Source of the DNA: Candidatus Pacebacteria bacterium CG_4_9_14_0_2_um_filter_40_15
GTDB lineage: Bacteria; Patescibacteriota; Microgenomatia; UBA1400; PJMF01
Assembly: GCA_002788675.1 (NCBI GenBank)
Contig: PFRS01000001.1
Location: 234,706-298,705, forward strand
Length of the DNA: 64,000 bases
Direction: 5' to 3'
Shown here: piece by piece, positions 1 through 64,000 of the stretch
How the letters are laid out: the number at the start of each line of letters is the position of its first letter
Numbering within the stretch: the stretch's first letter is position 1
Program-made: the position numbers and the translations under genes
Notes under the pieces: model-generated
Seen by the model: the letters and a program-made list of their open reading frames with translations, nothing else
Told to the model about the DNA's origin: nothing
Database searches by the model: none

Positions 1-441
1 ATCATAGTAACCAATGCCACTGCCACACTGTGCAACATCATTGTCATATTGATTCTCTAAGCGAGCATACAACGTATATGAAGTACCGTCAGAATCGTAT
101 GCATATGATCCACCACCTGGATCAGACGGAATCTGGACCATATAAATCGTGCCATTTTTCTCCCAAAGGTCATTCCAGTCACATGAGCTCGCATCACAAC
201 CATCAATTTTTTGACTTACATCAAGTGGATAGGCATTAAAGTCATTGTAATACAGTTCGAGTGCTGACTGAATTGACGAAAGATCCGCCTTACGTCGAGC
301 ATCTCGCCCCTTCTTCTGAGAAGAAATAAAACTACCCAAGCCAATCGCTGACAACAAACCAATAATCACAATAACAACTAATAATTCAAGAAGAGTGAAC
401 CCTTTTCTAGAATTTTTTTTGGAAATTGGTAGATGATACAT
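1..441 (-). CDS. Type IV pilin-like protein (prepilin, class III signal peptide), C-terminus beyond window start
   Basis: Manual reverse-complement translation from ATG at 441: MYHLPISKKNSRKG|FTLLELLVVIVIIGLLSAIGLGSFISSQKKGRDARRKADL.... Canonical G/FTLLE prepilin cleavage-methylation motif followed by a hydrophobic helix. Not in the ORF track because it runs off the edge. Confidence 0.6.
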   Translation of the reverse strand, partial: MYHLPISKKNSRKGFTLLELLVVIVIIGLLSAIGLGSFISSQKKGRDARRKADLSSIQSALELYYNDFNAYPLDVSQKIDGCDASSCDWNDLWEKNGTIYMVQIPSDPGGGSYAYDSDGTSYTLYARLENQYDNDVAQCGSGIGYYD

Positions 442-453
442 AGTGACCACTTT

Positions 454-1167
454 CTACTGAGTACAAGATGAATACTGGATACAAGCAGGGAGATCTGGAA
501 ATGGTGCATAGGGCACACTAGCGGGACAAGCTCCATTAATAAGTGTCGTCATGTTACAAGCTGTGTTACCTTGTGGACAACAAATTCCCTCAGTAGGTAC
601 GTCAGTCGAACCACCGGTGTAATACACTGGAATTCCCTCAGACACACCATAGTTATACTCTTCTGGGCCTGGAGAAACTAATGATATTGGTATTCCACAC
701 CCAATTCCCTGATTACAACCTAACGTAGCAATGTCTGGATCGGTTTCAAGTTCTAACTTCGCATACACTCTAAATCCTCCAGAAGTATCAGAAAAATCTG
801 GATATGGAACATAGAGATACGGCGTACCGTCTGGATCGCAAGGAATTTCTGAAAGATACCCAGCTAATGCGGTAACCGAGGCATCACCACAAGTATCCAA
901 AGTACCAAAAGGTGGATACTGATTTCTATCTGAAGCATAATCCTCGTATGCTTTTTTAATTCTATCTAAATCAGATTTGCGACGTGCATCTCTTCCCTTT
1001 GCCAACTGGGTAGCAAGTTGCTGAGAAGCTAAAATAAGGAGTAACAAAAAAATAGCAGTTACAATTAATACTTCAATAAGTGAATAACCCTTTTTCTGGC
1101 TTCTTTTTTTCTTTGAGCCGAAAATCTTGTGTCGCAGCTGCTGAAAAAAATAAGAAAATGGTGACAT
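454..1167 (-). CDS. Type IV pilin-like protein with Cys-rich C-terminal domain
   Basis: N-terminal KKG|YSLIEVLIVTAIFLLLLIL prepilin motif. The globular part is rich in Cys, Gly, Pro and Tyr (GICCPQGNTACN...ACIQYSSCTQ). Tandem with the preceding pilin gene. Confidence 0.6.
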   Translation of the reverse strand: MSPFSYFFQQLRHKIFGSKKKRSQKKGYSLIEVLIVTAIFLLLLILASQQLATQLAKGRDARRKSDLDRIKKAYEDYASDRNQYPPFGTLDTCGDASVTALAGYLSEIPCDPDGTPYLYVPYPDFSDTSGGFRVYAKLELETDPDIATLGCNQGIGCGIPISLVSPGPEEYNYGVSEGIPVYYTGGSTDVPTEGICCPQGNTACNMTTLINGACPASVPYAPFPDLPACIQYSSCTQ

Positions 1168-1369
1168 ATTGGTTGATTTATAAGTACGTACTAGTAGTAA
1201 TGAGTGTACAGGAAAAAATGTGTCGAGTCTATCAAAGCATACGTCTCATATGTCACTGCCATGATTTGAGCTAGTTGTAACAGGGTTAATTCCTCTTTAC
1301 AAGAGGTCCGCAACTTGCTTAAATGGAAGGTGCAGTGGTAGTAATATAATAGTTTAAGGTATTCATACT

Positions 1370-3460
1370 ATGGAATATAAAAGAGATATGCTCCACAACG
1401 TTTCGTTGGGGGTGCTTCTAGGGACAATAGCAGCCTCGGCTCTACTTGTGGTCCCAATCACAAATTCATTCGTGACAGATACAAAGGTGTACATTTCATT
1501 GTATGCAGCATTACTAGTTTTGGCACTCTTTATAGTGTCTTCAATAAAACGACGAGCTTTTGAATTCATCTTGAATCCACTTGTGCTTAGTTCTGTTTTT
1601 TTTGCACTGACTATTGGAGCTTCATCATTTTTATCAAGCAAGTATCCAGTCGAAAATTTGCTTGGCTTTGGAGGAACACTCATTGCAAGTGGCATTATTG
1701 CTCTTCTCGCTGGAAGTGTGCTACCTAAGCGTGTTGCAAAACCACTCCTTTCAACAGTTGCAATCACGGGTGCTGTCTTAACAGTACTCTCAGGATTACA
1801 AGCTGTGGGATTTGGACCTTCTGTTATTATCAATAAACTCGTTGGCGCAGAATTACCAGGAACTCTTGTCTTTAATTTAACAGGATCTTCACTCGTAGCT
1901 CTCCAATTTATTGGTGTTGCCTTAGTTGGTGTTATCACCCACATCGTGCACAAAAAACACATTAGTAAAGTATTTGCTATTACGCTTCCTTTACTAGTTA
2001 TTGGTTTGCTGCTTCACGGTTGGTCAATGCTTCCTGGAAAAGATGCATTCGTGCAACTTCCTTCATGGAATGCAAGTTGGTCAGTAGCTTTGGATACTAT
2101 TCGCTCTCCACGTTCTGCACTTATTGGTGTCGGCGCAGCTGGCTATAGAAATGCATATAGCATCTTCAAGCCAACCTGGACCAATAGTACCGATCAATGG
2201 TCAATCATTTATAACCAAGCAGCAAATACTCCTCTCACGTTGCTTACAACAGCAGGGTTCTTAGGACTCATTGCTTGGATAGTACTTGCGCTTAAAGCTT
2301 TCAAAGCAGCACGCATAACAGCAACAGACAACAAGCCAATTGCGTACATGTTGGTGGGTACATTTGCACTTCAATTGGTTCTCCCAATGAACGTGGTTAT
2401 GCTCACACTTCAAGCAATCTTAATTGCTGCACTCGTTGCAAGTGAAAGAGACAAATACTCAGTAGCACGTTTTAAAGCAATGTCTTTCAGTGTAATCGAT
2501 CGAAATCAGGCTGCAAAACTTCCAAGAAAAAGTAGCATGGTAAGCATGTATCTTGGTGCTGGTGTAGGATTCGCTGCAGTAGTTGCAGGTCTTTACTTAG
2601 TAACACGCTCATATATGGCTTTCATGGCTGACCATCAAGCATCGCGCGCTGCTGCTGAAGATAACGCCGTAGCTGTGTATGAACTACAACAAAGAGCCGT
2701 CTCGCTCAACCCTTATTTGGATATGTTCCGCAGAAACTATGCAGTAACTAACTTACTCATTGCTAGCGCCATTTCAAATAATGCAGACCTCACTGAGGAG
2801 CAATCTACTCAAGTCGGAGAATTGTTACAGCAGGCAGTCCGTGAAGCTCGAAGCGCTACCCTCCTTGATGAATCAGATTCAGAAAACTGGGCTACTTTAG
2901 CCGAGATCTACACCAATATGATCGGTGTGAGTGAAGATGCATCACAATGGGCAACTCAAGCATATGTTGCTGCAATCGAGACTAACCCAACGGCTCCAAG
3001 TCTCAGAGTAAGTTTGGGAACTATCTTTGCTAACCAAGAGGCCTATGGCCAAGCTGCAAATATTTTCCAGCAAGCAGTTAGTCTAAAACCAGACTTCACA
3101 CCTGCAGTCTACAACCTAGCTGTGTCACTTGTGAAGCTTGAAGACTGGGTAAATGCTCAAGCAGCATACAAAGCCGTAGTCCAACAACTTGATCCTTCAA
3201 CTGAGGACTACACCAAAGTTATGGAAGAGCTTGACCTCGTCAATGAAAAAGTAGCTGAAATCGAAGCCGCTGCTAAAGCACAACAGGATGCTGCTGCAAA
3301 TGCTACTGGTTCTGAGTCTACTCCTCTTGGTGAAGTTAAATCACCTTCATTAACTGATCAAGTGATCGATGGCGGAAACGCTGTTGAAACCACTCCAGAA
3401 AATGATGTTAACTTAACTCAAGAACAACCTCCTGTTGCTGAAGAGCAACCAGCACAGTAA
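1370..3460 (+). CDS. Polytopic membrane protein, O-antigen ligase/Wzy-like core with C-terminal TPR-like and acidic tail
   Basis: About 10 predicted TM helices, then a TPR-like helical region (AVSLKPDFTPAVYNLAVSLVKLEDWVNAQAAYKAVVQ) and a low-complexity C-terminus. Family call from architecture only. Confidence 0.4.
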   Translation: MEYKRDMLHNVSLGVLLGTIAASALLVVPITNSFVTDTKVYISLYAALLVLALFIVSSIKRRAFEFILNPLVLSSVFFALTIGASSFLSSKYPVENLLGFGGTLIASGIIALLAGSVLPKRVAKPLLSTVAITGAVLTVLSGLQAVGFGPSVIINKLVGAELPGTLVFNLTGSSLVALQFIGVALVGVITHIVHKKHISKVFAITLPLLVIGLLLHGWSMLPGKDAFVQLPSWNASWSVALDTIRSPRSALIGVGAAGYRNAYSIFKPTWTNSTDQWSIIYNQAANTPLTLLTTAGFLGLIAWIVLALKAFKAARITATDNKPIAYMLVGTFALQLVLPMNVVMLTLQAILIAALVASERDKYSVARFKAMSFSVIDRNQAAKLPRKSSMVSMYLGAGVGFAAVVAGLYLVTRSYMAFMADHQASRAAAEDNAVAVYELQQRAVSLNPYLDMFRRNYAVTNLLIASAISNNADLTEEQSTQVGELLQQAVREARSATLLDESDSENWATLAEIYTNMIGVSEDASQWATQAYVAAIETNPTAPSLRVSLGTIFANQEAYGQAANIFQQAVSLKPDFTPAVYNLAVSLVKLEDWVNAQAAYKAVVQQLDPSTEDYTKVMEELDLVNEKVAEIEAAAKAQQDAAANATGSESTPLGEVKSPSLTDQVIDGGNAVETTPENDVNLTQEQPPVAEEQPAQ

Positions 3461-3483
3461 TTCTATTTTGATAGAAAACGGAA

Positions 3484-3512
3484 AAGCGCCAGGCAGAATG
3501 CCTGGCGCTTTT
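3484..3512. terminator. Bidirectional intrinsic terminator hairpin between convergent genes
   Basis: aagcgccaggc-agaa-tgcctggcgctt followed by TTTTTATTT on plus; palindromic GC-rich stem. Confidence 0.6.
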
Positions 3513-3567
3513 TATTTCTTTTCAAATTTGCTTCGCTAGTCTCTCTTTTCCAGTGAGTTCTCGAACT

Positions 3568-4827
3568 CTAAAGCTCATGAAGTAGTGCGCTGGTGAGCTC
3601 TGGAAGCCCAATTCCGGTTACACCACTAAATAAATGAACAACTATGCCCTTCTTCTTGAAAAGCTTTACAATTTCTTTTTGAAGGTCTTCGGAATACAGA
3701 TCGATTTTGTTCACACTCACTAAATTTTTCTTATCAAATTGCTTTGGATTATGCGTCGTCAATTCTTTTACAAGACTTTGATACTGATTCCACAAAAGTT
3801 GAGCTTTATCCTTATCTGAACTTGCCGTGTCATAAATTACCGACTCATCTAGAGAAAGAACATATAATAATGCTTTTGTATTCTCGATATGACGTAGAAA
3901 ATCGTAACCAAGTCCCTTGCCTTCACTGGCACCTTCAATAAGCCCAGGAATATCGGCAATAACGATCTCTCGATTACTCTCTTGTGTTTGAAGCACACCT
4001 AGGTGAGGTTCGAGTGTGGTAAACGGATAGCTAGCGATTTTTGGTCGAGCTTTGGTCACAATTGAAAGCAAAGTACTCTTACCAGCATTTGGAAATCCAA
4101 CTAATCCCACGTCAGCTAAGAGTTTAAGCTCAAGCAAAACTAAACGCTTTTCACCTTCGGTTCCGTACTCTGCTACAAGAGGTGTCGTAAGTGAGGCACT
4201 CTTAAAACGGTCATTACCTCTACCTCCAAAGCCACCCTGACAGACAACAACTTCTTGACCATGTTCTAAAATAGTAATTAATTCATGTTTGGGAATAGTT
4301 TCATCATTAAGGAGTTTGCTTGGCTGATACTCAATAAAAGCATCAAAACCATCTTCGATATATGAATCTGTTACATCAATCGACGCAATTGGTGAACACA
4401 CAGGTGTTAACTCCTGTGGCTCTGGTCTTTGACCTTCTTGCTCCAATTGATACTTCTGATGAACAATTTCTACCCACTTTAAGAGCTGGTCTGTGCCGTA
4501 CTTCGTTCTTCTCTTACGAGCTATCTTGTTCTCAGCAACGATAAGGATTTTTGTTCCAATTGGAACTTCAAGAACGATACTGGAACCCTTTTTTCCGTAT
4601 TTATTTTTATCGCCACCAAGTTGACCAATCTCTGCTTGGTATGAAACCTGACCTACAAACTCTTTCAAAGTCGAAATATTTTTATTTCCACGAAGAATCA
4701 CTGAACCACCATTACCTCCATCGCCCCCATCTGGGCCACCTTTTTGGACATACTTTTCTCTTCTAAATGACACCCGACCATTTCCACCGTCACCAGCTAT
4801 AAGGAGCAATTTTACTAAATCTATCAT
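3568..4827 (-). CDS. obg: GTPase Obg
   Basis: N-terminal Gly-rich Obg fold (AGDGGNGRVSFRREKYVQKGGPDGGDGGNGGSV); G1 motif GFPNAGKSTLLS; DIPGLIEGA switch. Confidence 0.85.
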   Translation of the reverse strand: MIDLVKLLLIAGDGGNGRVSFRREKYVQKGGPDGGDGGNGGSVILRGNKNISTLKEFVGQVSYQAEIGQLGGDKNKYGKKGSSIVLEVPIGTKILIVAENKIARKRRTKYGTDQLLKWVEIVHQKYQLEQEGQRPEPQELTPVCSPIASIDVTDSYIEDGFDAFIEYQPSKLLNDETIPKHELITILEHGQEVVVCQGGFGGRGNDRFKSASLTTPLVAEYGTEGEKRLVLLELKLLADVGLVGFPNAGKSTLLSIVTKARPKIASYPFTTLEPHLGVLQTQESNREIVIADIPGLIEGASEGKGLGYDFLRHIENTKALLYVLSLDESVIYDTASSDKDKAQLLWNQYQSLVKELTTHNPKQFDKKNLVSVNKIDLYSEDLQKEIVKLFKKKGIVVHLFSGVTGIGLPELTSALLHEL

Positions 4828-4867
4828 ACGTTCTCTCTTGCCTAAAAAGGCCAGCTTCTAAAGCTCT

Positions 4868-6013
4868 TTAATTTAAGAAGGAAAGCGGATTAAGCAATCC
4901 TCCCTTTCTAATTTCAAAATGCAAATGAGTACCCGTTGAACGACCAGTGCTTCCCATCTGTCCCAGCACTGAACCCCTAGATACTTGCTGTCCTGCACTT
5001 ACCTGAACAACACTCATATGTGCATATAAACTCACAAAACCATTTCCATGGTCTATCATTACTCTATTTCCATATCCAGAGTTGTCTAGCCAGCCAGCTC
5101 CAATAACTGTTCCTGAATCTGCTGCCAAAATTGGTCCAGCAGATCGATTCGCGATATCAATTGCTTTGTGATAAAAACTATATCCTTGTGTAATTGTACC
5201 GGCTGCAGGCCACAGGAACTGACCAGAACCTGCCCCTTGCACCACATCGACTGGTGTCGGCTGTGCGATCTTACGGACAGGGGCTGCAGTCTGTGGTGGC
5301 ACACCACCAGGAATCATAATCTGCTGGCCTGTTGCCAACTCAAAGGTTTCATCATTAATAAACTCGTTAAATGGATAGTCAACAATTACCTGAGCTTGAG
5401 CACTATCTAGACCATATTTTTTTGCAATCGAGTAAATTGTTTCACCTCGTGCAACTTTATGACGTAAACCATCTACTGGTAGAATTCTTAATTCTTGTCC
5501 TGGCTTGAGCACTGAGTTGTCAGTTAGATCGTTCTCCCACATTACCGTGGTTGAATCTAAATTATATCGAGTAGCAATCGAGCTTATTGTTTCACCGTCA
5601 GCCACAACGTGTCTAATAATTTCTCCACCTCTAAAGCGAGAAACCTCCTCTGCCTGAGAAGTTGAAAAACTATCACCAAAAACTGCAGCAGATATAACAG
5701 TCTGTGATCCTTGACCCTCAAACTCACTATCCTTGTTAGTTAACAACACTGGCCCCACCGTAATCACCAAAAACACCAAACCAATTGTGCCAAAGTGCAT
5801 AAAAGGACGGGTGTACTTACCTCGCTTTTGGTACAAAAGATCAACGAGGATATCTTTAAGTATTTCAAACTTTGAAAACCATTTATATCCCCTAGTGCGA
5901 ATGTACCAACCAACAAAGCGAGTAAACTCGCCCAGATCTGTAAATACTTGTGGTTTCTTAAACACTATTCTCGGCATACTGTGCTGTGGGTCTATTATAA
6001 CAGTCCGCGGCAC
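4868..6013 (-). CDS. LysM-domain M23 family peptidoglycan endopeptidase, membrane anchored
   Basis: TM helix near N-terminus; two LysM repeats (GETISSIATRYNL, GETIYSIAKKYGL); C-terminal M23 motifs (HGNGFVSLYAHM, GSTGRSTGTHLHFEI). GTG start per ORF track; an alternative ATG lies at 5977. Confidence 0.8.
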   Translation of the reverse strand: MPRTVIIDPQHSMPRIVFKKPQVFTDLGEFTRFVGWYIRTRGYKWFSKFEILKDILVDLLYQKRGKYTRPFMHFGTIGLVFLVITVGPVLLTNKDSEFEGQGSQTVISAAVFGDSFSTSQAEEVSRFRGGEIIRHVVADGETISSIATRYNLDSTTVMWENDLTDNSVLKPGQELRILPVDGLRHKVARGETIYSIAKKYGLDSAQAQVIVDYPFNEFINDETFELATGQQIMIPGGVPPQTAAPVRKIAQPTPVDVVQGAGSGQFLWPAAGTITQGYSFYHKAIDIANRSAGPILAADSGTVIGAGWLDNSGYGNRVMIDHGNGFVSLYAHMSVVQVSAGQQVSRGSVLGQMGSTGRSTGTHLHFEIRKGGLLNPLSFLN

Positions 6014-6027
6014 GAAGTGCCGCGGAC
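6001..6027. terminator. Perfect 12-bp GC-rich hairpin downstream of rho, overlapping the M23 gene start
   Basis: agtccgcggcac-gaa-gtgccgcggact; likely rho terminator or 5' UTR structure of the M23 gene. Confidence 0.4.
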
Positions 6028-6048
6028 TATCCAGTTTTAAACTACTTC

Positions 6049-7395
6049 TTAACTACTCTTGAGAGAAGCTAAGAACTCCTTATTAGATTTTGTCTTCTTG
6101 AGTTGCTGAATAAGTGTGGTTGTTCGCTCATTACTATCCAACATATCCAACATTCTGTGGAGCGTCATAATTGATTGATAGGTCATTGGTTCAATTAACA
6201 AGTCATCGCGACGAGTACCAGATTTTTGAACATCAAGTGCTGGCCAAATTCTGCGCTCAGCCATCTTACGACTCAAGTGTACCTCTTGGTTACCGGTTCC
6301 CTTAAACTCTTCGTAGACCAAATCATCCATTCTAGAACCAGTCTCGACTAGAGCTGTACCAATAATGGTTAAACTACCTGGAATTTCAAAGTTACGAGCT
6401 GCACCAAAGAACTTCTTTGGTGGAAAGAGTGCGGCTGGATCAAATCCACCAGACAAGGTTCTTCCTGAAGTCGGGATGGCTAAGTTATAGGCACGAGCTA
6501 AACGAGTAATTGAGTCGAGCAAGATAAGGACGTCTTTTCCAGTCTCGACCATTCGCTTTGCTTTTTCGAGGGCGAGTTCAGCAACGCGGCATTGATCTTG
6601 AGCTGCCTCATCAAAGTTACTTGCAGCCACTTCACCCTTACCGTCTGTAAGACGTGCAATGTGTCGCTTAATATCTGTCACTTCTTCAGGACGCTCACCA
6701 ACAAGCACCGCCATAATATGGATTTCTGGATGATTTGATGCCACACCAGTAGCAATATTCTTCAGAAGAGTTGTTTTACCAGCTTTTGGAGGTGAAACAA
6801 TTAGACTTCTCTGCCCTTTTCCAATTGGCGCTATCATATCGATAATACGCAAAGAAAGTGGATCTTCGCCTGTTTCTAACTTAATTAATTCATCTGGATA
6901 TACTGGAGTAAGACGTTTAAACACTGGTCGCTGTAGATTGCGAGCTTCAGCTGCAGGCAAACCATTAATGGTATCAACTCGAGTCATGCCCCAATAGCGT
7001 TCGTTGTCTTTTGGTTCACGAACTGGACCAGTAACTTCATCACCTGGTCTCATATTAAACCTGCGTATTTGAGAGGTAGCAAGGTAAGCATCACCTTCTT
7101 CGTCACCTGAAAGACTCACTCTAACTACTCCATGACCATCTCGAGATAAATCGAGTAATCCAGTAATGATTTTAGTATTTGAATCTTGGTCGTTCTTTTT
7201 ATTCTTGTTGTTAGAAGAAGGCATGCTGTAGCCTTTATCCTTCTTAAGAGGTTGAACTGCAATTTCTTTAAGAACCTCATCTCTCTTTGAAGAGGTTTTT
7301 GAAGTAGTTTTAACTTTTTCTGTCTTAACTGGCTCATCTTGAGCTTCAGGTTTGTTTGTTTCTTCATTTGAAGAAGTTATATTATTTATTGGCAT
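6049..7395 (-). CDS. rho: Transcription termination factor Rho with N-terminal K/S/N-rich extension
   Basis: Walker A SPPKAGKTTLLKNIA; Rho RNA-binding and ATPase motifs; C-terminal RRDDLLIE. Confidence 0.9.
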   Translation of the reverse strand: MPINNITSSNEETNKPEAQDEPVKTEKVKTTSKTSSKRDEVLKEIAVQPLKKDKGYSMPSSNNKNKKNDQDSNTKIITGLLDLSRDGHGVVRVSLSGDEEGDAYLATSQIRRFNMRPGDEVTGPVREPKDNERYWGMTRVDTINGLPAAEARNLQRPVFKRLTPVYPDELIKLETGEDPLSLRIIDMIAPIGKGQRSLIVSPPKAGKTTLLKNIATGVASNHPEIHIMAVLVGERPEEVTDIKRHIARLTDGKGEVAASNFDEAAQDQCRVAELALEKAKRMVETGKDVLILLDSITRLARAYNLAIPTSGRTLSGGFDPAALFPPKKFFGAARNFEIPGSLTIIGTALVETGSRMDDLVYEEFKGTGNQEVHLSRKMAERRIWPALDVQKSGTRRDDLLIEPMTYQSIMTLHRMLDMLDSNERTTTLIQQLKKTKSNKEFLASLKSS

Positions 7396-7589
7396 ATTCT
7401 TTCTGGAAATAGTTTGTACTTATAAGAATATTTTGTATGAAATCCTAGCGTGTGAATAAGAAGTATTCACTTCTGACATGGCTGGAAACACATTAAAAAA
7501 TCTCTGAAAAATTACCTAATTACTGATTAAAAAAGGGATATTGCCCTTTATTATACTCACAATTGCTTTTTTGTCAAAGTTTAGTCAAG

Positions 7590-8378
7590 TTATTCGAGTA
7601 CTTTTTGAGTATTTGTTGTGGGATCAATAAGTCGTGCATACCTAAAGTGACGAATTGGTGATTGTAGATATTTACAGGTGTACAAGATTAAATCGGCGTT
7701 ATAATCTGTAATCTCGTCACCCTCTTCACCTGAATAGATCTCGTATTCCCACTTTCGATGATCAACAATTATCTCTACTCTGTCACCGGGCTGTGTGTCT
7801 GGAAGTAAGTAAAATGAATTGTACTTCCAATAATCTGTTTGCCACCACCACTGCCATCCAAATCGATGGGCAGCAACTATCATAGGCAATCCTGTACCAT
7901 CCCCTGGTTTACCAAAGTCTGGCACCCACCAGACACCCTTTTCTAGGGCTTCTTCTGGCGTAGCTGTTGGTCTGAGTTGCGTATGCACACCAATAAGTGG
8001 AATAGAAATCCAATTGCCATCTGGCAATGTTTCATCATAATCAGGCTGGTACTGATATTCTTCTTTGTTCTCAACCGTCTGTTCTGTAGTGTACTCTCCT
8101 CCATACAGAGAAACTACCTCTGGTGGCTCAAGGGTCACTATATCAGCAGGAAAAAAGAAATAATATACAGCAGGAACAACTAAAATAGCAGCAATAAGGA
8201 CACTCAGGCCAATCAGTCCAGACAAGGCAACATTTATTACTGAAATAAGCCAAATAGGTAGTTTGTTTGTCTTTTTCTCGATTTTTCTGGCAGAAGAGAT
8301 AATAGAACCAGTCAACGCAGCCCGAGTTCGTGGAAATGTCGTTGAAAAAAAGCCAGATTTTGATTGGACAGTGAGCAT
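7590..8378 (-). CDS. Sortase-family transpeptidase (membrane anchored)
   Basis: N-terminal TM; LILYTCKY matches the sortase TLxTC catalytic-Cys motif; His-containing VVAAHRFGW segment upstream. Confidence 0.5.
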   Translation of the reverse strand: MLTVQSKSGFFSTTFPRTRAALTGSIISSARKIEKKTNKLPIWLISVINVALSGLIGLSVLIAAILVVPAVYYFFFPADIVTLEPPEVVSLYGGEYTTEQTVENKEEYQYQPDYDETLPDGNWISIPLIGVHTQLRPTATPEEALEKGVWWVPDFGKPGDGTGLPMIVAAHRFGWQWWWQTDYWKYNSFYLLPDTQPGDRVEIIVDHRKWEYEIYSGEEGDEITDYNADLILYTCKYLQSPIRHFRYARLIDPTTNTQKVLE

Positions 8379-8478
8379 AGCTCTCTCAAGTATACAATAT
8401 TATTATAGTCATTAATTATAGCATTTTTTGCTTGGAAAAGCAATGTTATGGGATAATATGGTCGAAATATCAAATAAG

Positions 8479-8504
8479 AAATTGTCCCTAGACCAGGCTA
8501 GGGA
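8479..8504 (-). terminator. Hairpin terminator after ORF 8522-8833
   Basis: ttgtccctag-accagg-ctagggacaa perfect 10-bp stem followed on minus strand by TTTCTTATTTG. Confidence 0.4.
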
Positions 8505-8521
8505 CAAAATAAAGAGGAAAT

Positions 8522-8833
8522 TTAGAGCTGGGTCATGTCAAGATTATGGATATGATCAACAACTGAAATAACTTGCCCCACTGCGGCTGCTGTATCAATT
8601 GAAATTACATACGCTTCAGGCTCAGTTCTGGCTAAGCGACGTAAAACAGCATGACCTCGTTCTTGATTGTGGAAGAAAAGTTGCACCTCTTCTCGTCTAC
8701 CATCAAAGAAGAAAGGTACTGCCAACTCATGGTTTACAACAAATTCTGGAAATGAGTATTCATTGAGCCGAAAAGTAACAATCATTCCGGGTTCAGCACA
8801 AAAACGAACAATTGGTTTTGCCACAACAATCAC
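8522..8833 (-). CDS. Hypothetical protein (possibly a gene remnant)
   Basis: 103-aa ORF with no recognisable motif; followed by 750 bp of non-coding DNA. Confidence 0.3.
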   Translation of the reverse strand: MIVVAKPIVRFCAEPGMIVTFRLNEYSFPEFVVNHELAVPFFFDGRREEVQLFFHNQERGHAVLRRLARTEPEAYVISIDTAAAVGQVISVVDHIHNLDMTQL

Positions 8834-9518
8834 CTCTTTTAAGAATTCTTGCTCTGAAACAGTCAGAGCGCCTGCTTACTTAGTTTCACCCAAGCGACCT
8901 TCAGATAAGAAGGAATTAAGGGGTTATTATAACCCACAACTGTTTATATTCAATGAATAGGTTGATTAATCAACAAAAAAGAGGTAGTAAGTGGAAGCTC
9001 AACTGCCTGCCCAACTGTCAAACTTCCACATACTACCCCTCAATATTTAGACTAAGAGTATATTTTGATATAGTAAGATGATATTTACAGGGTGCGACCC
9101 CTGCGTTACTATCAGCGTACAAGTGTTTTGACCTAGTATTGAAACACTTATCTGAGAAAAAAGCATTGTTACTCGTGGTCTGTCCAGCGATAATAATGCT
9201 TTTTTTGTACTTGTTCTTCTTTTTTGCTTCATTCACCCTTAATCACCCACTTTAACGCCGTTTATTAAGCAGCTCAACGGTATCTCTAGATGTATCTATA
9301 ACAATAGAAACACAAGTAAATCAAAATATATATTAATGTTCGTTAGTGATACCAGTCAGAGATATCACTCTCATTTAGTCGAGTATAACTCCTAGACTCT
9401 CCTCCGTCAACCTATAGTTTGACTTTGATCAATTTTATCGCATCCTATATTCAAAATGATTAACAATTTATTGATATAAATACAATTGTTATTAACACAA
9501 GAATCTTTAATTTATTTA

Positions 9519-9527
9519 TGTGGATAA
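9519..9527 (-). promoter_or_regulatory. Perfect DnaA box (TTATCCACA) upstream of the TraD/VirD4-like gene
   Basis: tgtggataa on plus equals TTATCCACA on minus; located in an AT-rich 750-bp non-coding region. Confidence 0.4.
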
Positions 9528-9584
9528 CTTTATTTATAATTACACGAAAACTCTATCGGGTTTTTACTCACTATCACTCAAAAC

Positions 9585-12017
9585 GTGCGACTCTGGTATA
9601 CTAATAGTATGGCAACGCCTCACGTATTACTCGAGCTCAGAACCGGTCGCGACAGTGCACACACACCAGAAGCATCTGTGCAATTATTTTCTGCACTTCC
9701 AGAACTCCATAACGAATGGTGGAGACGACTTGTCGGCCAAAATGAGCACCTGAGTGTTGAAATCATCACTGAAAATCAACAAATCTACTTTCAAATTTAT
9801 ACACCGCTCCGCCTCATGGAATACATAAAAGGCACTATAGCTGCCAGTTATCCAGGAGTAATGATGGCTGAGCTTAAGCGAGACATGATTGAGGCTCTCG
9901 ATAAACCTGAAACCTACTCCCAAGAGCAAAGCAGCTTTATTAGTATTGGTGACATTGCGCTTAAACGTGCAGAGTATTTACCCCTAAAAACGTATCAGGA
10001 TTTCAAAGACCTTGATCCACTCGCACCCCTTTTATCTACCCTTTCAAAACTCGATGCACTCGATAGAGTCGCTATTCAGTTCTGCATTACTCTCGACAGT
10101 GAAGAGTGGAAAAACCAAGGTCAACGCCTGATTGAAACCAATAAAAGTAGCGATTTGCTTAATGAAGTCATCACTGGCAAGCACCCTAAAAAAGCCTTAA
10201 TTGAGAAAAAAATTAAACCTTCAGCGCTGAAAGTTGCTATTAGAATGGCAGTCTCGGCACACACTAATGAGCGGAGCCAATTGCTTTTAGAAACAGTTGC
10301 CTCCTCTTTTGGAACAGTTACCGAAAGTGAAGGAAATAGTTTAGTCCTCAGAAAGATTTACTTCTGGAAAGAACAGTATCTCTCAATGATGCAGAAACGT
10401 TCGTTCCGTCGAACACGCTCGATGCACCTTTCTATCGATGAACTAGCCAGTATTCTCCACCTGCCAAGTAGCAGCCTCGAACCAATTCAAAACATCTCAT
10501 GGGGTAAGAATTTAATGGGTGAACCTCCTGAAAACCTACCGATTGTTACTCGAGAAATGCCGATTGAGCAGAAAAAAGAAATCAATCCTTTTGCAAAAAC
10601 ACTCTATAAGAACCAAGAAGCTGTGTATGGTCTTAAACGTGAAGACCGCCGTCGCCACATGTACGTGATTGGTAAAACTGGTACCGGTAAATCTACTCTC
10701 TTGGCTAATATGGCCATAAATGACCTCAAAAATGATGAAGGACTTTGTGTGATTGATCCACATGGTGACCTAGTTGAAACACTTCTTAACTACATCCCAT
10801 CTCGAAGAATCAATGACGTTATCTACTTTGACCCAGCCGATCCAGAACGAACAGTTCAGCTCAATCTCTTTGAAGGTGAAAATGTAGCTCACCGAGAACT
10901 CATCGCTTCAGGAATTGTCTCTGTCTTCCAAAAACTCTATGCATACTCCTGGGGACCACGACTTGAGTACATTTTGCGCAACGCCCTGCTCACCCTACTT
11001 AAGAGTGAAACGGCTCGCCTCTCCGACATTATCGACTTACTTACCAATAAAAAGTTTAGAGATAGCCTAGTTGAGGAACTCGATGACCCAGTCCTTAAAA
11101 ACTTCTGGCTCTATGAGTTCAACAAGCTGCAGGATCGCCAGCGAACAGAAGCCATTGCCCCAATTTTAAACAAAGTCGGACAGTTTGTGTCCTCTCCGCT
11201 CATTCGTGACGTAGTTAACTCAAGAAAAAGTTCATTCAGTATCGAAGAAGCCATGGATCAAGGCAAAATTGTCTTGGTTAATCTTTCCCAAGGAAAGCTT
11301 GGTGAAGACAACGCGACCCTTCTTGGAGCAATGCTGATTACTAAAATTCAGCTCGCAGCCATGTCTCGTGTGCATGTAGATGAAGAACACCGACGTGACT
11401 TCTATCTGTATGTCGACGAATTCCAGAATTTTGCTACAGAATCTTTCAACAAAATTCTCTCTGAGGCACGTAAATACCGTCTCAACCTGATCTTGGCTAA
11501 CCAGTACATTGCTCAGATTCCTGAAGAAGTTCAGAAGGCCATCTTTGGTAACTGTGGAAGCATTGTTAGTTTCGTGATGGGTGCCGAAGACGCCGCCGCT
11601 TTCGAGAGAGAATACGGCGAACGCTACACTAAAGAAGACTTGGTGTCACTGAGTAAACACCAGATTATCAATAAACTTTCAATCGATAACATGATCTCTC
11701 GCCCTTTCCCAGCATTTACCCTGGGGCCAGCTAAAAGTACAAATAAAAATCGAGGTAAAGTTATCAAGGTAAGTAGCGAGCGCTATGCAAAGCGCAAGAA
11801 ATCACTCGATCTTGCTGCCGAATTCCAAGCAAATAAAGAACGTATGGATCAGACTGATGAAGAAAAACAGGCTCAGATTGCTGAGGAGCAGCGTCGTGCA
11901 GAAATCAATAAAAAAGCTCGAGAAGCAGAAGGCTCACAAAAGCCTAAAAACAACAAACAAAACCAAGGGAAAAATAGTAACCAAAATCACAACAATCAAC
12001 AGAATAAGAAGAACTAA
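9585..12017 (+). CDS. TraD/VirD4/TrwB-family (type IV coupling protein-like) AAA ATPase, no N-terminal TM, K/N/Q-rich C-terminal tail
   Basis: Walker A VIGKTGTGKSTLLANM; DPHGDLVE; Walker B-like YLYVDEFQNF; C-terminal TraG-D_C-like block (ILANQYIAQIPEEVQKAIFGNCGSIVSF). Likely true start ATG at 9609 (MATPHV), with TATACT just upstream. Confidence 0.6.
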   Translation: MRLWYTNSMATPHVLLELRTGRDSAHTPEASVQLFSALPELHNEWWRRLVGQNEHLSVEIITENQQIYFQIYTPLRLMEYIKGTIAASYPGVMMAELKRDMIEALDKPETYSQEQSSFISIGDIALKRAEYLPLKTYQDFKDLDPLAPLLSTLSKLDALDRVAIQFCITLDSEEWKNQGQRLIETNKSSDLLNEVITGKHPKKALIEKKIKPSALKVAIRMAVSAHTNERSQLLLETVASSFGTVTESEGNSLVLRKIYFWKEQYLSMMQKRSFRRTRSMHLSIDELASILHLPSSSLEPIQNISWGKNLMGEPPENLPIVTREMPIEQKKEINPFAKTLYKNQEAVYGLKREDRRRHMYVIGKTGTGKSTLLANMAINDLKNDEGLCVIDPHGDLVETLLNYIPSRRINDVIYFDPADPERTVQLNLFEGENVAHRELIASGIVSVFQKLYAYSWGPRLEYILRNALLTLLKSETARLSDIIDLLTNKKFRDSLVEELDDPVLKNFWLYEFNKLQDRQRTEAIAPILNKVGQFVSSPLIRDVVNSRKSSFSIEEAMDQGKIVLVNLSQGKLGEDNATLLGAMLITKIQLAAMSRVHVDEEHRRDFYLYVDEFQNFATESFNKILSEARKYRLNLILANQYIAQIPEEVQKAIFGNCGSIVSFVMGAEDAAAFEREYGERYTKEDLVSLSKHQIINKLSIDNMISRPFPAFTLGPAKSTNKNRGKVIKVSSERYAKRKKSLDLAAEFQANKERMDQTDEEKQAQIAEEQRRAEINKKAREAEGSQKPKNNKQNQGKNSNQNHNNQQNKKN

Positions 12018-12044
12018 CTGCTCCTCCACTCTTCACTCAAGTTT

Positions 12045-13433
12045 CTATAGCAAGTCGAAATCTCTCAAAACATCCTCAACTCGTGAATGTGTCTTTTTTG
12101 ACACAATGTGTTCAAAACCCAATCTTTTTGCCTCTTTGATGCGTCTTTCAAGCAAATTAACCGAGCGAACCTCGCCCAAGAGTCCCACTTCGCCCACAAA
12201 AACTGTTCGTTTAGGAATGGTCTTATTTTTAAGCGATGATGCTATGGCGACAGCTAAACCCAAATCAATTGCTGGCTCTTTCACATCAAACCCACCAGCT
12301 ACACTTACGAAAATATCGTTCGTACCTAAGGGAACCCGACAGTGTTTTTGCAAAACGGCAGCCATAACTTGGATTCTGGAGAGCTGAACACCCCTTCCTA
12401 CTCGACGAGGCATAGCTAACTGCGACCCAATAACTAACGCTTGAATTTCAAGCAGTAACGGTCGTGTACCTTCAACCACACACACGGTAGCGGAACCTGA
12501 AATATCTTTAGTATCGTCTGTTAAAAAGAGTTCTGATGGGTTTGAAACAGATTCGTATCCGAATTCGCGCACCCGAAAGACGCCAACTTCATCCGTCGCT
12601 CCAAAGCGATTTTTTATCGCTCTAAGCAGTCGCAAATCTGCCGTTCTTTCGCCTGTTAGCTCCAATACTGAGTCAACAATGTGTTCAAGGATTTTTGGAC
12701 CCGAAATCTTACCATCTTTAGTGACGTGTCCAACCAAAAAAGTTGGAATGTGATATTTTTTTGCAGTCTTGGTTATTTTGTCGGTCGACTCTCTAACTTG
12801 TCCGACACTACCGGCCACACCACTCAGTTCAGCCGTCGTAATAGTTTGGATACTATCAACCACCACTAAACTAGGTCGCTCTTTTTCCATGTGAGTAGTA
12901 ATCACATCTACATCGGTAGAAGTAACAAAAAGCAACAACTCTTGCTGTTCTTTTGTAAGCTTAGACCCTGCAATACGTTCAATACGCAATGCAATCTGGG
13001 ATGGGTTCTCTTCTCCACAGACATACATAAGTGGAGAGAGCTTTTTTTTACTCTTTGGGGACGTGTCAGTGTTTTTTAAAATTTCGACCAACATCTGTGT
13101 GAGGATAGTAGACTTACCAATTCCTGGTTCTCCACCAATAAGCATCACAGCTCCCGGAACCATGCCTTTGTTGTTTTTTTCACCGCCCAAAACACGGTCG
13201 AACTCTCCAATACCTGTTGAAAAACGCGATTTTGCGCCGCTGAGTGACTCCACCTCTGGTAAAGACACTATCGAAGACTTTACTTTGGCAGTACTCACCG
13301 GTTTTGGAGCTGAGCTGTCGACAACTTCTTCCACAAGTGTGTTCCACTCACCACAACTACCACACTGCCCAGCCCACCTTGGAGATGACCAGCCACATTC
13401 TTGACACACAAACAATGATTTTGATTTTGCCAT
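12045..13433 (-). CDS. radA: DNA repair protein RadA/Sms
   Basis: N-terminal C4 zinc finger (CQECGWSSPRWAGQCGSCGEW); RecA-like Walker A GEPGIGKST; KNRFG motif; Lon-like C-terminal domain. Confidence 0.9.
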   Translation of the reverse strand: MAKSKSLFVCQECGWSSPRWAGQCGSCGEWNTLVEEVVDSSAPKPVSTAKVKSSIVSLPEVESLSGAKSRFSTGIGEFDRVLGGEKNNKGMVPGAVMLIGGEPGIGKSTILTQMLVEILKNTDTSPKSKKKLSPLMYVCGEENPSQIALRIERIAGSKLTKEQQELLLFVTSTDVDVITTHMEKERPSLVVVDSIQTITTAELSGVAGSVGQVRESTDKITKTAKKYHIPTFLVGHVTKDGKISGPKILEHIVDSVLELTGERTADLRLLRAIKNRFGATDEVGVFRVREFGYESVSNPSELFLTDDTKDISGSATVCVVEGTRPLLLEIQALVIGSQLAMPRRVGRGVQLSRIQVMAAVLQKHCRVPLGTNDIFVSVAGGFDVKEPAIDLGLAVAIASSLKNKTIPKRTVFVGEVGLLGEVRSVNLLERRIKEAKRLGFEHIVSKKTHSRVEDVLRDFDLL

Positions 13434-13465
13434 ACGTTTTATGATGGAGTGGTTATATGCGATAC

Positions 13466-13792
13466 TTATTCAACAGCGAGATATATCTTGCCAACAAATA
13501 GAGTGTCTCCACTATATTGACCCACAACTGTCACCGATTGATTTTCGAACTGACTAAACTCTACCCCGTAACTTTCCACTTCTTCCATCTTTCCATTTGC
13601 TGCCTTAATATAGTACTTTTCACCTTGTTTCACAAGCATACCCGATTTTGTTGTTTCACCGCTCTTATCTTCTGCTGCAGGAACCGAACCTGTTTCAGAA
13701 TTACCAGATGAACCTTCTTGTGTTTGCGTTTGTGTACATGCTGCAAGTGTAAGACTACTTACAACTAACAGTGCGAGAATATATTTTTTCAT
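13466..13792 (-). CDS. Small secreted lipoprotein
   Basis: Signal peptide with lipobox (LTLAAC) then a hydrophilic Thr/Gln/Ser-rich linker. Confidence 0.55.
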   Translation of the reverse strand: MKKYILALLVVSSLTLAACTQTQTQEGSSGNSETGSVPAAEDKSGETTKSGMLVKQGEKYYIKAANGKMEEVESYGVEFSQFENQSVTVVGQYSGDTLFVGKIYLAVE

Positions 13793-13869
13793 AGATGCCT
13801 TTCACCTACCTGACAGGTACTTGTTACTTTTAGTATGCGCAAAAGTAGTCCCTAACACAAGGGGGACTC

Positions 13870-14382
13870 CTATTTTTCCTCGAGAAGCTTTGTTGTTGAC
13901 TCGTTAGGATTATAGTCAAGAACCACTACAACTCTGCCACCATATTGTGAAAGAATAGCCTGTTTTTTATCTAAGTGCTTAGTATGAGAAGAGACTGCTA
14001 GATAGGTTGGCTGAATTTGAGAAATTACTGCCTGATGCTGTTCTGGATGTGAAAATTCTTCAGGAAGAATAACAACTATGTCGGCAGCATCTAAATCAAG
14101 GAGCTGTCTGCGTCGTTCAGCCTGAGAAAAGTGGGGTCTTGTGGGGCCTTTTATTTGGCGCACCCGAGCGTCAGACTCGAGTGCGACAATCAAGATGTCG
14201 CCCATTTCTCGAGCATTTGCTAAAAAGTGAAGATGTTCTTGGTGCAGCACATCAAACACACCAGTTACCAAAACTCGCGTTAAACCATCTGTTTCATTCA
14301 ATACATCAGCTAGAGGGGTAGGAAGCATGTACGGCGAATCAAACGTGTGAATTCGAGTATCTAGTTCGGGATCAAAAACCAT
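13870..14382 (-). CDS. Cytidylyltransferase-like nucleotidyltransferase (RfaE domain II / glycerol-3-phosphate cytidylyltransferase family)
   Basis: GVFDVLHQEHLHFL matches the (H/T)xGH nucleotidyltransferase motif; size about 170 aa. Confidence 0.5.
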   Translation of the reverse strand: MVFDPELDTRIHTFDSPYMLPTPLADVLNETDGLTRVLVTGVFDVLHQEHLHFLANAREMGDILIVALESDARVRQIKGPTRPHFSQAERRRQLLDLDAADIVVILPEEFSHPEQHQAVISQIQPTYLAVSSHTKHLDKKQAILSQYGGRVVVVLDYNPNESTTKLLEEK

Positions 14383-14408
14383 AGAGCAAGTATACCTAAA
14401 AATATTGG

Positions 14409-15347
14409 TTAGTACACCAGGCGTTTCAGGCTACTTTTCCAGTTTTCAAATACTTGGGTATGCGTGTCGCGAGGATGAAAAAAAGCAAAGGACTGCCCTA
14501 CTCGCTCTGATGTTCTATGTGGCAACATATACACAAGTTGAACTGCATACAAAACTGCGTTTAACCAAGCTGCAGGATACTTCCAAAAGAGTACCGTTGC
14601 GATCTGAGATTTGAGCAATTGCTTTGACTTCATAATATTTGGCTGAGCATGACGAGCACGTTGATACAGTTTTGGGAGAATGGATTTAGCCCAAAGATTT
14701 GTGGTGTAATACTGTCTAAACACGTTAGGTTCAGCAAGAACCCATTCAGCCTGAAACAATTCATAGGCCGTATAGATGCTGCGTTTATTTTTAGGGAGAC
14801 CCAACTGCGTCTCCTCTAACCAAAAATTAAAGCACCAACTATTTTTTTCTTCACGCTTCCAAGATCGACGTTTCTTTTTGTACCAAGCATAAGCAACAAC
14901 AACTGGCCGCACTAACCAAAGACTGTGTGGCTTAGTAATAATAAGAAAATCAACATCATCATCTTGGGTTGCATTATTCATAGCAACCGAGCCAGTAATT
15001 AACACGCCTGAAATCCAAGGAATCTTCCCCAAAAAAGCAATTAGTTCTCTGCTCTCGCGTCGTTTCTTTTTAGCAAACTTTGTTCGAGCTGTCCTAGTAT
15101 GACTTAACTCTTTTGCTGAAGACTGTACCGAAGGAATTGAAAAAAATGAATCTCTCTGATTAAGCAAACCACTGGTTTGCATTTTTTTAAGCACCTGATG
15201 AAAGTGAGTAGTTGAAACAGAAACATCTGGAAGCAGCGCTAACAATCGCTCCTTAATCTCTGCTCTACGAAGCGGAAACTCAAACTGATCGGTATACCCC
15301 ACCGCCAAAAGGATCTGTTTTGCTAGTGTGCGATCGTTTCTGTCCAT
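14409..15347 (-). CDS. Hypothetical protein, possible minimal nucleotidyltransferase fold
   Basis: GSVAMNNATQDDDVDFLII resembles a GS...D.D nucleotidyltransferase signature; otherwise basic and uncharacterised. Confidence 0.3.
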   Translation of the reverse strand: MDRNDRTLAKQILLAVGYTDQFEFPLRRAEIKERLLALLPDVSVSTTHFHQVLKKMQTSGLLNQRDSFFSIPSVQSSAKELSHTRTARTKFAKKKRRESRELIAFLGKIPWISGVLITGSVAMNNATQDDDVDFLIITKPHSLWLVRPVVVAYAWYKKKRRSWKREEKNSWCFNFWLEETQLGLPKNKRSIYTAYELFQAEWVLAEPNVFRQYYTTNLWAKSILPKLYQRARHAQPNIMKSKQLLKSQIATVLFWKYPAAWLNAVLYAVQLVYMLPHRTSERVGQSFAFFHPRDTHTQVFENWKSSLKRLVY

Positions 15348-15460
15348 GAATGCATCATAGCATTAGTGGAAGAACTGTACAAAAGCATAATTGGGCAAAA
15401 AAAAGCCTCCGATCTATGACCGGAGGCTTTACTAAAGTTAAAAATACATTTTGTTGATTT

Positions 15461-16048
15461 TTACCGAACGCCTACAACGAGCCATGCGGCTAACAACATG
15501 GACACGATTGTCCAAATGGCCGCGGCTTCTGTATGGCCGGCACGGAAATTTTCAACATAAGTCGTAATGGATTTCATTCCCAACTGGAAGCGACTAAAAA
15601 CTGCTGTGAACAGCAACGCCCAAAGGTAAAACTGGGGAAGCCGAACAAGCAAGTTTGCAGCGTAGTTTGGTAACACCGTGTAGGGTGTCATGAAGACCAC
15701 CCAACCAATGGCCAGAACTGCGAAGGCATTCACCCACGCCACTGAATCATTGGAGTCATCAGCGAGCTGTTGCTCTTTCAACAACTTACTGTTATTTGCA
15801 AACCCAATAAGGGAAGCAGTAACAGGATTGACGAAAAAACGAACAACTGCCAACAAAAGCACCACCTTGGCCAAGCCTTCCAAAATGGGAAAGCCACATG
15901 CCCAGGTGATGTCGAACATGGTAACCGGACTGGTTGCGCACGAGCTTACTGAGCGTAAAGGTAAATACTGCTGTGCGAACAACCCAACTGCAATTAAAGC
16001 CAGTGCGATCAAGGCACTTAAAAGAAGTGGTTTACGTGTACCGTTCAT
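15461..16048 (-). CDS. Integral membrane protein (hypothetical), GC-rich island
   Basis: 5-6 predicted TM helices; noticeably higher GC than flanking genes. Confidence 0.4.
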   Translation of the reverse strand: MNGTRKPLLLSALIALALIAVGLFAQQYLPLRSVSSCATSPVTMFDITWACGFPILEGLAKVVLLLAVVRFFVNPVTASLIGFANNSKLLKEQQLADDSNDSVAWVNAFAVLAIGWVVFMTPYTVLPNYAANLLVRLPQFYLWALLFTAVFSRFQLGMKSITTYVENFRAGHTEAAAIWTIVSMLLAAWLVVGVR

Positions 16049-16122
16049 GGTTATTCCTTTTTATGGTAGTGCGCTGGCGAAGCCAGCGCACTACATAATT
16101 CAACAGATTATAAAAAACTAAA

Positions 16123-17007
16123 CTAACCAGCAGCTGCCGCAATCTCTGCCATGATGTCGACATCAACGCCATTGATGTCATACTGCGCCATAGCCATGTC
16201 AGCAAAACTCACAGGTGTTTGCGCATCCAAATCCTGGTCAACAACCTTGTCTGCGCGATATTCAGCACGCGCACTGGTCATTTGACCTTGCAAATCGGAC
16301 ATGAAGTTGTTGACACCATTGTCATCAGCAGTTTGGTTGTGAGCTTTATCAGCTAACGCCAATGCCTGCTTATGAGTTTCAATTGCCAGCATAATCCCAG
16401 GGGCCTTCACTTCAATCTGACGCAGGACTTCTTCAGCCTGCTTCAGATTTGCGAGCGAAACCTGGTAGCTTTCTTCTAAGACGGCATACGTATCTTCATA
16501 CATCGCCAATTCACCAGAAGACAAAGCTTTGATTTCTTGAGCACCCTGAGCAATCTGTGCATCCAACTTGGTGGCCTCGCCATTCATCCACGCCGGAAAA
16601 ACAGACTTTTGAACAGTGATGTTAACTTGAGCTGCCAAAGCAACCAGTTCATCACTTGGAACAATCCGACCTGAATCGTTGGGCACACCGGCGGCTTCTT
16701 CACGAAGCAGCTGGGAAACCTTGTGTAACCGGCCAGCAAATACAATCATTTTTTCGCGCTGTCCCGCGAGCCGTTCCATTGGTTCCAAGGCCTGTGTGAG
16801 TGGGTCCTTGAGTGCCAACATCTGGGCGCGGATTTGACGTGCCGTCAAACGCATATCAGTGACCTGCTTTGCAGCACTGTCGCGTAAAATCGATAACACG
16901 TCTTGATCATTCAGAAATGCTTGAGCCAGCTTGTTACGTCCGTTCTCAAACATTTTTTCGACCATAGCGGAAAAGGAAATTTGTTGTACTTTTAATTGAG
17001 TAGCCAT
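16123..17007 (-). CDS. Coiled-coil stress-protein-like (PspA/IM30- or TelA-like) protein
   Basis: All-helical, no TM; N-terminal amphipathic SFSAMVEKMFENGRNKLAQAFL resembles the PspA/Vipp1 start. Assignment tentative. Confidence 0.3.
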   Translation of the reverse strand: MATQLKVQQISFSAMVEKMFENGRNKLAQAFLNDQDVLSILRDSAAKQVTDMRLTARQIRAQMLALKDPLTQALEPMERLAGQREKMIVFAGRLHKVSQLLREEAAGVPNDSGRIVPSDELVALAAQVNITVQKSVFPAWMNGEATKLDAQIAQGAQEIKALSSGELAMYEDTYAVLEESYQVSLANLKQAEEVLRQIEVKAPGIMLAIETHKQALALADKAHNQTADDNGVNNFMSDLQGQMTSARAEYRADKVVDQDLDAQTPVSFADMAMAQYDINGVDVDIMAEIAAAAG

Positions 17008-17079
17008 TGTTAATCTCTAAGCTCCTTGCTTATTTTGAATTGAAATAAAAGGTTAATAAAATTTGTCTTGGATATAAAA

Positions 17080-17901
17080 CTAAAACAACTGTTTAATATC
17101 CATTTCGGGATCAAACGGAGTGCAACGGAATAATCCGCCACGACCCCTTGCTTCATCCCGTGCGTCAATGTAAAACAGCCAATCTGTCCCTTCCATCTGA
17201 CGGGAAGTGACAAAAAATGTTCTATCGCCGTCGTATACAATACCATCAGTATTGCCTTCGACGTCAAAAAAGAACTTGCCAATATCATGAACTCGCCATT
17301 GTGTTCCCTGAGTTAAACCGCCGGGAAGAGAATAAACTATCTCTTTCCCATAAATGTTTTGCCCCAAGTTTTTGAACAACTTAGCTGGGCCAGGATCATT
17401 ATCATCGCCTTTATAAAAGTCAGCAAGTGATCCAAGGGTTGGAATCAGGGTTCCCTTCATCCAAACAAAATTACCTCCTTCAGCTGATGGAATCCGGAAG
17501 ATCCACTCATTACCTACCCAAACAGCCTTTGAAGGTCCTTCAGGTTTAGTAACCCAACGGCGCTCTCCAAACATTTCTTGAGTCTTTGGTGTTAATGTCA
17601 TTGAAGCAGTTACAACACTATCACCACCAGAAAAATCAGTGGTATAGGTAATAACATTGCCTGGTTCGACTACATCCATTTTCGCTACATTTGAGGCAGA
17701 GGCTGGCAACACATCTGTTCGTAGAACATTTACATCTTCAACATCTACCTCATCAGCAACCTTCATGCCCGAGATTCGAGCAATCAGGCGTTTCCCTTCA
17801 GGAGTTACCAGATAGCGCCGGCCGTAATAAAACAGGCCAGTGCAAGCGGCAACCAACAAAATGGAACCTAAAATCATGAGTAAACTTAAAAACGTGGACA
17901 T
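17080..17901 (-). CDS. Membrane-anchored hypothetical protein
   Basis: Single N-terminal TM (LLMILGSILLVAACTGLFYY) then a 240-aa domain with no known motif; 2-nt spacing to the upstream gene. Confidence 0.45.
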   Translation of the reverse strand: MSTFLSLLMILGSILLVAACTGLFYYGRRYLVTPEGKRLIARISGMKVADEVDVEDVNVLRTDVLPASASNVAKMDVVEPGNVITYTTDFSGGDSVVTASMTLTPKTQEMFGERRWVTKPEGPSKAVWVGNEWIFRIPSAEGGNFVWMKGTLIPTLGSLADFYKGDDNDPGPAKLFKNLGQNIYGKEIVYSLPGGLTQGTQWRVHDIGKFFFDVEGNTDGIVYDGDRTFFVTSRQMEGTDWLFYIDARDEARGRGGLFRCTPFDPEMDIKQLF

Positions 17902-17903
17902 AT

Positions 17904-19784
17904 CTAATAACCTCCGCCGTCATCATAGCCACCGCCCGATGACGAATTATATCCGCCACCATCGTTATAGCTACCAGAACTTGAACTGCTACTGGATCCA
18001 CTACTAAACCCGCCGCCATCATTACTTGAACAGCAACTTCCGCTGCTACTCGATGATGAGCTTTCGGCTGCTTGCCGGGCTGCTTCTTCAGCAGCTCGTT
18101 GAGCGGCCTCGCGGGCTCTTTCTTGGCGGTCCATCTCGTCATCATACGCTCGTTCTGCACGAGCGCCGGTGCCTTCAGCCGAATTGTACGACTGATCAGC
18201 TAAAGTACATGCGCTTTCATACTGATGAGAGTTTGCGGCATTGTTTGCCCGCGATAACAACTCAACAGCACTATTAAAGTCACTCCGGGCGCTACTACTG
18301 TAGCTCCCGTAGCTACTTACGCGTGAACTATTTGACGAAATTTCTGCCTCTGCTCTATCTTGTTTTCCTGGCCATGAAGACCGAAAACCTTCGAGAGAGT
18401 TTTTAAGAGATACTACCTGTCCACTTAGGTTACTTGCCTCTTGAAGATTGCTAATGCTTCCACCCATTTGGTTTTTTGCAGTCAAAAATTCTTGATTGCT
18501 CAAACTTTGTGAGGTGTTCGCATAGGCATCTTCAGCAAAACCAACCAAGCGCCAGGCTTCAGAAATATTGTTCTGTTTCCCGTTCCACGTTGAGGAGTTG
18601 TGGTATCTTTCGATAGTACTCCACGCACTCTCCGCAGTACGGATATCAGAAATGGCCGTTGAATGAACAGAAGAATATCGAGCCAACAGGTTGTTGGTCT
18701 CGATGTAGGCGTTGACTTGGGTGTTTGCGCTTGTCACAGACTGTTGTGCCTGCAACAAAGCAAGTTTTCCAGCTTCATACGAAGCCGGCCAATCAACTTT
18801 ACCATCAACAACAGAAACAACGAAAATATCTTTTGCAGCTTTCAAACTTTCTGCTGCATCTAATACCTGTTGCCGGGAAACACTTAGCGCGCCACTAAAG
18901 CCCCAATTGTACTGGGCATTGATGACGGATAGGCGGTCCCAAGCCGCGTTAATAGCGGCCTCTGCTTCTACGATTTTTGGTTCTGCGCCATCACGTGCCT
19001 CGACTTGGTAGTCAAGACCCGCAGTGACTTTGTGTTGGTGAACATTGATTTGATCAATGAGCACCTTTGCCCGGGTAATTTGCTCTTGTGCCGCTGTCGG
19101 GTTTCCCCGATGCGACAAATCATTCCAGTCTGGCATTAAACCAGACGCTGTGTTCATGTGCTGTTGCACACTAGACAGCTTTTGGGATGATTGTCGCAAC
19201 TCTTCTTGAAGAGGGGCCATGTATGTTTCTAACCATTCATGGGACTCTGCTCCAAAGCGAGTCTCTGCAACGTTTTGAGAACTAACCAGTTGTTCTACCA
19301 ATAAAGTGGCTTCTGCCTGATTTAATGACACCTGCTCACGCAAAGTAACATTGTAATCAAACAAGGTAATAGTGACATCAACAAACGCTTTGGCATTTTG
19401 AACCTCTACGATTGCTTGTTGATATCTCCTTACACGAGATGAAGGCCAACCACGGCCAGCATCTTGAAACGTCGAACGCGATGTTTCGAGTATAGCGTGC
19501 GCTTCAGCCAAATCTGACTGAAAACTTCGCCCATTACTAGTAATCGAAAAATCTTCAGAAAACCAGTTTTGTTCTTGGATTCTATCCTCAGCCTGTTGAA
19601 TTAAAACCTCAACTTGCCGAAGACCTTCTTCAGAGCTGTTTCTGTACGAGCGCAAAACCATGTTTGGCACGACAAAAAACAGAAATAAAGAGAATACCAA
19701 TAACCCACTGGAATACTGAATCCCCAAAAGGGGATTGCGCCCTAAGTTCCGAAAAAAGCGATCAATACTTCTTTTCAGATCCAT
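17904..19784 (-). CDS. Membrane-anchored long coiled-coil protein with Ser/Gly/Tyr-rich C-terminal tail
   Basis: N-terminal TM, about 500 aa coiled coil (EzrA-like architecture), C-terminal SSSSSSSGSCCSSNDGGGFSSGSSSSSSSGSYNDGGGYNSSSGGGYDDGGGY. Confidence 0.5.
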   Translation of the reverse strand: MDLKRSIDRFFRNLGRNPLLGIQYSSGLLVFSLFLFFVVPNMVLRSYRNSSEEGLRQVEVLIQQAEDRIQEQNWFSEDFSITSNGRSFQSDLAEAHAILETSRSTFQDAGRGWPSSRVRRYQQAIVEVQNAKAFVDVTITLFDYNVTLREQVSLNQAEATLLVEQLVSSQNVAETRFGAESHEWLETYMAPLQEELRQSSQKLSSVQQHMNTASGLMPDWNDLSHRGNPTAAQEQITRAKVLIDQINVHQHKVTAGLDYQVEARDGAEPKIVEAEAAINAAWDRLSVINAQYNWGFSGALSVSRQQVLDAAESLKAAKDIFVVSVVDGKVDWPASYEAGKLALLQAQQSVTSANTQVNAYIETNNLLARYSSVHSTAISDIRTAESAWSTIERYHNSSTWNGKQNNISEAWRLVGFAEDAYANTSQSLSNQEFLTAKNQMGGSISNLQEASNLSGQVVSLKNSLEGFRSSWPGKQDRAEAEISSNSSRVSSYGSYSSSARSDFNSAVELLSRANNAANSHQYESACTLADQSYNSAEGTGARAERAYDDEMDRQERAREAAQRAAEEAARQAAESSSSSSSGSCCSSNDGGGFSSGSSSSSSSGSYNDGGGYNSSSGGGYDDGGGY

Positions 19785-20111
19785 AGCGTCTCCTATAAAT
19801 GAAACTGTGTAATTAGATTAAATTATTTATTAACCTCCCTTTTTGTTTTTTTTCATTAAGTCAGCTGATTTTCTATCACTTTATACAGAAATGAGAAAAA
19901 AACAGCTGACTCCAAAAAAACAAATATTTGTATTTTTAACTTGTTAAAGACACCCATCCTCCGCATTAAAAAAAGCCACGAGGGCTTAGCAATGCATTGA
20001 ATGAGGTGATTGCATTTGCACAAAAAAATGAGCAAACACAATAGTCTGGGGATTGTATCAAAAAAAGCCTAGTTTGTCAACTATAGGACTTAGTATGAAG
20101 GTGTACCGAGA

Positions 20112-21986
20112 TCAGCGAGCCAAAGCCCCACTAATACCATACTGGCGAAGCACCTGGGCAACGCCCTGTTCAATAGTAGGCTGCACAGCTGAAGCTTTCT
20201 TTCCAGAGGTAACCATAGCATTAATGCCGTCTTGGTAGTATTTAATGATTTGGTCATTAATACCATTATCATGAGTATTGCTACTGAGATACCAACCATC
20301 AGCAAATGGCGCATCCTCAAGGTATGGAGCAATTAACTCATTATCGGCAAGATCTGCAGACATATCCATTCGTGGATACAGTTCACCAAAGCCACGGACT
20401 TTACTGGCTGCATCATAGAATTTTTCAAGCGTTTCTTTCTTAGAAATATACTTTAGGAAAGCGGCGGCAGCATCTTGGTTTTTGCTCTTGGCATTAATAC
20501 CCTCTGCCCAGAAACTTCCCCAAGTAAGTTGATCTTCAATAACAGGTACGTTGGTAACCCCAAAGTCTAAATCTGGATTTTGAGCCAACAGCTCATGAAT
20601 TCTCCAAGAAGGGACTATGATCATAGCAACTTCTTCTCGACCAAAAGCTGCAGTTGAATCTGGTAATTCAGAACTCCAGACATTATCGGTAGTTTGGAAA
20701 CTGGTGTAGAAACTGAGTGCATCGGCAACTTCTTGGCTACTGGTATCAGTCAGGGTAGCGCCATTTTGAAGCATAAGTAATCCAAGAATATCTGAGAAGT
20801 TATCAACGTTTTCGGCATTTCCTAAAGCAATTCCACCTCGAGAAATCTTGCCATCACTTCCTTTAATAACTAATTTTACAGCTGCTTCCTTTACACCTGC
20901 CCAAGTACTAGGAACTGGTAAACCAGCTGTAGTAAACATGTCTTTGTTATAAAGAAGAGCCAGCCCTTCATACATCATAGGAATACCGACATACTGTCCG
21001 TTTGCTTGCAGTTGTTTAGCTGCAACTGGATAGTAGGTGGTTTTATACTCGGCCGCACTCATTACAGAGTTTGGAATTGGTTTTAGTTCACCAAGCAATA
21101 TTGGTGTCCAACTTGCGTGGAATCTAAATACATCTGGGCCATTGCCGCTTGAGATAGCAGTTTGGAGACGTTCGCGATAATTTAAGTGAGATTGTTTGCT
21201 ATAAGAAACTTTTACACCTGGATTTTCTGTTTCGAACTCTTTGATCACTTCATTCATAACTTCAGAAGGTTCCCAGAGGCCCCAATATTCAATGGTAGTC
21301 TGTTCTCCTGGTACAACTTCTCTATTTGCAGTAGTTTTACCAGAAGTATCTGTAGTTTTTTGAGTTGTTGAACCTGTACTAGAACTACTAGATCCTCGCA
21401 TGAACATAAAGGCTATGCCACCAATTAGACCGAGTACAACAAGGACAATGACTCCAATAATGGCATACTTTGCCATTGGTTTTTCAACAGAAGCAAATTT
21501 AGGTTTAGCACCTGCTGCGGGTGGCTTTGCACCTGGAGCTGCTGGGGTTCCTGGTTGAGGTGGAGCTGATCCGGGTCCAGACATTACTTTTGGAGGAGAG
21601 GCGGGTGTTTGTGGTGGCATTTGTGCAGCTGTTTTTTGGGCTGCAGCAAGCGCACTAGGATCTGCAGGAATTGCGGTTACGTTATTTTTTGGAATTTGAG
21701 TACTATTCATTGATGAAAGTGCAGACAATGACTTTTGCGGTAATGCTTGAGCAGTTGGTGCTAACACGGTAGGTGCTGCAACTGGTGCTGCTTGAGGTGG
21801 TTGTGGCGCTCTTGGAGGCTGGGGTGCTTGAGGAGCAACTGGTTGAACTGGAGCAGTCACAGGTGGCACCGTTGGCCCTTGTGGCGGAGTTCCACCAACT
21901 TGTGGATTTTGTGGGACTGATGGTTTAGGCAGTGGTGTGTTCATGTGTGCTTTTGATTCTATTTGACGCTGTTCTATACAAATCAA
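20112..21986 (-). CDS. Extracellular solute-binding protein (family 1, sugar ABC-type) with Pro/Ala/Gln-rich N-terminal extension and TM anchor
   Basis: About 180 aa of PPQAP-type low complexity, a TM (YAIIGVIVLVVLGLIGGIAFMF), then a MalE-like SBP domain. No permease or ATPase genes adjacent. Confidence 0.6.
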   Translation of the reverse strand: MICIEQRQIESKAHMNTPLPKPSVPQNPQVGGTPPQGPTVPPVTAPVQPVAPQAPQPPRAPQPPQAAPVAAPTVLAPTAQALPQKSLSALSSMNSTQIPKNNVTAIPADPSALAAAQKTAAQMPPQTPASPPKVMSGPGSAPPQPGTPAAPGAKPPAAGAKPKFASVEKPMAKYAIIGVIVLVVLGLIGGIAFMFMRGSSSSSTGSTTQKTTDTSGKTTANREVVPGEQTTIEYWGLWEPSEVMNEVIKEFETENPGVKVSYSKQSHLNYRERLQTAISSGNGPDVFRFHASWTPILLGELKPIPNSVMSAAEYKTTYYPVAAKQLQANGQYVGIPMMYEGLALLYNKDMFTTAGLPVPSTWAGVKEAAVKLVIKGSDGKISRGGIALGNAENVDNFSDILGLLMLQNGATLTDTSSQEVADALSFYTSFQTTDNVWSSELPDSTAAFGREEVAMIIVPSWRIHELLAQNPDLDFGVTNVPVIEDQLTWGSFWAEGINAKSKNQDAAAAFLKYISKKETLEKFYDAASKVRGFGELYPRMDMSADLADNELIAPYLEDAPFADGWYLSSNTHDNGINDQIIKYYQDGINAMVTSGKKASAVQPTIEQGVAQVLRQYGISGALAR

Positions 21987-22211
21987 AAAGAAATGCTGCT
22001 ATATAGAGTGCATTCTCTGTTTATAATAGCATATAGGAGAGGTGATTCGAAACAAGAAAATGAATAGTATTAGGATAATTTTCTCGCCTACTATCGTCAG
22101 GTCGCTAAAATCATCCTAATACTATTCACAATGTAGTAGCTGCACTATTAACGGCAGGCCAAGAAAAACATCTTCATAGTTTGTACTGATATAATAGTAC
22201 TGATTGCACTA

Positions 22212-24026
22212 ATGAATACTGAAACAGAAAATACCAAACACTCAGTTGCTGAGATGCTCATAGGATCGGGCTTGTCTTGGCAGAGATGGGTGGTGTTAAT
22301 TGTTACTGCCTCAGTTGCACTTGTGGTTGCAGGTCTAATACTTCTCGATAAAAGCCTACAAGATAAGATTCAACCAAATACTTCGATCGACGGTGTTGCT
22401 ATTGGAGGGCTCACCAATGAAGAAGCTACAAATCTACTTCAAGAATCAATGCAAGCTGTTCCTCAAGAAACAGTAACCCTCCAAGTTGATGATATAAAAA
22501 TTGCTTCAACGAGTGCTGAATTAGGCTTGACTAAAAACACAGCCTATTTACTTGAGGTTGCGCAACTACATGGAAAAGATGATTCCTTTATTAAGCGCTT
22601 AACCATTTTAATAAAAAGTCTTACTACACCAACAATGTTGCATTCAGACTATACATTTGATACAGAAAAAATTACCACCTTTATTTCTCTACTCGATTCA
22701 AAAGTCGCAATTGAAGGTAAAGAACCATCGGTCTCTCTCCGCTACAGTGGTAATCCCCAATCTGTAACTGTCTTTGAAGGAAAAATCGGGCGAGCAATTG
22801 AGATAGAACTAACAACTGAGCGACTTCTCCAAGCAATTTCTGCAGAAACCTACACCGCAGACGCAAAAGTTGCCTCAACCAGCTCCGAGCTTTCAAAAGA
22901 TGAAAGTATTCTTTTTGAGAACTTTGCTCGAAATTATGTTGGTAAGTCAATTAATTTAGACTATTCAAAGGACACAACACTTCAGTTACTAGATACGGAT
23001 ATTGTGTCAATTCTGGACTATCCAGCAAAAGTGTCCCAAATTAGACTTGCTGAAATCATCTCTAATTGGGCTAAAGAGGTAGATAGAGATCCTCAAGACG
23101 CAACCTTTACCTACAACACCGAAACATTTGAGGTAACTGAGTTTGCTCCACATCGAGAAGGACGCGCGCTTCAACAAGATGAACTCTTACAACAACTTAT
23201 TCCAAAGATTGAAGAACAAGCACAAAGTGAAGAAACTGTCATAACAGCATCACTTCCAGTAGAAATTGTAGAACCCACCTATACTTTACAAAAAACAAAT
23301 GCCATTGGCATTTCAGAACGAATTGGATTTGGAGAAAGCTACTACCATCACAGTATTCCAACTAGAATCAACAATGTTGCCGTCACAGCCAAACGAATAA
23401 ACAATACCTTAGTTGCTCCTGGTGAAGAGTTCTCATTTAACAAAACGCTCGGTGAAGTCTCAAAAGCAACTGGCTTTCAGCCTGCATATGTTATTACTAA
23501 CGGAAAAACTGAGCTCGGTGACGGAGGCGGTGTCTGCCAAGTAAGCTCTACCCTCTTTAGATCACTCCTTGATGCCGGCTTACACATTACAAAACGGCTT
23601 CCCCACAGCTATCGAGTGAGTTACTATGAATTGAACTCTGACCCTGGTTTTGATGCCACTGTGTACTCTGGAAACGTCGATTTACGTTTTATTAATGACA
23701 CAGAAAACTATGTTTTAGTTCATACGAGCAACGATCCAGAAGATTTGCACTTAACTGTTGAACTCTATGGCACCAGTGATGGTCGCACCAGCGAAATTTC
23801 CGACTATGAAAAATGGGGTGCTACCCCTGCTCTCCCAACTGAATATATCGAAGATCCCTCACTTCCTGTAGGCGTAAAAAAGCAAGTTGACTGGGCTGTT
23901 TCAGGCCTGAAAGCTAAATTCACCCACACTGTCTGGGACAAAGATGGAAATGAACTCTACAAAAACACCTACACCTCGACCTACAGACCTTGGTCTGCAA
24001 AATATTTAGTGGGTACAAAACAATAG
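22212..24026 (+). CDS. VanW-family protein
   Basis: N-terminal TM; conserved VanW block (GFGESYYHHS..VTAKRINNTLVAPGEEFSFNKTLGE...GDGGGVCQVSSTLFRSLLDAGL). Confidence 0.75.
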   Translation: MNTETENTKHSVAEMLIGSGLSWQRWVVLIVTASVALVVAGLILLDKSLQDKIQPNTSIDGVAIGGLTNEEATNLLQESMQAVPQETVTLQVDDIKIASTSAELGLTKNTAYLLEVAQLHGKDDSFIKRLTILIKSLTTPTMLHSDYTFDTEKITTFISLLDSKVAIEGKEPSVSLRYSGNPQSVTVFEGKIGRAIEIELTTERLLQAISAETYTADAKVASTSSELSKDESILFENFARNYVGKSINLDYSKDTTLQLLDTDIVSILDYPAKVSQIRLAEIISNWAKEVDRDPQDATFTYNTETFEVTEFAPHREGRALQQDELLQQLIPKIEEQAQSEETVITASLPVEIVEPTYTLQKTNAIGISERIGFGESYYHHSIPTRINNVAVTAKRINNTLVAPGEEFSFNKTLGEVSKATGFQPAYVITNGKTELGDGGGVCQVSSTLFRSLLDAGLHITKRLPHSYRVSYYELNSDPGFDATVYSGNVDLRFINDTENYVLVHTSNDPEDLHLTVELYGTSDGRTSEISDYEKWGATPALPTEYIEDPSLPVGVKKQVDWAVSGLKAKFTHTVWDKDGNELYKNTYTSTYRPWSAKYLVGTKQ

Positions 24027-24115
24027 TTTTTTTGACTTTCTTTCTTGGGTTTGCGGTAAAAATTCTGGAATGATGCGGTAATAAAACCCCAGCACTTTTT
24101 GACGTGTAGACGGCA

Positions 24116-24145
24116 AATGACCCAGACAGTATGTCTGGGTCATTA
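24116..24145. terminator. Perfect 13-bp hairpin between convergent genes
   Basis: aatgacccagaca-gtat-tgtctgggtcatt; weak U-tract. Confidence 0.45.
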
Positions 24146-24158
24146 CAAATTAACCATA

Positions 24159-24710
24159 TTATTTCTTGAATGTGTTGCTAATATTTTCCTTTGCCTTGCG
24201 GAAAAGGAAAACAGCACCAACATACAAGGACCATTCTAAAACAAATACTAAAATGCCCCAGAGAAGACCCCCTCCTATAGCAAATCCTGTGGGCAAAATA
24301 AAACTTGTTACAACAGCGTTTAGAAGCGTGTTGTAGTTGGGATTATTTTGTTGGGCCTGATGGTGCAGTTCCAACACAAATCCAAAAGAAGAAAGGACTG
24401 CAGCATACACAAGCGCCCCTGAAATAAACTCCGCATCGGGGTTGCCAGTTGCAGCTAGCCCAAACAAATACAGGAAACCTGCAGCAATTATGGCGAAGAT
24501 AACGCCTTTAAAAGCTTTAAAGTTCCACAGTACAAAGGCTGGGACAGCAATCATGCCAATCCCAAAAACTAATAAAACATTCCAGTTAGTAAAGATATAC
24601 TCACTAAAAGGAATATCTCCATAATACCAAGCTGCGCCAAGCACTGCTAATACGAGCAGGCCAATCACAATTGGCAGAATTAAGAACTGTCTTTGATTTT
24701 CATTCAACAT
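24159..24710 (-). CDS. Integral membrane protein (hypothetical)
   Basis: 5-6 TM helices. Start set to the ATG preceded by a strong SD (AAGAGGAGGTATCCC-ATG, MLNENQRQ) rather than the longer ORF-track start at 24776. Confidence 0.5.
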   Translation of the reverse strand: MLNENQRQFLILPIVIGLLVLAVLGAAWYYGDIPFSEYIFTNWNVLLVFGIGMIAVPAFVLWNFKAFKGVIFAIIAAGFLYLFGLAATGNPDAEFISGALVYAAVLSSFGFVLELHHQAQQNNPNYNTLLNAVVTSFILPTGFAIGGGLLWGILVFVLEWSLYVGAVFLFRKAKENISNTFKK

Positions 24711-24874
24711 GGGATACCTCCTCTTAGTTGAGTTATGTGGATGGTTAATTTTAAGGTTGAATCCCCTCCCCCACACAAGACGTGCGGCTTCAGAGATAAT
24801 ACATTATTATCCCATAACATGGACTAAAATACTAGACGTAATACTATCAAACCACAACACACTATTGACAAAAT

Positions 24875-24903
24875 AGCTTTTCTATAGGATAATATCCAAC
24901 AGT
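24875..24903 (+). promoter_or_regulatory. Sigma70-like promoter for valS leader
   Basis: TTGACA (24875-24880), 17-nt spacer, GATAAT (24898-24903). Confidence 0.4.
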
Positions 24904-24954
24904 TAACAGAGCTTTGTGTTTTCACAATAGTTTTGTTCCACTGAGAACCTGGCG

Positions 24955-25034
24955 TTCTCCCGGGTGGGACAAACGTGAAAATAACAATTCTTCTGATAAA
25001 GGCCGGGTTCTTTTGAACCTGGCCTTAACTATTT
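24955..25034 (+). promoter_or_regulatory. valS 5' leader with mutually exclusive hairpins (attenuator or T-box-like)
   Basis: Segment ggccgggttc (25011-25020) can pair with gaacctggc (24955-24963) or with gaacctggcc (25025-25034). The GGGTGGGAC motif (24972-24980) resembles the T-box core GGGUGGNACC. Confidence 0.3.
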
Positions 25035-25095
25035 ATAGACCCTTTTCCCTATTTCAAATTCATTTACTCCCTCGAGTGTGATAGAATAACACTCT

Positions 25096-27345
25096 ATGGA
25101 AACACGATACAACTTCACCCAAACAGAGAAAGAAATCTATGCGTTGTGGGAAAAAGCAGGTGCTTTTAACCCAGATACAGTTGTCGTCTCTCCAGATAGA
25201 GATCCTCAAGAAAAAAAACATTTTTCAATTATTATGCCGCCTCCAAATGCCAATGACCCTTTGCACGTAGGCCATGCTCTTTTTGTAACTATCGAAGATA
25301 TTCTTATTCGCTATCACCGCATGCTAGGTGAAGATACACTCTGGCTACCAGGAACAGATCACGCTGGAATTGAAACACAGTTTGTCTTTGAAAAAAAATT
25401 GCAAAAGAATAAGCAAAGCCGTTTCGATTTTGATCGTTCCACCCTCTATTCAATGATTTGGGACTATGTACAAGAGAACTCTGGTATTGCTGTTGAACAA
25501 ATTAAACAGCTTGGCGCCAGTGCAGACTGGAGTCGGTACACCTTCACGCTCGACGAAAAAGTCGTTGAAGATGTATTAGAAACATTCAAAAACCTTCATA
25601 AAGATGGCCTGGTCTATCGAGACTTTCGGCTAGTAAACTACTGTACAAAGTGTGGAACCAGCTATTCAGAACTCGAGGTAGATCATATTGATTCGACTTC
25701 TCCGCTCTACTATGTTAAGTACCCATTTATCGATACTGAAGAAGAATTCATCACAGTAGCTACTGTTCGTCCTGAACCAATTTTTGCTGATACACATTTA
25801 GCCGTGAACCCAACTGACAAAAAACATGCCTATCTAGTAGGCAAACAGGTTAAAAACCCCCTTACTGGTGAGACTATGACAATCATCGCTGATGAGTACG
25901 TTGACCCTGAATTTGGGACAGGTATCGTCAAACTCACTCCTGCACATGATCCAAATGACTTTGAAATTGCTAAAAAGTACGATTTACCAATCAATATTGC
26001 TATTACTCCACAGGGAAAATTAACCGATATAGCGGGTAAATTTGCCGGACTTTCAGTAGTGAATGGTCGAAAAGAAATAGTTGCCTATCTAGAAGAACAA
26101 GGCTACATTGACCACGTTGATACCAAATACCAAAATCGTATTGGCATTTGCTATAGATGTAAGCGCCCAATCGAACCACTCCCCCTTCCTCAGTTTTTCA
26201 TTAAAGTAAATGATGATGAAACGAGTTTAGTCGGAAATGCACTCAAAGCTCTTGATTCAGGTGAAACCAAAATTCATGGGGCTGGCCGAGAAAAGATTCT
26301 CAGACACTGGCTTAATTCCTTGAAAGATTGGAATATTTCACGCCAAATTGTTTGGGGAATTGGTATTCCCGTTTGGTATCCAATTGAAGGTAATGAATCA
26401 AAGATTACAGTAGGCTTTTTGAATACTGACAAAAAATTCATTCAGGGCACGCTTGAAACACTACTAGAAGAAAACACTCTAGAAGAAATTAAAGCAGGAA
26501 TTCAAACCGTTTTAGCAGATGCTTCTCTCGAGTACATCGTGAGCACCACTCCTCCATCAGATGGGCTGTGGATTCAAGAGACAGACACCTTTGACACCTG
26601 GTTTAGTTCTGCACAGTGGCCAGTAGTTACTCTTAAGAATACAAAGCCTGGTGATTTTGAACGATTTTATCCAACATCAGTCATGGAAACAGGCTACGAC
26701 ATTCTCCCCTTTTGGGTGATGAGAATGATGCTTTTGGGCATCTACAGTACCGGAAAATCACCTTTTTCGGACGTGTACTTACATGGCTTGGTCAGAGACG
26801 CAAAAGGCAATAAAATGAGCAAAAGTAAAGGTAATGTTATTAATCCTCTTGAGGTTGTAGCAGAATACGGAGCTGACTCTCTTAGAATGGCTCTCGTTAT
26901 TAGAAGTACCCCAGGACAAGATAAATCTGTTGGGGAGCCAGATTTCAAAGCCATGCGCAATTTTGGCAATAAAATTTGGAATGCATCTCGATTTGCACTC
27001 CTTTCTCACGATCCAAAAAGCACCGAGGCACAAAACGATGCTGAGTTCTATAAGAAATTAGCTGATGTTGTGGCTGAAAGCAGTTCTCTTCTCGAGAAAT
27101 TACAGGTTGGCCTAGCTGCTGATTATATCTACAATGAGTTCTGGCACTGGTTCTGCGATACTAGTATCGAAGAACAAAAAGCTGGAACGCTCTCCTCTAC
27201 CGCCATTCTTGAAGGAATTGTTACATTCATGAAGCTTCTCCATCCATTTATGCCATTCGTTACTGAATCAATTTGGCAAGAATTACATTCAGAAAAGCTG
27301 GTTGATTCAGAAGCATTAATAACGACGCCGTGGCCTGCTATCTAG
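25096..27345 (+). CDS. valS: Valine--tRNA ligase (short form lacking long C-terminal coiled coil)
   Basis: HIGH region MPPPNANDPLHVGHAL; KMSKSKGN; editing (CP1) domain present; 749 aa. Confidence 0.9.
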   Translation: METRYNFTQTEKEIYALWEKAGAFNPDTVVVSPDRDPQEKKHFSIIMPPPNANDPLHVGHALFVTIEDILIRYHRMLGEDTLWLPGTDHAGIETQFVFEKKLQKNKQSRFDFDRSTLYSMIWDYVQENSGIAVEQIKQLGASADWSRYTFTLDEKVVEDVLETFKNLHKDGLVYRDFRLVNYCTKCGTSYSELEVDHIDSTSPLYYVKYPFIDTEEEFITVATVRPEPIFADTHLAVNPTDKKHAYLVGKQVKNPLTGETMTIIADEYVDPEFGTGIVKLTPAHDPNDFEIAKKYDLPINIAITPQGKLTDIAGKFAGLSVVNGRKEIVAYLEEQGYIDHVDTKYQNRIGICYRCKRPIEPLPLPQFFIKVNDDETSLVGNALKALDSGETKIHGAGREKILRHWLNSLKDWNISRQIVWGIGIPVWYPIEGNESKITVGFLNTDKKFIQGTLETLLEENTLEEIKAGIQTVLADASLEYIVSTTPPSDGLWIQETDTFDTWFSSAQWPVVTLKNTKPGDFERFYPTSVMETGYDILPFWVMRMMLLGIYSTGKSPFSDVYLHGLVRDAKGNKMSKSKGNVINPLEVVAEYGADSLRMALVIRSTPGQDKSVGEPDFKAMRNFGNKIWNASRFALLSHDPKSTEAQNDAEFYKKLADVVAESSSLLEKLQVGLAADYIYNEFWHWFCDTSIEEQKAGTLSSTAILEGIVTFMKLLHPFMPFVTESIWQELHSEKLVDSEALITTPWPAI

Positions 27346-27368
27346 ATTAAAACAAATTAAAGTAAAAA

Positions 27369-27398
27369 AGGCTCTCGCAATAGAGAGCCTTTTTTTAT
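27369..27398 (+). terminator. Intrinsic terminator after valS
   Basis: ggctctc-gcaata-gagagcc followed by TTTTTTTATTTT. Confidence 0.6.
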
Positions 27399-27756
27399 TT
27401 TCAAAACATCATTATAACTGTGCTGTCCATACATGGTCGTTATGTAACGATTAAGCGTTAATCAAGAAGTAATTAAAACCCAAAAGTAAAATGAAAAAAA
27501 ACATCTGAAAAAAAATAAAGAAATGTCACTTTTAGCTCTATAAAAAGAATATTCAAGGTACTTTCGTTAATTCACCGAAAACAATTTTTTTCTTAACAAT
27601 CTTTCACGTGTCGAGAAATGCTCATACATCGGCATTTTTATCAATCACTAAAGTAACTCATAATAATCACTATAATAGTATATTTCTGCTGCATTCAATC
27701 GAAAATTAAGAGTCTTGAAGTCATAGGTAAATACAGGCATACTATGAAGTACATCT

Positions 27757-28182
27757 ATGAAACCGTTTTTATTACTTATTTTCGAACTACGACTGCTCAT
27801 TCACATCATGTCTTTTGCCTGGGCAATTGCCAAATCTAAACTTGGTAAGCAACGATTTTTATTCATCTTCGTAATAACACTAGTAGCAGTCCTTTCGTTA
27901 ATCTCATTTTTTGTTCTCCCCCACTCATCAAATAAGGAACCAGACCTCGCCTCAGTGCCAGCTCCAAATCATAGTGAGCTCTACATAAAAGAAACATTTT
28001 CTCCTGAGGAAGTAGACAAACAACTCAACTATTGGTTAGATATTCTTGAAACACAACCCTCTCATCGAGATGTACTCATAAATATCTCGCAGCTGTATCG
28101 AGTTCGCGGTGATGAAAGTAAAGCCGTTTATTACTGGGAGCAAGCTAGAAAAGCTGATCCCAACAACATATTGTTTAAATAA
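27757..28182 (+). CDS. Small membrane-anchored protein with one TPR-like motif (hypothetical)
   Basis: TM (FLFIFVITLVAVLSLISFFVL) then an SQLYRVRGDESKAVYYWEQARKADPNN TPR-like helix pair. Confidence 0.3.
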   Translation: MKPFLLLIFELRLLIHIMSFAWAIAKSKLGKQRFLFIFVITLVAVLSLISFFVLPHSSNKEPDLASVPAPNHSELYIKETFSPEEVDKQLNYWLDILETQPSHRDVLINISQLYRVRGDESKAVYYWEQARKADPNNILFK

Positions 28183-28344
28183 ATACCCATATATGGGGTT
28201 ATTTTTACTTTTTAAAATTCCTACTTGCTTAAAGCATAATAACTATATATTATAGGTTTTATTATGAGGGAGTCTGGTGTATTTCAGACTAGATGGTAGA
28301 ATACAGGTACAAACGAAACACTGTAATAGGTAAGGAAAGATTAT

Positions 28345-29019
28345 ATGGGAAATAAAAAAATTGTATTTCACACAAAAGCTCGTGACAAAAAAACTAAGAT
28401 GAACTCATTACGTGTCGGGGGATTTATCCCTGGAAACGTATATGGATTAAGTAAAGAATCAGAGTCTATATTCTGCGAGGCAAACGCTTTTAAAAAGCTG
28501 TATGAAGAAGTAGGGGACACGGGACTTATTTACGTTAAAATTGATGATGCTAAAGAACAACCAGTACTTATTGATGAAGTTTCAGAAATGAGTGTCGGGA
28601 ACAGAGTTCTTCATGTTGCCTTCAAACGTGTTAACTTGAACGTGGCTGTATCAGCAGACGTGCCAATCGAACTTGTTGGTGAAAATGAAGTCAGAGATAC
28701 CATCGTAACTCAAGTTAAACAAGATGTTGAAGTTGAAGCACTTCCACAGAACTTGCCAGAAAAATTCGAAATCGATATCAGTACCCTTACTGAGGTTGGT
28801 CAAACCATTACCTTAGCTGATCTTAAGTTTGATACTTCAAAGATCACTCTTGTTCTTGGTGAAGACGTCGATCCAGAGTCTGAAACAATCGTTGTGCTCC
28901 AACATGTTGCAGTACAAGAAGAGGAAGAGACTGAAGAAACAGCAGCTAGTGAAGAGGCTACAACTGAAAAGGCAGCTGAATCAACCGAAGAAGCTAAATC
29001 AGAAGAAGCTTCAGAATAA
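28345..29019 (+). CDS. rplY: 50S ribosomal protein L25 / general stress protein Ctc form with acidic C-terminal tail
   Basis: N-terminal L25 fold (KARDKKTKMNSLRVGGFIPGNVYG...); acidic EEEETEE tail; SD AAGGAAAG 7 nt upstream. Confidence 0.7.
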   Translation: MGNKKIVFHTKARDKKTKMNSLRVGGFIPGNVYGLSKESESIFCEANAFKKLYEEVGDTGLIYVKIDDAKEQPVLIDEVSEMSVGNRVLHVAFKRVNLNVAVSADVPIELVGENEVRDTIVTQVKQDVEVEALPQNLPEKFEIDISTLTEVGQTITLADLKFDTSKITLVLGEDVDPESETIVVLQHVAVQEEEETEETAASEEATTEKAAESTEEAKSEEASE

Positions 29020-29046
29020 ACTTCTTTTATACAGAAAAAAAGAGAG

Positions 29047-29073
29047 CAGGGCATCCAAAAGATGCCCTGTTTT
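29047..29073. terminator. Intrinsic terminator between convergent rplY and the DUF4012-like gene
   Basis: cagggcatc-caaaa-gatgccctg followed by TTTTTATAGTTTTT. Confidence 0.6.
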
Positions 29074-29188
29074 TATAGTTTTTACTACCATTGTATTAAA
29101 AAAGAGCAATTCAGCGTTACGTTCATGTTATTTTTGTCGTTCTAAGACGTTTAAAACCTTTAAAAAGGGGAGGGGACTGAAGCAACAG

Positions 29189-32100
29189 CTATCTGAATTC
29201 AACACCATAGAAACCGTGAGAATCGCGGTGCTCAGTCTCAAATACAATGCCACTTGGGGTAACTTCAGCTTGAGGAGCAATCTTAGCAGGCTTTAGACCA
29301 GAGAAGGGGACAATGGTAACCGTTGTTGGAATATCTGTTCCGGGTTGCTTTTGATCAAAAAACGCATATGAATACCCGGCTTCACCAGACAATGGAACCG
29401 AGTATTTAAGTATTATTTCTGTCTGAGCCTGAATTGGCACCATTACTAAGAAACCCACCATTGTTCTGCCTTGTTCAATACGTTCCGTCAACTCACTTTT
29501 GCTGAGTTTTTTATTATTTACAATCACATCTGAAACTTGAGCGCTGGAATTCAAGTAGAAGCGATAGTATGCTCTGTAATCGCCCTTTGGCCAGGCATTT
29601 ATGTCTGCAGTATTTTCAATCTGGATGGTCCGAGTGTGTTGGGCAACTCCTGGAAGCAACTCAACTGTATGATCTATATTTTCTTCAAGATAGTAATTTG
29701 CTTTATTCACACCTGTGTTTGCAGCAACTTGGGCAATTGTGTCGACAGTACACACTTCAGAAGAGAATTGCATTGGACACTCTGGCTTGACCAAAGATCC
29801 TGTCCAACCCATTGTAGTTAATAGATCTTGGACAGAGGTATCTGTACTTGATATCAAGATTTCGTTTTGCTGGAGACCATCGTGGACAGCTGTGAGAAAT
29901 CCAGAGATCTTTTCAGGTTGTGCTGTTTTAATTTTATCGAGTAAACGTTCAAGAAGTAGCACTGAGTATGCTTTTTCTGTCGTACCCTTTACAAGCAGTT
30001 TTTCTGAATGATGTTCCATAAGTGCGTCGAGATTTTTAGAGGTAACTACTTCGTTGTGTTCAGCAATCTCGAGAGGGCCAAGTGCATCAACCATCATTCC
30101 TGTTGATTTGAGATCAAGTGCAATCACACCATCAATCTTGCCGCCAGCAGCTTTCGTCATAAACCATGAAGCTTTTGCTGCTGCTTGAGTAAAATCGGGA
30201 TTCCAGTTGCTGTCTCTGAAATACCATTGCTGCTCACCCAAATAGGTAGGTAAATCATCGGGTGGGGCAACAGTACCTGAAACCAAAGCATCAATGTCAT
30301 AACTGCTAAATACTTGAGAAGAAATAAGGCGTCCTTCACTAAATGTAACCACAGCAGCGGCTTGAATAAATCCACCAGTCGGCCGGAGTTCTTGTTCATT
30401 TTGAAAGAGAATGAGATAGGTCTTTTTGGTACCACCAAATAAATCTTGCATGAGTGGCAAAATTTGGTGCTGTGTCATTAACCCATTCCTCATAGCCTCA
30501 ATCTTGAGCTGATAATCGGTAAGTATGGCTGTTTTTTGAGTATCATCCTCACCAAATGGAATTTGATCGATACCAGCTGTTACTAACGAAAGATTTTCAT
30601 ATGCTGTCTCTGATTTTGATGAAAGATCTGATGAAACTTCAAATACTGATCCTTCATCTAGTCCCATAAGTCGATAATACATCGTTTGAGAAGTTTCCTT
30701 CATGTCCTCGAGAAGAAATGACACTTCGCTCAACTGAGAAGTAACAGCAACCAGGTGCTCTGCATCACTAATCAGTGCGAGATCAAAAATCGTACCATAT
30801 GATTTTGCTTGAATTTCTAGAAACGAAGCCATTTTTTGGAGATTGCTCCAAGATTGCCGATCTACTGTTTGTTGCACTGCAGTCTTGGCAACAGCTAGCA
30901 GCTGTCTTTTAACCATAAACTGGGTGCCTATAAATACAGCAATCAGAGTAGCAATACCAAAACCAACACCAATAAATCCAAGACCTCCATAAAATAACAC
31001 TTTTTTTCTTTTTGATTTACCGGTATGTTTTAGTTCTGTGTGAGCCATACTTTCGACTCGAGCCACTCTTACTGCTGTTCGAGGCTCCTTAAAAATGCGA
31101 GACAACTCGGTGTTTATATCAAGATTTTCTTGATTTTTTTTAGTTTCTGTACTATTTGTTTCTGTTTCGGTTGTAATAAAAATACCTTCATCACTGGCTC
31201 TAATTACGGTGTCTGTTTCTTCTGTTTCAACTATAAAAGTCTCTTTAAAAGCTACTGATTTTTCTTGTGGAGGAACGGCTGTTACTTCAGCCTCAATTTG
31301 TACATTTTTGTCTGGTAGCACATCGGGCTCATCATTAACATCTGCTTGGACGAAAGGTTCGAAGTTTTGTTCAACATATTTTTGAACTATTTGAGGTTGG
31401 GTATTGCGAAGCTGAATACTCGGAATATACGAATTCAGTTTTGAGGGGGCATCTTTCCAAGAACGAACAAACTCGTCTGTAATGCTAGCACTTGAAATGT
31501 ATTTTATGGTTATTTCAGATACTTCAAAAGGAATACTCGAAATAATCTCAGTTTTTTCATGTTTTATAACTAAATCTAGTTGATAATAGGAACCAAACAA
31601 CTGCGTTATTTCCTCAACTAATTGAGAACTGTGTACAGACTCTCCAGAAAAACAGAAACTATGTTGGGGTGCTGGCTTAAAAAATAAGGGAACTGCTCGC
31701 TGTACAAACGCCTCGATTGAGAGTAACGACAACTGAACTCCAGGATCATACATAATGTTTTTATTGACATGTATTGAACATATTTCTAATGGGAAAAGAG
31801 GAGTTCCAAAAAGGTTTTTGGCAAAAATAAACAACGAATTATCAAAAACTGCATTTATATCCAAAATAATTTCTCGCTGCAACTCAGTAACTTTTTTCCA
31901 GGTGGTGTGAAAAACACTGTCTGACTGCGTGACGACGCCATCCATAATTGGCTGAACAATAATAACTTTTTTTGAAAATGGTTCTATGTAATTTTTTAGG
32001 TTTTGTACGTGTTGAGTGAAGTATTCAAGCGGGGACACTAGCCAAATTATTTTATATGCATATCCCAGTGACGCTTCATCAACTGTCGTTTGTATTTCTG

Positions 32101-32278
32101 TTTCCGAACACACAATAGTGTGCAAACCCATTCCAGATACAGCTCGAGATACCTCGCTTCGCAAAGCACTAGCCTGTCCAACCACTACAACGAGTGGCGC
32201 ATCTAAGTCTAATTGTGTGACTAATTGGGGCACCATATCTTCTTTCATCTTCCATTGTAATGAAATTGTTGAAAGCAA
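29189..32278 (-). CDS. Large membrane-anchored protein with C-terminal DUF4012-like extracellular domain
   Basis: About 430-aa cytoplasmic N-terminal part, a TM (VLFYGGLGFIGVGFGIATLIAVFIGTQF), then LILFQNEQELRPTGGFIQAAAVV, which resembles the conserved QNNAE(L/I)R(P/A)TGGFIG block of DUF4012 proteins. Confidence 0.45.
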   Translation of the reverse strand: MLSTISLQWKMKEDMVPQLVTQLDLDAPLVVVVGQASALRSEVSRAVSGMGLHTIVCSETEIQTTVDEASLGYAYKIIWLVSPLEYFTQHVQNLKNYIEPFSKKVIIVQPIMDGVVTQSDSVFHTTWKKVTELQREIILDINAVFDNSLFIFAKNLFGTPLFPLEICSIHVNKNIMYDPGVQLSLLSIEAFVQRAVPLFFKPAPQHSFCFSGESVHSSQLVEEITQLFGSYYQLDLVIKHEKTEIISSIPFEVSEITIKYISSASITDEFVRSWKDAPSKLNSYIPSIQLRNTQPQIVQKYVEQNFEPFVQADVNDEPDVLPDKNVQIEAEVTAVPPQEKSVAFKETFIVETEETDTVIRASDEGIFITTETETNSTETKKNQENLDINTELSRIFKEPRTAVRVARVESMAHTELKHTGKSKRKKVLFYGGLGFIGVGFGIATLIAVFIGTQFMVKRQLLAVAKTAVQQTVDRQSWSNLQKMASFLEIQAKSYGTIFDLALISDAEHLVAVTSQLSEVSFLLEDMKETSQTMYYRLMGLDEGSVFEVSSDLSSKSETAYENLSLVTAGIDQIPFGEDDTQKTAILTDYQLKIEAMRNGLMTQHQILPLMQDLFGGTKKTYLILFQNEQELRPTGGFIQAAAVVTFSEGRLISSQVFSSYDIDALVSGTVAPPDDLPTYLGEQQWYFRDSNWNPDFTQAAAKASWFMTKAAGGKIDGVIALDLKSTGMMVDALGPLEIAEHNEVVTSKNLDALMEHHSEKLLVKGTTEKAYSVLLLERLLDKIKTAQPEKISGFLTAVHDGLQQNEILISSTDTSVQDLLTTMGWTGSLVKPECPMQFSSEVCTVDTIAQVAANTGVNKANYYLEENIDHTVELLPGVAQHTRTIQIENTADINAWPKGDYRAYYRFYLNSSAQVSDVIVNNKKLSKSELTERIEQGRTMVGFLVMVPIQAQTEIILKYSVPLSGEAGYSYAFFDQKQPGTDIPTTVTIVPFSGLKPAKIAPQAEVTPSGIVFETEHRDSHGFYGVEFR

Positions 32279-32346
32279 TGTAGGTGTAAAATATACCGCC
32301 CTTGAGAAGAACAGATCAAACTAGACCAATACCATAAAAGTGAAAC

Positions 32347-32772
32347 TTAGGCTGCTTGAGCATCAAGTGCCTGATTAACAAGAGAATCAGCCACAGCGTT
32401 TTCAGCTCGAGGTACATACTGAATTTTCCAGTCACAACCAAGACCATCCAAAAGGTGCCAGCATTGTTCTGCAAAAACCCTCATCCGTGGTTCTTTAATT
32501 TTCCAGTGTTTTTGAATTTGTTCGACAACTAACTTGGAATCTAGATTCCAAGTACACTTTTCGACAGAATTATTAGAAACATATTGTGATACCCACTGGG
32601 CTGAAGTTAGAAGAGCTGTATATTCAGCTTCATTGTTGGTACCAACTCCCAGATACTCTGAAAAATCATGCACCACTTCGCCATTTTTGACGTCTGCATA
32701 TACAACACCACCAATTGCTGCTGGCCCAGGGTTTCCTCGAGATCCACCGTCGGTAAAAATATGTAATTCCAT
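32347..32772 (-). CDS. rnhA: Ribonuclease HI
   Basis: MELHIFTDGGSRGNPGPAAIGGVV...NNEAEYTALL...YVPRAENAVADSLVN. Start set to the ATG at 32772 with SD GAGAGGA; the longer ORF-track start overlaps jag. Confidence 0.8.
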   Translation of the reverse strand: MELHIFTDGGSRGNPGPAAIGGVVYADVKNGEVVHDFSEYLGVGTNNEAEYTALLTSAQWVSQYVSNNSVEKCTWNLDSKLVVEQIQKHWKIKEPRMRVFAEQCWHLLDGLGCDWKIQYVPRAENAVADSLVNQALDAQAA

Positions 32773-32821
32773 TAGTATCCTCTCGAAATTTCTAGACTTT
32801 GTACTTGTGTATCCAGAAAGC

Positions 32822-33283
32822 TTACTTTTTGAGTTGAATAGTGAGTTTTCGATTCTTGCCAGCACCCTCTGAGATACTTTCAAGTTCACCATATTTTTCA
32901 TTTTTTGCCAAGCATGAATGAATAACAAAACGCTCATGAGCTGGGAAATATGAATTGAAGGTGTACTTTTCACCTGTTTCAAGCACTCGCTCAGCCACAG
33001 ACTCGGTGATTTCACTTAGTCTGTCTTCACGTTGTTCACGGTAATCATTTAGATTTACCATTATTTTATGTTCAGGAAATTCTTCTTGAAAAATTATCCG
33101 CACCATGCGCTGAATAGAATCGAGTGTTTCGCCGTGATACCCAATAAAAATTCCTGAATCATCTTCAGGAACTTGAATGGAAACACGAAGATATTCACCA
33201 TCTTCTACAACTGTTACTGTCATATCATCTGACTCTATTCCGCAGTGTTCAGATAATTGTGTTAAGAATGAATCAATTGTCAT
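32822..33283 (-). CDS. jag: RNA-binding protein Jag/KhpB (KH + R3H domains)
   Basis: KH-like IGYHGETLDSIQ; R3H-like C-terminus; conserved position downstream of yidC. Confidence 0.6.
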   Translation of the reverse strand: MTIDSFLTQLSEHCGIESDDMTVTVVEDGEYLRVSIQVPEDDSGIFIGYHGETLDSIQRMVRIIFQEEFPEHKIMVNLNDYREQREDRLSEITESVAERVLETGEKYTFNSYFPAHERFVIHSCLAKNEKYGELESISEGAGKNRKLTIQLKK

Positions 33284-33319
33284 GATTTTCTCTCCTTGTA
33301 AATATATGTCGATACAAAT

Positions 33320-34066
33320 TTATTTCTGGAATTTCTCAATTAAACGGCGAGAGTAGGTAACGATGCCACCCCATCCAGATACATAATACTGTTGTCCAAT
33401 ACTAAAAACCGTTGTTGCTACCCAGTAGAGCGCTAAGCCTGAAGGGAATTTTAAGGCAAAGAATCCTGTCATTATTGGCATAATAAACATCATTTGCTGC
33501 TGCATTGACTGTGCCATCTCGGCTGAATCTTCTTCTTTTTTATTTTCTTTTTGAATTTTTTTGCTTTTACTGTCGTTTGGAACGAGGTCATTTTTTTCGG
33601 CACCTGGGGCAATCATGAGTGACAAAATAAGTTGTGTTGCACCAGCTAAGACTGGCAAAATATAGCTATTGTCTGGTTGAGTCAAGTTGAGCCATAAAAA
33701 ATGGGTACTTAACGTCAAAGAAGGATCATTTAAAAATGATAATAATGATTTATATAAGAAAATAAGCACAGCAAATTGCAATAATTGAGGGATACATCCA
33801 GCTAAAGGATTAACATTATATTTTTTATATAACTCCATTTGAGCTTGTTGTAACTCTTTTTTATCTTTTCCATGCTTTTTCTTAAGTTTAGCAATTTCTG
33901 GTTGAAGATCTTGCATTTTTTTAGTTGCTTTAAGCGTTGGTAAAGAGAGCGGAATGAGTGCACTTCTAATTAAAAAGGTAAAAACAAGAATAGCTAATCC
34001 CAAACTTCCAGTGAGTTGAGCTAAAAGTGATAATAGTTGAATAAATCCCGATGTGAGAATGTCCAT
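33320..34066 (-). CDS. yidC: Membrane protein insertase YidC (short Gram-positive-type)
   Basis: YidC/Oxa1 core (NPLAGCIPQLLQFAVLIFLY...; C-terminal TM with LALYWVATTVFSIGQQ). Confidence 0.85.
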   Translation of the reverse strand: MDILTSGFIQLLSLLAQLTGSLGLAILVFTFLIRSALIPLSLPTLKATKKMQDLQPEIAKLKKKHGKDKKELQQAQMELYKKYNVNPLAGCIPQLLQFAVLIFLYKSLLSFLNDPSLTLSTHFLWLNLTQPDNSYILPVLAGATQLILSLMIAPGAEKNDLVPNDSKSKKIQKENKKEEDSAEMAQSMQQQMMFIMPIMTGFFALKFPSGLALYWVATTVFSIGQQYYVSGWGGIVTYSRRLIEKFQK

Positions 34067-34083
34067 AAGATCTTTCTAAAGTG

Positions 34084-34296
34084 TTACCAACAAGTCAAAA
34101 CTCGTCGCAACCCCCTTATTCCTCCTTTAATAATTCCTTCTGATTGCATGGCTCTAAATAAATAGGTGCCACAGCTTGGTGTGTGTTTACAGTGTATTGT
34201 TATCCCAAACACTGATGTTAACACGGTGTATCTAATACTTCGTGCTACTTGATAAGCTTTAAATAAGACTATCAATGACTTAGAACGAAGTTTCAT
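34084..34296 (-). CDS. yidD: Membrane protein insertion efficiency factor YidD
   Basis: YQ..IS...CKHTPSCGTY...GGIRGLRRVLTC matches the YidD/PF01809 signature; 4-nt overlap with rnpA. Confidence 0.7.
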   Translation of the reverse strand: MKLRSKSLIVLFKAYQVARSIRYTVLTSVFGITIHCKHTPSCGTYLFRAMQSEGIIKGGIRGLRRVLTCW

Positions 34297-34631
34297 TCTT
34301 TCTGTAGTGAACTAAACGCTTTGAGTAGTTCTTTTTCTAGCAGTTCTCTTGGAGCAGTTACCGCTGCCGATTTTGCCACTAAACATACAAAAAAGCTAGA
34401 GGAATTAAGATCTACTTCTGGAATAATCTTTTCAATTGCTGCAGTTATCTTTCTCTTTACTGCAGTTCTACCCGTTGCAAGAGCCACTCTTTTTTTAGGC
34501 ACAACAACGACTGTCCCGAAATGAGGAGCAGGAATATAAAACAGCGTAAATTTTTGTGAAAAGACCTTCTTAGCTTTTTCGAAAAAGCCTCGTTCTTGAC
34601 GAAGATTGAATGAATACTGCTTGGGCAGCAT
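34293..34631 (-). CDS. rnpA: Ribonuclease P protein component
   Basis: Basic 112-aa protein; RnpA fold motifs (KRVALATGRTAVKRKI); conserved rpmH-rnpA-yidD-yidC order. Confidence 0.8.
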   Translation of the reverse strand: MLPKQYSFNLRQERGFFEKAKKVFSQKFTLFYIPAPHFGTVVVVPKKRVALATGRTAVKRKITAAIEKIIPEVDLNSSSFFVCLVAKSAAVTAPRELLEKELLKAFSSLQKE

Positions 34632-34650
34632 GACAGGGTTACTTAATCTT

Positions 34651-34791
34651 TTTAGCTACTGCTAGACTTGCGCGGCCTTTTGCTCGGCGTCTCTTCAAAA
34701 TTGCTTTACCAGCAGCTGAAGCTAAACGCTTGAGAAAACCATGCTTGCGCATTCTTTTTAATTTTTTTGGATTCCAGGTTCGTTTTGGCAT
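34651..34791 (-). CDS. rpmH: 50S ribosomal protein L34
   Basis: Manual translation (not in ORF track, 46 aa): [46 protein letters not shown]. Typical L34 N-terminal pattern and size; immediately upstream of rnpA. Confidence 0.7.
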
Positions 34792-34870
34792 AGATCGCTA
34801 TTATACCAGGGAATTTTTTTTTGAAAAGTGTAAGATACCATCAAGGAAATTAAAATGATCTTTTTTTTGA

Positions 34871-35980
34871 TTATCCATTTACCTTAAAAGGCATAATCAC
34901 ATATTCAGCTTCTGGAACATCGGTAACTTTACAAAGTACTGGTTTAAGACTTTCACTCATTCCGAACCAAATTGAGTCACTTTTTGTTGCCTTAAGAATA
35001 TCTTGTACATATTTTGCATTAAATGCAATTTCGAGTGGTTCGCCGGTAATCTTAACTCCTGGAATTTCGCCCGAGTAGGTTCCAAGAGAAGGAGAGGACG
35101 CTGAAATAGTAACTTTGTCGGCTTCAATTGAAAATTTAATAATATTTGAAATATCTCGCGCAAAAATGAGCGCTCGTTTAATATTATCGTCAAGTTCACC
35201 AGAAGAAAAAGTTACTTCAGTAGTGAAAACACTGGGGATTATTTTCTGGTAGGGGGGATATTCACCTTCAATCAGGCGCATATAAATTTCTACATCTCCA
35301 CTTGCAAAATACACTTGCTTTAACTCTTGAGAAACCACAAATGAAACAGTCTTTTCTGAAACCTGTTGCACAATTCTATTCACTTCGTGAAGCGCCTTAG
35401 ACTGTAAAAGTAGGGTTGAGGTCGCTCTACCTACTGCATTAGCGACTTTGTAGGTGCTGAGTCTAAAACCGTCCGTTGTAACGGTGAGTAGCCCGTTTTC
35501 GGTAGGTTCAAAGAGTATTGAAGTAAGCACTGGTCTAGCCTGGTCTGTCGAAGCAGAAAAGCCAACAAATTGTTCAATAGACTGTAATTGCTCCGTATCA
35601 AAGGTGTAGGTTTCACCTTCAACTTGAGGAAATTGAGGATATTCATCAGCTGCTTGGCATTGAAGCTTGGTTTTTGAATGTTCGGAAAGGATATTGAGTG
35701 TACCTTCTATAAACTCAAGTGTTAACTTGCCGTTTCCCATAGAAGAAATTAATTCTTTAAATTGTTTTCCTGGAATAACAATCGTTCCTTCTGTTTCAAC
35801 AGAAGCTTGTAAATGAACACGAACTCCAAAATAAAGATCAGTTGCAGAAATAACACAGCCACTAGTTGTTGCTTCAAATAAAACTGAAGAGAGAACTGGC
35901 AATTGAGGATTAGATGGAATAGCCTTTGAAAGATACGATAACCCCTTATTTAAATTTTCTTGCAGTATATATGTTTTCAT
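34871..35980 (-). CDS. dnaN: DNA polymerase III beta sliding clamp
   Basis: 369 aa; three-domain beta clamp; N-terminal MKTYILQENLNKGLSYLSKAIPSNPQLPVLSSVLFEA. Confidence 0.85.
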   Translation of the reverse strand: MKTYILQENLNKGLSYLSKAIPSNPQLPVLSSVLFEATTSGCVISATDLYFGVRVHLQASVETEGTIVIPGKQFKELISSMGNGKLTLEFIEGTLNILSEHSKTKLQCQAADEYPQFPQVEGETYTFDTEQLQSIEQFVGFSASTDQARPVLTSILFEPTENGLLTVTTDGFRLSTYKVANAVGRATSTLLLQSKALHEVNRIVQQVSEKTVSFVVSQELKQVYFASGDVEIYMRLIEGEYPPYQKIIPSVFTTEVTFSSGELDDNIKRALIFARDISNIIKFSIEADKVTISASSPSLGTYSGEIPGVKITGEPLEIAFNAKYVQDILKATKSDSIWFGMSESLKPVLCKVTDVPEAEYVIMPFKVNG

Positions 35981-36265
35981 GTTTCTTCTAACTATTCTAA
36001 TATATATATCTTGTAGTTGTAGTAGTAGGTGATTTTAGATTCGTGCATAACCTCTATTTTAGATCTGGTAGCCATCTGTGAATTGCGTGTGGATTTCAGT
36101 CAAGGGCAATTGTGAATAACTTTTCTGTAAAAACGTTGAAAATTGGGAAAACTTTTCCAAAGTTATTCACATGGTACCATTTTGTTAACAACTATTCACG
36201 CAGTATCCACTTGCTTTTCCACTAAGTTTTCCACATCCGTGGATAAGTTTGTTTATGTCAAAACT
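35981..36265. promoter_or_regulatory. Candidate oriC segment: DnaA-box cluster plus AT-rich unwinding-like tract in dnaA-dnaN spacer
   Basis: At least 8 DnaA-box-like 9-mers (7-8 of 9 matches to TTATCCACA): gtggataag, tgtggattt, tgtgaataa, ttattcaca, ttttccaca, agtatccac, tgtgaattg, tattcacgc. Plus a taatatatatatc tract. Confidence 0.5.
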
Positions 36266-37894
36266 TTATCTTGATATAGCCGCCAAAGTCATTCTTAAGG
36301 CAGATATATCTTGCTGAACAACATCGTTAATAGACATTTCTTTATCTATTTTTTTAACAGCATGTAAGACACTGGTGTGATCACGTCCAGAAAACCATTT
36401 TCCAATTTCTGTGAGAGGCAAAGATAAGTCTTCTTTGAGCAAATACATAGCAATGTGACGAGCCGTCACTAACGGTTTTGATCGTCTGGTTCCTTTAATA
36501 GCGGTTTGCTTTAGCTTGTAATGATTAGCAACTGTTCTAATAATTTCGGAAGGAGTGACTTTAATAGTTGGACGTTTATCGGTAATCTCTACTCGAAGTA
36601 TATCTTGAATGAGTTCTGGTGAAATAGTTCTTCTCTTCAGTTCGACTTCAGATCTAATGCTAGTAATAATTCCTTCTATTTTCCGGGCGCTCTCGACTTG
36701 TGAAGCAATTATTTTAGCCAGTTCAATAGGAATATCCATGCGAGCTGCTTTTGCTTTGACAAGTAGAATTGCGGTTCGTAACTCGAAGGACGGTTGACCA
36801 ATATCGATCATAAGGCCTGCTTCAAATCGAGATCTTAATCTATCCTCGAGCAAAGTCATTTCATGAGGCGGTCTATCACTGGTTAAAACAATTTGGTGAA
36901 GTTCTTTGGTTAAAGCATTAAATGTATGAAAAAATTCTTCCTGAACGGCATTTTTGCCTGCAATAAATTGAATGTCGTCGATAAGCAGCACATCAGCAGA
37001 TCTGAATTTTGCTTTAAATTGATTAGCTTTTTTATTTCTTATAGCATGCACAATTTCATTAGTGAACTCTTCACCAGTTGAATAAATTATACGCATATTG
37101 GAATCATTTTTTAGAATGTTATTGCCAATAGCGTGCATTAAGTGCGTTTTTCCCACGCCTACTCCTCCATAGAGGAAGAGTGGGTTATAGGCAGAGCCAG
37201 GCCTGTTTGAGACTGCTGTAGCAGCTGCGTGGGCCATTTCATTTGTGGTTGAGACGGCGAATGTTTCAAAGGTGTAATCACTGCGAAGCCCCACTTTGCG
37301 AGAAATAGCTCCCACGCGATCTGTTTGTGCTGATGATAGGTTTTGTTCTGAAAAAAGATTCTCTGCGCGTGGAGAGGAGCTGCTCTGATTTGATTGGGCA
37401 AAAGCCGGCGGTCTGTTTTGAGAATACGTTTCTTTGTAGTTGGCATGAATAGATGGAGAATGAGACCCAGAATCCATTGAGTGCGAGTAACTTTGTGCTT
37501 CCTCTTGTCGAGGCTCTTGAGTAAGATCATTTTTAATGCTTTCGAAACCCTGAAAACCCTGCTGAGATTGGTTATTTCCAGAAGGGGACTCAAAAGCACT
37601 GCTTGGATCACCAATTTTGTATTCGATGTTGCAGTTTCTGCCTGTTTGTTTATCAAGACAGTGTTTAATTTGGAGGTGTAAGTTTTTTTTAAGGTTTGTA
37701 GAGTGAAAGGCTGTGGGACTGGTAATTGTGGCCAGTGCTTCAGACTCATCTAAAAAAATCATGTGGGTGAGGGGATTCGAGACGATCCAAGTATTAAATA
37801 CAGCTGGTGAAAGCTGCAACTGGAGTTCGGCACAGACCTGTTTCCAAATTTTTTGAACTTGAGCAGTAGTGAGGCCAGCTGAAAGCAAAGACAT
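36266..37894 (-). CDS. dnaA: Chromosomal replication initiator DnaA with long Q/S-rich linker
   Basis: AAA+ Walker A GGVGVGKTHLMHAIGN; box VII; C-terminal DnaA DNA-binding helix (ARHIAMYLLKEDLSLPLTEIGKWFSGRDHTSVLHA). Confidence 0.9.
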   Translation of the reverse strand: MSLLSAGLTTAQVQKIWKQVCAELQLQLSPAVFNTWIVSNPLTHMIFLDESEALATITSPTAFHSTNLKKNLHLQIKHCLDKQTGRNCNIEYKIGDPSSAFESPSGNNQSQQGFQGFESIKNDLTQEPRQEEAQSYSHSMDSGSHSPSIHANYKETYSQNRPPAFAQSNQSSSSPRAENLFSEQNLSSAQTDRVGAISRKVGLRSDYTFETFAVSTTNEMAHAAATAVSNRPGSAYNPLFLYGGVGVGKTHLMHAIGNNILKNDSNMRIIYSTGEEFTNEIVHAIRNKKANQFKAKFRSADVLLIDDIQFIAGKNAVQEEFFHTFNALTKELHQIVLTSDRPPHEMTLLEDRLRSRFEAGLMIDIGQPSFELRTAILLVKAKAARMDIPIELAKIIASQVESARKIEGIITSIRSEVELKRRTISPELIQDILRVEITDKRPTIKVTPSEIIRTVANHYKLKQTAIKGTRRSKPLVTARHIAMYLLKEDLSLPLTEIGKWFSGRDHTSVLHAVKKIDKEMSINDVVQQDISALRMTLAAISR

Positions 37895-38039
37895 GATATC
37901 TCGTATCTAAAACGTAGGTAATACTAATTTGGGGCAGGCTAGTGAATGATACATTTTGTTCATTCAAAACTACCTTGTTATACAAAAAGTTTTCCACATT
38001 GTGCAAGGGGCGAAATAGATTGTTGTATAGGAAAACTGA

Positions 38040-40034
38040 TTATTTCTCAGGCGGAGCGTAATCATCTATCGAATAGAGATTTTGCGATTTTCGCTCAGTT
38101 GTGTCCGTTTGCATCTTTTGCTGAAGCTTTTGTTGAGCAGCAGGCTGATTGGGTGTTTGTGCTTGAGGTGGATGTACGTTATCGGCCGCAGCAACTTTTG
38201 CTGCTTGTTGTCGTTTATATATTTCTTCAGGGTTTGTGGTAATGAGTTGATGTTCTTCATCAGAGGCAACAACGCGCAATGCTACATGGTTTTGACCTGC
38301 AAAGAAAATACCTTCACCCACATCGGCCGTGACGAGAAGCTGTCGCTCTCCTTGTGATAGGTAGAATGTTTCAGCTAAGACGGGGATTGAAGCAGTTGAC
38401 TGCTTCATTAAGAATTGAATCGAAGCATTTGTAACAATTGCTTTTCCGTAATCGTTATGGATAAAGTCTTCAACGTCCTGAGTAATAGTCGTGATGCCTA
38501 AGTAGTATTTGCGAGCGCGTTTCACCATAGAGTGAATAAATGAAGCTGAATCTGGATGTTTCATAAAGTACCAGGCCTCATCAACAACGAGAATGCGTTT
38601 TTTGAGATCTTTTTTCACACGAGTCCAGATAAAGTCCAAAATCATATACATGGCAATTGGACGCATTTCTTCTTCCATTTCTTTAACAGAGAAGACAGTC
38701 AACTGATTGGTAATGTTTATGTTTGATTTTTGATCAAAGATACCTCTAAAAGATCCAGTAATGAATTTTTCAAGGCGGGCAGCGATATCATTGGCATCAT
38801 TATTTTCCATACCAATAAGTGCTTTGTAGACGTCCTCCATGAGTGGTGGCTCGTTTGTTTGAGTAGCCGGATCCGGGGTGATACCCTTTGCTTTATAGGC
38901 TGCAACAAGTGCTCTATCAAGCAAGGCTTCTTGCTGAGCAGACATTACTCCCAACATAACTTTAAGGAGCCCATGGAGAGATATAATTTTTTGGCCGAGT
39001 TCGTTTTCACCTTCTTCATACAGATTGGAAAGATCGAATGGATTAATTTTAGATTCAGAACTAAACGTGAAGTTAATGTATTGCCCTTCAACAGCTACTG
39101 CCAGATCTTCATATTCGTGTTCCGGATCAAGTACAATCACTTCTGCACCAAACATAAGTTGTCTGAGAATTTCGAGTTTAACGGTATATGATTTTCCAGC
39201 ACCAGATTTTGCGAAGATGACCATGTTGGCATTTTCCATTTTGAAGCGGTCAAAGATGATCAATGATTCATTATGCTCGTTAATGCCATACATGATTCCG
39301 GTTTCCATGGTGAGTTCACTTGATGTGAAGGGAAAGGTTGTTGCAAGAGATGTGGTATCCATGTTTCGAGTAACTTGGAGCTTGTCCACACCCATTGGGA
39401 GCGTCGACTTAAAACCATCGTCCATTTGAAGCGTGGCTTTTTTAGAAACAATTAAGAGAGAACCCAACGTAGACTGGATAGCTTTAGTAACTCTATCGAG
39501 TTCATCTTTATCTTTTGCCTGAATAGTTACGTACAAACCAAATTGAAAGAATCTTTCAGAACCTTTTGCCAATTCTTCACGAATGTAGCGAGCGTCCTCA
39601 AGTTTAACTTCAGTATTAATGTTTGAGATTTTACCGGCACGAAGGTCTGATTGGATTTCAGCTTCCATTTCAGTAATTTTTCTTTTGAGGTTGTCAAGAA
39701 TTTCACCTGAATCGACAGGATACACAAACATTGAAACATTTATCTGATGAGGAAAGTTAATAAGTGGTGAAAGCCAGTTAGCTGGAACGGATCGGGGATA
39801 CCCCGCCACAAACAGTGTCCGGGTAAAGGTCTCATTAATTTTTTGAAAAGTGAAGTCAACTTCAATGGCTTCAGGAGCAATAATGTCTTGAATAGTGACT
39901 AAGCCTCGAGAGAACTCTTGCAGTTTTTCGAGTTCGCGCTTTTGTTTTTCAAGCTCTTTTGCTTCAGGAGTAGCTTCTGCTGGAGCAGCAGTTTTTTTCT
40001 TTCCAAATGGTAGTAGTGAGCTTAAGTCGGGCAT
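38040..40034 (-). CDS. VirB4/TrbE/CagE-family T4SS ATPase
   Basis: Walker A AKSGAGKSYTVK; Walker B ILVVDEAWYFM; ITTITQDVEDF; size and order of motifs typical of VirB4. Confidence 0.8.
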   Translation of the reverse strand: MPDLSSLLPFGKKKTAAPAEATPEAKELEKQKRELEKLQEFSRGLVTIQDIIAPEAIEVDFTFQKINETFTRTLFVAGYPRSVPANWLSPLINFPHQINVSMFVYPVDSGEILDNLKRKITEMEAEIQSDLRAGKISNINTEVKLEDARYIREELAKGSERFFQFGLYVTIQAKDKDELDRVTKAIQSTLGSLLIVSKKATLQMDDGFKSTLPMGVDKLQVTRNMDTTSLATTFPFTSSELTMETGIMYGINEHNESLIIFDRFKMENANMVIFAKSGAGKSYTVKLEILRQLMFGAEVIVLDPEHEYEDLAVAVEGQYINFTFSSESKINPFDLSNLYEEGENELGQKIISLHGLLKVMLGVMSAQQEALLDRALVAAYKAKGITPDPATQTNEPPLMEDVYKALIGMENNDANDIAARLEKFITGSFRGIFDQKSNINITNQLTVFSVKEMEEEMRPIAMYMILDFIWTRVKKDLKKRILVVDEAWYFMKHPDSASFIHSMVKRARKYYLGITTITQDVEDFIHNDYGKAIVTNASIQFLMKQSTASIPVLAETFYLSQGERQLLVTADVGEGIFFAGQNHVALRVVASDEEHQLITTNPEEIYKRQQAAKVAAADNVHPPQAQTPNQPAAQQKLQQKMQTDTTERKSQNLYSIDDYAPPEK

Positions 40035-40048
40035 TAGGTTCTATCTTA

Positions 40049-41599
40049 CTAGATTTCTGGGAGAGGAGGAAGGTCTGCTCCAGATTTTTGGTCGTTAGTT
40101 GGTGTTGCTGCTTGAACAGGTTCCGTTGTAGTGGGTATCTCAAAAATTGGTTCGATTGGTGATCCCAGTGAAGCTGCTTTATCTGGACTGGTTGTGTTCA
40201 TAACAGCACCGGCATCAGGAACAACAGCACTTATTGGTGAAGGTGCAGCTTGTTGCATATTGGGTAGTGTGGGTTTTGGTAGATCAGATGAACCAGTTGT
40301 GGAAGCAAGCGTTGGCCCTACAACCGCAGGTTTTGGTGTTGAAGGAGAACTCTTGATTGGAGATTGAGGAACAGCGACAGGTATTTCAGAAACAGTAGGT
40401 TCAGCCTCTTCAATAGTTGCTGTTTCAGTTGGAGTTGTTGTTTGTGATGGAACAGTTGTGTCTGTTGGTTTTTCAATAGCATTAGTTGGTTCTGGTTGAA
40501 TTGGTTCTGTTGAAGCAGTGGGTTCAGCTAGAGTAACAGCTACTGGCTCGGGTGATGCTAGGGGGTCTGGTGTCGCCGGTGCAGGACTTTCAGTTGGCTG
40601 GACAGCAACTTCAGGTTGTGTTTGGGCATCGTCTACAGGAGTAGGTGTTGCTGGCATTTGAGTTGGCGTATAGCCTTGAGTTGTTGCCGTTTGAGCTGGA
40701 AAAGAAGTGCTTTCTTGAGGAAGCGTTATTTCAGAAGGAAGTGTTACTGGGAAATCGGGTGATAGCTGGGCAGGAATACTTGCAGGTTCAGGAACGGGTG
40801 TTGGAAGAGCTCCTGGGAGAGTAGCTTCTTGTTCTTGAATAGCTGTAGCTGCCGCTGTGGCAACAGGAACAGGCTGATTCATGGTTGGGTTTTGAGCGTC
40901 GTTCATCGTGGCTCCTTCAACTCCAGCTGTGACCATTGGAGTGGTGTAATTACTAGTGTCAGAAATTTGCTGCCCCTCGGCCGCTTCTGGGTTATAGCTT
41001 ACATAGAAAAATTGAATGATCTCTTGAGTTGCTAGTTGTCTAGCAAAAAGTCCAATTCTTCCAAACTGGGCAAGTAAGTGATCTCGTTTTGGTTCAAGTA
41101 AATTGCGAGCCTTTTCAATTACAGCAGTGCGTTGCTCGGGGTTAATAGCTGAGGTATTTGACTGACCAGGCATGATACTCTGAGCAGGTAAAATTCCCAG
41201 CTCGATAGGCGCTGCTGAAAGTGCCACATAGAATTTTTTATCAAGAACATTTCTTTCTCTAATTAAATTACCGACAAACTCTCGATAGCGACGGATTCGC
41301 TGTTGCTGTGTTCGAGATGTTGATTGATCTTCTTGGTCTTTGAGAATTTGAAGATAGCTAGTTACGTCTTTTGTTTGTGAATGGATAATAATCTGAATTG
41401 GATAGTTAAGAGAATTGAGTAATCCTGCATAAGAATACATGATGCTGTCTTGTTCTTCTTCAGCAAGCAAACCGAAGTTCATTGCATCAACTTGAATAAT
41501 AAGAGAACAGGTACCATCCTTGAGAATTACCATGTTATTAGTAATATCGAAAATATCAAGAAATTTTTGAGTGGTTGAGTGTAAAATATTTTCAGTCAT
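40049..41599 (-). CDS. Hypothetical T4SS-operon protein: about 240-aa N-terminal domain plus 270-aa Pro/Thr/Ala-rich tail
   Basis: No TM; the tail is PTxxP/TTPTE-type low complexity; 14 nt upstream of virB4-like. Confidence 0.4.
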   Translation of the reverse strand: MTENILHSTTQKFLDIFDITNNMVILKDGTCSLIIQVDAMNFGLLAEEEQDSIMYSYAGLLNSLNYPIQIIIHSQTKDVTSYLQILKDQEDQSTSRTQQQRIRRYREFVGNLIRERNVLDKKFYVALSAAPIELGILPAQSIMPGQSNTSAINPEQRTAVIEKARNLLEPKRDHLLAQFGRIGLFARQLATQEIIQFFYVSYNPEAAEGQQISDTSNYTTPMVTAGVEGATMNDAQNPTMNQPVPVATAAATAIQEQEATLPGALPTPVPEPASIPAQLSPDFPVTLPSEITLPQESTSFPAQTATTQGYTPTQMPATPTPVDDAQTQPEVAVQPTESPAPATPDPLASPEPVAVTLAEPTASTEPIQPEPTNAIEKPTDTTVPSQTTTPTETATIEEAEPTVSEIPVAVPQSPIKSSPSTPKPAVVGPTLASTTGSSDLPKPTLPNMQQAAPSPISAVVPDAGAVMNTTSPDKAASLGSPIEPIFEIPTTTEPVQAATPTNDQKSGADLPPLPEI

Positions 41600-41638
41600 T
41601 TTTGTATACTTGTATCTTAGCTGTTTTAGCGGCTACGC

Positions 41639-42832
41639 TCAACTCAAACTTCGAACTTCAATTGGTTGTACCAAGTCTCCGGTTAATTGAATACTCATTG
41701 GTTCAAAAGAGAAGCCATCTTTGTCGACTGTTATGGTGTAATTCCCGTTTGCTAACGGCGTGGTCACAAAGAATTGACCGAGCGCATTTGTTTTAACAGC
41801 TCTGGCAACTGTGCCATCTTGTTGCAAAATTTCGATTATGGCATTAACAATGAGCTCATTATTTGGAGAAAGCACCATTCCAACGAGTTTATTTGGTTCA
41901 CTTGGAGATTCTGGGAAAGGTAGATTTGTGTTGAATTCAGCCTGGTCAGCCATCGTTTGATCATTTTTTGTGCCGTATGCTTCATTACCCATAAAGGTCA
42001 TTGAATCTTCAGCTGGTGTAGAAGTAGTGTCTGTTTCAGCCTCCACAGCTTGTTTGTTTGGATCAACAACAGCAATGAGTTGCGTTTCGGGAATGGCGAT
42101 TTCTTGAGCTACATCTTTGGCATCTTGTTGTTGTTTTGCAAGGACATTGCGTTGCGTGTACATATCAGTTAGGGCTGAGTCTGAGCTGGGAACTGCTCCA
42201 ACAGCATGAGTAGCATTTTGCTGAGGTAGTGCTTGTCCTTCAGCTGAGTACACAACATTTTCTTGGTGTAATGGTCGTAAGTTACGCACGCGCACTCCAA
42301 GTTTGGGCTTGGTGATTCTTCTTGATTTAGCTGTAGTTGGATCTGACTTAACGCTTGAAAAAGTACCCAGAATTGCATTCATTCGATCGATTTCATCTGA
42401 ATCAAATGAGTAAGGGTCTTCAACATTGGGAACAGATGTTAAGTATTCACGGATACGTTCTTTTTTAACTGGGCCTAGATCAACGTCCATCTCGGTGCGA
42501 GGACTAGACATATTTGGTGTAAAACTAAAAACTTCCGGAACATGAGCCTCTCGTTTCCAAAAGAATTGAGTTGGTTTATACATAACTCGAATAAAAGTGA
42601 GAATCCAGTGATCAAGTGGCCGTTCTTCAATGGGTAAAAATGCGATTAGTCCACCTGAAACCCCGGAAAAGAGCATAAGGGGATATTTAATAGCCGCGGG
42701 AAGATTTGTAGAGTAAAAAAGAGCAGCAAGACCTACACCCAGAGCAATTTCAACAAATTGCTTCAGAGTCATGCTTCCAATAATATGGAATTTATAACCG
42801 GTGATGTCTTGAGGAATTGGATGTTCTCTCAT
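41639..42832 (-). CDS. PrgI/VirB3-like two-TM N-terminal module fused to a large C-terminal extension with carboxypeptidase-regulatory-like beta-sandwich
   Basis: HPIPQDITGYKFHIIGSMTLKQFVEIALGVGLAALFY plus a second TM resembles PrgI-family (Gram-positive VirB3 analogue) openers; C-terminus NGNYTITVDKDGFSFEPMSIQLTG is CarboxypepD_reg-like. Confidence 0.45.
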   Translation of the reverse strand: MREHPIPQDITGYKFHIIGSMTLKQFVEIALGVGLAALFYSTNLPAAIKYPLMLFSGVSGGLIAFLPIEERPLDHWILTFIRVMYKPTQFFWKREAHVPEVFSFTPNMSSPRTEMDVDLGPVKKERIREYLTSVPNVEDPYSFDSDEIDRMNAILGTFSSVKSDPTTAKSRRITKPKLGVRVRNLRPLHQENVVYSAEGQALPQQNATHAVGAVPSSDSALTDMYTQRNVLAKQQQDAKDVAQEIAIPETQLIAVVDPNKQAVEAETDTTSTPAEDSMTFMGNEAYGTKNDQTMADQAEFNTNLPFPESPSEPNKLVGMVLSPNNELIVNAIIEILQQDGTVARAVKTNALGQFFVTTPLANGNYTITVDKDGFSFEPMSIQLTGDLVQPIEVRSLS

Positions 42833-42932
42833 GATAGGGCAGCCTCTACTTCGATGTGTTCATCATACCAGGAAATTGTCCAACAATTCTAGTCTCGTGT
42901 GATGTTTCATTTTTAGCAGTGCTCAGACACTA

Positions 42933-43565
42933 TTAGCGAGGAAAAGCCTCTGGCTGAGTTGCTTCTGTGCTTAATTGACGCCCCCAGTTGAGCATAAAGG
43001 TTTCTGTGTCGGTTGGTTCAAAATGCCAAGTTTGATTAATAACTTTATTTGAGATGTTGGCAACAATTACTAAGCCTTCATCTAAAAATACGTGTGCTTT
43101 AACATTTTCATTCACTTGAGGTGCGAATAATTCAAAGTCGGGCTCACCATAGAGAGTGATGTAGTTTGAAAGTGTATTGTTTTCATCGAACTTTGCTGGA
43201 ATCTGAATAAATTCGACAATTCCTTCTTTATTTACGAGTATCTCATTATGATAGGCTGCAAAATGTTCAGAGGAATAGGTAATATGTTGTTTTTCAGCTG
43301 GTAGATTCTCAACTTCGAGAGGTTTTCCTAACTCTTCGAGCAGTTTTGGAGTCAGTTTAAATCCAGGAGTTAGGCCTTGCCATGTGTTTTCTTGAACGGG
43401 AGGTTCTTCAATGGGAATAAACTGTTGAACTGCTGATGCGATTACCAGCAACACTGCCAAGACAGCTAAAAAGATGAAAATAATTTTTGTATATTTATTT
43501 TTTTTTGGTTGCTTTGATTGCTCGTACGCTTGATTCTGGTATTTGTGGGCATTTTGTTGTTGCAT
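42933..43565 (-). CDS. Membrane-anchored hypothetical protein (translationally coupled, TAATG overlap)
   Basis: ATG at 43565 overlaps the TAA of the upstream giant gene; TM IIFIFLAVLAVLLVIASAV; 210 aa. Confidence 0.4.
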   Translation of the reverse strand: MQQQNAHKYQNQAYEQSKQPKKNKYTKIIFIFLAVLAVLLVIASAVQQFIPIEEPPVQENTWQGLTPGFKLTPKLLEELGKPLEVENLPAEKQHITYSSEHFAAYHNEILVNKEGIVEFIQIPAKFDENNTLSNYITLYGEPDFELFAPQVNENVKAHVFLDEGLVIVANISNKVINQTWHFEPTDTETFMLNWGRQLSTEATQPEAFPR

Positions 43566-46500
43566 TAGTATTCTATCCCTCCAAAAATATTTTCTTGAAT
43601 CCATGCATATTCTACCGGATAGCGAGACTTGAATGGGAACATGCCTGTCCAGCCATCATTGCTGAAGCTGAGTGTTTGCCAGACAACATAGTCTACAACA
43701 GCTTCTGCAAATGCTTCACCCTCTGAACAGTTACCCGGAACTGGATAGGTAAAGCAGCCGGAATCTCCGGGAAGCGGAGAGGTCTGAATTGCTTTGAATT
43801 GTGTTTGTAAATCTGGCATTGATGGAACAGCTGGTTGGTTTCTAGCATTTATCATATGCCCAGTTTCATGGACTATGGTGTATTCCATCCATTCCACGCT
43901 TGAATTAAAGAAGTCACCGTAAAAACCAATTTTTTCGGTGTTCACTCTCCAACCATAGTATCCTTGAGGGCTTGGTGGCCATTTATGTAGTGAAATATCG
44001 CCTTTTTCACAGAGAAGTGACAAGTACTTGGGATTAGTTCCAACCTTGCTAATAAATGCTCTTAGGAATTTTATAATGTCATCTTTAGTCCACTCAACGG
44101 AGGTATTTACGATAGTTTGGCCAGCGTCATTTTTATATTCTGTTGGTTGATCAGCAGGGGCAAACTCAAAACATCCAATCGGAGGATCTCCTATAATTAA
44201 CATACCGAGTGCCGAGATACTTTCTCCTTGTATTAGGAGCTTTCCGCTGCCGTCATATACGTCAACAACAAAGGTAACGGTATTAATTACCAATGCATCT
44301 TCACCAGAAATTGGCAGCGTATATTCAGCTGTTTGAACGGTTGAAAATTTTTCTTGATCAAAGTTATCAATAGTTAGCGGAGAGTCTGGAACTGTTGCCT
44401 CACCGCCAAGAACCAAAAATTCGTCAGTGACGCGTTTAATTTGCAGGGCATAGCCAGGCTTGGGAAGTATTTTAATTTCGTATGAAATGTCCTTTTCCTC
44501 ATTGTTGTCAATTTCATCAGGCGTTGGTGTTTTTACTATAGTTGCGTATTTAGAGACAGTTGGAGTGCCTTTACTAATGGTAAAGGGCATCGGTACCAAA
44601 AAAGCACCCATGATGACCATAAAAACAATCAATGTCATAAATCCAGGCAAAATAACACTTGTCCCCACTGCGATTGCGGGAAGTGAGGTTAAAAATGAAC
44701 CAGTAGCTGCTGCAGCAGCTTGCAGTCCCGATACTGTTGCAGCCGCAGGAGCAGTTGCTGTCGCGGTGGATCCAGCAACGGCTTGTTGACCGATGTTAGT
44801 AACAGCCTGTACAGCATTGCCTGTTCCTTGAATAACCCCATTTGCTGCTGCTTGGGTACCTTTTGCAATTTGGAGAGGTGTTGTAGCGCTTGTTCCGCTG
44901 CCAAAGACGGAGTTTGCTCCAAATGAGGGAGCGCTGAGCCCTGCGCTAGCAGTACCAGTGGCTGGGCCCTTGCCTATGAGGTTCATGAACCAATTTTGGG
45001 CGGCTAGACCTGCGTTGGCGCCAGCAGACACTCCTAAAAATATAGCGAGTGGGCTTCCAACTCCAAGTACGCCACCTATAATTCCACCAGCAACTCCTCC
45101 AATCATACCTCCCACAGTTTGAAGGGCTTGAATGGTTTTATAGATCAGGGCGCCAACAGCGCCAGCAGTGAGACCAGTTAGGGCTAGGGCTAGTTTTTTT
45201 GTATTTTCTTTACCAATAAGTAATTCAAGTGCTCGAGCTCCAGCAACAACTGCAGTACCCACTCCGGTACCCATAGCAAGTTTTTCTGCAATTTTTTTTG
45301 CAGCTTCGGTTTTGATTTTGCTTGAGGCTGGGTTACCAGCTGCTGCCTTAAATGCGCCCGAAAGCTTTGATGCTGTTCCGGTAGCGGCAGCGACATTATC
45401 AGAACCTGATCCAGTTTTTTTGTTTGAGTCTCCGCCCGATGAGATTTGTTGCTGTGAGACGACCATTTCTTGCAAGCTTTGTTGATCGAGCGGCACTTGC
45501 TCATGCATCTGATCTAAAACTTTTTCATCAATTTGAATTACGAACTCGTTTCGAATGTGAAGGGATAGTGTTTCAGCTCGTTGAACGGTTACAACATATT
45601 CGTTCATCTCTTGAGCTATTGCTAGTTGCTCAAGTTGCGCTTCTTCAGCGACTGTTTGTTCATCAATAATTATTTGAGTGTACTTTTTTAAAAATTTTGG
45701 ATCGAGTTCAGCAATGTTAATTGGCATGGGATATCCCTCAGGAGGATGTTTGCCATCTGGGGTTGGATAATATGCTCCCAGTAGTGCCATTGCAACTGCC
45801 TGTTCTTCAGGTTTAAGGCTGCGCCAAGTTAATCCAAATATTTTTTCATTTTGTTCAAGAGCACGTTGAATTTTTTTTCCTGTTTTATCACTTGTAGTTG
45901 AAATTGCATCTGCAGTAAGTTCACCCTTTTCATCACCACTTGATGCATGAGAAGTAATGGTGTTTCTTACACTGTTGATCAACTCAACTGATTCAGCAGA
46001 GCCCAGGTCTGCATCACCAATAAGACCATCTTTAGTTTTTTCTTCTTGTGTATGTAGTGTGAGTTCAGACACTCTAATTTCAACAAATGAAACAAGAGTT
46101 CCCTTAAGGGCTTCAACTTGATCAGGAGTTAAATCATATGCGGAAAGACCAAATATAAGTTCAATTTTTTGTTTATCAAATGAACTAATAAGCCCAATGG
46201 CTTTGTCACCATGGGTAATCGCTATACTTTCAACAATTTTTTCAACATTTTTATCAACTACTGGATTTTTATCATTAATAATTGAATGCAGTTTTTTCTC
46301 AAAAATTTCTTGAGATGAGCGAACCTCGTTAAATTGAGGAACATTATTTTTTTCGTAAAAGTTTTTTTCTCTAAGTAGTCTGCTTAATCCTCGTATAGCT
46401 TTGAGTCGGGCAGTTGGACTACCAGAAAGCAGAGCTGCTAGGTCACCTTCTTTACCTAAATATTGGGTAGCGTAGTCAGTTAATTGGGCCCTCAATGCTG

Positions 46501-47308
46501 GATCAAGGTCACTCATCTCAACACCCATGCTGTCCGCAATTTGAAGCATAGTGAAGCTCGTCATCCAGCCGACACTAATGCCATATTGTTTTAGTTGTTC
46601 TTGGGAAAGTTGTTCGTTGAGTGGACGTTTAGGATCAATTACTTGATCTTTTTTGAGAAGTGTTTCAGATGCATCCTCGTCGTCTTCAGCATCACCGTCA
46701 CTTGTGTTGGGGGTATTACTTTCACTGAGTTCTTTTCTGAGTTTAATTTTAATATCCTCAGCTGCTTCTTGTGTTTCTACTTCCTCAATAATTTCATCTT
46801 CTTCTTTTTCTGGTTCAGGTTCATCACTTTTTGCAAAAGCAAGAGCTAGTTTATTTGCTAGCTCAGCAATTTCATGTCTTTTTGTCCATGTTGTTAGTTC
46901 GTCGACGACGTCAACCGGTGTGTTAGAAGCAGAAACCCAAGACTCAAGTTGTTTTTCGGTTGTTGCATATGCTTTAAATGCTTCTCGAGAAGCGGAATTT
47001 CTGAATTTTTGAGCTAAGTCGAGCAATATTGCCGCATAATCAGACCAATAAAAATTGTCATCCTGTTCTTCTATTGGGACACCATCTCTTGTGTAATGAG
47101 AAACAGTTAATTCATGTATGTTGCGATCTGAATCAAGAGGAATTCTAACAATCAAGCCAGATTGTAATTCTTCATTACGAACTACTTTTTGGAGCTCTTT
47201 AAGTACTTCTTCAAGTTGAGGACGATTCCGTTTTAATGACAGAGAAGAATTAAGTCGTTTTACGTCTTTAATTTTGACTTCTTCTGGAAGATTATTGTCG
47301 GCTGCCAT
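43565..47308 (-). CDS. Giant (1247 aa) protein: acidic coiled-coil N-terminus, Gly-zipper membrane core, C-terminal HExxH zincin-like metallopeptidase domain
   Basis: IVHETGHMINA (HExxH), with a downstream CSEGEAFAEAVVDY segment that could supply the third zinc ligand (not verified). The central region has GxxxG/AxxxG repeats (GGMIGGVAGGIIGGVLGVGSPLAIFLGVSAGANAGLAA). Confidence 0.55.
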   Translation of the reverse strand: MAADNNLPEEVKIKDVKRLNSSLSLKRNRPQLEEVLKELQKVVRNEELQSGLIVRIPLDSDRNIHELTVSHYTRDGVPIEEQDDNFYWSDYAAILLDLAQKFRNSASREAFKAYATTEKQLESWVSASNTPVDVVDELTTWTKRHEIAELANKLALAFAKSDEPEPEKEEDEIIEEVETQEAAEDIKIKLRKELSESNTPNTSDGDAEDDEDASETLLKKDQVIDPKRPLNEQLSQEQLKQYGISVGWMTSFTMLQIADSMGVEMSDLDPALRAQLTDYATQYLGKEGDLAALLSGSPTARLKAIRGLSRLLREKNFYEKNNVPQFNEVRSSQEIFEKKLHSIINDKNPVVDKNVEKIVESIAITHGDKAIGLISSFDKQKIELIFGLSAYDLTPDQVEALKGTLVSFVEIRVSELTLHTQEEKTKDGLIGDADLGSAESVELINSVRNTITSHASSGDEKGELTADAISTTSDKTGKKIQRALEQNEKIFGLTWRSLKPEEQAVAMALLGAYYPTPDGKHPPEGYPMPINIAELDPKFLKKYTQIIIDEQTVAEEAQLEQLAIAQEMNEYVVTVQRAETLSLHIRNEFVIQIDEKVLDQMHEQVPLDQQSLQEMVVSQQQISSGGDSNKKTGSGSDNVAAATGTASKLSGAFKAAAGNPASSKIKTEAAKKIAEKLAMGTGVGTAVVAGARALELLIGKENTKKLALALTGLTAGAVGALIYKTIQALQTVGGMIGGVAGGIIGGVLGVGSPLAIFLGVSAGANAGLAAQNWFMNLIGKGPATGTASAGLSAPSFGANSVFGSGTSATTPLQIAKGTQAAANGVIQGTGNAVQAVTNIGQQAVAGSTATATAPAAATVSGLQAAAAATGSFLTSLPAIAVGTSVILPGFMTLIVFMVIMGAFLVPMPFTISKGTPTVSKYATIVKTPTPDEIDNNEEKDISYEIKILPKPGYALQIKRVTDEFLVLGGEATVPDSPLTIDNFDQEKFSTVQTAEYTLPISGEDALVINTVTFVVDVYDGSGKLLIQGESISALGMLIIGDPPIGCFEFAPADQPTEYKNDAGQTIVNTSVEWTKDDIIKFLRAFISKVGTNPKYLSLLCEKGDISLHKWPPSPQGYYGWRVNTEKIGFYGDFFNSSVEWMEYTIVHETGHMINARNQPAVPSMPDLQTQFKAIQTSPLPGDSGCFTYPVPGNCSEGEAFAEAVVDYVVWQTLSFSNDGWTGMFPFKSRYPVEYAWIQENIFGGIEY

Positions 47309-47370
47309 GATTCGATTATACCAGGGAAAACAGTAGTTAGAAAGTTGGCATGTTAATTTTTTACTTTAAA

Positions 47371-49287
47371 TTATTTGGAGAAAGAGGCAATTTGTGATTT
47401 AAATTCATTTTGGTTTGCTTGAAAGACGGTAATAATTTTTTTTGCCGTTTTTTCTGGTTCTAACACAAACTCTGAAAGATTTACTTTTTTTGAAAGATAT
47501 AAAAGTATTGGGTGAGCTAATATTCTCACAGAATCGAAGAACTCATTGAAGAGAAGATCGCTCACATCCACAGATTTCTTTAATGATTCTTTTAATAGAA
47601 ATAATACATAGTCAAAGCTTTTCATGTCCTCATTATTTGAGACACCTTTTTTAAAGGCACTTTCAAGAACAGAAAAACTTTGTTCAGGATTATTGAGCAA
47701 ATCATTTTTAAGATTTTGACGTAATGCCTCTAGCTGAGCATGTTCGGATTTTGTTAAAACCAGATCATCATTTCCGCGAGAGTCACCTCTCAGGGCCCAA
47801 CCACAAGGTCCAATGGGTATGCCGTCTTCAGATAACTGGAGAGAATTTGATTTAAAGAAATCAGAGTATTCCTTGTGGTGTTCTGCTTTAATGAACCAAG
47901 TTTCTCCATTAGATAAGCGAAGTGGTAAATACTGCAATGTGTTTAGATAGTGTAATGCCTCAATTTTTTCTTTTGGTCCTAGGCTTGTTAGCATGCCTGG
48001 AATTGTTGGAATTGGTATTCCTGGAATAGCAGAAAGTATTTGTTCTGACATCATTCTAGTTGGAATAAATGTGCCTATGCCACATTGTCCAAGGCTTAAG
48101 CCTTTTGAAGTTGTTGAGAGAAGCATATTAGAAAGTGAATTATGCTCATCCACTAGATCAGATTGAATTTTTTGACCATGTAGTTTTCTTACATTTAAAT
48201 CATATATTTTGAGTAATCCATTTTTAACTTTATCTTGAGTAAGGTCTTGAATTTGCAGATCTGATGTATTATTGCTTTTCATTAACTTCAAGTAGTTTGT
48301 TTTGTTTGTGTTATTTGTATCACTCCCTTCTACCCACTTTATGAGTGGTTGATAGGCGAGAATGCCAAAAGCAATATCCAACTGCTTAATGAGCTGAGCG
48401 TATTCTTTTGACTGAACAAAATTCATCCAAAGTGGGTCAGTATGACTTTCAACTTCGGGTACTTTTGATAGTAATAGTGGAATAACTTTGCTAATATACA
48501 GGCTTAATAAAAAGTCCCTAAATTGAGCATATTTTTGTTCATCAATTTGTGGCATTTCGTGTGGTTTAACCTTCCAGGAATCAGATGACGAATAGGCTTT
48601 TTTTTCTAGTAATGAAACACATTCAAGTGTGGTGGAACAGTTTAAGTCTTTGGGTGAAACGATTTGTGTGTTATTAATTATTTTATGCGAGTCTATTCGT
48701 GAAGAGTTATCAAAACCTTCGTTTTGGGTAATGAACTTTTGAAAATCCAAATGATCTTGAAGGCTCATCCATGTTCTGTACTGATGAAGTACTACTGTGG
48801 TAGGTGAAGTCTTTTCATATACAAAAATAAATGAATGTGAATTAAGTCCAGCATATCCCTCTGAGACTAGCCCAGGAGGACTGTTCCAAACAAATAACTG
48901 GCCGACCGGTGCGGTAGAAGACCACAAGTCAAGTTTAATCATGTTGTTGGTTTCAATTTGGGCTCGACTTGGTGATTTTTTTTGATTGATGAGTTTATCT
49001 TCAAAATGTTCACCCATACCAAGAATACCTGCGGTGTAAGAACTCATCATTCCAAGAAGTCCATTCTGTTGATCGACGTCCATCTGAAAAGCAGAAATTA
49101 CTTCACCTCTAGTATATTCAGCGGCAAACGAAATGAAATTAGCTGTTAACAGTGTTGAAAGTGCATCAAAATCACGATATTCAGATAAAGCCGCGATGCG
49201 CACATACGCTGCGGCATCCCATTGATCAAACTGACTAACAACAGCTTCTTTCTGATTTATAGGGTTGCGTGATTCTTTTTGTAACAA
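47371..49287 (-). CDS. Hypothetical protein (638 aa), first gene of the T4SS-like operon
   Basis: No recognisable motif; TTG start at 49287 overlaps the U-tract of the leader hairpin; true start uncertain. Confidence 0.4.
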   Translation of the reverse strand: MLQKESRNPINQKEAVVSQFDQWDAAAYVRIAALSEYRDFDALSTLLTANFISFAAEYTRGEVISAFQMDVDQQNGLLGMMSSYTAGILGMGEHFEDKLINQKKSPSRAQIETNNMIKLDLWSSTAPVGQLFVWNSPPGLVSEGYAGLNSHSFIFVYEKTSPTTVVLHQYRTWMSLQDHLDFQKFITQNEGFDNSSRIDSHKIINNTQIVSPKDLNCSTTLECVSLLEKKAYSSSDSWKVKPHEMPQIDEQKYAQFRDFLLSLYISKVIPLLLSKVPEVESHTDPLWMNFVQSKEYAQLIKQLDIAFGILAYQPLIKWVEGSDTNNTNKTNYLKLMKSNNTSDLQIQDLTQDKVKNGLLKIYDLNVRKLHGQKIQSDLVDEHNSLSNMLLSTTSKGLSLGQCGIGTFIPTRMMSEQILSAIPGIPIPTIPGMLTSLGPKEKIEALHYLNTLQYLPLRLSNGETWFIKAEHHKEYSDFFKSNSLQLSEDGIPIGPCGWALRGDSRGNDDLVLTKSEHAQLEALRQNLKNDLLNNPEQSFSVLESAFKKGVSNNEDMKSFDYVLFLLKESLKKSVDVSDLLFNEFFDSVRILAHPILLYLSKKVNLSEFVLEPEKTAKKIITVFQANQNEFKSQIASFSK

Positions 49288-49560
49288 AAAACTCCTCGAT
49301 TGAGGAGCAGGGGCGGTTACCTTGAGGAAACAAAGAGTAATGCCCGATGCTCGTCGGTTTATTTTTCCTCACCGACCGGGCTTAGCACTTTAGATGCATT
49401 ACCGTTGCGGCACAGCTCTGGATTCACACCAGATTCCGTGAGGTTCTATTACTTTACTCACAATTAGGTGTAGTTGCAATAGGAAAACTTGATGAAAACG
49501 CAATAAAATTTTCTTTTAAGTCACTAAATTGCTCAGATTTTACACTCTTCAATACACCTG
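49288..49560 (-). ncRNA. Structured 5' leader (candidate riboswitch or attenuator) of the T4SS-like operon
   Basis: On minus strand: stems CCTCAC...GTGAGG and CTGGTGTGAATCCAG, then hairpin GCTCCTC-AATC-GAGGAG + UUUUUUG that sequesters the GAGGAG SD immediately before the TTG start. Confidence 0.3.
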
Positions 49561-49589
49561 TTTAACATCGAGTGAAGATGATATAATTA

Positions 49590-52500
49590 ATGAGTATGGG
49601 TAGATCAGAGTCAATATCAACACCACTATCTGAACAGTACAAGGCGTTAGTTGTTGATCTTGTTAATGCTATTAAGGCTAAGGATTTTGTTTCAGCTGCT
49701 AACAAAATGTCTGATATTCAGATGGTCATTTCGTATGAGATAGCCACTACAGATTATTCGAATCTAGATAATGAACGTAAATACCCAGGCCTTGCAGATT
49801 TTAATTATTTTTTTGGTGATATTGAAACAGATTGGCAAGAGATTCCCTATTTAGCAGCCCAGATTTCAGATGTGGAACCCGCTGCAGCAGTTGTAGCGGA
49901 TGATGTTGAGCCGGTAGCCTCCAAACCTGTTGCAGCTGAAGCTCCCGTAGCCCCAGAAAATAAAGAAAAAACATGGATTCAAGAATATGAAGAGAAGAGA
50001 ATAGCGTTGGCTCGACTAACGTATGCAACTCAAAAAGCTTCTGATGCAAGCTTTGCTCAAAACTTTGATTTCTTTAATGAGCTTTTAGCTGCAGATGAAG
50101 AGACGGATATTCAAGAGCTTATTGATTCAAATAAAATTGATCCGGTTGATCATTCGATTGTTGAAAAAATTAACGAACTTGTTGCGGAAATAAACCTTAG
50201 GATTCAAACTGAGTCTCTTGGAGATGAAAAAGAAAAATATGATGTTCAAAGAGAGCTAGTAGGACAATTAAAAGAATCTGTTAGATCATTTGAACCAGTA
50301 CTGGTTGCTAACAAACTATTTACTGATGTTGTCTCCTCTTATAGTTCAATACTTGTCGTAAGATCAACGTTTGACCCAGGATCCTATGATTCAATAGATC
50401 TGTTTGAAGCAGAACTAAAAACAACAACAAAAAAACTTGCTGGCATAACATCAAAGATTGATGCTTTAGATTCGATTTCAACACAACTTGATCAAAAAGA
50501 GAGAGTTAATTTTTTGCGAGAAGTTGTCTCACGAGTTTCTCGAATAATTTCAAATGGAGAAAATGAAGTTGAAACCTCTCGCAAACTCTTACAAGATGCT
50601 GAGTATATTGACTTTGTTGCAGAAGTTGATAAGAAAACAGAACTTTCCAGTCTTACTTCTGAAGTTGCTCGTCCACCAGCAGATGTCACTACGTCTGATA
50701 TAGATATTGATCGAAGAATTGACAGGTTGAAGCAAAAACTTGCTGAGTTTAAGGCCGCTATACAAGCAGACCCTTCGTTTAGTGATGCTGCAAAAGAACA
50801 GTATTTAAGAACTGATTTTAATGGTTTTGAAAAATCTGTGACAGAAAAAGCAGCATTACTTCAATTCCAAATGGATTCTAATACCACTTATAGAAAGTTG
50901 CTTGATTTAACTACAAAAGTTGCGGCAGGTGTTTCTGAAGATGAGCTGGAAAAAATTCGAGTAGAGGCAGAAAGCTACAATGGTCAAATAACAGAGTTAG
51001 AATCACGCAAAGATGCTCAACTTACTACGTACGTTGATACCCTTACTAAGGTCTATTATGATCTGTTAAAAGTCACAAAATCTAAGATTGAATCTGAAAG
51101 AAAGACGTCAGTCTTTAAAAAGCTTGAAGAAAGATTAGAAAAAGCCACTCAAACAGCAACATACGTTGTTGATTCTCATCACGATGAAGTATGGGAGACA
51201 TATGAATCTATACAACAAGCCTATGAGTCGTTTGCAGAATCATACGGAAGCAATGAAGAATTCGAAAAGAAACTTAAAATTGAATTTTATAAAATTTATC
51301 GAAGATCCATGCTTGCTGCACTTGATGAAATTGAAAGAGAAGAGCAGCCGTCCCCAGCATGGAAATCAATATTTCAAGATAAAATACTTGGAAAATCACA
51401 AAATCTTGTTCAGGATATTGTTGGAATTAGTCTGGGTAGCTTAGATGATTTTACTGAGGCAGTAAAAACTAAAGGGACTGCTGGTGCAGTTACGGTAGAT
51501 ACTCGAACCTTAACACTGCATGAGCAAAATTTAATTGAAGATTTTAATAAACTCAGAACAGAGTACGTGTCAAGAAAGTTTTTACATCTCAGCTGGACTG
51601 CAAATAGAGTTGGTGTTCTTGGTAGAGGTGAAGGAACAAGAACCTTTCCAAACTTAAATATAGATGAAAATTGGCCAATTGGTGTCGTACTTAACTACCT
51701 AATGAAGGATGGACTTCGAAGTAGTGAAGTAGGAGATGGTCAAATCTTAAGTGAAATTACCAATCCGATTATGGAAATTCAAAGGGTCGATCACCCACTT
51801 GGATTCTCGACAGATGCGGACGGAAATTTAGTTGCAACAGAAGGTGATGTTGCTCTATACGATGCTTCGAAAAGAGGTACAACCAAGCATGACGTTGCAC
51901 TTTTTGAAGATGTCTTCCTGGCGATGGATGATTGGGTTGCCGGCACTATTAAAGCAAGAAGAGGCACGGGAGATGTTCATAATGATGTTGATGGTGTAGC
52001 TGAAGACATCATGCTGTTCTTACAAAAAAAATATCCAGATAGAAAAGATGAAATAACAAAAGGAGATGTAAGAAGAGCTGTTAGATCATATCTTATCGTT
52101 ACGTATCATCAGTCGGTGAGATCGCACCGCAGTGCGATTTTATCAGATAAAATGATGTATCAGTGTTCATTTTACCTGTACAGTGAAAAGTATTCTGAGG
52201 ATGGTACTGCTGGATGGAATCCGAATTTTGTTAAGGCCATGTATGCCTATCCGTATCCTGCAGGATCTGATCTGAGCAGGGTAGATCCAATGTATGTGAC
52301 TAAGGGAAATTATGTGAATACGATTCCTGTGATTCTCGGAGAACATCCTGATATTGATGCTGAAAAACATTGGATATTTAGGGTTCTTGAAGGTAAGCCT
52401 TTTACTCAAATGGAGAATGCTTTGCGCGATGAAGGCTTTTTGGTCGACATGCAAACAGCATTTAATCATTCTGATGGAAGACCTAAAACCTTTGCTGAAC

Positions 52501-53372
52501 TAGATCCTAAAATTCAAGCTCGATTGGAAGAAGATCACTTTGTTGGCTATAATTTCTTACTTCGACCACTTATTAGAATGGCTGATACAACTCAAACTGC
52601 TCGGACAAAAGATGTTATTTTGGACACTCCAGATCCTGTAACGGGCAAACATTACAGAAGAGAAACTGTTCCAGATGAAAAAGATGCTGGTGAAATGTAT
52701 ACTCAAATGCCACCGATGGCAACAGTTTTTCTAAAGGATAAAAATGGAAATATTATTAGATATCGTGAAAAAGATGGTAGAAAAACCAGAGCAGTATCTC
52801 TCTTTGACCTCAGAAATGAAAATGACCAGATTATGTATGGTCTGATTGATTGGGACAAATATAGTATTGATTTAGCTTCAGAAGTAACTGGTTTGCATAA
52901 AAATGGTGCAAATTTCTTGGACAATTTCTTAAAGACTAAAGACGTTCTTAAATCATTAGAAGATCCAGCAAAGGTTTCAGAATTATTAAATGACGCAAAA
53001 TATGTATTGCGTCACTTACCGGATCTTGGACAGTATATTGCTGCAGGAATTCACGCAACAGATGAAGTAAAAGCCCAAGGATATGATAGTCCATATTACA
53101 TGTTAGACAAAGGATTTATGAGAACAATCATTGCTCAAATGGTCTTTCATGGTTGTTTAGCTCGAATGCTAAGTGATGAAAAACCCTGGAGAATGGCTGA
53201 TGTGCAATCATATTTAATTAAACTCTTAAGACCTGAAAGTAATGCTATATCTGTTGAAACAGCTGAAGCAATATATATCTCTCTCAATGCCGCACTCGGT
53301 CGCAAAGCTATGGTTAAAGCTGTGGTTGATCAGGCTAGAGTACAATTCAGAGAGAGATTTAAACACTCTTAG
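49590..53372 (+). CDS. Giant (1260 aa) soluble hypothetical protein, divergent from the T4SS-like operon
   Basis: No signal peptide, TM or catalytic motif recognised; coiled-coil-rich N-terminal half; TATAAT directly abuts the first ATG (possible leaderless start; second ATG at 49596). Confidence 0.5.
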   Translation: MSMGRSESISTPLSEQYKALVVDLVNAIKAKDFVSAANKMSDIQMVISYEIATTDYSNLDNERKYPGLADFNYFFGDIETDWQEIPYLAAQISDVEPAAAVVADDVEPVASKPVAAEAPVAPENKEKTWIQEYEEKRIALARLTYATQKASDASFAQNFDFFNELLAADEETDIQELIDSNKIDPVDHSIVEKINELVAEINLRIQTESLGDEKEKYDVQRELVGQLKESVRSFEPVLVANKLFTDVVSSYSSILVVRSTFDPGSYDSIDLFEAELKTTTKKLAGITSKIDALDSISTQLDQKERVNFLREVVSRVSRIISNGENEVETSRKLLQDAEYIDFVAEVDKKTELSSLTSEVARPPADVTTSDIDIDRRIDRLKQKLAEFKAAIQADPSFSDAAKEQYLRTDFNGFEKSVTEKAALLQFQMDSNTTYRKLLDLTTKVAAGVSEDELEKIRVEAESYNGQITELESRKDAQLTTYVDTLTKVYYDLLKVTKSKIESERKTSVFKKLEERLEKATQTATYVVDSHHDEVWETYESIQQAYESFAESYGSNEEFEKKLKIEFYKIYRRSMLAALDEIEREEQPSPAWKSIFQDKILGKSQNLVQDIVGISLGSLDDFTEAVKTKGTAGAVTVDTRTLTLHEQNLIEDFNKLRTEYVSRKFLHLSWTANRVGVLGRGEGTRTFPNLNIDENWPIGVVLNYLMKDGLRSSEVGDGQILSEITNPIMEIQRVDHPLGFSTDADGNLVATEGDVALYDASKRGTTKHDVALFEDVFLAMDDWVAGTIKARRGTGDVHNDVDGVAEDIMLFLQKKYPDRKDEITKGDVRRAVRSYLIVTYHQSVRSHRSAILSDKMMYQCSFYLYSEKYSEDGTAGWNPNFVKAMYAYPYPAGSDLSRVDPMYVTKGNYVNTIPVILGEHPDIDAEKHWIFRVLEGKPFTQMENALRDEGFLVDMQTAFNHSDGRPKTFAELDPKIQARLEEDHFVGYNFLLRPLIRMADTTQTARTKDVILDTPDPVTGKHYRRETVPDEKDAGEMYTQMPPMATVFLKDKNGNIIRYREKDGRKTRAVSLFDLRNENDQIMYGLIDWDKYSIDLASEVTGLHKNGANFLDNFLKTKDVLKSLEDPAKVSELLNDAKYVLRHLPDLGQYIAAGIHATDEVKAQGYDSPYYMLDKGFMRTIIAQMVFHGCLARMLSDEKPWRMADVQSYLIKLLRPESNAISVETAEAIYISLNAALGRKAMVKAVVDQARVQFRERFKHS

Positions 53373-53415
53373 GCAGTGTTCAAATGGCAATATAAAATGC
53401 ATTTAAATATAAAAA

Positions 53416-53441
53416 AAGCTCATATTTTATGAGCTTTTTTT
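53416..53441 (+). terminator. Intrinsic terminator after the 1260-aa gene
   Basis: aagctcat-attt-atgagctt followed by TTTTTTTG. Confidence 0.55.
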
Positions 53442-53650
53442 GATTATCTGGACTTGTCTAGTTTATGAACCTGCACGGTTATTATTGGCGTCTTCAGAAT
53501 TATTTTTTTGTGAATGAGTAGTATTAAATTTTCTGCTGGATTTTTGTGAAATGACTAATCTGTGAAGAGGTAAAGGGAGTGAAGTATTAATATCTCTCAG
53601 CTTAGCTTTGGGATCAGTTGTATCTTGTTGCACTATTGCGTTCCTTATTG

Positions 53651-55429
53651 TTAACTACCTGCTCTATCTTCATTTGAATTTGCTCCGCCAGCTGGTACTG
53701 CACCTGTTGAGCTTGTCTCAGCACCTCTATTACTTGGAGCCTGAACTCCACCTCTACCAGACAAGCCAGCATTTCGTAATGCCATATCATTAAGTACACG
53801 TTTTGCAATTTGGCCTGATTTACTTTCATTTCTTTCAAGTCTTCTTTGGGCTTGTCCAATTGACTCACCAACTAGGAATTGACCAGCTTCTTGTTTAGCT
53901 GCGTTGTAGGTAGATCTTATAAGTGGTTTAGCAACTTTTATACCAGTAGGAACAGCTGCACCAATTGCTGCGCCTCTCCCCGCACCTTTCCAGAAGCTAC
54001 CACCTTTACTCTTAGCTCTTACACCACCAATTGCTGCTCCAGCAGCACTTGATCCTGCTGATGCACCTAGGAAGGCACCACCCTTCATGATATTTTTAGC
54101 TCCGACGCCCTTATATCCTTCCCATCCTTTTTTAGCTCTATCCGTAGCCCAACCAGCAACCTTAGTTCCAAAGCCTTCTTTAGCGCCGACTTTTTCTTTT
54201 ATTTCTTTCACAATTTCAGGCATGGCCAAAATAAGTGCCAGCCCCATTAAAGATGAAATTGCTCCTGCTTGTCCACGACCAAGTAAGAAAGGAGGCATAA
54301 AGCCGCCACTTGTAGCGTTACCTAAGTCAGTAAATTGGTTGTAGAGAATAACTATAAAAAGAACTGTTGGGAATGCCGCTAAGTTTCCTGCGACATTGCG
54401 TAGCCAAGGTACGAAGGCATTATTACCTGGAATGGCACCCATCATGAGTGTAATTGGCGAGATAACAGTTGCAATAACCACGTTTGCGTAACTCTTAAGG
54501 AGTTCAAAGAAAAGTTTAAAAGTACCAAATATAACGGCGACGGTCAAAATTAAGGTGAGCGTCATGCCTCCAACAAATCCAAACGCAGTAGTCAGTCCAT
54601 TGTCGGCACTGACTAGGTTTGAGAGCATATTAGTAATGAGGTCAACATTCTGGTTAAATGATCCAGCAACGTTTCCAAACAAAAGTCCTCCAATTTGGAG
54701 AATATTAAAGTCGATTACATTAGCATCAGCCAGGCGTGTATCAAAGATACCAATCATTAGGAACATAAGCAGATACATTAAATCAATCATGAATCCAGCA
54801 ATAGCATACGAAAAGGTAACAAAGAGCAGCGACACAATTATACTTGGGATAGCTTGTTGTGCGGTTACGTCTGCACCATTCACTTTATTCCGGAACATAA
54901 TCATAAAACCAATAATCATGAATACAAACACAAAGAATAAGTAGGCCATATTTCGGAATGTTTTCCAGAGAGAAAGAATTGGATCAAGAGCAGCAAAGCC
55001 AAGTCCTTGAGCATACGCTGGAGTAGCAATGTGTGCGCTCTTCATAACGTCGGCAACATAGGTTCCTGTGCTTGCTGGAGGGTTTGCATACATCTGGCCG
55101 ATTAAGTAGACGAAGCCGCTTGAAACCATGTTTGGTTGTGGGACACTCGAACCAGGTCCGGTTCCGGTTCCACCAGCAGATGGAGGAGTACTTTGGGCTG
55201 GCGCATTTGCAATTTCAAATTGAATATATTTATAAACATGATGCACCAAACACTCCAAAGAAGGAGTGCCGCAGTCTTGGATAGCTTCATTATATGAATC
55301 TTTTAAGGCTGATTCGTAGGCAGGACTAAAAGGACTTTCGCCTTGAGCTTGCACGCTAGCAGGGTTCCCAAAACCAATAAGGAATACAAACGCAACTGCT
55401 AGTAGTGCGGTGAGGGCTCGTTTGAGCAT
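53651..55429 (-). CDS. TrbL/VirB6-like polytopic T4SS membrane protein with Gly/Ala/Ser-rich C-terminal tail
   Basis: Signal peptide (AVAFVFLIGFGNPASVQAQ); 6-7 TM helices in the central region; C-terminal about 200 aa of GAxxGA low complexity, typical of TrbL/VirB6 family members. Confidence 0.55.
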   Translation of the reverse strand: MLKRALTALLAVAFVFLIGFGNPASVQAQGESPFSPAYESALKDSYNEAIQDCGTPSLECLVHHVYKYIQFEIANAPAQSTPPSAGGTGTGPGSSVPQPNMVSSGFVYLIGQMYANPPASTGTYVADVMKSAHIATPAYAQGLGFAALDPILSLWKTFRNMAYLFFVFVFMIIGFMIMFRNKVNGADVTAQQAIPSIIVSLLFVTFSYAIAGFMIDLMYLLMFLMIGIFDTRLADANVIDFNILQIGGLLFGNVAGSFNQNVDLITNMLSNLVSADNGLTTAFGFVGGMTLTLILTVAVIFGTFKLFFELLKSYANVVIATVISPITLMMGAIPGNNAFVPWLRNVAGNLAAFPTVLFIVILYNQFTDLGNATSGGFMPPFLLGRGQAGAISSLMGLALILAMPEIVKEIKEKVGAKEGFGTKVAGWATDRAKKGWEGYKGVGAKNIMKGGAFLGASAGSSAAGAAIGGVRAKSKGGSFWKGAGRGAAIGAAVPTGIKVAKPLIRSTYNAAKQEAGQFLVGESIGQAQRRLERNESKSGQIAKRVLNDMALRNAGLSGRGGVQAPSNRGAETSSTGAVPAGGANSNEDRAGS

Positions 55430-55654
55430 ATATCACTATTATATCAAGAAATAAAGTAAATGACACATAAGAAAACTTTGCCTGGCTACTGCACTTATGA
55501 GAACCTCTTGAGGACGTAAGGAATACTTAAACGAATGTATACCTATTGTATAGTCCAAAGGGGGAGTGAGTTTTTGGCGAACGATTCTCATAAATGCAGT
55601 AGTCAGGACAACTTGTACCTGGAAAGATCTAGTTTGGTATAGTAGAATGCACGT

Positions 55655-56617
55655 ATGTTAGATCAGGCTCAGTTAAATACAATTCGATCCTATTTTGAAC
55701 AGGCCCATACAGTTACCATCGTTTGCGGGGTAGAACCCAGCATTGATGTTTTGGCCGCAGTTTCCGTTTTAAACCAAGCCCTTGCTTCTCAAGGAAAAGA
55801 AATTCAGTTAGTCAGTCCAAATACTATAGATTCTCCCGTTGTTTCAGGACTGGGTGGGGTAGAAGACTCAATTGGTAATCAGAACTTGGTTGTAAGTTTT
55901 CCCTATGATGAAACAGCTGTCGACAAGGTGAGTTATCATATTGGTGAAGATTCAGGTCAGTTTTTTCTTACCATAAAGCCAAAAAAAGGTCATGATCCTT
56001 TAGATTCTAATCAAGTTGAGTTCACCTATGCAGGAGTTGAAAGTGATTTGCTTGTACTGGTTGGTGTGACAAACTTCGATGAACTCAACCAGCTCTACGT
56101 TGGATATGAAGAGTTCTTTGAGAAAACTCCAAAAATTTCATTTACTGCTAATGGTTCTAAACTCGGAAACGTAAATATTTCATCTACAGGCTATTCGTCG
56201 ATTAGTGAATGCTTATTGGTTCTCTTAAACAGCTTACAAATCGATTTTTCAGTTGATAGTGCGACTAATTTGTTCTCGGCAATCGATGTGGAAACTGATT
56301 ACATGCGCTCACTAAAGGCAAGCGCTATTACTTTTGAAGCTGTGGCTCAACTCATGAGACTCGGTGCTCGCAGAGTAAGGCCTGAAAAACTACAAAAGCA
56401 AGATGTTGGGCAGAAAGTTTCGACTCGTCCTCTACAAGAAACAGAAATAGCAATTTCAAGTTCAAAATCACAAAAGAAACAAGATTCTCTAACTGAACAA
56501 CAAAATCAATCTAAGAAGATGAAACTGAAAAAACACAAACAGTCTCTTCCTAAAGATACAAGAAACCAACCTGGTGGTCTTAAGTATGATCCATCTAATG
56601 GTATTTCACGAAACTAA
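55655..56617 (+). CDS. DHH/NrnA-like fold protein with degenerate catalytic motifs
   Basis: Layout resembles NrnA-type DHH phosphoesterases (VTIVCGVEPSIDVLAAVSVLNQAL; LVLVGVTNFDEL), but the canonical DHH and GGGH motifs were not seen. Confidence 0.3.
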   Translation: MLDQAQLNTIRSYFEQAHTVTIVCGVEPSIDVLAAVSVLNQALASQGKEIQLVSPNTIDSPVVSGLGGVEDSIGNQNLVVSFPYDETAVDKVSYHIGEDSGQFFLTIKPKKGHDPLDSNQVEFTYAGVESDLLVLVGVTNFDELNQLYVGYEEFFEKTPKISFTANGSKLGNVNISSTGYSSISECLLVLLNSLQIDFSVDSATNLFSAIDVETDYMRSLKASAITFEAVAQLMRLGARRVRPEKLQKQDVGQKVSTRPLQETEIAISSSKSQKKQDSLTEQQNQSKKMKLKKHKQSLPKDTRNQPGGLKYDPSNGISRN

Positions 56618-56672
56618 CTAGTCACTCTTTTTTCACAAAATTGTATGTCGAGTAGTTGCATCCGCAACATGG

Positions 56673-59600
56673 TTATTTGATCTCACAAGTAGCAGTTCTC
56701 CATGGTGCCCAATTGCCCCATGCTTTTCTGAGATCGACCATAGCACGAATATTATTATCAGCCTTGATTTTTTCTTGCTCAGCAGTATCTTGTTCAACGG
56801 GAGTTGCTCCTGGAGGTAAATGTGAGTTGATGCGGGGTTGTGCAAATGAACCAATGGCAACTTTGGAGAGAGCACACTCATTAAGTCGTTCTTGGTCAAC
56901 AATGGTACAGGGCAGTTTGTAGGGATCATAGGTTGGGGCCGTATCGGGAATGCCACTACCATCTTTAAAAGCTCCTGGACAGCGAGGGAGCATATTTATC
57001 TGGAACAGACCAAGACTATAGTCAACAGATTTTCCTTCAAGACACCTATCATTGAACGCGTACGGACTGCTTCCGCTTTCTCTTTGACAAATAAGCGATG
57101 CTTTAAGTGCCTCGGTCGATGCATTTTCAAAACCAGCTTCAACAAAAAATGGTTCAAGATACTCAGGTGCACAGTACCCAGTGCCTAGTTTTTTAAGGCC
57201 ACAGGTCTCAAAATCTAAACTGCCATCAGCACCATCGTCGATATTTTTGAGGGCACCACCTGAACATTGCCCAAGTAAGAAGTGTTCCAAAGTTGGACAG
57301 GAGTCAATGTAACTGTGCGTGGCCGCTGTTGTAACTATAAACTCCTTGGTAACTGTATCTTTTGTTCCGACATAGACAGAGTTTAAAGAAAGTTGCACTT
57401 GTCGGAGCCAAAATCCAAGTTTTGCTCCGAGGAAACCAATACCTTTGTTGTCAGTTTCGATGGCAATTGAGACGTGTTCATTACAGACTTTAGGAATTGG
57501 TGAGGCTAACGGATCGTCTGGATCAATTGTTGTACCACAGTCCTTATCTGGATCAGGGAAATCAAATGATGCTGTGCCTCCAGCAACACCCATCAGGGCT
57601 CCTTCAATAGGGAAGCCATCTAGGATGCGCCCGCTTTGAGCTATCTGGTCCTTTTGGATGGAAGTGAAGAATGTGTTCATCATTACATTTTCAATTTCTT
57701 CGAGTTCAAAACCCATAGGGTAGACGAGGTAGTAGTCTGCAGTTGTTTTGCTCTCAGCTGGTGACCAAGTATCTGGACCGATTGTCCAGATGGTTTTAAT
57801 TTTTTCATACCAGGGATCAGCTGTTTTTGCTTTTTGTGGATCCATGTAGTTGTCATCGACAACATGGGTTCGATCGGCGTATTGACCAGAACCAAATAAA
57901 TTGAGTAGTAGTGTATTGCCCCACTCATTTAAGTACACTTTTCCATAGGGATCTTTAGGATCTCCTAGCCCTGCATAGTCATTTATTTGTACTACTGGTT
58001 CAGTTTCCTTGGTGTCACAGCCATAGGCCGCTCCGTTTACAATGTCGACAACTGCTTTACCGAGTTCATTCTGACAGGCTGGCGTTCCAACTCCATCTGG
58101 ATAGGATCCTTCATAACAGTAAATTTTGCTGCCTTCATTTTGAGATACAGCTGCTTCTGCTTGCAGTTGTATCTGACGGCGTCTTGCTGGACGATCAACG
58201 TCTTCGAGTTCTCGTATTTGATCACGTCTTAAAAGTATATTTCGAGTTAAATATGATGGATCATTCCAGTAGACACTACCAGAATCATCACCGCCACCTT
58301 TATTTGTAGCAATATCTGGAATTTTAAAGCCAATTACGAGTACCTCGTTTCGGGGCGCTCCCTTTTCAGTTTTACCTGTGAAGAAATTGAAGATTTTTCC
58401 AGCAAATTTGCCGCTTTTTTCTGGCTGTTTCATGTTGAGTGAGATAACCAAGAAGGCTAACCGATATGAGCGATTAATTTCCAGTGGCACATTTTGAAGA
58501 TCTTGTTTGAATTCAACAATATCTGGTGTTTGCTCAGTTTCTGGTGAGTAGAGACGTCTGCATTCTGCACTAATGCCTCCATCTCGATATGTCGGCATGA
58601 GTTCATGCATATCACCACGAACAGCATCTATAATCTTTCCAGTTCCTGGAACTTTTTGGGCAAGAAGGGTACATTCACCAGGATTAATGAGTTTTTCACA
58701 CATTAATTCAGTTGCTAAGAGCACTCTTGCAGATTGCACACAACGTTGTTGTTGACTAAGAAGAGAGTTTATTGGGGCTGAGTTAATTTCAGAGTAGCTA
58801 GGATCTTGGGTGTATACGTCTTTAAATCCAAAGTATTCCTCGAGAGAGCTCATAAGGTATTTAGTTCCTTCTGTGTCTCTCCAGATAGGTATTGTGGCAT
58901 TTGTCATGTCCCCCGATGCGACTGAATCAACAGCTATGTTAACCACAGGATAGGCTCCGGGATTTGATTTGTGAAGTTCAAGGTAGCGGGCAATAAGACC
59001 TGAAGTGTTGTATTTTGGTTTAATTTCAATATTCTCAGCAGCACAGTAGGCTTCATATCCGGAACTGGTTAGATCTTTTCTAATTTTATCAACGTCTCTC
59101 TCACCAGTGAGCATTCCTGAAATTGGTTGAAGATAGAACTGGTCTTGGTTTATGTTGTATTCAGGAAAGTCGCTTAAGTCGTAGCCGCCACTTCCACTGC
59201 CAGCCGTGATTGTGGAACAGCTTGTATCAACTTTTGTACCACCCCAGGTGAAGAGTTCACCCTCGACGTACACGAGCCACTCCCCTTCGCTTTGTAATTC
59301 TGCACAGACATTTCGAACAAGTGGCGTAATTTGCGCTGCGTTCATGCTGCCGGCTTTACTTGAAATAAATTCAAGAACTTTATTCAGATCTGTATCTGGA
59401 GGATCGTCACCACCCGGTGAAAGGGAAAACTCTGTAATATAAAGTTGTGAGCCGCCGGTACCTTGCACACCAACACTTTGTGTATCAGTTGAACCAGGAT
59501 CGCAGTCTTTACTGGTGCCACCGATACATCCATAGGAGTTTGCAGTTCTAATTTTTGCAGCTGAATAGGCACCGCCTAGACCAGACGTATCTAAAAAGAG

Positions 59601-60137
59601 CTGTGCTTTATATGCTGGGTCTCCCATGTACCAGTCAAGTGCCGATGGAGCTATATTTCCTAATCCTTTAACAGAATTATAGTTTGAAGCATAGCGTAAC
59701 CAGTCGGTACAACCAACATTATCGGAACTCCCATTATTGACTTCATTTCCGTAGGCAATGATGACATCATCACCAAAAGCTGCCTTAACTCTGTTGACCA
59801 TGGCAATCGCATCATCTGAAGCAACGGTACACGAATAGTTAATACGGACAATAGGGAAGAGCCCATTGTTTTTTGCGGCTTCAGCAAGATTATTGAGTGT
59901 ACCTTGATCTAGTCCCATGTCAGCCATAATGGTGACGGGAAAACCTGGCCGGTTACCGATAACGCCATTCATGACACTTATTTGAGTTCCAGGATCACCT
60001 GCACCAAGATGTGTGCCAATAGCAGCCTGTGCTCTAGCAGGCACAAGAAGGAAGAGTGTGAATAAAAGAAGACTGGAAAGTAATTTTTTGAGTGATCTCA
60101 CAGGCCTTATTATACCGTTAATTACGCTATTGAACAA
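56673..60137 (-). CDS. Giant (1154 aa) secreted protein with C-terminal VirB1/SLT-like lytic transglycosylase motif
   Basis: Signal peptide LLLFTLFLLVPARAQA. C-terminal CQRESGSSPYAFN...SLGLFQINM matches the SLT catalytic Glu-Ser and GLMQ(I/V) motifs. The N-terminal 950 aa is of unknown fold. Confidence 0.55.
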   Translation of the reverse strand: MFNSVINGIIRPVRSLKKLLSSLLLFTLFLLVPARAQAAIGTHLGAGDPGTQISVMNGVIGNRPGFPVTIMADMGLDQGTLNNLAEAAKNNGLFPIVRINYSCTVASDDAIAMVNRVKAAFGDDVIIAYGNEVNNGSSDNVGCTDWLRYASNYNSVKGLGNIAPSALDWYMGDPAYKAQLFLDTSGLGGAYSAAKIRTANSYGCIGGTSKDCDPGSTDTQSVGVQGTGGSQLYITEFSLSPGGDDPPDTDLNKVLEFISSKAGSMNAAQITPLVRNVCAELQSEGEWLVYVEGELFTWGGTKVDTSCSTITAGSGSGGYDLSDFPEYNINQDQFYLQPISGMLTGERDVDKIRKDLTSSGYEAYCAAENIEIKPKYNTSGLIARYLELHKSNPGAYPVVNIAVDSVASGDMTNATIPIWRDTEGTKYLMSSLEEYFGFKDVYTQDPSYSEINSAPINSLLSQQQRCVQSARVLLATELMCEKLINPGECTLLAQKVPGTGKIIDAVRGDMHELMPTYRDGGISAECRRLYSPETEQTPDIVEFKQDLQNVPLEINRSYRLAFLVISLNMKQPEKSGKFAGKIFNFFTGKTEKGAPRNEVLVIGFKIPDIATNKGGGDDSGSVYWNDPSYLTRNILLRRDQIRELEDVDRPARRRQIQLQAEAAVSQNEGSKIYCYEGSYPDGVGTPACQNELGKAVVDIVNGAAYGCDTKETEPVVQINDYAGLGDPKDPYGKVYLNEWGNTLLLNLFGSGQYADRTHVVDDNYMDPQKAKTADPWYEKIKTIWTIGPDTWSPAESKTTADYYLVYPMGFELEEIENVMMNTFFTSIQKDQIAQSGRILDGFPIEGALMGVAGGTASFDFPDPDKDCGTTIDPDDPLASPIPKVCNEHVSIAIETDNKGIGFLGAKLGFWLRQVQLSLNSVYVGTKDTVTKEFIVTTAATHSYIDSCPTLEHFLLGQCSGGALKNIDDGADGSLDFETCGLKKLGTGYCAPEYLEPFFVEAGFENASTEALKASLICQRESGSSPYAFNDRCLEGKSVDYSLGLFQINMLPRCPGAFKDGSGIPDTAPTYDPYKLPCTIVDQERLNECALSKVAIGSFAQPRINSHLPPGATPVEQDTAEQEKIKADNNIRAMVDLRKAWGNWAPWRTATCEIK

Positions 60138-60173
60138 TTGCGTTTGCCTGGTACCTAAATGGTAGAAAGGTAT

Positions 60174-60608
60174 TTATAAACCTGAATCAGAAGATGGAAT
60201 TCTGAACTGTGTGATGAGACTAATTCCGGTGAAAGAAGCAATCAAGTTAAGGATAATAAATGCACTCAGGGCTACCACCATACCAATAACAGCATAAGTC
60301 ATTGAACCTTTAGCAGATTGGAGTTTTCCAGTGTCTCCTCCAGAAAGCATCCAAGTGATTGCTCCAACGACAAACATTACAAATCCAGCGAGTCCTATGA
60401 TTGTAATAATTACTGTAAAAACATTTGCAATTAAGCACTCAAGACCTTGTAGTGTAGCTACATCCTGTTGACCTTCAGCTGAACCAACACAGACGCCGCT
60501 CCAGGCACGAGTTTGTGCTTGTGCAGGAGTAGCAGCCAAAAAATATACAGCTAGCATTGTAGCGGAGACATTTAGTTGTCGAATGATTTTTTTTATTGCT
60601 GGTTTCAT
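60174..60608 (-). CDS. VirB2/TrbC-like two-helix mini-protein (candidate T4SS pilin), paralog 1
   Basis: Signal peptide (AATPAQAQT); helix 1; loop WMLSGGDTGKLQSAKGSM; helix 2. Confidence 0.5.
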   Translation of the reverse strand: MKPAIKKIIRQLNVSATMLAVYFLAATPAQAQTRAWSGVCVGSAEGQQDVATLQGLECLIANVFTVIITIIGLAGFVMFVVGAITWMLSGGDTGKLQSAKGSMTYAVIGMVVALSAFIILNLIASFTGISLITQFRIPSSDSGL

Positions 60609-60655
60609 AGTAAAACTCTGTAGTTTTTATGTATGGTTACAGTATAGCAAACCTA

Positions 60656-61198
60656 CTAAGATAATGTTTTGGTGTTTTCAAGGACTTCTTGTAATGACTC
60701 AAATCCAAGAAAGTTCAAACCTAAAGTAAGAATAGCAAAACTTGAAGCTAAAATAATCAAGCCAATTATTGCTGCTATCAGACGTTGTCGTGCAGAATCA
60801 ACTTTGCCTTTATCTCCACCAGATGTGATCCAATAAAAGCCAGCGAGGATAAGTTGAAGAAAGACTAATAATGCTCCAAGAAGCATTACTAAACTTAAAA
60901 TCGCGTTAAAAAGAGTACCTACATTCGTTGCAAATCCTGTTGGAATGGTAATCCGAACATCTTTAAGAAGGTCATGTTTTATTTGGGCAGAAGTAGTACT
61001 GATTTTTTGAGCAGAGTTGGTCGCCGTTGTTGTTAAGTAGAGCGTTTCCCCGTCACGGTGTGTGGTAACGTCGTTACCTGTACCAGCAGCAAGAACAGCT
61101 CTGGGTTGGCAGAAGAAAAAAACAGTCATGAGTAAGAGTATAAAAAGTAATGTTTTTTTCATAACTAGTATTATAGTATCTATATCAAAATATATCAA
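60656..61198 (-). CDS. VirB2/TrbC-like mini-protein, paralog 2
   Basis: Signal peptide; loop YWITSGGDKGKVDSARQRLIAAIIGLIIL between two hydrophobic helices. Confidence 0.5.
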   Translation of the reverse strand: MIYFDIDTIILVMKKTLLFILLLMTVFFFCQPRAVLAAGTGNDVTTHRDGETLYLTTTATNSAQKISTTSAQIKHDLLKDVRITIPTGFATNVGTLFNAILSLVMLLGALLVFLQLILAGFYWITSGGDKGKVDSARQRLIAAIIGLIILASSFAILTLGLNFLGFESLQEVLENTKTLS

Positions 61199-61242
61199 AC
61201 ACGCTTGGCGTGTTTTTTAGCTTAAAGAAGCTAACGGCTGTA

Positions 61243-61272
61243 CCAAAAGCGCCAGGCAATTTGCCTGGCGCT
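61243..61272 (-). terminator. Intrinsic terminator after paralog 3 (same stem sequence as the 3484 terminator)
   Basis: aagcgccaggc-aattt-gcctggcgctt; on minus strand followed by TTTTGG. A second hairpin, aacacgc-ttgg-gcgtgtt plus T6, lies at 61218-61243. Confidence 0.5.
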
Positions 61273-61292
61273 TTCTAGTTTCTATTTTTAGA

Positions 61293-61700
61293 TTAGTTAC
61301 TAATTGATTTAACGTTACTGAATGCATCTCCAAGGTTTTCGAAGCCGATGAAGTTAAGAGCAATCAAGAGAATTGCGTATGATGCAGCGAGAACGATAAG
61401 TCCAAGAACAGCTGCAGTAATTTTGTTACGAGCAGATTCGGTCTTGCCTTTGTCTCCACCAGAAGTAATCCATTCGATGCCACCCCAGATGAGGTACATG
61501 AATACTAAAAGTGCTGCGAGAACCATGACGAATGAAAGCACACCATTGATAAGTCCACCAATGCTGGTTGCAAATCCTGGTCCTGGAGTAATTTCTTCTC
61601 CAGTATCAATACCTTGGGCAAGTACTGGTGAAACAGTAGCCAAGTATGCTGTTCCTGTTGCTACGGCTGTAGCGAACGATTTTTTGAGTGAGTCTGTCAT
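61293..61700 (-). CDS. VirB2/TrbC-like mini-protein, paralog 3 (terminator-flanked, candidate major subunit)
   Basis: Signal peptide (VSPVLAQG); loop EWITSGGDKGKTESARNKITAAVLGLIVL; followed by tandem terminator hairpins. Confidence 0.5.
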   Translation of the reverse strand: MTDSLKKSFATAVATGTAYLATVSPVLAQGIDTGEEITPGPGFATSIGGLINGVLSFVMVLAALLVFMYLIWGGIEWITSGGDKGKTESARNKITAAVLGLIVLAASYAILLIALNFIGFENLGDAFSNVKSISN

Positions 61701-61790
61701 GTGTCTCCTTATTTTTTTTACGGTTACAAACTTATATGTAATTATACCTATGTTCCAGACTAATAGTCAAGCATGGTTATCGAGGCGTCT

Positions 61791-62366
61791 TTAGCACTTA
61801 CTAAAGTCGTACCCTGAAATCTGATACTGAGCGCCATCTTGACAGAAGCATGGATCATAGTGGTTATAACTTAGGTGACTATCTGAGCCAAAGCATTGAA
61901 CCATTGCGATTCCTTGAGAACAATATCCAGCAGAACCACCAGCACTTACGGTTTGTTCCGTTACGGTGCAAGAAGCTTGGCCACCACCACCTCCAGCTCC
62001 ACCACCACCATTTGCAGTAGGTGATCCTAAAAAGGTAAACACTTGAATTCCTAAGAATTGTTGCACAATCATAAAGAGGGCAGTTACAGCTGAAAGAACA
62101 ATTATACCTGTGACTGCACCGGTAATTCTCTGGCGAGCTTTTTCAAGCTTGCTTTTGTCCCCTGCAGATGTGATCCATTCGATGCCACCCCAAATGAGGT
62201 AAAAGAAGACCAGTAGAGCAGCAATAAGCATGATGAAAGACATGATGCTTCCTACGAGTGGGCCAAAACCTGAAGCATGATTTGCTGGATCTAAAGAAGC
62301 TGTTCCTGGGACTGCATTGTCAACAGCTTTTTGTGCAAAATCGAGTTGTACTTGTGCGAGTTTCAT
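61791..62366 (-). CDS. VirB2/TrbC-like mini-protein, paralog 4 with Gly-rich/Cys C-terminal extension
   Basis: Loop EWITSAGDKSKLEKARQRITGAVTGIIVL; C-terminus GGGGAGGGGGQASC followed by a Cys-containing tail. Confidence 0.5.
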   Translation of the reverse strand: MKLAQVQLDFAQKAVDNAVPGTASLDPANHASGFGPLVGSIMSFIMLIAALLVFFYLIWGGIEWITSAGDKSKLEKARQRITGAVTGIIVLSAVTALFMIVQQFLGIQVFTFLGSPTANGGGGAGGGGGQASCTVTEQTVSAGGSAGYCSQGIAMVQCFGSDSHLSYNHYDPCFCQDGAQYQISGYDFSKC

Positions 62367-62386
62367 ATGTTCTTTCCAAGTGTGAT

Positions 62387-62854
62387 TTAGTGTCCTGCTC
62401 CTGGCCAGCCACCATCTGGTGCGCCGGTGCTATTTGGTGTTGGGAACGAGAGATTCAAGATTGAGAAGCTTTCACCAAAGAGCGCGGTACTTATGTAGCC
62501 AAGAATAACGAAACTTGAAACAAGGATGAGTAAACCAACAACAGCATGCATCATTCTGAGGCGGGCTTTCTCTAGTTTGCCTGAATCGCCACCTGCTGTA
62601 ATCCACTCAATAGAACCCCAAATAAAGTAGAAAAGAACGAGTAGACCACCAATATTTATGGCTGTTTCCCAGAGAGAAACCATGTAGCCGACAAAAATTG
62701 AGCCATCAGTGGCAGTTTCTGATGATTCTTGTGTTCCTCCTAAATCAGGAGTAAGGACAGGGTTGTTAATTGAGGCAAGAGCTTTTGTTGGTGAAAATGC
62801 AAACAGTGATACTGTCAGTACTAGAACGAAAAGGTAGATTAATTTCTTTTTCAT
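62387..62854 (-). CDS. VirB2/TrbC-like mini-protein, paralog 5
   Basis: Signal peptide (PTKALAS); loop EWITAGGDSGKLEKARLRMMHAVVGLLIL. Confidence 0.5.
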   Translation of the reverse strand: MKKKLIYLFVLVLTVSLFAFSPTKALASINNPVLTPDLGGTQESSETATDGSIFVGYMVSLWETAINIGGLLVLFYFIWGSIEWITAGGDSGKLEKARLRMMHAVVGLLILVSSFVILGYISTALFGESFSILNLSFPTPNSTGAPDGGWPGAGH

Positions 62855-62858
62855 AGTG

Positions 62859-63227
62859 TTATGGTGCCGGTGCTAAATCTATTAACTTTGATGCTGGTTC
62901 AAGAAGATTGAAGCCGATGATTGAGCCAATAAGTCCAATTATTCCATATGCTGCGACAACAATAACAAGACCAAGTACTCCGTGGAGCATGCGCTCACGA
63001 GCAGTTTGCAATTTTCCACTGTCACCACCACTCGTTACCCAAGAGAGTGCTGCAATAAGGAAATAGACTATAAAGAAGATAGATGCAAAAACAGTTAACA
63101 CACCAATGGAATTAGAAATAAACAACTCTAAATTTGATAGCGCACCTTCATTTGTTTCGATGCCTTCAGTAAAGGGAGCGTCTTGAGTGTTGAAGCCTCC
63201 TCCAAATTGTGCGATGAGTGTTAACAT
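62859..63227 (-). CDS. VirB2/TrbC-like mini-protein, paralog 6
   Basis: Loop SWVTSGGDSGKLQTARERMLHGVLGLVIVV; 4-nt gap to the next gene. Confidence 0.5.
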   Translation of the reverse strand: MLTLIAQFGGGFNTQDAPFTEGIETNEGALSNLELFISNSIGVLTVFASIFFIVYFLIAALSWVTSGGDSGKLQTARERMLHGVLGLVIVVAAYGIIGLIGSIIGFNLLEPASKLIDLAPAP

Positions 63228-63285
63228 AGTTCTATTATATCCTATTTGTATTTTTTTTGTACTCTATTTCTTCAAGAATGGTTTA

Positions 63286-63885
63286 CTATTCTGGAAGTGC
63301 TCCGCCAAGTGCTGGATTTAGCACAGCAGCAGAACTGCCATAGAAAATGACTCCAACAATTGCGGCAATTAAGTAGAACGAAGCAATTATGGCTAAGCCA
63401 ACAAGTCCCCATGTGATTTTATCTTTAACTTTTTCGTGTGCACTTGGGTTTCCAGCAGAGGTAACATACGTAAATCCTGCAAGAACAAAGTTAAACATAA
63501 CTATGATGCCGCCAATAACGGAAGCTAAGTTTATGATATTTGAAGCAAACTTAAAGAGGCCAATTTCACCTCCAGCTTCATCATTGTATTCAGCGACTCC
63601 TTGAGGAGGTTCAACTTCACCGATAATAGCTGAGCCACAGGGAGATGGAGATAAAAAACAAATACTTGAGCTTATACATAGGCAGCTTTTGTTGTCGACA
63701 CATTGTCCTGTATAGTTGCAAGACTGAGCTTGCACTTTTGGCGGAGTAAAAAAGAAAGCAGCTGCAAAAAACAGCCCCAAAAAAATTGAAAAAAATGTAT
63801 GTGAAAGTTTTGAATGACGTACAGACATATTATGGTGTTCCTGGTCCAGTAATAGTCGGGTTGAGTAAGTATAAGGAATTTCCAA
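63286..63885 (-). CDS. VirB2/TrbC-like mini-protein, paralog 7 (Cys-rich N-terminal region)
   Basis: Probable true start at the ATG at 63828 (MSVRHSKLSHTFFSIFLGLFFAAAFFFTPPKVQAQ signal peptide); loop TYVTSAGNPSAHEKVKDKITWGLVGLAII. Confidence 0.45.
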   Translation of the reverse strand: MEIPYTYSTRLLLDQEHHNMSVRHSKLSHTFFSIFLGLFFAAAFFFTPPKVQAQSCNYTGQCVDNKSCLCISSSICFLSPSPCGSAIIGEVEPPQGVAEYNDEAGGEIGLFKFASNIINLASVIGGIIVMFNFVLAGFTYVTSAGNPSAHEKVKDKITWGLVGLAIIASFYLIAAIVGVIFYGSSAAVLNPALGGALPE

Positions 63886-64000
63886 AAAAGACAGTACCCA
63901 AGATACCCGCTACTGCATATACGGTTACAATTAAGATCATTCCTAGAATACTCATGGTTAATCGATCACGGACTTTTATGTGTGTCTGAGAATTTCCACT
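63836..64000 (-). CDS. C-terminal part of an eighth VirB2/TrbC-like paralog running off the window end
   Basis: Manual translation ...HIKVRDRLTMSILGMILIVTVYAVAGILGTVFFGNSLYLLNPTITGPGTP* matches the ARxR-helix-2 pattern of the paralogs. Confidence 0.4.

Follow-up and report, generated by a model that had tools for sequence, protein, structure and literature searches.

A probable divergent vitamin B12 riboswitch upstream of an uncharacterized gene in a Patescibacterial T4SS-like cluster

The analyzed stretch of DNA (64 kb, hereafter the window) belongs to a Patescibacteria (CPR, Microgenomates-type) chromosome and also encodes dnaA, dnaN, yidC, leuS, and radA, as well as rho. BLASTN of positions 47000-54000 against plasmid and phage collections gave no matches, and thus a plasmid or phage island was ruled out. 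The locus consists of two divergent open reading frames, encoding a 638-aa protein (minus strand) and a 1260-aa protein (plus strand), and a non-coding gap of 302 nt between them (49288-49589). The transcribed leader part of the gap has a G+C content of 51% compared to 36-37% in the flanking genes, and the remaining 130 nt, a promoter spacer, have 29%. The surrounding genes encode a VirB4-like ATPase, TraC-like and PrgI-like proteins, a polytopic 592-aa membrane protein, a lysozyme-like 1154-aa protein, and four T4SS pilins, with a VirD4-like coupling protein encoded at 9585-12017, approximately 26 kb away. This gene content resembles the Gram-positive-type and Patescibacterial T4SS clusters, but the 638-aa and 1260-aa proteins both lack a match among described T4SS proteins. 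The genes at the locus and their promoter elements are as follows.

47371..49287, minus strand: gene for a soluble 638-aa protein of an uncharacterized family, with a TTG start (49285-49287) shared with relatives
47315..47323, minus strand: extended -10 element TGGTATAAT, predicted leaderless-type promoter of the 1247-aa gene (ATG at 47308, 6 nt further on)
49596..53372, plus strand: gene for a large soluble protein, 1258 aa from ATG 49596 (1260 aa from the mechanical ORF start at 49590)
49579..49587, plus strand: extended -10 element TGATATAAT of the 1260-aa gene, ending 8 nt before ATG 49596

The 1260-aa gene, called by NCBI as a 1258-aa protein, has a -10 element within 6-9 nt of its start and no Shine-Dalgarno (SD) sequence. 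SD sequences are rare across the 64-kb window, and at least nine of its genes share this leaderless-type layout with a -10 element just before the start codon. At the same slot, the related loci L003 and L009 carry TTGACA-17-TATAAT, followed by 7 nt and an ATG. Based on this layout, the mRNA of the 1260-aa gene is probably leaderless and begins with ATG 49596; an earlier note on this DNA, which had remarked on the TATAAT adjoining the start, had already suggested a leaderless mRNA. The same note had found neither a signal peptide nor a transmembrane segment in the product, which held, and no domain match was obtained either. Its description of the protein as an orphan is correct for the sequence, since the sole database match is an identical 1258-aa protein from a Candidatus Pacebacteria MAG, and BLASTP and phmmer comparisons with the syntenic 1266-, 1052-, and 1098-aa proteins gave no similarity. 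It does not apply to the position: the genes neighboring those syntenic proteins are 49-81% identical, and related clusters have a large soluble protein at the same place, which is therefore a conserved but hypervariable slot.

The elements assigned to the leader of the 638-aa gene are listed below in the order of transcription.

49474..49479, minus strand: -35 hexamer TTGCAA of the riboswitch promoter, predicted from conservation
49451..49456, minus strand: predicted -10 hexamer TAAAGT, with the predicted transcription start at ~49444, 7 nt downstream and right at P1
49367..49443, minus strand: aptamer core, matching RF01482
49438-49443 paired with 49367-49372, minus strand: P1 (CCUCAC/GUGAGG)
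49418-49432, minus strand: P4 hairpin CUGGUGUGAAUCCAG
49402-49415, minus strand: L5 region CUGUGCCGCAACGG
49385-49397, minus strand: short P6 hairpin
49374-49383, minus strand: B12-box-like sequence AAGCCCGGUC
49344..49357, minus strand: invariant hairpin CCGA-CGAGCA-UCGG, candidate P13 with loop L13, from conservation
49305..49352, minus strand: putative anti-sequestor (antiterminator), long hairpin GAGCA(U)CGGGC ... GCCCC(A)UGCUC
49286..49308, minus strand: sequestor/terminator hairpin GCUCCUC-AAUC-GAGGAG(U) (stem-loop 49291-49308) followed by U6, from a terminator scan

The Rfam scan of the minus-strand leader that had been proposed earlier returned a match to the AdoCbl family RF01482 (47.7 bits; E = 1e-7 locally and 1.2e-5 window-wide), which covers the full length of the model and is the sole Rfam match with E ≤ 0.05 in the 64-kb window. 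All eight relatives scanned matched the same cobalamin clan, CL00101, which comprises RF00174, RF01482, and RF01689. The curated gathering cut-offs are 50 bits for RF01482, which the window leader does not reach, and 31.5 bits for RF00174; the leaders of the relatives scored 36-49 bits with RF01482 or 24-29 bits with RF00174, and the score stays under the curated cut-off in all 13 loci. Accordingly, scans of the whole window and multiple related loci at the gathering cut-off gave no matches, and the cobalamin match is visible in E-value mode only. The low scores are mainly due to the short P1 and the short P13 stem. The conserved core, in contrast, with the GGAA junction, the P4 loop, L5 GCCGCAAC, and the B12 box AAGYCxGGUC (AAGYCCGGUC in this group), aligned throughout to the Rfam consensus and is invariant in 12 sequences. 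Taken alone, the leader has a weak fold-energy z-score (-1.9 to -2.5), and the terminator scan gave no excess over chance (3 found vs. 1.8 expected); the significance of the leader rests on the covariance-model match and on conservation. We conclude that the structured leader is very probably a divergent vitamin B12 (cobalamin) riboswitch with a corrinoid as its presumed ligand, and that an entire subgroup of cobalamin riboswitches in CPR genomes goes unnoticed at the Rfam gathering cut-offs. No relevant report of a cobalamin riboswitch in CPR/Patescibacteria was found in the literature searched. Cobalamin riboswitches typically stand before genes for B12 synthesis or transport or for B12-independent isozymes. 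The gene downstream of this leader has no such assignment: neither a known family nor a solved fold matched it, and it has no recognized connection to B12. The earlier note had correctly recognized the architecture of a riboswitch or attenuator but had seen no known family in it, cobalamin being absent from its list, and the stems that it had offered as alternative pairings, CCUCAC/GUGAGG and CUGGUGUGAAUCCAG, do exist but are P1 and P4 of the aptamer.

The leader was present upstream of every homologue of the 638-aa protein for which upstream DNA was obtained, amounting to 12 distinct sequences with protein identities down to 33%, and it was also readable in the mis-called (over-extended) N-termini of five distant homologues. 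The comparative alignment suggested in the earlier note confirmed conservation and covariation of the stems: P1 and P4 have seven pairs changed on both sides compared to 1.7 in shuffles, and none of the 500 shuffles scored as high. Pairs with two-sided changes number four in P1 and two in P4, 98% of cells were paired, and neither the shuffles nor the slid controls equaled these values, whereas the invariant P5 and P6 are uninformative for covariation. A model built in this analysis (R1) scored 85-120 bits on complete family members and no more than 29.5 bits on 80 control loci where the core pattern is a chance occurrence. The controls were drawn from a search of genome contigs with the DNA pattern CCGGTC..CCGACGAGCATCGG, which returned mostly chance matches in high-G+C genomes, in addition to the contig of L004. 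The 29.5-bit locus L074 was rejected, as Rfam identified no cobalamin riboswitch in it. A stricter DNA pattern gave no matches on metagenome contigs, and searches for related loci with the 638-aa protein against genome contigs and with the alignment A1 against metagenome contigs yielded nothing that was confirmed.

The promoter pattern TTGCAn-17 nt-TAnAnT recurs with unchanged spacing to P1 in 10-11 of the 12 relatives; between the end of the -10 hexamer and the first base of P1 there are 7-8 nt in 10 relatives and 7 nt in the window. Since this conserved promoter puts the predicted transcription start at P1, the leader is predicted to be approximately 157 nt long, instead of the approximately 270 nt given earlier. 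A start downstream of the hairpin had been named as evidence against a structured leader; the predicted start lies upstream of the aptamer instead.

Downstream of the aptamer core, the hairpin CCGA-CGAGCA-UCGG is identical in all 12 DNA sequences and is also legible in the over-extended gene calls of the five distant homologues. Its loop CGAGCA resembles the RF01482 L13 consensus CGAGGCA, and the L5 sequence GCCG is complementary to L13 CG(A)GC with one bulged A, so that the two loops could form a kissing contact; both partners are invariant and thus carry no covariation. In 12 of 12 sequences, the anti-sequestor region gives a single hairpin fold, although the interiors differ. The sequestor is kept in all relatives, including a compensatory CUCCC/GGGAG variant, and its 3' arm contains the only SD-like sequence there, GAGGAG (49292-49297, minus strand). 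The hairpin, the U-run on the TTG start, and the SD sequence as the 3' arm were all found where the earlier note had placed them. The start position is common to the relatives (TTG or GTG), with an ATG one codon earlier in L003 and L009. In the window, seven pairs followed by U6 give the sequestor the form of an intrinsic terminator; however, the U-run is missing in L003, L009, and L011 and is reduced to U4 in L134, and thus termination is not a conserved feature. The hairpins of L009 and L011, which lie directly before the ATG and have no U-run, point to translational control as the common denominator. Two other pairings were considered. An anti-aptamer helix between the B12 box (GUCGG) and CCGAC occurs in 8 of the 12 sequences, and it is not a universal trigger because P1 covariation weakens it in two sequences and abolishes it in two. 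Pairing of the P1 strands with the arms of the SD hairpin was rejected, as it is lost in P1 variants.

Based on these elements, the best explanation as a whole, to which we assign a probability of roughly 0.75, is a cobalamin OFF riboswitch controlling the 638-aa gene. The minus-strand transcript from ~49444 would open directly with a short-P6 cobalamin riboswitch. With a corrinoid bound, the aptamer would be closed and P13 (CCGA-CGAGCA-UCGG) held shut, probably by L13 kissing L5 (GCCG); GAGCA and UCGG would then be unavailable, GCUCCUC would pair with GAGGAG, and the only SD sequence would be buried, turning the 638-aa gene OFF, with transcription termination at U6 also possible in this genome. 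In the free state, P13 would open and GAGCA(U)CGGG would pair with CCC(A)UGCUC, freeing the SD sequence and turning the gene ON.

The platform fits a B12-repressed (OFF) switch, and this sign is likely, although less firmly assigned than the aptamer class. Covariation does not test it, since P13, the L5-L13 contact, and the base of the anti-sequestor are invariant. The sequestor and anti-sequestor are nearly isoenergetic in all 12 sequences (difference of -0.8 to +4.0 kcal/mol), and the minimum-energy folds without ligand form the sequestor in most of them. The latter fact would suit the opposite sign, an ON switch in which the long hairpin is the true P13, stabilized by the ligand and excluding the sequestor, as in A. 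halodurans cobT. The two hairpins are indeed mutually exclusive, for L011 the cmscan alignment assigns the Rfam P13 to the long hairpin, and an activating corrinoid riboswitch of such a design exists (PMC10327014). We nevertheless consider an ON switch unlikely: the long hairpin has a different terminal loop in each sequence, with no conserved partner for L5, the CGG motif able to pair with L5 is base-paired within this hairpin, the invariance of the CCGAC 5' strand would be left unexplained, and almost all known corrinoid riboswitches repress. A changed ligand, such as cobinamide or another incomplete corrinoid, or something else, bound by the same cobalamin-class aptamer would explain the low scores of all members under the Rfam cut-offs together with the unusual target gene, and it agrees with L5 being UGCCG rather than the reported consensus UCCCG (PMC10327014) and with a P6 region that ranges from almost nothing (L011) to 60 nt (L134). 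This is improbable, given that the Rfam-conserved core is entirely present and invariant and that the scores are lowered mainly by the P1 and P13 stems. Least probable is a leader that is no riboswitch at all, being either a protein-bound structure or an ordinary constitutive terminator or attenuator; the modest z-score and the chance-level terminator scan would allow this, whereas the E-value of 1e-7 to one specific family, the retention of the aptamer core at the nucleotide level between loci whose proteins are only 33-34% identical, and covariation in agreement with the cobalamin fold argue against it.

The earlier note had the leader feeding the T4SS-like operon, and control of the whole operon could work through U-run termination or Rho-dependent polarity that lowers expression of the 1247-aa, PrgI-like, TraC-like, and VirB4-like genes. 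These genes share a strand and are closely spaced, with gaps of just 8 nt in L003 and L134, the window has U6 after the hairpin, a rho gene is present, and among the Pacebacteria/Woesebacteria-type relatives examined, the 638-aa gene stays mid-cluster, followed by T4SS genes, at protein identities as low as 34%. Yet nine of nine relatives checked retain the box GGTATAAT 6-7 nt ahead of the next gene's ATG, and in L003 and L134 this box shares bases with the stop codon of the 638-aa homologue. In addition, the homologue is followed by a terminator-like hairpin in L133 and by a long inverted repeat in L001/L004, and the U-run is missing in three to four relatives. The riboswitch also accompanies the gene family away from T4SS genes: in L011, it precedes a stand-alone 638-aa homologue next to folD, outside any T4SS cluster. 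Because the 1247-aa gene has its own conserved predicted promoter, the riboswitch governs the 638-aa gene and not demonstrably the T4SS operon; dependence of the T4SS genes on the leader promoter did not emerge from this computational comparison. We regard operon-wide control as doubtful, and the controlled unit is quite likely the 638-aa gene itself.

Compared with RF01482-type riboswitches without the large P6 extension (CL00101), the leader shares P1, the GGAA junction, the P4 hairpin CUGGUG-AAAUCCAG, L5 GCCGCAAC, the short P6 hairpin, the B12-box-like AAGYCCGGUC, and a downstream hairpin loop similar to the model L13. It differs in a P1 of 6-9 bp vs. 12 in the model, a candidate P13 stem of 4 bp vs. 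12, L5 UGCCG, sub-cut-off scores at every locus, a CPR host, and an uncharacterized downstream gene. The P13/antiterminator/terminator logic has been demonstrated by mutagenesis for the repressing corrinoid riboswitch of Priestia megaterium metE (PMC10327014). [quoted passage not shown] Ligand-dependent burial of the ribosome-binding site (RBS) in a platform hairpin via L5-L13 is shared with env8HyCbl and E. coli btuB (summarized in PMC10327014), although the env8 RBS lies within P13 itself and an extra anti-sequestor hairpin is placed here between P13 and the SD hairpin. The M. tuberculosis ppe2 B12 riboswitch also precedes a gene of uncertain function, the protein and organism being unrelated (PMC11260477).

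The B12 riboswitch upstream labels the 638-aa family as B12-linked and, by association, suggests that its members either acquire or handle corrinoids or act as a B12-independent substitute. Uncharacterized genes behind B12 riboswitches often proved to encode corrinoid transporters, corrinoid binders, or B12-independent enzymes. To our knowledge, no T4SS component is under riboswitch control. A speculative reading is that the family represents a new kind of corrinoid-related protein acting together with the Patescibacterial T4SS-like machine; within this reading, the protein might be a T4SS-dependent factor for taking corrinoids from the host, OFF when B12 is plentiful, or might alternatively serve the uptake of nucleotides or DNA when a B12-dependent ribonucleotide reductase is starved. 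A T4SS of this type is a conserved trait of the Saccharibacteria and has proved essential in S. epibionticum; its role has been described as completely unknown (PMC11665869). If true, this reading would provide the first physiological signal and the first functional clue for that essential system. The 638-aa family comprises 98 clusters at 50% identity, with no matches in Pfam, NCBIfam, PHROG, or PADLOC and none in the PDB by sequence or by fold, and the riboswitch marks this widely conserved family as B12-linked. As a compact natural ligand-controlled switch from a Patescibacterium, it might additionally fill the field's need for an inducible expression tool.

The 302 nt of non-coding DNA between the divergently transcribed 638-aa gene (47371-49287, minus strand, TTG start) and 1260-aa gene (plus strand) agree with the approximately 300-nt gap described in an earlier note, and we scanned the sequence against Rfam as proposed there. 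No match in the window was reported at the curated cut-offs. In E-value mode, however, the minus strand at 49325-49457 matched the AdoCbl riboswitch RF01482 over the full model length with 47.7 bits, below the cut-off of 50 (E=1e-7). This was the only match with E<=0.05 in the 64-kb window (both strands, 4227 families; window-wide E=1.2e-5). The aligned core contains GGAA, the hairpin CUGGUG-GAAUCCAG, GCCGCAACGG, and AAGCCCGGUC, which form the cobalamin signature. The riboswitch or attenuator architecture anticipated in the earlier note was recovered as a cobalamin aptamer with a Shine-Dalgarno (SD)-sequestering hairpin, supported by the Rfam match, conservation, and covariation; cobalamin was not among the families that the note named as giving no match. 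We conclude, with a probability of about 0.9, that the leader RNA is a cobalamin riboswitch, an ordinary kind of element in an unusual place, for which a corrinoid is the presumed ligand. Our literature search found no report of such a cobalamin riboswitch in CPR/Patescibacteria.

The comparative evidence was obtained from 14 homologues of the 638-aa protein that were identified by word search and whose contigs were fetched for upstream DNA; one of them carries the name Candidatus Woesebacteria. The same leader precedes every homologue with upstream DNA obtained, as 12 distinct full sequences and one cut by a contig end. All eight loci scanned matched the cobalamin clan with sub-threshold scores, either 36-49 bits against RF01482 or 24-29 bits against RF00174 (cut-off 31.5), and the cobalamin leader of the 638-aa family is a divergent subgroup below the curated thresholds. 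A covariance model that we built from the aptamer and P13 scored 85-120 bits on complete family members and no higher than 29.5 bits on the 80 controls, which were loci selected for a chance core pattern. Rfam did not identify the one intermediate scorer among the controls, L074, as a cobalamin riboswitch. The stems CCUCAC/GUGAGG and CUGGUGUGAAUCCAG, previously proposed as alternative pairings, are both present in the gap but represent the aptamer helices P1 and P4, and both show compensatory changes among the relatives.

Compensatory sets in helix P1
CCUCAC/GUGAGG, most sequences
CCUUAC/GUAAGG, L008 and L009
CUUUAC/GUAAAG, L003
GAACACUG/CGGUGUUC, L011

In P4, CUGG/CCAG is replaced by UUGG/CCAA in L132 and by CCGG/CCGG in L134. 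Across the 12-sequence alignment, 98% of cells were paired and seven pairs were altered on both sides, compared to 1.7 in shuffles (0 of 500 shuffles as high); slid controls were all far worse. On their own, the hairpin, U-run, and stems are unremarkable, since a terminator scan found 3 sites versus 1.8 expected and the folding z-score of the leader was only -1.9 to -2.5. The stretch 49344-49357 also scores as terminator-like on the plus strand, where the complementary P13 hairpin precedes TTTATTTTT; this signal is probably meaningless, as no plus-strand gene runs into it.

A TTGCAn-17 nt-TAnAnT promoter was found before the leader in 10-11 of 12 relatives, with its -10 hexamer ending 7-8 nt ahead of the first P1 base.

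Predicted riboswitch promoter
49474-49479, minus strand, -35 element TTGCAA
49451-49456, minus strand, -10 element TAAAGT

The position of this conserved promoter places the predicted transcription start at ~49444 (minus strand) and shortens the leader from the ~270 nt suggested earlier to a predicted ~157 nt. The latter stretch is 51% G+C, and the other 130 nt of the gap form a promoter spacer of 29% G+C.

The expression platform comprises three elements. The first is the 14-mer CCGACGAGCAUCGG, which is invariant across the 12 sequences and can form a 4-bp hairpin whose loop, CGAGCA, is similar to the RF01482 L13 consensus (CGAGGCA); complementarity of this loop to L5 (GCCG with CG(A)GC, one bulged A) suggests a kissing contact. 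The second is a long anti-sequestor hairpin (49305-49352). The third is the SD hairpin GCUCCUC-AAUC-GAGGAG(U) at 49291-49308 (minus strand), which, as described in the earlier note, is followed by a U-run (U6) that leads directly to the TTG start codon (49285-49287); L005 and L006 carry a compensatory CUCCC/GGGAG variant. The candidate P13 and anti-sequestor hairpins compete for GAGCA-UCGG, and the anti-sequestor and SD hairpins compete for GCUC. With one or the other of the latter two enforced, the difference in platform energy was small in 12 of 12 sequences (-0.8 to +4.0 kcal/mol), as a bistable switch needs.

[quoted passage not shown] By this likeness we read the leader as an OFF switch, so that corrinoid likely represses the 638-aa gene. 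Bound corrinoid would close P13 and open the anti-sequestor, burying the SD and switching the gene off, and the gene would be on when no ligand is bound. A helix of the B12 box (GUCGG) with CCGAC, possible in only 8 of 12 sequences, would add a relay link of the same OFF sign. The SD hairpin of the window, with its U6, could also terminate transcription. In L003, L009, and L011, the ATG directly follows the SD hairpin without a U-run, and L134 has only U4; SD burial is the predicted conserved output. Few genes of the window have an SD sequence (~7 of 38), and the 638-aa gene is among those whose translation could be SD-gated. An activating switch, in which the long hairpin would be the true P13 and exclude the terminator, appears unlikely: its loops are not conserved, the CGG motif is paired within it, and the invariance of the CCGAC strand would be left unexplained, even though a switch whose P13 itself excludes the terminator has been described (PMC10327014) and cmscan put the model's P13 on the long hairpin in L011.

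The window is chromosomal rather than a mobile island and contains dnaA, dnaN, yidC, rnhA, L25, leuS, radA, obg, and rho; a BLASTN search of plasmid and phage collections with 47000-54000 as the query gave no match. The names of the protein matches, Candidatus Pacebacteria for the only database twin of the 1260-aa protein and Candidatus Woesebacteria for one 638-aa homologue, indicate a Patescibacteria (CPR) genome of the Microgenomates type. A Gram-positive-type T4SS-like cluster spans ~38040 to at least 63885; what this kind of system does in these organisms is described as unknown (PMC11665869). Its VirB4-like gene adjoins dnaA-dnaN (36266-40034), and the cluster thus lies beside the usual replication-origin marker genes.

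Features of the T4SS-like cluster
38040-40034, VirB4-like ATPase
40049-41599, TraC-like protein
41639-42832, PrgI-like protein
Between the PrgI-like and 638-aa genes, 223-aa and 1247-aa proteins
Middle of the cluster, 638-aa gene, non-coding gap, and 1260-aa gene
Beyond the 1260-aa gene, 592-aa polytopic membrane protein and 320-aa protein
Within the cluster, 1154-aa protein with a lysozyme-like domain
60656-63885, minus strand, far end of the cluster, four tandem T4SS pilin paralogues with the T4SS_pilin domain (PF18895)

The riboswitch very probably belongs with the 638-aa gene family rather than with the T4SS, because the 531-aa homologue in L011/L012 (33% identical) has the riboswitch but adjoins folD, rpsB-tsf, tgt, and queA, with no T4SS genes nearby. 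In L134, by comparison, the homologue is 34% identical and the whole cluster order is kept (1162 aa through VirB4-like) on contigs up to ~1.08 Mb. An exhaustive profile search yielded 98 family clusters at 50% identity. Five distant members (E 1e-26 to 1e-5) are over-extended gene calls whose N-termini are the translated aptamer core or CCGACGAGCAUCGG (for example, ...LCRNG..., ...SRRASG..., and ...DEHR...); in two of these, non-wobble bases imply further P4 covariation, which is only as reliable as back-translation. The proposal that the leader feeds the T4SS-like operon fits poorly with the next gene downstream. In the window, TGGTATAAT (47315-47323, minus strand) is separated by 6 nt from the start codon of the 1247-aa gene (ATG at 47308), and in 9 of 9 relatives checked GGTATAAT precedes an ATG by 6-7 nt, so the downstream genes appear to have their own leaderless-type promoter. 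Judged by these motifs, feeding the T4SS operon is probably not the main job of the riboswitch, although a degree of coupling may arise through read-through or Rho polarity. The gap after the 638-aa homologue contains a terminator-like hairpin in L133 and a long inverted repeat in L001/L004. In L003 (~8072-8087) and L134 (~10060-10075) it is 8 nt, and the (CCC)TGGTATAAT box and the homologue's stop codon overlap.

As described earlier, the 1260-aa protein has neither a transmembrane segment nor a signal peptide, and it gave no domain or PDB match. Its only database match is an identical 1258-aa protein named Candidatus Pacebacteria, a length consistent with ATG 49596 as the start codon. The suggestion of a leaderless mRNA also holds as likely: TGATATAAT ends 8 nt before this ATG, and L003 and L009 have TTGACA-17-TATAAT, 7 nt, and ATG at the slot gene. 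In at least 9 of 38 window ORFs (>=150 aa), a TAnnnT -10-like hexamer ends 6-8 nt upstream of the ATG and no SD is present (for example, 13870-14382, 14409-15347, 25096-27345, 38040-40034, 42933-43604, 43565-47308, 49596-53372, 53651-55429, and 55655-56617); translation of leaderless mRNAs seems to be common here. The 1260-aa protein is an orphan by sequence only, since related clusters also encode a large soluble protein in this slot.

Syntenic slot genes
Window, 49596-53372, 1258 aa from ATG 49596 (the 1260-aa gene)
L003, 2170-5970, 1266 aa
L007, 1933-5091, 1052 aa
L134, 3969-7265, 1098 aa

BLASTP and phmmer detected no similarity of the 1260-aa protein to the other three, whereas the neighbouring 592-aa and 638-aa proteins retain 49-81% and 34-64% identity across clusters. 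Some slot proteins are linked to each other only by a chain of weak N-terminal similarities. Such hypervariability would fit a partner-exposed protein, perhaps a secreted T4SS substrate. In the MAG L004 (GCA_020632255.1, JACKFX010000007.1, 2113-7695), the slot gene is fragmented into small ORFs, and the gene call for the 638-aa homologue gives a truncated product of 564 aa, which reflects either pseudogenes or assembly errors. Although this record bears the label 'Pseudomonadales bacterium', its genes are CPR-like in content and PATE appears in the isolate name.

The 638-aa protein is soluble, with no transmembrane segment or signal peptide. It and 61 family members gave no match in Pfam, NCBIfam, PHROG, or PADLOC, and profile searches of PDB sequences with the family gave none. 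Residues R108, S136, C402, G493, and C495 are invariant family-wide and lie in the motifs SPPG...EGYxG, QCGxGT, and GPCG. An AlphaFold model with a 61-sequence alignment reached pLDDT 85.5 and pTM 0.65, with the QCG loop 394-432 disordered. This loop (window ~47992-48108, minus strand) holds the family's most conserved motif, LSLGQCGxGTF, with C402, and is the only long segment left disordered (pLDDT below 50) despite the confidence of the model; it may provide flexibility at an active site or for ligand binding. A divergent cobalamin riboswitch subgroup occurs in CPR bacteria upstream of a large uncharacterised protein family, amid a T4SS-like cluster. For this family, the riboswitch alone gives a hint of function, and the association points to a role in corrinoid acquisition or handling, or as a B12-independent substitute for a B12-dependent step.

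Follow-up and report, generated by a model that had tools for sequence, protein, structure and literature searches.

The reverse strand of the window, meaning the whole 64,000-nucleotide stretch of DNA analysed, carries at 56673..60137 an open reading frame for a secreted soluble protein that consists of three parts, a sugar-cutting barrel, a conserved core and a lysozyme-type end. Residue numbers refer to the maximal 1154-aa frame throughout, and the features of the locus are as follows.

56673..60137, reverse strand: whole ORF, maximal 1154 aa from TTG, with the stop codon at 56673-56675
60024..60101, reverse strand: probable true start (GTG 60101) and Sec signal peptide, residues 13-38, predicted cleavage after AQA
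59202..60023, reverse strand: clan GH-A (beta/alpha)8 glycoside hydrolase domain, residues ~39-312, assigned from Foldseek and pLDDT
59742..59747, reverse strand: Asn131-Glu132 in the motif GNEVNN, predicted acid/base at the end of beta-strand 4
59430..59432, reverse strand: Glu236 in the motif YITEFS, predicted nucleophile in beta-strand 7
57252..59165, reverse strand: conserved core, no known fold, residues ~325-962
56676..57173, reverse strand: C-terminal lysozyme-fold domain, Pfam SLT_3 (PF18896), residues ~989-1154
57078..57080, reverse strand: Glu1020, predicted catalytic acid, aligned with lysozyme Glu35
57021..57023, reverse strand: Asp1039 in the motif VDYS.GLFQIN, equivalent in position to lysozyme Asp52 and EtgA Asp60
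60174..63885, reverse strand: seven T4SS_pilin (VirB2-like) genes, Pfam PF18895, directly upstream
55655..56617, forward strand: conserved convergent 320-aa gene, weakly similar to DHH/DHHA1 phosphodiesterases
53651..55429, reverse strand: 592-aa polytopic membrane protein, conserved next in line, candidate VirB6/TrbL analogue
41639-42832, reverse strand: PrgI/VirB3-like gene (PrgI), in the T4SS region 38040..42832
40049-41599, reverse strand: 516-aa unknown gene, same T4SS region
38040-40034, reverse strand: VirB4 ATPase (P-loop_TraG, CagE_TrbE_VirB), same T4SS region

Read on the forward strand, 56673-60137 is non-coding, its translation being riddled with stops, and short overlapping ORFs within the gene (e.g. 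56633-56962) were taken as spurious. No tRNA was found by ARAGORN within the window. The NCBI protein P0001 from a Candidatus Pacebacteria MAG (1142 aa), which scored as 100% identical, begins at the GTG at 60101, and the sequence AAGG lies 4 nt upstream of this codon. Hence, a length of 1142 aa is likelier than the 1154 aa given in the preliminary description, whose clear signal peptide was borne out. A typical Sec signal occupies the N-terminus, beginning with an R/K-rich stretch that is followed by LLSSLLLFTLFLLV and then PARAQA/AIG, where the slash marks the cut within an AQA/A cleavage motif. This is the sole hydrophobic segment of the protein, which has no LPXTG motif and, beyond the cleavable signal peptide, no membrane anchor of the N-terminal transmembrane type seen in PrgK/TraG/TcpG. 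The composition had been described as Gly/Asp/Thr-rich, an enrichment that proved only mild (G 9.4%, D 7.0%, T 6.3%), and the whole protein contains 26 Cys residues. Homologues (n = 72) of 1075-1495 aa occur in CPR Microgenomates MAGs.

All seven upstream ORFs were matched by Pfam PF18895, six of them above cut-off, and the pilin array and the gene probably form one operon. Among the 53 related loci, which came from a search for members of the family, the gene lies directly after a T4SS pilin array in 51, and the other two end at contig ends. Wherever the contig allows, the order is pilin array, target gene, 320-aa gene and 592-aa membrane gene, and it is kept across genomes whose cores share only ~25-45% identity. 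The 320-aa gene was found in each of the 46 related loci that are long enough, and a phmmer search of the PDB matched it weakly to 5o1u (E 0.046). Among the NCBIfam models, the 592-aa protein weakly resembles that of the ICE membrane protein Mbov_0396 (E 0.029). The VirB4-PrgI region (38040..42832) adjoins dnaA and dnaN. Adjacency to a pilin array, as recorded in the preliminary description, was therefore confirmed with seven T4SS_pilin genes, and both physical and evolutionary coupling of the gene to this array is supported.

The core (residues ~325-962) is the most conserved part of the protein, better conserved than the enzyme modules, and is the defining module of the family; its invariant residues include G360, Y361, R420, S431, E433 and several Cys. 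No solved structural relative of the core was found, and no docking or binding fold was recognisable in it. A search of the PDB with the whole-family profile and an N-terminal profile returned chance-level matches to tail fibre assembly, PRD1-type capsid and designed proteins. Of the ~950 aa originally described as being of unknown fold, this designation thus stands for the ~640 aa of the core but not for residues ~39-312.

The latter region was modelled mostly with pLDDT >90 as eight alternating strand/helix units, and in this model takes the form of a TIM barrel of clan GH-A in which both predicted catalytic glutamates are in place. Comparison of the barrel with the PDB using Foldseek retrieved GH79, GH5, GH26 and GH1 barrels at E 1.5e-4 to 7e-4 and probability 1.00, with a best target-normalised TM-score of 0.56. 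The putative acid/base, Asn131-Glu132, follows beta-strand 4 (residues 126-129 in the model), and the putative nucleophile, Glu236, falls within beta-strand 7 (residues 231-239); both motifs are invariant in a 14-sequence domain alignment and at least 90% conserved among 41 sequences. This fold and these motif positions characterise the retaining hydrolases of clan GH-A (GH5, GH26, GH79 and GH128-type). The target barrel was recognised by none of the Pfam GH profiles, and a sequence-profile search of the PDB with the N-terminal domain gave only chance-level matches. Its relatives match differing families, with Pfam Cellulase (PF00150) matching two members and Glyco_hydro_cc (PF11790) matching P0138 above cut-off. 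The earlier suggestion of an additional glycoside-hydrolase-like domain in the N-terminal part therefore holds for residues ~39-312.

At the extreme C-terminus, a VirB1-like lytic transglycosylase (SLT) motif had been proposed. The strings quoted for it are present, with CQRESGSSPYAFN at residue 1017 and VDYSLGLFQIN at 1038, and a lysozyme-superfamily domain with a conserved Glu was found there, but its assignment differs. PF01464 (SLT) matched neither the full protein (E<=0.1) nor the isolated domain (E<=1), and the NCBIfam VirB1-type models did not match the protein. The isolated C-terminal 177 aa instead matched Pfam SLT_3 with 30.3 bits (E 5.7e-7; curated gathering cut-off 27 bits), the full 1154-aa protein scoring 23.8 bits, under that cut-off. 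SLT_3 matched 20 of 41 family members (best E 8.7e-13). No paper mentioning PF18896 was found in the literature searched.

The domain has a lysozyme-like fold with the predicted catalytic Glu at the end of a helix and then Ser. When counted in the 20 aligned orthologues that share the SLT_3-type tail of the target, E1020, S1021, the Asp-Tyr-Ser that begins with Asp1039, G1043, L1044, Q1046 and N1048 are invariant in all 20, and the Glu of the proposed Glu-Ser pair is accordingly conserved. Human lysozyme was the sole PDB profile match of the domain, with E35 and D53 aligned, and hhalign against c-type lysozymes gave a probability of 90.8% (E 1.2e-6) at ~16% sequence identity and with extra insertions. 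C-type lysozymes have four conserved disulfides, and in the HMM alignment three Cys of the domain align with lysozyme C65, C81 and C95; C1017 and C1151 resemble lysozyme C30 and C116 by eye only. The spacing of Glu and Asp and the motif D-Y-x-G-(I/L)-(F/L)-Q-I-N of c-type lysozymes (GH22) match the target domain, and the lysozyme AWVAWRNRC resembles, by eye, its C-terminal W-x-x-W-...-C. However, c-type lysozymes are animal proteins, whereas the target domain is bacterial, is part of a giant protein and has no match to Pfam Lys (PF00062), a profile that scored 17.6 bits, under its cut-off of 27, in the SLT_3 relative P0216. Since no animal c-type lysozyme was among the 120 matches listed of the 196 from a search with the SLT_3-domain profile, all of these 120 being labelled CPR or unnamed-MAG, membership of GH22 is not claimed.

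The role of the catalytic Asp has been described for EtgA and HEWL, and even for EtgA the choice between hydrolysis and lytic transglycosylation is unsettled (PMC10880428). In having both Glu and Asp, the domain looks closer to lysozyme or EtgA than to a pure lytic transglycosylase. As the invariant Asp1039 occupies the position of lysozyme D52, the domain may be either a lytic transglycosylase or a hydrolytic muramidase.

The C-terminal module is exchanged between close relatives. Cores that are up to 91% identical carry different tails, and tails that are 70% identical were found on cores only 45% identical. Of ~190 family tails, 69 (about a third) could be assigned to no class. The distant members P0138 and P0126 carry a true PF01464 tail instead of SLT_3, P0042 has a T4SS_pilin domain as its C-terminal module, and an EEP nuclease/phosphatase-type module forms the tail of one family member. 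CHAP, NlpC/P60 or LytM domains, the first two of which the preliminary description had suggested looking for, were detected in neither the target nor 41 relatives (Pfam, E<=0.1). The 'WGEESGFS'/'xTESGG' tails gave no PDB match, an insignificant hhalign result against SLT_3 and only Pfam Glucosaminidase at E 0.09, and the 'GPYLVIDVAA...WIVDVD' tails gave no Pfam match. By eye only, the former motif (helix ... A-G-V-S-P-x-x-A-L-A-M-W-G-E-E-S-G-F) resembles SLT motif I; by resemblance only, the latter tails recall RlpA/3D double-psi barrels. Frequent exchange of tails among close relatives favours a target of the C-terminal cassette that is host-facing or otherwise variable.

The protein is proposed to be a soluble, Sec-exported, three-module glycan-cleaving enzyme dedicated to the T4SS/pilus of an ultrasmall Microgenomates (CPR/Patescibacteria) bacterium, and a functional counterpart of VirB1, EtgA or PrgK (estimated probability roughly 0.6). 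VirB1 homologues are mostly missing from Patescibacterial T4SS loci or unlinked to them, and other glycosidases have been suggested as substitutes (PMC12102498); the protein is probably the missing wall-cutting enzyme of the T4SS encoded alongside it. After export, the core would dock the protein to the growing pilus or the T4SS channel; the way in which it would be retained at this machine is a pure inference, as it has no anchor and no CHAP/LytM partner. The C-terminal domain would cut the MurNAc-GlcNAc backbone of peptidoglycan locally, by lysozyme/EtgA-like hydrolysis or by lytic transglycosylation, and the GH-A barrel could strip another layer made of a beta-linked polysaccharide, for example a wall polymer, S-layer glycan or capsule. 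No peptidoglycan-cleaving family is known in clan GH-A (CAZy). A passage for the pilus would be opened in this way through the cell's own wall, the wall of the host cell, or both. No cultured Microgenomates organism is known. A cultured Saccharibacterium cannot grow epibiotically without its T4SS and pilins (PMC10633639).

A broader and more tentative possibility is that the family represents a T4SS-pilus-borne 'wall-breaching' effector class of CPR epibionts. Through a new fold of ~640 aa, the protein would be attached to the VirB2-like pilus in functional replacement of VirB5-type tip proteins, and two exchangeable warheads, the N-terminal GH-A and a C-terminal one (candidate lysozyme-type, possibly DPBB-like or EEP), would be swapped by recombination to match host envelopes. 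The pilus would then serve as an enzymatic drill into the host and not as a conjugation organelle.

The cleavable signal peptide, the lack of an anchor and the two independent glycosidase modules would suit a free predatory or scavenging glycanase, which diffuses and digests host wall and exopolysaccharide for the sugars and amino sugars needed by an auxotrophic epibiont. Such an enzyme would contribute nothing mechanical to the T4SS or pilus, its gene linkage would reflect co-regulation during host contact, and the swapping of tails between close relatives, including the one EEP module, looks like adaptation to variable prey. However, this reading is unlikely given the near-universal synteny with the pilin array over ~50 genomes, and it has difficulty accounting for a 640-aa non-enzymatic core conserved beyond the enzyme modules. 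Physical coupling to the pilus is also argued for by pilin fusions, both in P0042 and in other CPR lineages, where many proteins of 270-330 aa consist of a signal peptide, T4SS_pilin, a Gly linker and SLT_3. Alternatively, the protein could be a pilus-tip or surface adhesin standing in for VirB5 or PrgB, with enzyme-like domains that mainly bind host glycans, a core that attaches to the pilus, and cleavage that is secondary or absent. Its large size, Cys-rich composition and extracellular location, the C-terminal pilin domain of P0042 and the reported failure to detect an adhesin of the VirB5 or PrgB type in T4SS loci of Patescibacteria (PMC12102498) are in line with this role, which is nevertheless considered improbable. 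A housekeeping autolysin for growth or division that lies near T4SS genes by chance in a compact genome is very improbable, even though lysozyme-fold autolysins are common and the window has other peptidoglycan-related genes (LysM+M23 at 4868-6013 and VanW/PG_binding_4 at 22212-24026), as gene order is conserved despite the divergence of the cores, pilin fusions exist, and cassette swapping is unusual for such an enzyme.

The assignment as a T4SS-dedicated glycan-cleaving enzyme bears on a 2025 survey, according to which no VirB1 can be recognised in most T4SS/pilin loci of Patescibacteria and pilus biogenesis may not need one (PMC12102498). The Microgenomates locus suggests otherwise, with a lysozyme-superfamily protein following the pilin array in the loci recovered by the family search, and it offers a concrete candidate for the wall-opening step of the Microgenomates T4SS. 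This lysozyme-like domain also occurs joined directly to pilins in further CPR classes. The family comprises ~500 sequence clusters and is marked by the conserved 640-aa module, which has no solved structural relative; that swapping of the enzymatic ends fits them to host envelopes is a testable idea.

Pfam describes SLT_3 as a 'lysozyme like domain', and it belongs to CPR bacteria. The target shares with other SLT_3 proteins the pattern Cys-x-x-Glu-Ser ... G-L-F-Q-I-N ... W-x-x-W-...-Cys and the tie to T4SS pilins. In the pilin fusions the domain sits on a pilin, whereas in the target it is the last module of a protein of ~1150 aa, behind a GH-A barrel and the 640-aa core. Moreover, the Asp of VDYS, invariant in the giant-protein subfamily, is missing in P0282 and P0277, the two pilin-fused sequences inspected.

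The specialised peptidoglycan glycosidases of other secretion systems, VirB1 (T4SS) and EtgA, IpgF and IagB (T3SS), are single-domain proteins of ~150-250 aa, to which the target adds two further large modules and from which it differs in not being recognised by PF01464. EtgA is brought into place by EscI, a rod protein of which the target has no known equivalent. The T4SS to which the target belongs is of the monoderm type and related to MPF-FATA (PMC12102498), and the wall hydrolases PrgK (pCF10), TraG (pIP501) and TcpG (pCW3) of Gram-positive conjugative T4SSs are likewise encoded with their T4SS and built of several domains, among which a muramidase or SLT domain is the active glycosidase (PMC12857230). 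The likeness to PrgK/TcpG drawn in the preliminary description holds to this extent, but the target has no transmembrane anchor and no CHAP, NlpC/P60 or LytM domain. The partner enzyme is a peptidase in those proteins and a GH-A glycosidase here, accompanied by the large novel core.

Polymorphic toxins also combine a conserved N-terminal or central body with exchangeable C-terminal cassettes. They have a cassette-specific immunity gene downstream, whereas none is present here and the same 320-aa gene follows whatever the tail type. In contrast to the cytotoxic domains of polymorphic toxins, most cassettes of this family are wall glycosidases.

The 56673-60137 segment of the minus strand translates as a single long ORF, uninterrupted for 1154 aa from a TTG codon; a plus-strand reading was rejected, its translation being riddled with stops. 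In a BLAST alignment, the product is 100% identical to a 1142 aa protein from a Candidatus Pacebacteria MAG, which begins at the GTG at position 60101. This GTG is preceded by AAGG, and is the more plausible start. The signal peptide claimed in the preliminary description is present: the N-terminus reads MRSLKKLLSSLLLFTLFLLVPARAQA|AIG, a standard Sec signal that is the sole hydrophobic stretch of the protein. An LPXTG motif was not found in the sequence. The 26 cysteines, many of them conserved, are in keeping with an extracellular location.

A VirB1-like SLT motif had been proposed at the extreme C-terminus, and both strings quoted for it were found, at residues 1017 and 1038. The lysozyme fold and catalytic Glu predicted there are confirmed by sequence comparison, but the family is SLT_3 (PF18896, 'lysozyme like domain') and not the classical one, as PF01464 (SLT) matched neither the whole protein nor the isolated tail in Pfam, and the NCBIfam VirB1 models did not match the protein. 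Against the Pfam SLT_3 cut-off of 27, the whole protein falls short at 23.8 bits, and the last 177 aa scanned alone score 30.3 bits (E 5.7e-7); 20 of 41 relatives match SLT_3 (best E 8.7e-13). The putative catalytic residue, E1020, is invariant in 20 of 20 aligned orthologous tails, as are S1021, N1029, C1032, D1039, Y1040, S1041, G1043, L1044, Q1046 and N1048. The preliminary description had named a Glu that varies among orthologues as grounds for refutation, and these tails show the opposite. A profile of these 20 tails had only one meaningful match among PDB sequences, human c-type lysozyme (E 0.041), in which Glu35 and Asp53 align with E1020 and D1039, respectively. Comparison of the tails by hhalign with six c-type lysozymes and alpha-lactalbumin gave 90.8% probability (E 1.2e-6) over the catalytic segment, and one relative, P0216, has a sub-threshold match to Pfam Lys. 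EtgA is described as a muramidase/lytic transglycosylase hybrid on account of an Asp that corresponds to D52 of lysozyme (PMC10880428), and the tail likewise includes an Asp at this position. The tail may thus be either a hydrolase or a lytic transglycosylase.

The remaining ~950 aa had been described as of unknown fold, which does not hold for residues ~39-312, predicted to form a GH-A TIM barrel. The full-length structure model has a pLDDT of 87.5, with low confidence confined to residues 1-11, 311-317, 922-935 and 962-978. In a Foldseek search of the PDB, the top matches of this head were all clan GH-A TIM-barrel glycosidases, the best being a GH79 beta-glucuronidase (1.5e-4), followed by GH5, GH26 and GH1. 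The motif GNEVNN lies directly past strand 4 (126-129) and YITEFS within strand 7 (231-239), and N131, E132 and E236 are invariant or almost so in alignments of relatives. Pfam Cellulase is matched by two relatives and Glyco_hydro_cc by one, above threshold. As sequence profiles of the head found no match in the PDB, it is taken as a very divergent GH-A member with no assigned substrate.

A word-indexed search identified 72 relatives, all in MAGs of CPR Microgenomates (Pacebacteria, Woesebacteria), and an exhaustive profile search over 1.84 billion cluster representatives yielded 494 clusters at E<=1e-3, of which 190 reach E<=1e-30. The core (residues ~325-962), modelled as a 615-position HMM, was matched in 199 of the 199 sequences in the set, near-complete in almost every one, and thus defines the family. 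Of the family sequences, 162 include the GH-A head and 23 lack it, with a signal peptide alone in its place. The tails fall into the following classes, assigned by motif:

SLT_3 type, 45 sequences
'WGEESGFS' type, 30 sequences
'EIEGS...GP(L/M)Q' type, 21 sequences
'xTESGG' type, 17 sequences
'GPYLVIDV...VDVD' type, 6 sequences
outside the motif classes, 69 sequences

A match to the classical SLT domain (PF01464) was found in two long-tailed members, above the cut-off in P0138 and below it in P0126. The tail of the 1959 aa member P0141 (locus L054, 6260-12139) includes an Exo_endo_phos (EEP nuclease/phosphatase) domain (E 2e-18) and no lysozyme-type Pfam match, and the C-terminal module of P0042 (locus L055, 8001-11231) is a T4SS_pilin domain (E 1.9e-8). 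Extra-long tails lacking a Pfam match were seen in the family ORFs of 4.2-4.7 kb (about 1400-1560 aa) at loci L030, L031, L032, L035 and L039.

Sequence identities indicate that tails are swapped among close relatives. Members P0014 and P0073 share 91% identity in the core and have different tails, and between the 1154 aa protein and P0006 identity drops from 79% (head) and 73% (core) to just 26% (tail). The opposite pattern is seen in P0007, P0008 and P0009: relative to the 1154 aa protein, their cores are 41-48% identical and their tails ~70%.

Seven T4SS_pilin genes (60174-63885) and the 1154 aa gene form a co-directional run, which the latter closes, 36-70 nt from the last pilin gene. Other features of the window are as follows:

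55655-56617, plus strand: 320 aa protein without a signal peptide, downstream of and convergent to the 1154 aa gene
53651-55429, minus strand: polytopic membrane protein of 592 aa, weak match to a mycoplasma ICE membrane protein
49590-53372, plus strand: large protein of 1260 aa
47371-49287, minus strand: large protein of 638 aa
43565-47308, minus strand: 1247 aa protein whose membrane region is Gly/Ala-rich, with a zincin-like motif, HETGHM, at the C-terminal end
40049-41599, minus strand: 516 aa protein between VirB4 and PrgI
22212-24026, plus strand: VanW and PG_binding_4 gene
9585-12017, plus strand: VirD4-like coupling protein (TrwB_AAD_bind, TraG-D_C)
4868-6013, minus strand: LysM and Peptidase_M23 gene

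The ORFs of 53 related loci were searched with the window proteins. Pilin ORFs lie upstream of the family gene in 51 of the 53, the remaining two ending at contig edges; as all 53 were found via this protein family, the count is not the share of all pilin arrays that carry the gene. The genomic context is the same for the EEP-tailed (P0141) and pilin-tailed (P0042) members as for the others. Directly upstream of P0042, one Pfam-recognised pilin gene and a 366 aa gene with no Pfam match were seen, and no more. Many MAG records among loci L003-L053 bear titles such as 'Pseudomonadales bacterium', 'Limisphaerales' and 'Methylococcaceae', which on a CPR-specific locus look like mislabelled submissions.

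In each of the 46 loci of sufficient reach, the gene that comes next is the 320 aa one, on the opposite strand, and the 592 aa membrane gene comes after it in nearly all loci reaching that far. The 320 aa product has no Pfam match and a weak likeness to DHH/DHHA1 phosphodiesterases (PDB 5o1u, E 0.046), and could represent a degenerate member of the DHH family associated with the T4SS module. Beyond the 592 aa gene are two large uncharacterised proteins, a PrgI/VirB3-like gene and the VirB4 ATPase, then dnaA and dnaN. At 34871-40034, the T4SS region adjoins dnaN and dnaA beside VirB4, an arrangement reported for Patescibacteria (PMC12102498). The VirD4-like gene is ~26 kb from VirB4, beyond the pilin/VirB4 region. 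The C-terminal half of the 516 aa protein is extremely Pro/Thr/Ala-rich low complexity, and its weak PHROG match to a terminase (E 5e-4) was set aside as probably spurious. The 638 and 1260 aa proteins have no match in Pfam or PHROGs, and matches to them turn up in a few related loci (L002, L003, L006, L011 and L012). For the 1247 aa protein, no match was found in Pfam or the PDB. Genes in the equivalent position at L001 (19882-23525, also with a weak NAGPA match) and L055 (17703-19231) both include Peptidase_M23, so that an additional peptidoglycan endopeptidase may be encoded in the T4SS region; the L001 gene matches the 1247 aa protein (phmmer E 6e-11), but the L055 gene does not.

Further evidence for a lysozyme-like domain acting at the pilus comes from outside the family. 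Used as a profile query, the SLT_3 tail identified 196 proteins; among the matches listed, every taxon-labelled one is of a CPR lineage, and many are 270-330 aa proteins of Parcubacteria/Paceibacteria-type lineages. In these, Pfam recognises T4SS_pilin after a signal peptide, then SLT_3 beyond a Gly-rich linker (P0282, P0272, P0277, P0265 and many more). Such fusions constitute independent 'Rosetta stone' evidence. The Asp of the VDYS motif is missing in P0282 and P0277, the two fusion sequences inspected.

On sequence, predicted structure and gene order, the best reading is that the 1154 aa protein is a wall-opening enzyme dedicated to the T4SS/pilus. It would be exported via Sec without an anchor, with a predicted peptidoglycan glycosidase at one end and a second predicted glycosidase at the other, and the large conserved body would presumably couple it to the machine. 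What the preliminary description observed is confirmed, and its interpretation is supported in part and made more precise: the protein is best placed among the secretion-system-associated peptidoglycan glycosidases, with an unusual architecture and a large module of no recognised fold.

Given the LysM/Peptidase_M23 and VanW/PG_binding_4 genes in the window, the organism itself in all likelihood has a peptidoglycan wall. The wall cut may be the bacterium's own, the host's or both; the swapping of tails as cassettes, with an EEP domain as one alternative, leans toward a host-facing role. A classical toxin/immunity system is disfavoured, since no cassette-specific gene was found downstream of the family gene among the related loci.

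The reading as a T4SS-dedicated wall-opening enzyme is made relevant by reports that VirB1 homologues are mostly absent from the T4SS loci of Patescibacteria or not linked to them, with 'other glycosidases' proposed instead (PMC12102498), that the T4SS and pilins of a Saccharibacterium are essential to epibiotic growth (PMC10633639), and that the hydrolases of Gram-positive T4SS may be muramidases and not SLTs (PMC12857230). VirB1, EtgA and PrgK would be functional equivalents of the 1154 aa protein, which differs from them in its construction.

Follow-up and report, generated by a model that had tools for sequence, protein, structure and literature searches.

The region at one end of the DNA analysed here (a stretch of 64,000 nucleotides, hereafter the window) is a nine-gene tandem pilin module of a chromosomal, origin-proximal T4SS in a bacterium of the Patescibacteria (Pacebacteria/Microgenomates type) with an ultrasmall genome. 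The ORF listing of the window contains seven minus-strand ORFs in tandem (122-199 aa as called), and the last 56 aa of an eighth pilin paralog are encoded at the far end of the window. The seven complete and one partial two-helix genes of the original prediction were thus confirmed by the ORF listing together with Pfam matches, and all five loop strings quoted in it were found in the translations. The genes are closely packed as described, with intergenic gaps of 47, 94, 90, 20, 4, and 58 nt along the array by the ORF calls. The array had also been expected to run past the window. Public contigs L086-L089 are identical to window positions 54000-64000 (10001/10001 nt) and carry exactly two more genes, the remainder of a 149-aa gene and a 116-aa gene, so that the array comprises nine genes, P1-P9; a divergent ECF sigma factor gene comes after the last of them on these contigs. 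P3-P9 and the end of P2 lie inside the window, and P1 and the remainder of P2 lie beyond it. Pairwise identity between paralog cores ranges from 18 to 62% (mean 33%), and identity over the full alignment is 28%. A core HMM scan of the 64 kb matched the seven paralogs and nothing besides. Homologues of the paralogs came from Patescibacteria (Pacebacteria/Microgenomates) MAGs.

All seven complete paralogs matched Pfam PF18895 (T4SS_pilin) with E values of 1e-9 to 5e-5. Six exceeded the gathering score of 26.6, the exception being the gene at 62859-63227 (23.8), and PF18895 matched all 26 members of family alignment A2. The loop motif is no novel signature, being already the core of this existing Pfam family. 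The suggested relation to TrbC/VirB2 (PF04956) was recovered in 12 of the 26 members at E<=0.01 (best 2.8e-8), with P7 itself under the gathering score (20.5 versus 27.9 bits); CagC matched one family member. The best NCBIfam match of P3-P9 and of the L001 ortholog of P2 was NF045849 (Mbov_0395 family), at sub-threshold scores. The paralogs share a common architecture: a leader comes first, and hydrophobic helices 1 and 2 follow, joined by a short basic loop (W(I/V)TSGGDxGK...AR) with 2-5 K/R. Regions N-terminal of helix 1 are acidic and have no K/R in five of the seven paralogs. The AF2 model of P7 is a helical hairpin with a core pLDDT of 87-96; fold searches were non-specific, the two-helix hairpin being a generic architecture. 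These profile matches, and a cluster shared with VirB4, PrgI/VirB3-like and TrsD-like genes, support the original view of the paralogs as candidate T4SS pilins, VirB2-like and of the PF18895 family.

Outside this common core the genes, all on the minus strand, differ considerably. P2 is represented by its 3' end (63830-64000; 56 codons plus stop), the full 149-aa gene being present on L086 and L088; its L001 ortholog scored 60 bits with the core HMM. P3 (63286-63828, 180 aa; PF18895 31.1 bits) has a leader resembling a signal peptide and carries six Cys in an N-terminal module (SCNYTGQCVDNKSCLCISSSICFLSPSPC); L001 and L003 keep the same Cys positions. Its start is most likely the ATG at 63828, one base past the stop of the upstream gene, and not 63885, which places the partial P2 gene at 63830-64000. 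P4 (62859-63227, 122 aa) scored 23.8 bits with PF18895 (cut-off 26.6) and 111 bits with the core HMM; its orthologs show 77-84% identity. P5 (62387-62854, 155 aa; PF18895 30.3 bits) bears a signal peptide and a Pro/Gly-rich C-tail. P6 (61791-62366, 191 aa; PF18895 28.6 bits) contains a linker rich in Gly and, at the C-terminus, a module with six Cys, the pattern of which is retained by its orthologs in L001 and L003. No obvious signal peptide was seen in the sequence of either P4 or P6. P8 (60656-61162, 168 aa; PF18895 30.6 bits) has a Thr/Ser-rich N-terminal extension and is the nearest relative of P7 (62% core identity); its start is most likely the ATG at 61162 rather than at 61198. Gene calls on the 100%-identical public contigs agree with the P3 and P8 corrections. 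P9 (60174-60608, 144 aa; PF18895 38.5 bits), with a long leader ending in AQAQ and two conserved Cys, is a distinct orthogroup present in 76 loci.

The neighbouring T4SS genes listed here also lie on the minus strand, and the synteny of the array with them is strictly conserved. Directly downstream of the array is a large secreted protein (56673-60137), a VirB1-like candidate with an N-terminal signal anchor and a weak C-terminal lysozyme-like (SLT_3) match (PF18896, 23.8 bits versus a cut-off of 27); it is syntenic in L001, L003, and L086. A 592-aa polytopic membrane protein (53651-55429), with a signal peptide and about seven hydrophobic segments by hydropathy, had no Pfam or NCBIfam match and is a VirB6-like candidate by topology. 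Further along are a PrgI/VirB3-like protein (41639-42832; PF12666 33.5 bits, cut-off 27), a TrsD-like protein (40049-41599) with sub-threshold matches to NF041427 (TrsD) and NF045975 (mycoplasma VirB4, N-terminal part), and a VirB4 ATPase (38040-40034; TraG P-loop 78 bits, CagE_TrbE_VirB 24.5 bits with a cut-off of 21). The VirB4 gene adjoins dnaA (36266-37894), placing the cluster beside dnaA/oriC. The window also contains a T4CP-like gene (9585-12017), and no relaxase was found among the window ORFs scanned.

P7 (61293-61700, 135 aa; PF18895 34.2 bits), the candidate major pilin, forms a monocistronic unit. On the minus strand, its sigma-70-type promoter (61741-61770; TTGACT-18-TATAAT, 11/12 consensus) is followed by an AAGGAG Shine-Dalgarno 7 nt upstream of the ATG, and both elements are conserved in L001, L003, and L008. 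An intrinsic terminator on the same strand (61246-61274), a GC-rich hairpin followed by UUUU, has a z of -5.5; its stem counts 13 pairs in the consensus scan and 10 G/C-rich pairs in the fold. A terminator of hairpin and U-run, with differing stem sequences, is present downstream of P7 orthologs at about 90% of 86 related loci, whereas only 4% of the 518 other pilin genes have one (Mann-Whitney p = 7e-43), which supports the proposal that 61293-61700 encodes the major subunit. The downstream gap in related loci is 84 nt after P7 versus 12 nt after the other pilin genes. A second, 8-bp hairpin on the minus strand (61197-61215) shows no clear conservation in L001 and abuts the -35 of a P8 promoter-like site (61170-61198, minus strand; TTGATA-17-TATAAT, 11/12 consensus). 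The -10 of this site ends 7 nt upstream of the ATG at 61162 with no Shine-Dalgarno, so the P8 mRNA may be leaderless; L001 and L008 share this arrangement. Among the paralogs, P7 is the best conserved (median ortholog identity 59% versus 40-50%) with the lowest dS against L001 (0.49 versus 1.3-3.2 for the others), and the P7 protein appears in exactly this form in 98 blocks of the public collection. Expression signals and conservation, rather than protein abundance, thus support P7 as the abundant major subunit.

Arrays of this type were published between 2023 and 2025 (PMC12102498, PMC10633639, PMC12857230), and the present one is therefore real but ordinary for the lineage rather than novel. 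A catalogue of Patescibacteria lists 441 pilin arrays, each with 2-11 genes (Quinonero-Coronel et al., 2025; PMC12102498). The present array is an instance of that kind with no essential difference: the family is PF18895, the nine genes stand in tandem near virB4 and dnaA, mean within-array identity is 28% (about 25% in the catalogue), and the catalogued arrays are particularly frequent in Microgenomatia, to which the names of the present homologues also point. In Southlakia epibionticum ML1 (Saccharimonadia), Tn-seq identified an essential pilin series within the T4SS cluster SEML1_0006-0019 (Wang et al., 2023, PMC10633639; reviewed in PMC12857230). Both are Gram-positive-like T4SSs at the origin with sequence-divergent, structurally similar VirB2-like pilins, and no relaxase was recognised there or among the window ORFs scanned here, but S. 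epibionticum is reported to have six pilins rather than nine, the T4CP-like gene sets the present window apart, and our organism is known from genes alone. Diderm VirB2/TrbC/TraA pilins (PF04956) likewise have a leader, two hydrophobic helices, and a short basic loop, and accompany VirB4, VirB3, and VirB6 (here a topology-based candidate). Diderm T4SS loci, however, typically hold a single pilin gene; the present system is MPF-FATA-like and belongs to a monoderm, a VirB5 tip protein is absent, and there is no sign that the pilins are cyclised or acetylated. Archaeal conjugative (Ced-type) pilins, such as that of Aeropyrum pernix (PDB 8dfu), are also among the closest known systems. Matches to the Mbov_0395 family, a pilin-like conjugal transfer protein of mycoplasma ICEs, cover nearly the whole 80-position model, and that family likewise belongs to an MPF-FATA-type system of a monoderm with a reduced genome, but all scored under the curated cut-off (maximum 31.6 versus 40 bits), and we know of no tandem array of this gene in mycoplasma ICEs.

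The model we consider probable is a VirB2-like pilin module with one major pilin, P7, and eight conserved minor pilins. The low core identity, the strongly different exposed ends, and an evolutionary rate of the flanks about threefold that of the core would also suit interchangeable alternative major pilins kept by diversifying selection as a means to vary antigens, evade phages, or widen the host range, as speculated for the catalogued arrays by analogy with Bartonella and Anaplasma virB2 paralogs (PMC12102498). Sequence comparison instead indicates collinear orthologs under purifying selection. Across about 80 species-level genomes, every paralog is matched by an ortholog at the corresponding position, in unchanged order, P1-(P2/P3)-P4-P5-P6-P7-(P7dup/P8)-P9, which speaks against the originally suggested repertoire; among 63 complete arrays of related genomes the median size is seven genes, 60 of them having 5-10 and the other three 2-3. 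Per-gene ortholog dN/dS is 0.05-0.2 and pooled values against L001 are 0.03 (core) and 0.11 (exposed flanks), figures that are rough because dS is saturated in most pairs and, as gene- and region-averages, compatible with a few positively selected sites. With every region well below 1 (0.03-0.2), the hypervariable regions under diversifying selection of the original prediction were not borne out. These comparisons suggest paralogs that are collinear and each conserved, with one separately expressed major subunit: the strong promoter and terminator belong to one paralog only, an asymmetry that is conserved, and the reported essentiality of the S. epibionticum series is unexpected of redundant variants. 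We disfavour interchangeable pilins, which appear improbable.

That the paralogs are unrelated small two-helix membrane peptides (holin-like, bacteriocin-immunity-like, or VirB3-like), lying near T4SS genes by chance, is very unlikely. The hairpin is generic and the corresponding mycoplasma ICE proteins have been termed VirB3-like (PMC12857230), but PF18895 is the top match of every paralog, family profile searches gave no holin, immunity, PrgI, or VirB3 match for any of them, a separate PrgI/VirB3-like gene is already present, and synteny with the T4SS genes is strict. A more serious alternative, still rather unlikely in our estimate, is that VirB2-family subunits build no extracellular pilus but a short heteromeric stalk, channel, or pseudopilus across the monoderm membrane and wall, acting as an uptake or export conduit. 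No pilus is known for Gram-positive-type (MPF-FATA-like) T4SSs, among Patescibacteria a T4SS pilus has yet to be observed (a 2025 FEMS review speaks only of an 'intriguing possibility'), and nine distinct conserved subunits suit an assembly of defined stoichiometry better than a homopolymer. The dedicated high-expression unit of one subunit and metatranscriptomes in which T4SS pilins rank with the most strongly expressed genes of Patescibacteria (PMC10936435) nevertheless suggest a many-copy polymer, and the large Cys-/Gly-rich extracellular modules of P3 and P6 look surface-exposed; these points are not decisive.

In the model of one major and eight minor pilins, each pilin would insert N-out/loop-in/C-out, as predicted from the positive-inside rule and solved VirB2/TraA pili, and on the same grounds a VirB4/VirB3/VirB6 platform would extract the hairpins for polymerisation. 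The basic loop would line the lumen of the polymer, and the variable N- and C-terminal Cys-, Gly-, or Thr-rich modules would point outward. P7, transcribed separately from a strong promoter and equipped with a strong Shine-Dalgarno and a terminator, would supply the abundant subunit; P1-P6 and P8-P9 may be minor pilins present at low abundance, each with a fixed role that the others do not duplicate, for example in priming, at the tip, in adhesion, or in a base that spans the wall. In type IV pili and T2SS pseudopili, one highly expressed major subunit is combined with several conserved low-abundance minor subunits encoded together, and the logic proposed here may resemble theirs rather than that of interchangeable variants. 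The analogy is functional only, since the fold and assembly machine are unrelated and the prepilin peptidase motif is absent here. Judging from the literature, the resulting filament or conduit may serve the epibiotic lifestyle, in host-cell contact or exchange.

The ORF listing of the window contains seven complete minus-strand ORFs of 122-199 aa between 60174 and 63885, and an eighth pilin gene, P2, reaches into the window with its last 171 bases, which specify the C-terminal 56 residues. With the starts adopted here, the complete genes are P3 (63286-63828), P4 (62859-63227), P5 (62387-62854), P6 (61791-62366), P7 (61293-61700), P8 (60656-61162) and P9 (60174-60608). The tandem array of two-helix paralogs put forward in the original prediction is therefore real. 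In alignment A1 its members share a common plan: a variable N-terminus, a hydrophobic helix, a loop of the form W(I/V)TSGGDxGK..AR.R, another hydrophobic helix and a tail that varies; each of the five loop strings given earlier was recovered. Intergenic gaps measure 4-94 nt, within the tight packing of 4-100 nt that had been claimed. Pairwise identity of the paralogs ranges from 18 to 62% over the 76 core columns, with a mean of 33%, and comes to 28% across the full alignment. The P3 ORF (63286-63885) should open at ATG 63828, one base past the stop of the preceding gene, and the P8 ORF (60656-61198) at ATG 61162; the resulting lengths of 180 and 168 aa are also those called on identical public contigs. 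An exact protein look-up with the 199-aa P3 ORF returned no record because its TTG start is wrong. Plus-strand ORFs facing the array, such as 61348-61794, were rejected as antisense shadows of these genes. Neither Rfam nor tRNA scanning of the window gave a match.

A 45-nt string from the window end had no exact match in the genome or metagenome contig collections. The exact P7 protein is on record in 98 blocks of a public collection, JGI 3300025142 and ENA ERZ27293367 among them; it led to contigs 100% identical to the window, and four contigs from ENA and JGI metagenomes (L086-L089) show 100% identity to window 54000-64000. On these contigs the array continues beyond the window, as had been expected, with exactly two further genes: the 149-aa P2, whose end lies inside the window, and the 116-aa P1. 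The array therefore comprises nine genes, P1-P9. Past P1 lie a divergent ECF sigma factor, two small genes, a NUDIX gene and mevalonate-pathway genes. The sigma factor and the two small ORFs (64 and 115 aa) are directly upstream of P1 (L086 5901-7066), and this layout is found in the window's own genome and in the related loci L001 and L003. The two small ORFs are possibly an anti-sigma pair, and together with the ECF sigma factor they may regulate the pilin operon.

The proteins are T4SS pilins by family membership. PF18895 ('Type IV secretion system pilin', T4SS_pilin) was matched by 7/7 complete genes; six scored 28.6-38.5 bits, above the gathering score of 26.6, and P4 scored 23.8 bits (E = 4.6e-5), just under it. 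All 26 family members in alignment A2 matched PF18895 at E<=0.01, and in the 64-kb window the core HMM, built on the helix-loop-helix part, matched those seven ORFs only. P7 also gave sub-threshold matches to CagC and to TrbC/VirB2 (PF04956; 20.5 bits, E = 5.5e-4, gathering score 27.9). The other window paralogs gave no match to PF04956; 12/26 members of A2 matched it at E<=0.01 (best 2.8e-8). The top NCBIfam match of P3-P9 and of the L001 P2 was NF045849 ('Mbov_0395 family pilin-like conjugal transfer protein', from mycoplasma ICEs), with every score below the cut-off of 40 (P7 31.6 bits, E = 1e-7; others 13.8-27.8); the L001 P1 had no NF045849 match. Judged by these scores, the window pilins are related to this equivalog yet not members of it. 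The sub-threshold link hints that the pilin arrived with an MPF-FATA-like system, that is, one of the Gram-positive-type T4SS class; its origin was left open by Quinonero-Coronel et al. (2025, PMC12102498). The original prediction had allowed for an unrelated family of membrane peptides, holin-like or bacteriocin-immunity-like. No holin or bacteriocin-immunity family appeared in the Pfam or NCBIfam output for the paralogs at E<=0.1, and the synteny with T4SS genes is strict; we rejected this reading, which can be considered excluded for practical purposes. The candidate pilin identity, by contrast, was borne out by PF18895 and by the T4SS context.

Hydropathy analysis placed two TM-like segments in each paralog. 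In the AlphaFold2 model of P7, a disordered linker joins a leader helix to a helical hairpin predicted with confidence (helices 47-79 and 84-118 joined by a 4-residue loop; pLDDT 87-96). A sequence-profile search of the PDB returned no chain, even at E<=10, and Foldseek against the PDB found nothing at E<1. An hhalign comparison with an unverified A. tumefaciens VirB2 sequence gave an in-register, non-significant alignment (probability 3.7%), which we set aside on account of that input. The modelled fold is compatible with VirB2, without proving VirB2 identity. The loops of the paralogs carry 2-5 K/R, and the segments before helix 1 are acidic, with K/R absent in five of the seven. The positive-inside rule therefore predicts an N-out/loop-in/C-out orientation, as in VirB2-type pilins. 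Judged only by eye and by hydropathy, P3, P5, P7, P8 and P9 have a leader with AxA or AQ at its end, and P4 and P6 were scored as lacking such a leader. Peptidase_S26/TraF gave no match among the subset of window ORFs scanned.

The array lies at the far end of a minus-strand cluster extending down to dnaA (36266-37894). Adjacent to the array is a gene for a 1154-aa secreted protein (56673-60137, minus strand) with a weak lysozyme-like SLT_3 match (23.8 bits, cut-off 27), a candidate for a VirB1-like hydrolase. A 592-aa polytopic protein (53651-55429, minus strand), which had no HMM match, is a VirB6-like candidate on topology alone (a signal peptide and ~7 hydrophobic segments). Closer to dnaA are genes, all on the minus strand, for a PrgI/VirB3-like protein (41639-42832; PrgI 33.5 bits, cut-off 27), a TrsD-like protein (40049-41599; sub-threshold, 22.1 versus 200 bits) and a VirB4 ATPase (38040-40034; TraG P-loop 78 bits; CagE_TrbE_VirB 24.5 bits, cut-off 21). 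The VirB4 gene is ~20 kb and 11 large ORFs away from the pilin array. An 810-aa T4CP-like protein is encoded at 9585-12017 on the plus strand (TrwB_AAD_bind 49.7 bits; TraG-D_C), 26 kb from virB4 and across the origin from it; the window ORFs scanned included no recognizable relaxase. Elsewhere the window carries housekeeping genes (Obg, Rho, RadA-like, LeuRS, L25, YidC), and the T4SS cluster is therefore chromosomal and origin-proximal.

Pfam and NCBIfam gave no match for 42933-43604, for 43565-47308 (1247 aa) and 47371-49287 (638 aa), or for the large plus-strand ORFs 49590-53372 (1260 aa) and 55655-56617 (320 aa) of the same cluster. The two plus-strand ORFs occupy the same positions in L086-L089, and in L001 and L003 these positions are held by ORFs of similar size. 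Sixteen DnaA-box-like sites (TTATCCACA, <=1 mismatch) occur in the window, four of them clustered at 36111-36246, and GC skew is positive from ~35-37 kb onward. The site cluster and the skew turn place oriC probably in the spacer (35981-36265) between dnaA and dnaN (34871-35980), so that the T4SS genes at 38-64 kb, except for the two plus-strand ORFs, would run toward the origin, head-on with replication. Long clusters with high expression are not usually oriented in this way.

Searches with P7 yielded 920 homologues at E<=1e-3. PF18895 was present in all 120 listed, and the named homologues among the matches listed came from Pacebacteria, Paceibacterota or Patescibacteria MAGs. Across the 80 species-level genomes retrieved with P7, the core HMM detected tandem pilin genes in almost every locus. 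The 63 arrays complete within their locus had a median of seven genes; all but three had 5-10, and the remaining three had 2-3. When each ORF was assigned to its best-matching reference paralog, the order was nearly everywhere P1-(P2/P3)-P4-P5-P6-P7-(P7-duplicate/P8)-P9. The paralogs are therefore old, each with positional orthologs; each is 64-96% identical between the window and the loci L001, L003 and L008.

In L009 (1566-3625), L079 (589-2923), L038 (348-3277) and ~12 other loci, an extra gene pair precedes the array by 3-5 kb; the window's lineage lacks it. One ORF of the pair has 380-545 aa, and its partner mostly has ~100-275 aa, with greater lengths at a few loci. Both match the pilin core HMM weakly (19-56 bits) and could be larger proteins with a pilin-like membrane hairpin. 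Single ORFs of 264-275 aa occupy the P5/P6 position in L055 (9088-9903), L059 (4402-5229) and L073 (8997-9791); they reach 156-163 bits with the pilin HMM, roughly double the score of an ordinary pilin, and look like two fused pilin domains. Many MAGs among L007-L085 are titled 'uncultured Pseudomonadales bacterium' though clearly Patescibacteria by gene content and isolate names (e.g., HK-STAS-PATE-16); this artefact of taxonomic labelling could lead automated annotation astray.

Nei-Gojobori dN/dS was 0.05-0.21 per paralog (window versus L001, L003 and L008). Pooled against L001, omega was 0.03 in the helix-loop-helix core, 0.11 in the mature exposed flanks and 0.41 in the leaders. All these figures are rough because dS is saturated for most pairs, though none is near 1. 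The exposed parts change faster than the core, yet are constrained. The fast evolution of the leaders fits cleaved peptides; those of the minor pilins are 17-69% identical. The 29-residue, weakly hydrophobic P7 leader (61613-61700) is 96% identical to that of L001 and 75-79% identical to those of L003 and L008, and its sequence may have a role besides export alone. Hypervariable surfaces under diversifying selection, as originally proposed, are unsupported at this resolution, and we rejected diversifying selection, given an omega well below 1 and collinear orthologs.

One paralog, P7, is expressed separately. It is preceded by TTGACT-18-TATAAT (11 of 12) and an AAGGAG Shine-Dalgarno, and followed by a GC-rich hairpin with UUUU at 61246-61274 and then a second hairpin (fold z = -5.5). 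The two hairpins noted originally are thus present, the first at a conserved terminator position. With a terminator scored as a hairpin of -10 kcal/mol or stronger ahead of a U-run, ~90% of P7 orthologs at 86 loci were followed by one, versus only 4% among the 518 genes for other pilins (Mann-Whitney p = 7e-43); the hairpin is retained while its stem sequence varies among loci. The median gap after P7 is 84 nt, versus 12 nt after other pilin genes. P7 is also the most conserved orthogroup (median identity 59% versus 40-50%) and has the lowest synonymous divergence (dS 0.49 versus 1.3-3.2, against L001), the latter fitting expectation for a highly expressed gene. The proposal that P7 is the major subunit holds up on its promoter, conserved terminator, conservation and low dS. 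Metatranscriptomes place T4SS pilins among the most highly expressed unknown-function genes of Patescibacteria (PMC10936435). The start regions of P8 (61162-61198) and P1 (L086 7030-7072) differ from that of P7, which has a 40-nt leader with AAGGAG: their TATAAT ends 7-8 nt before the ATG and a Shine-Dalgarno is absent. This arrangement is kept in close relatives and suggests leaderless mRNAs for two minor-pilin operons.

We hold tentatively, somewhat short of even confidence, that the nine collinear paralogs build a heteromeric VirB2-type filament or conduit in which P7 is the major pilin and up to eight others are dedicated minor subunits, of monoderm origin and convergent with type IV pili in its major/minor logic. 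In the proposed mechanism, which we consider likely, the pilins would insert N-out/loop-in/C-out and be extracted and polymerised by a VirB4/VirB3/VirB6 platform. P7 would make up the bulk of the filament or conduit, and the other eight would be minor subunits with fixed roles. Characterised T4SS pili are homopolymers with a VirB5 tip, and we know of no T4SS pilus with a major and minor pilin architecture. A short wall-spanning pseudopilus instead of a long pilus is a plausible alternative. An array serving as a repertoire of alternative pilins for variation is disfavoured by the low dN/dS and regional omega, by the collinear order of positional orthologs and by the terminator pattern specific to P7. 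In the heteromeric structure, P3 and P6 would present their Cys-rich modules, and P8 its Thr-rich extension, on the outside. According to the literature, the structure would support an epibiotic lifestyle through contact or exchange with a host (PMC10633639; PMC12857230; PMC11665869).

Arrays of this kind have been described. A search of 3,035 Patescibacteria genomes with PF18895 and PF04956 found 441 arrays of 2-11 pilin genes with a mean identity of 25%, especially in Microgenomatia and Saccharimonadia and often near virB4 and dnaA (Quinonero-Coronel et al., 2025, PMC12102498). The present array, with nine tandem genes and virB4 and dnaA nearby, fits in every respect and is ordinary for its lineage. 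A 2025 review repeats the array findings and states that no pilus has yet been observed (PMC12857230). The T4SS cluster of Southlakia epibionticum contains an essential series of predicted pilins (Wang et al., 2023, PMC10633639). Only one Patescibacteria species has been tested, and its T4SS is essential; what the system does for the epibiotic lifestyle in this very large, uncultivated group has been called completely unknown (PMC11665869). Three refinements seem to go beyond these papers: the fixed ortholog order, a conserved promoter and terminator private to P7, and the consistent sub-threshold NF045849 link.

Pilin arrays are the most unusual feature of the Patescibacteria T4SS for a monoderm, and the question they pose is sharpened by a fixed paralog order, purifying selection on each paralog and a private conserved promoter and terminator for one. 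These features predict a single abundant subunit, the P7 orthologs, to be sought by cryo-ET and proteomics, together with non-redundant minor subunits instead of a repertoire for variation. If the heteromeric reading is true, the published speculation about variation in antigens or host range would not hold for this lineage, and the mycoplasma ICE link would mean that the pilin came with an MPF-FATA-type machine, not from diderm systems.
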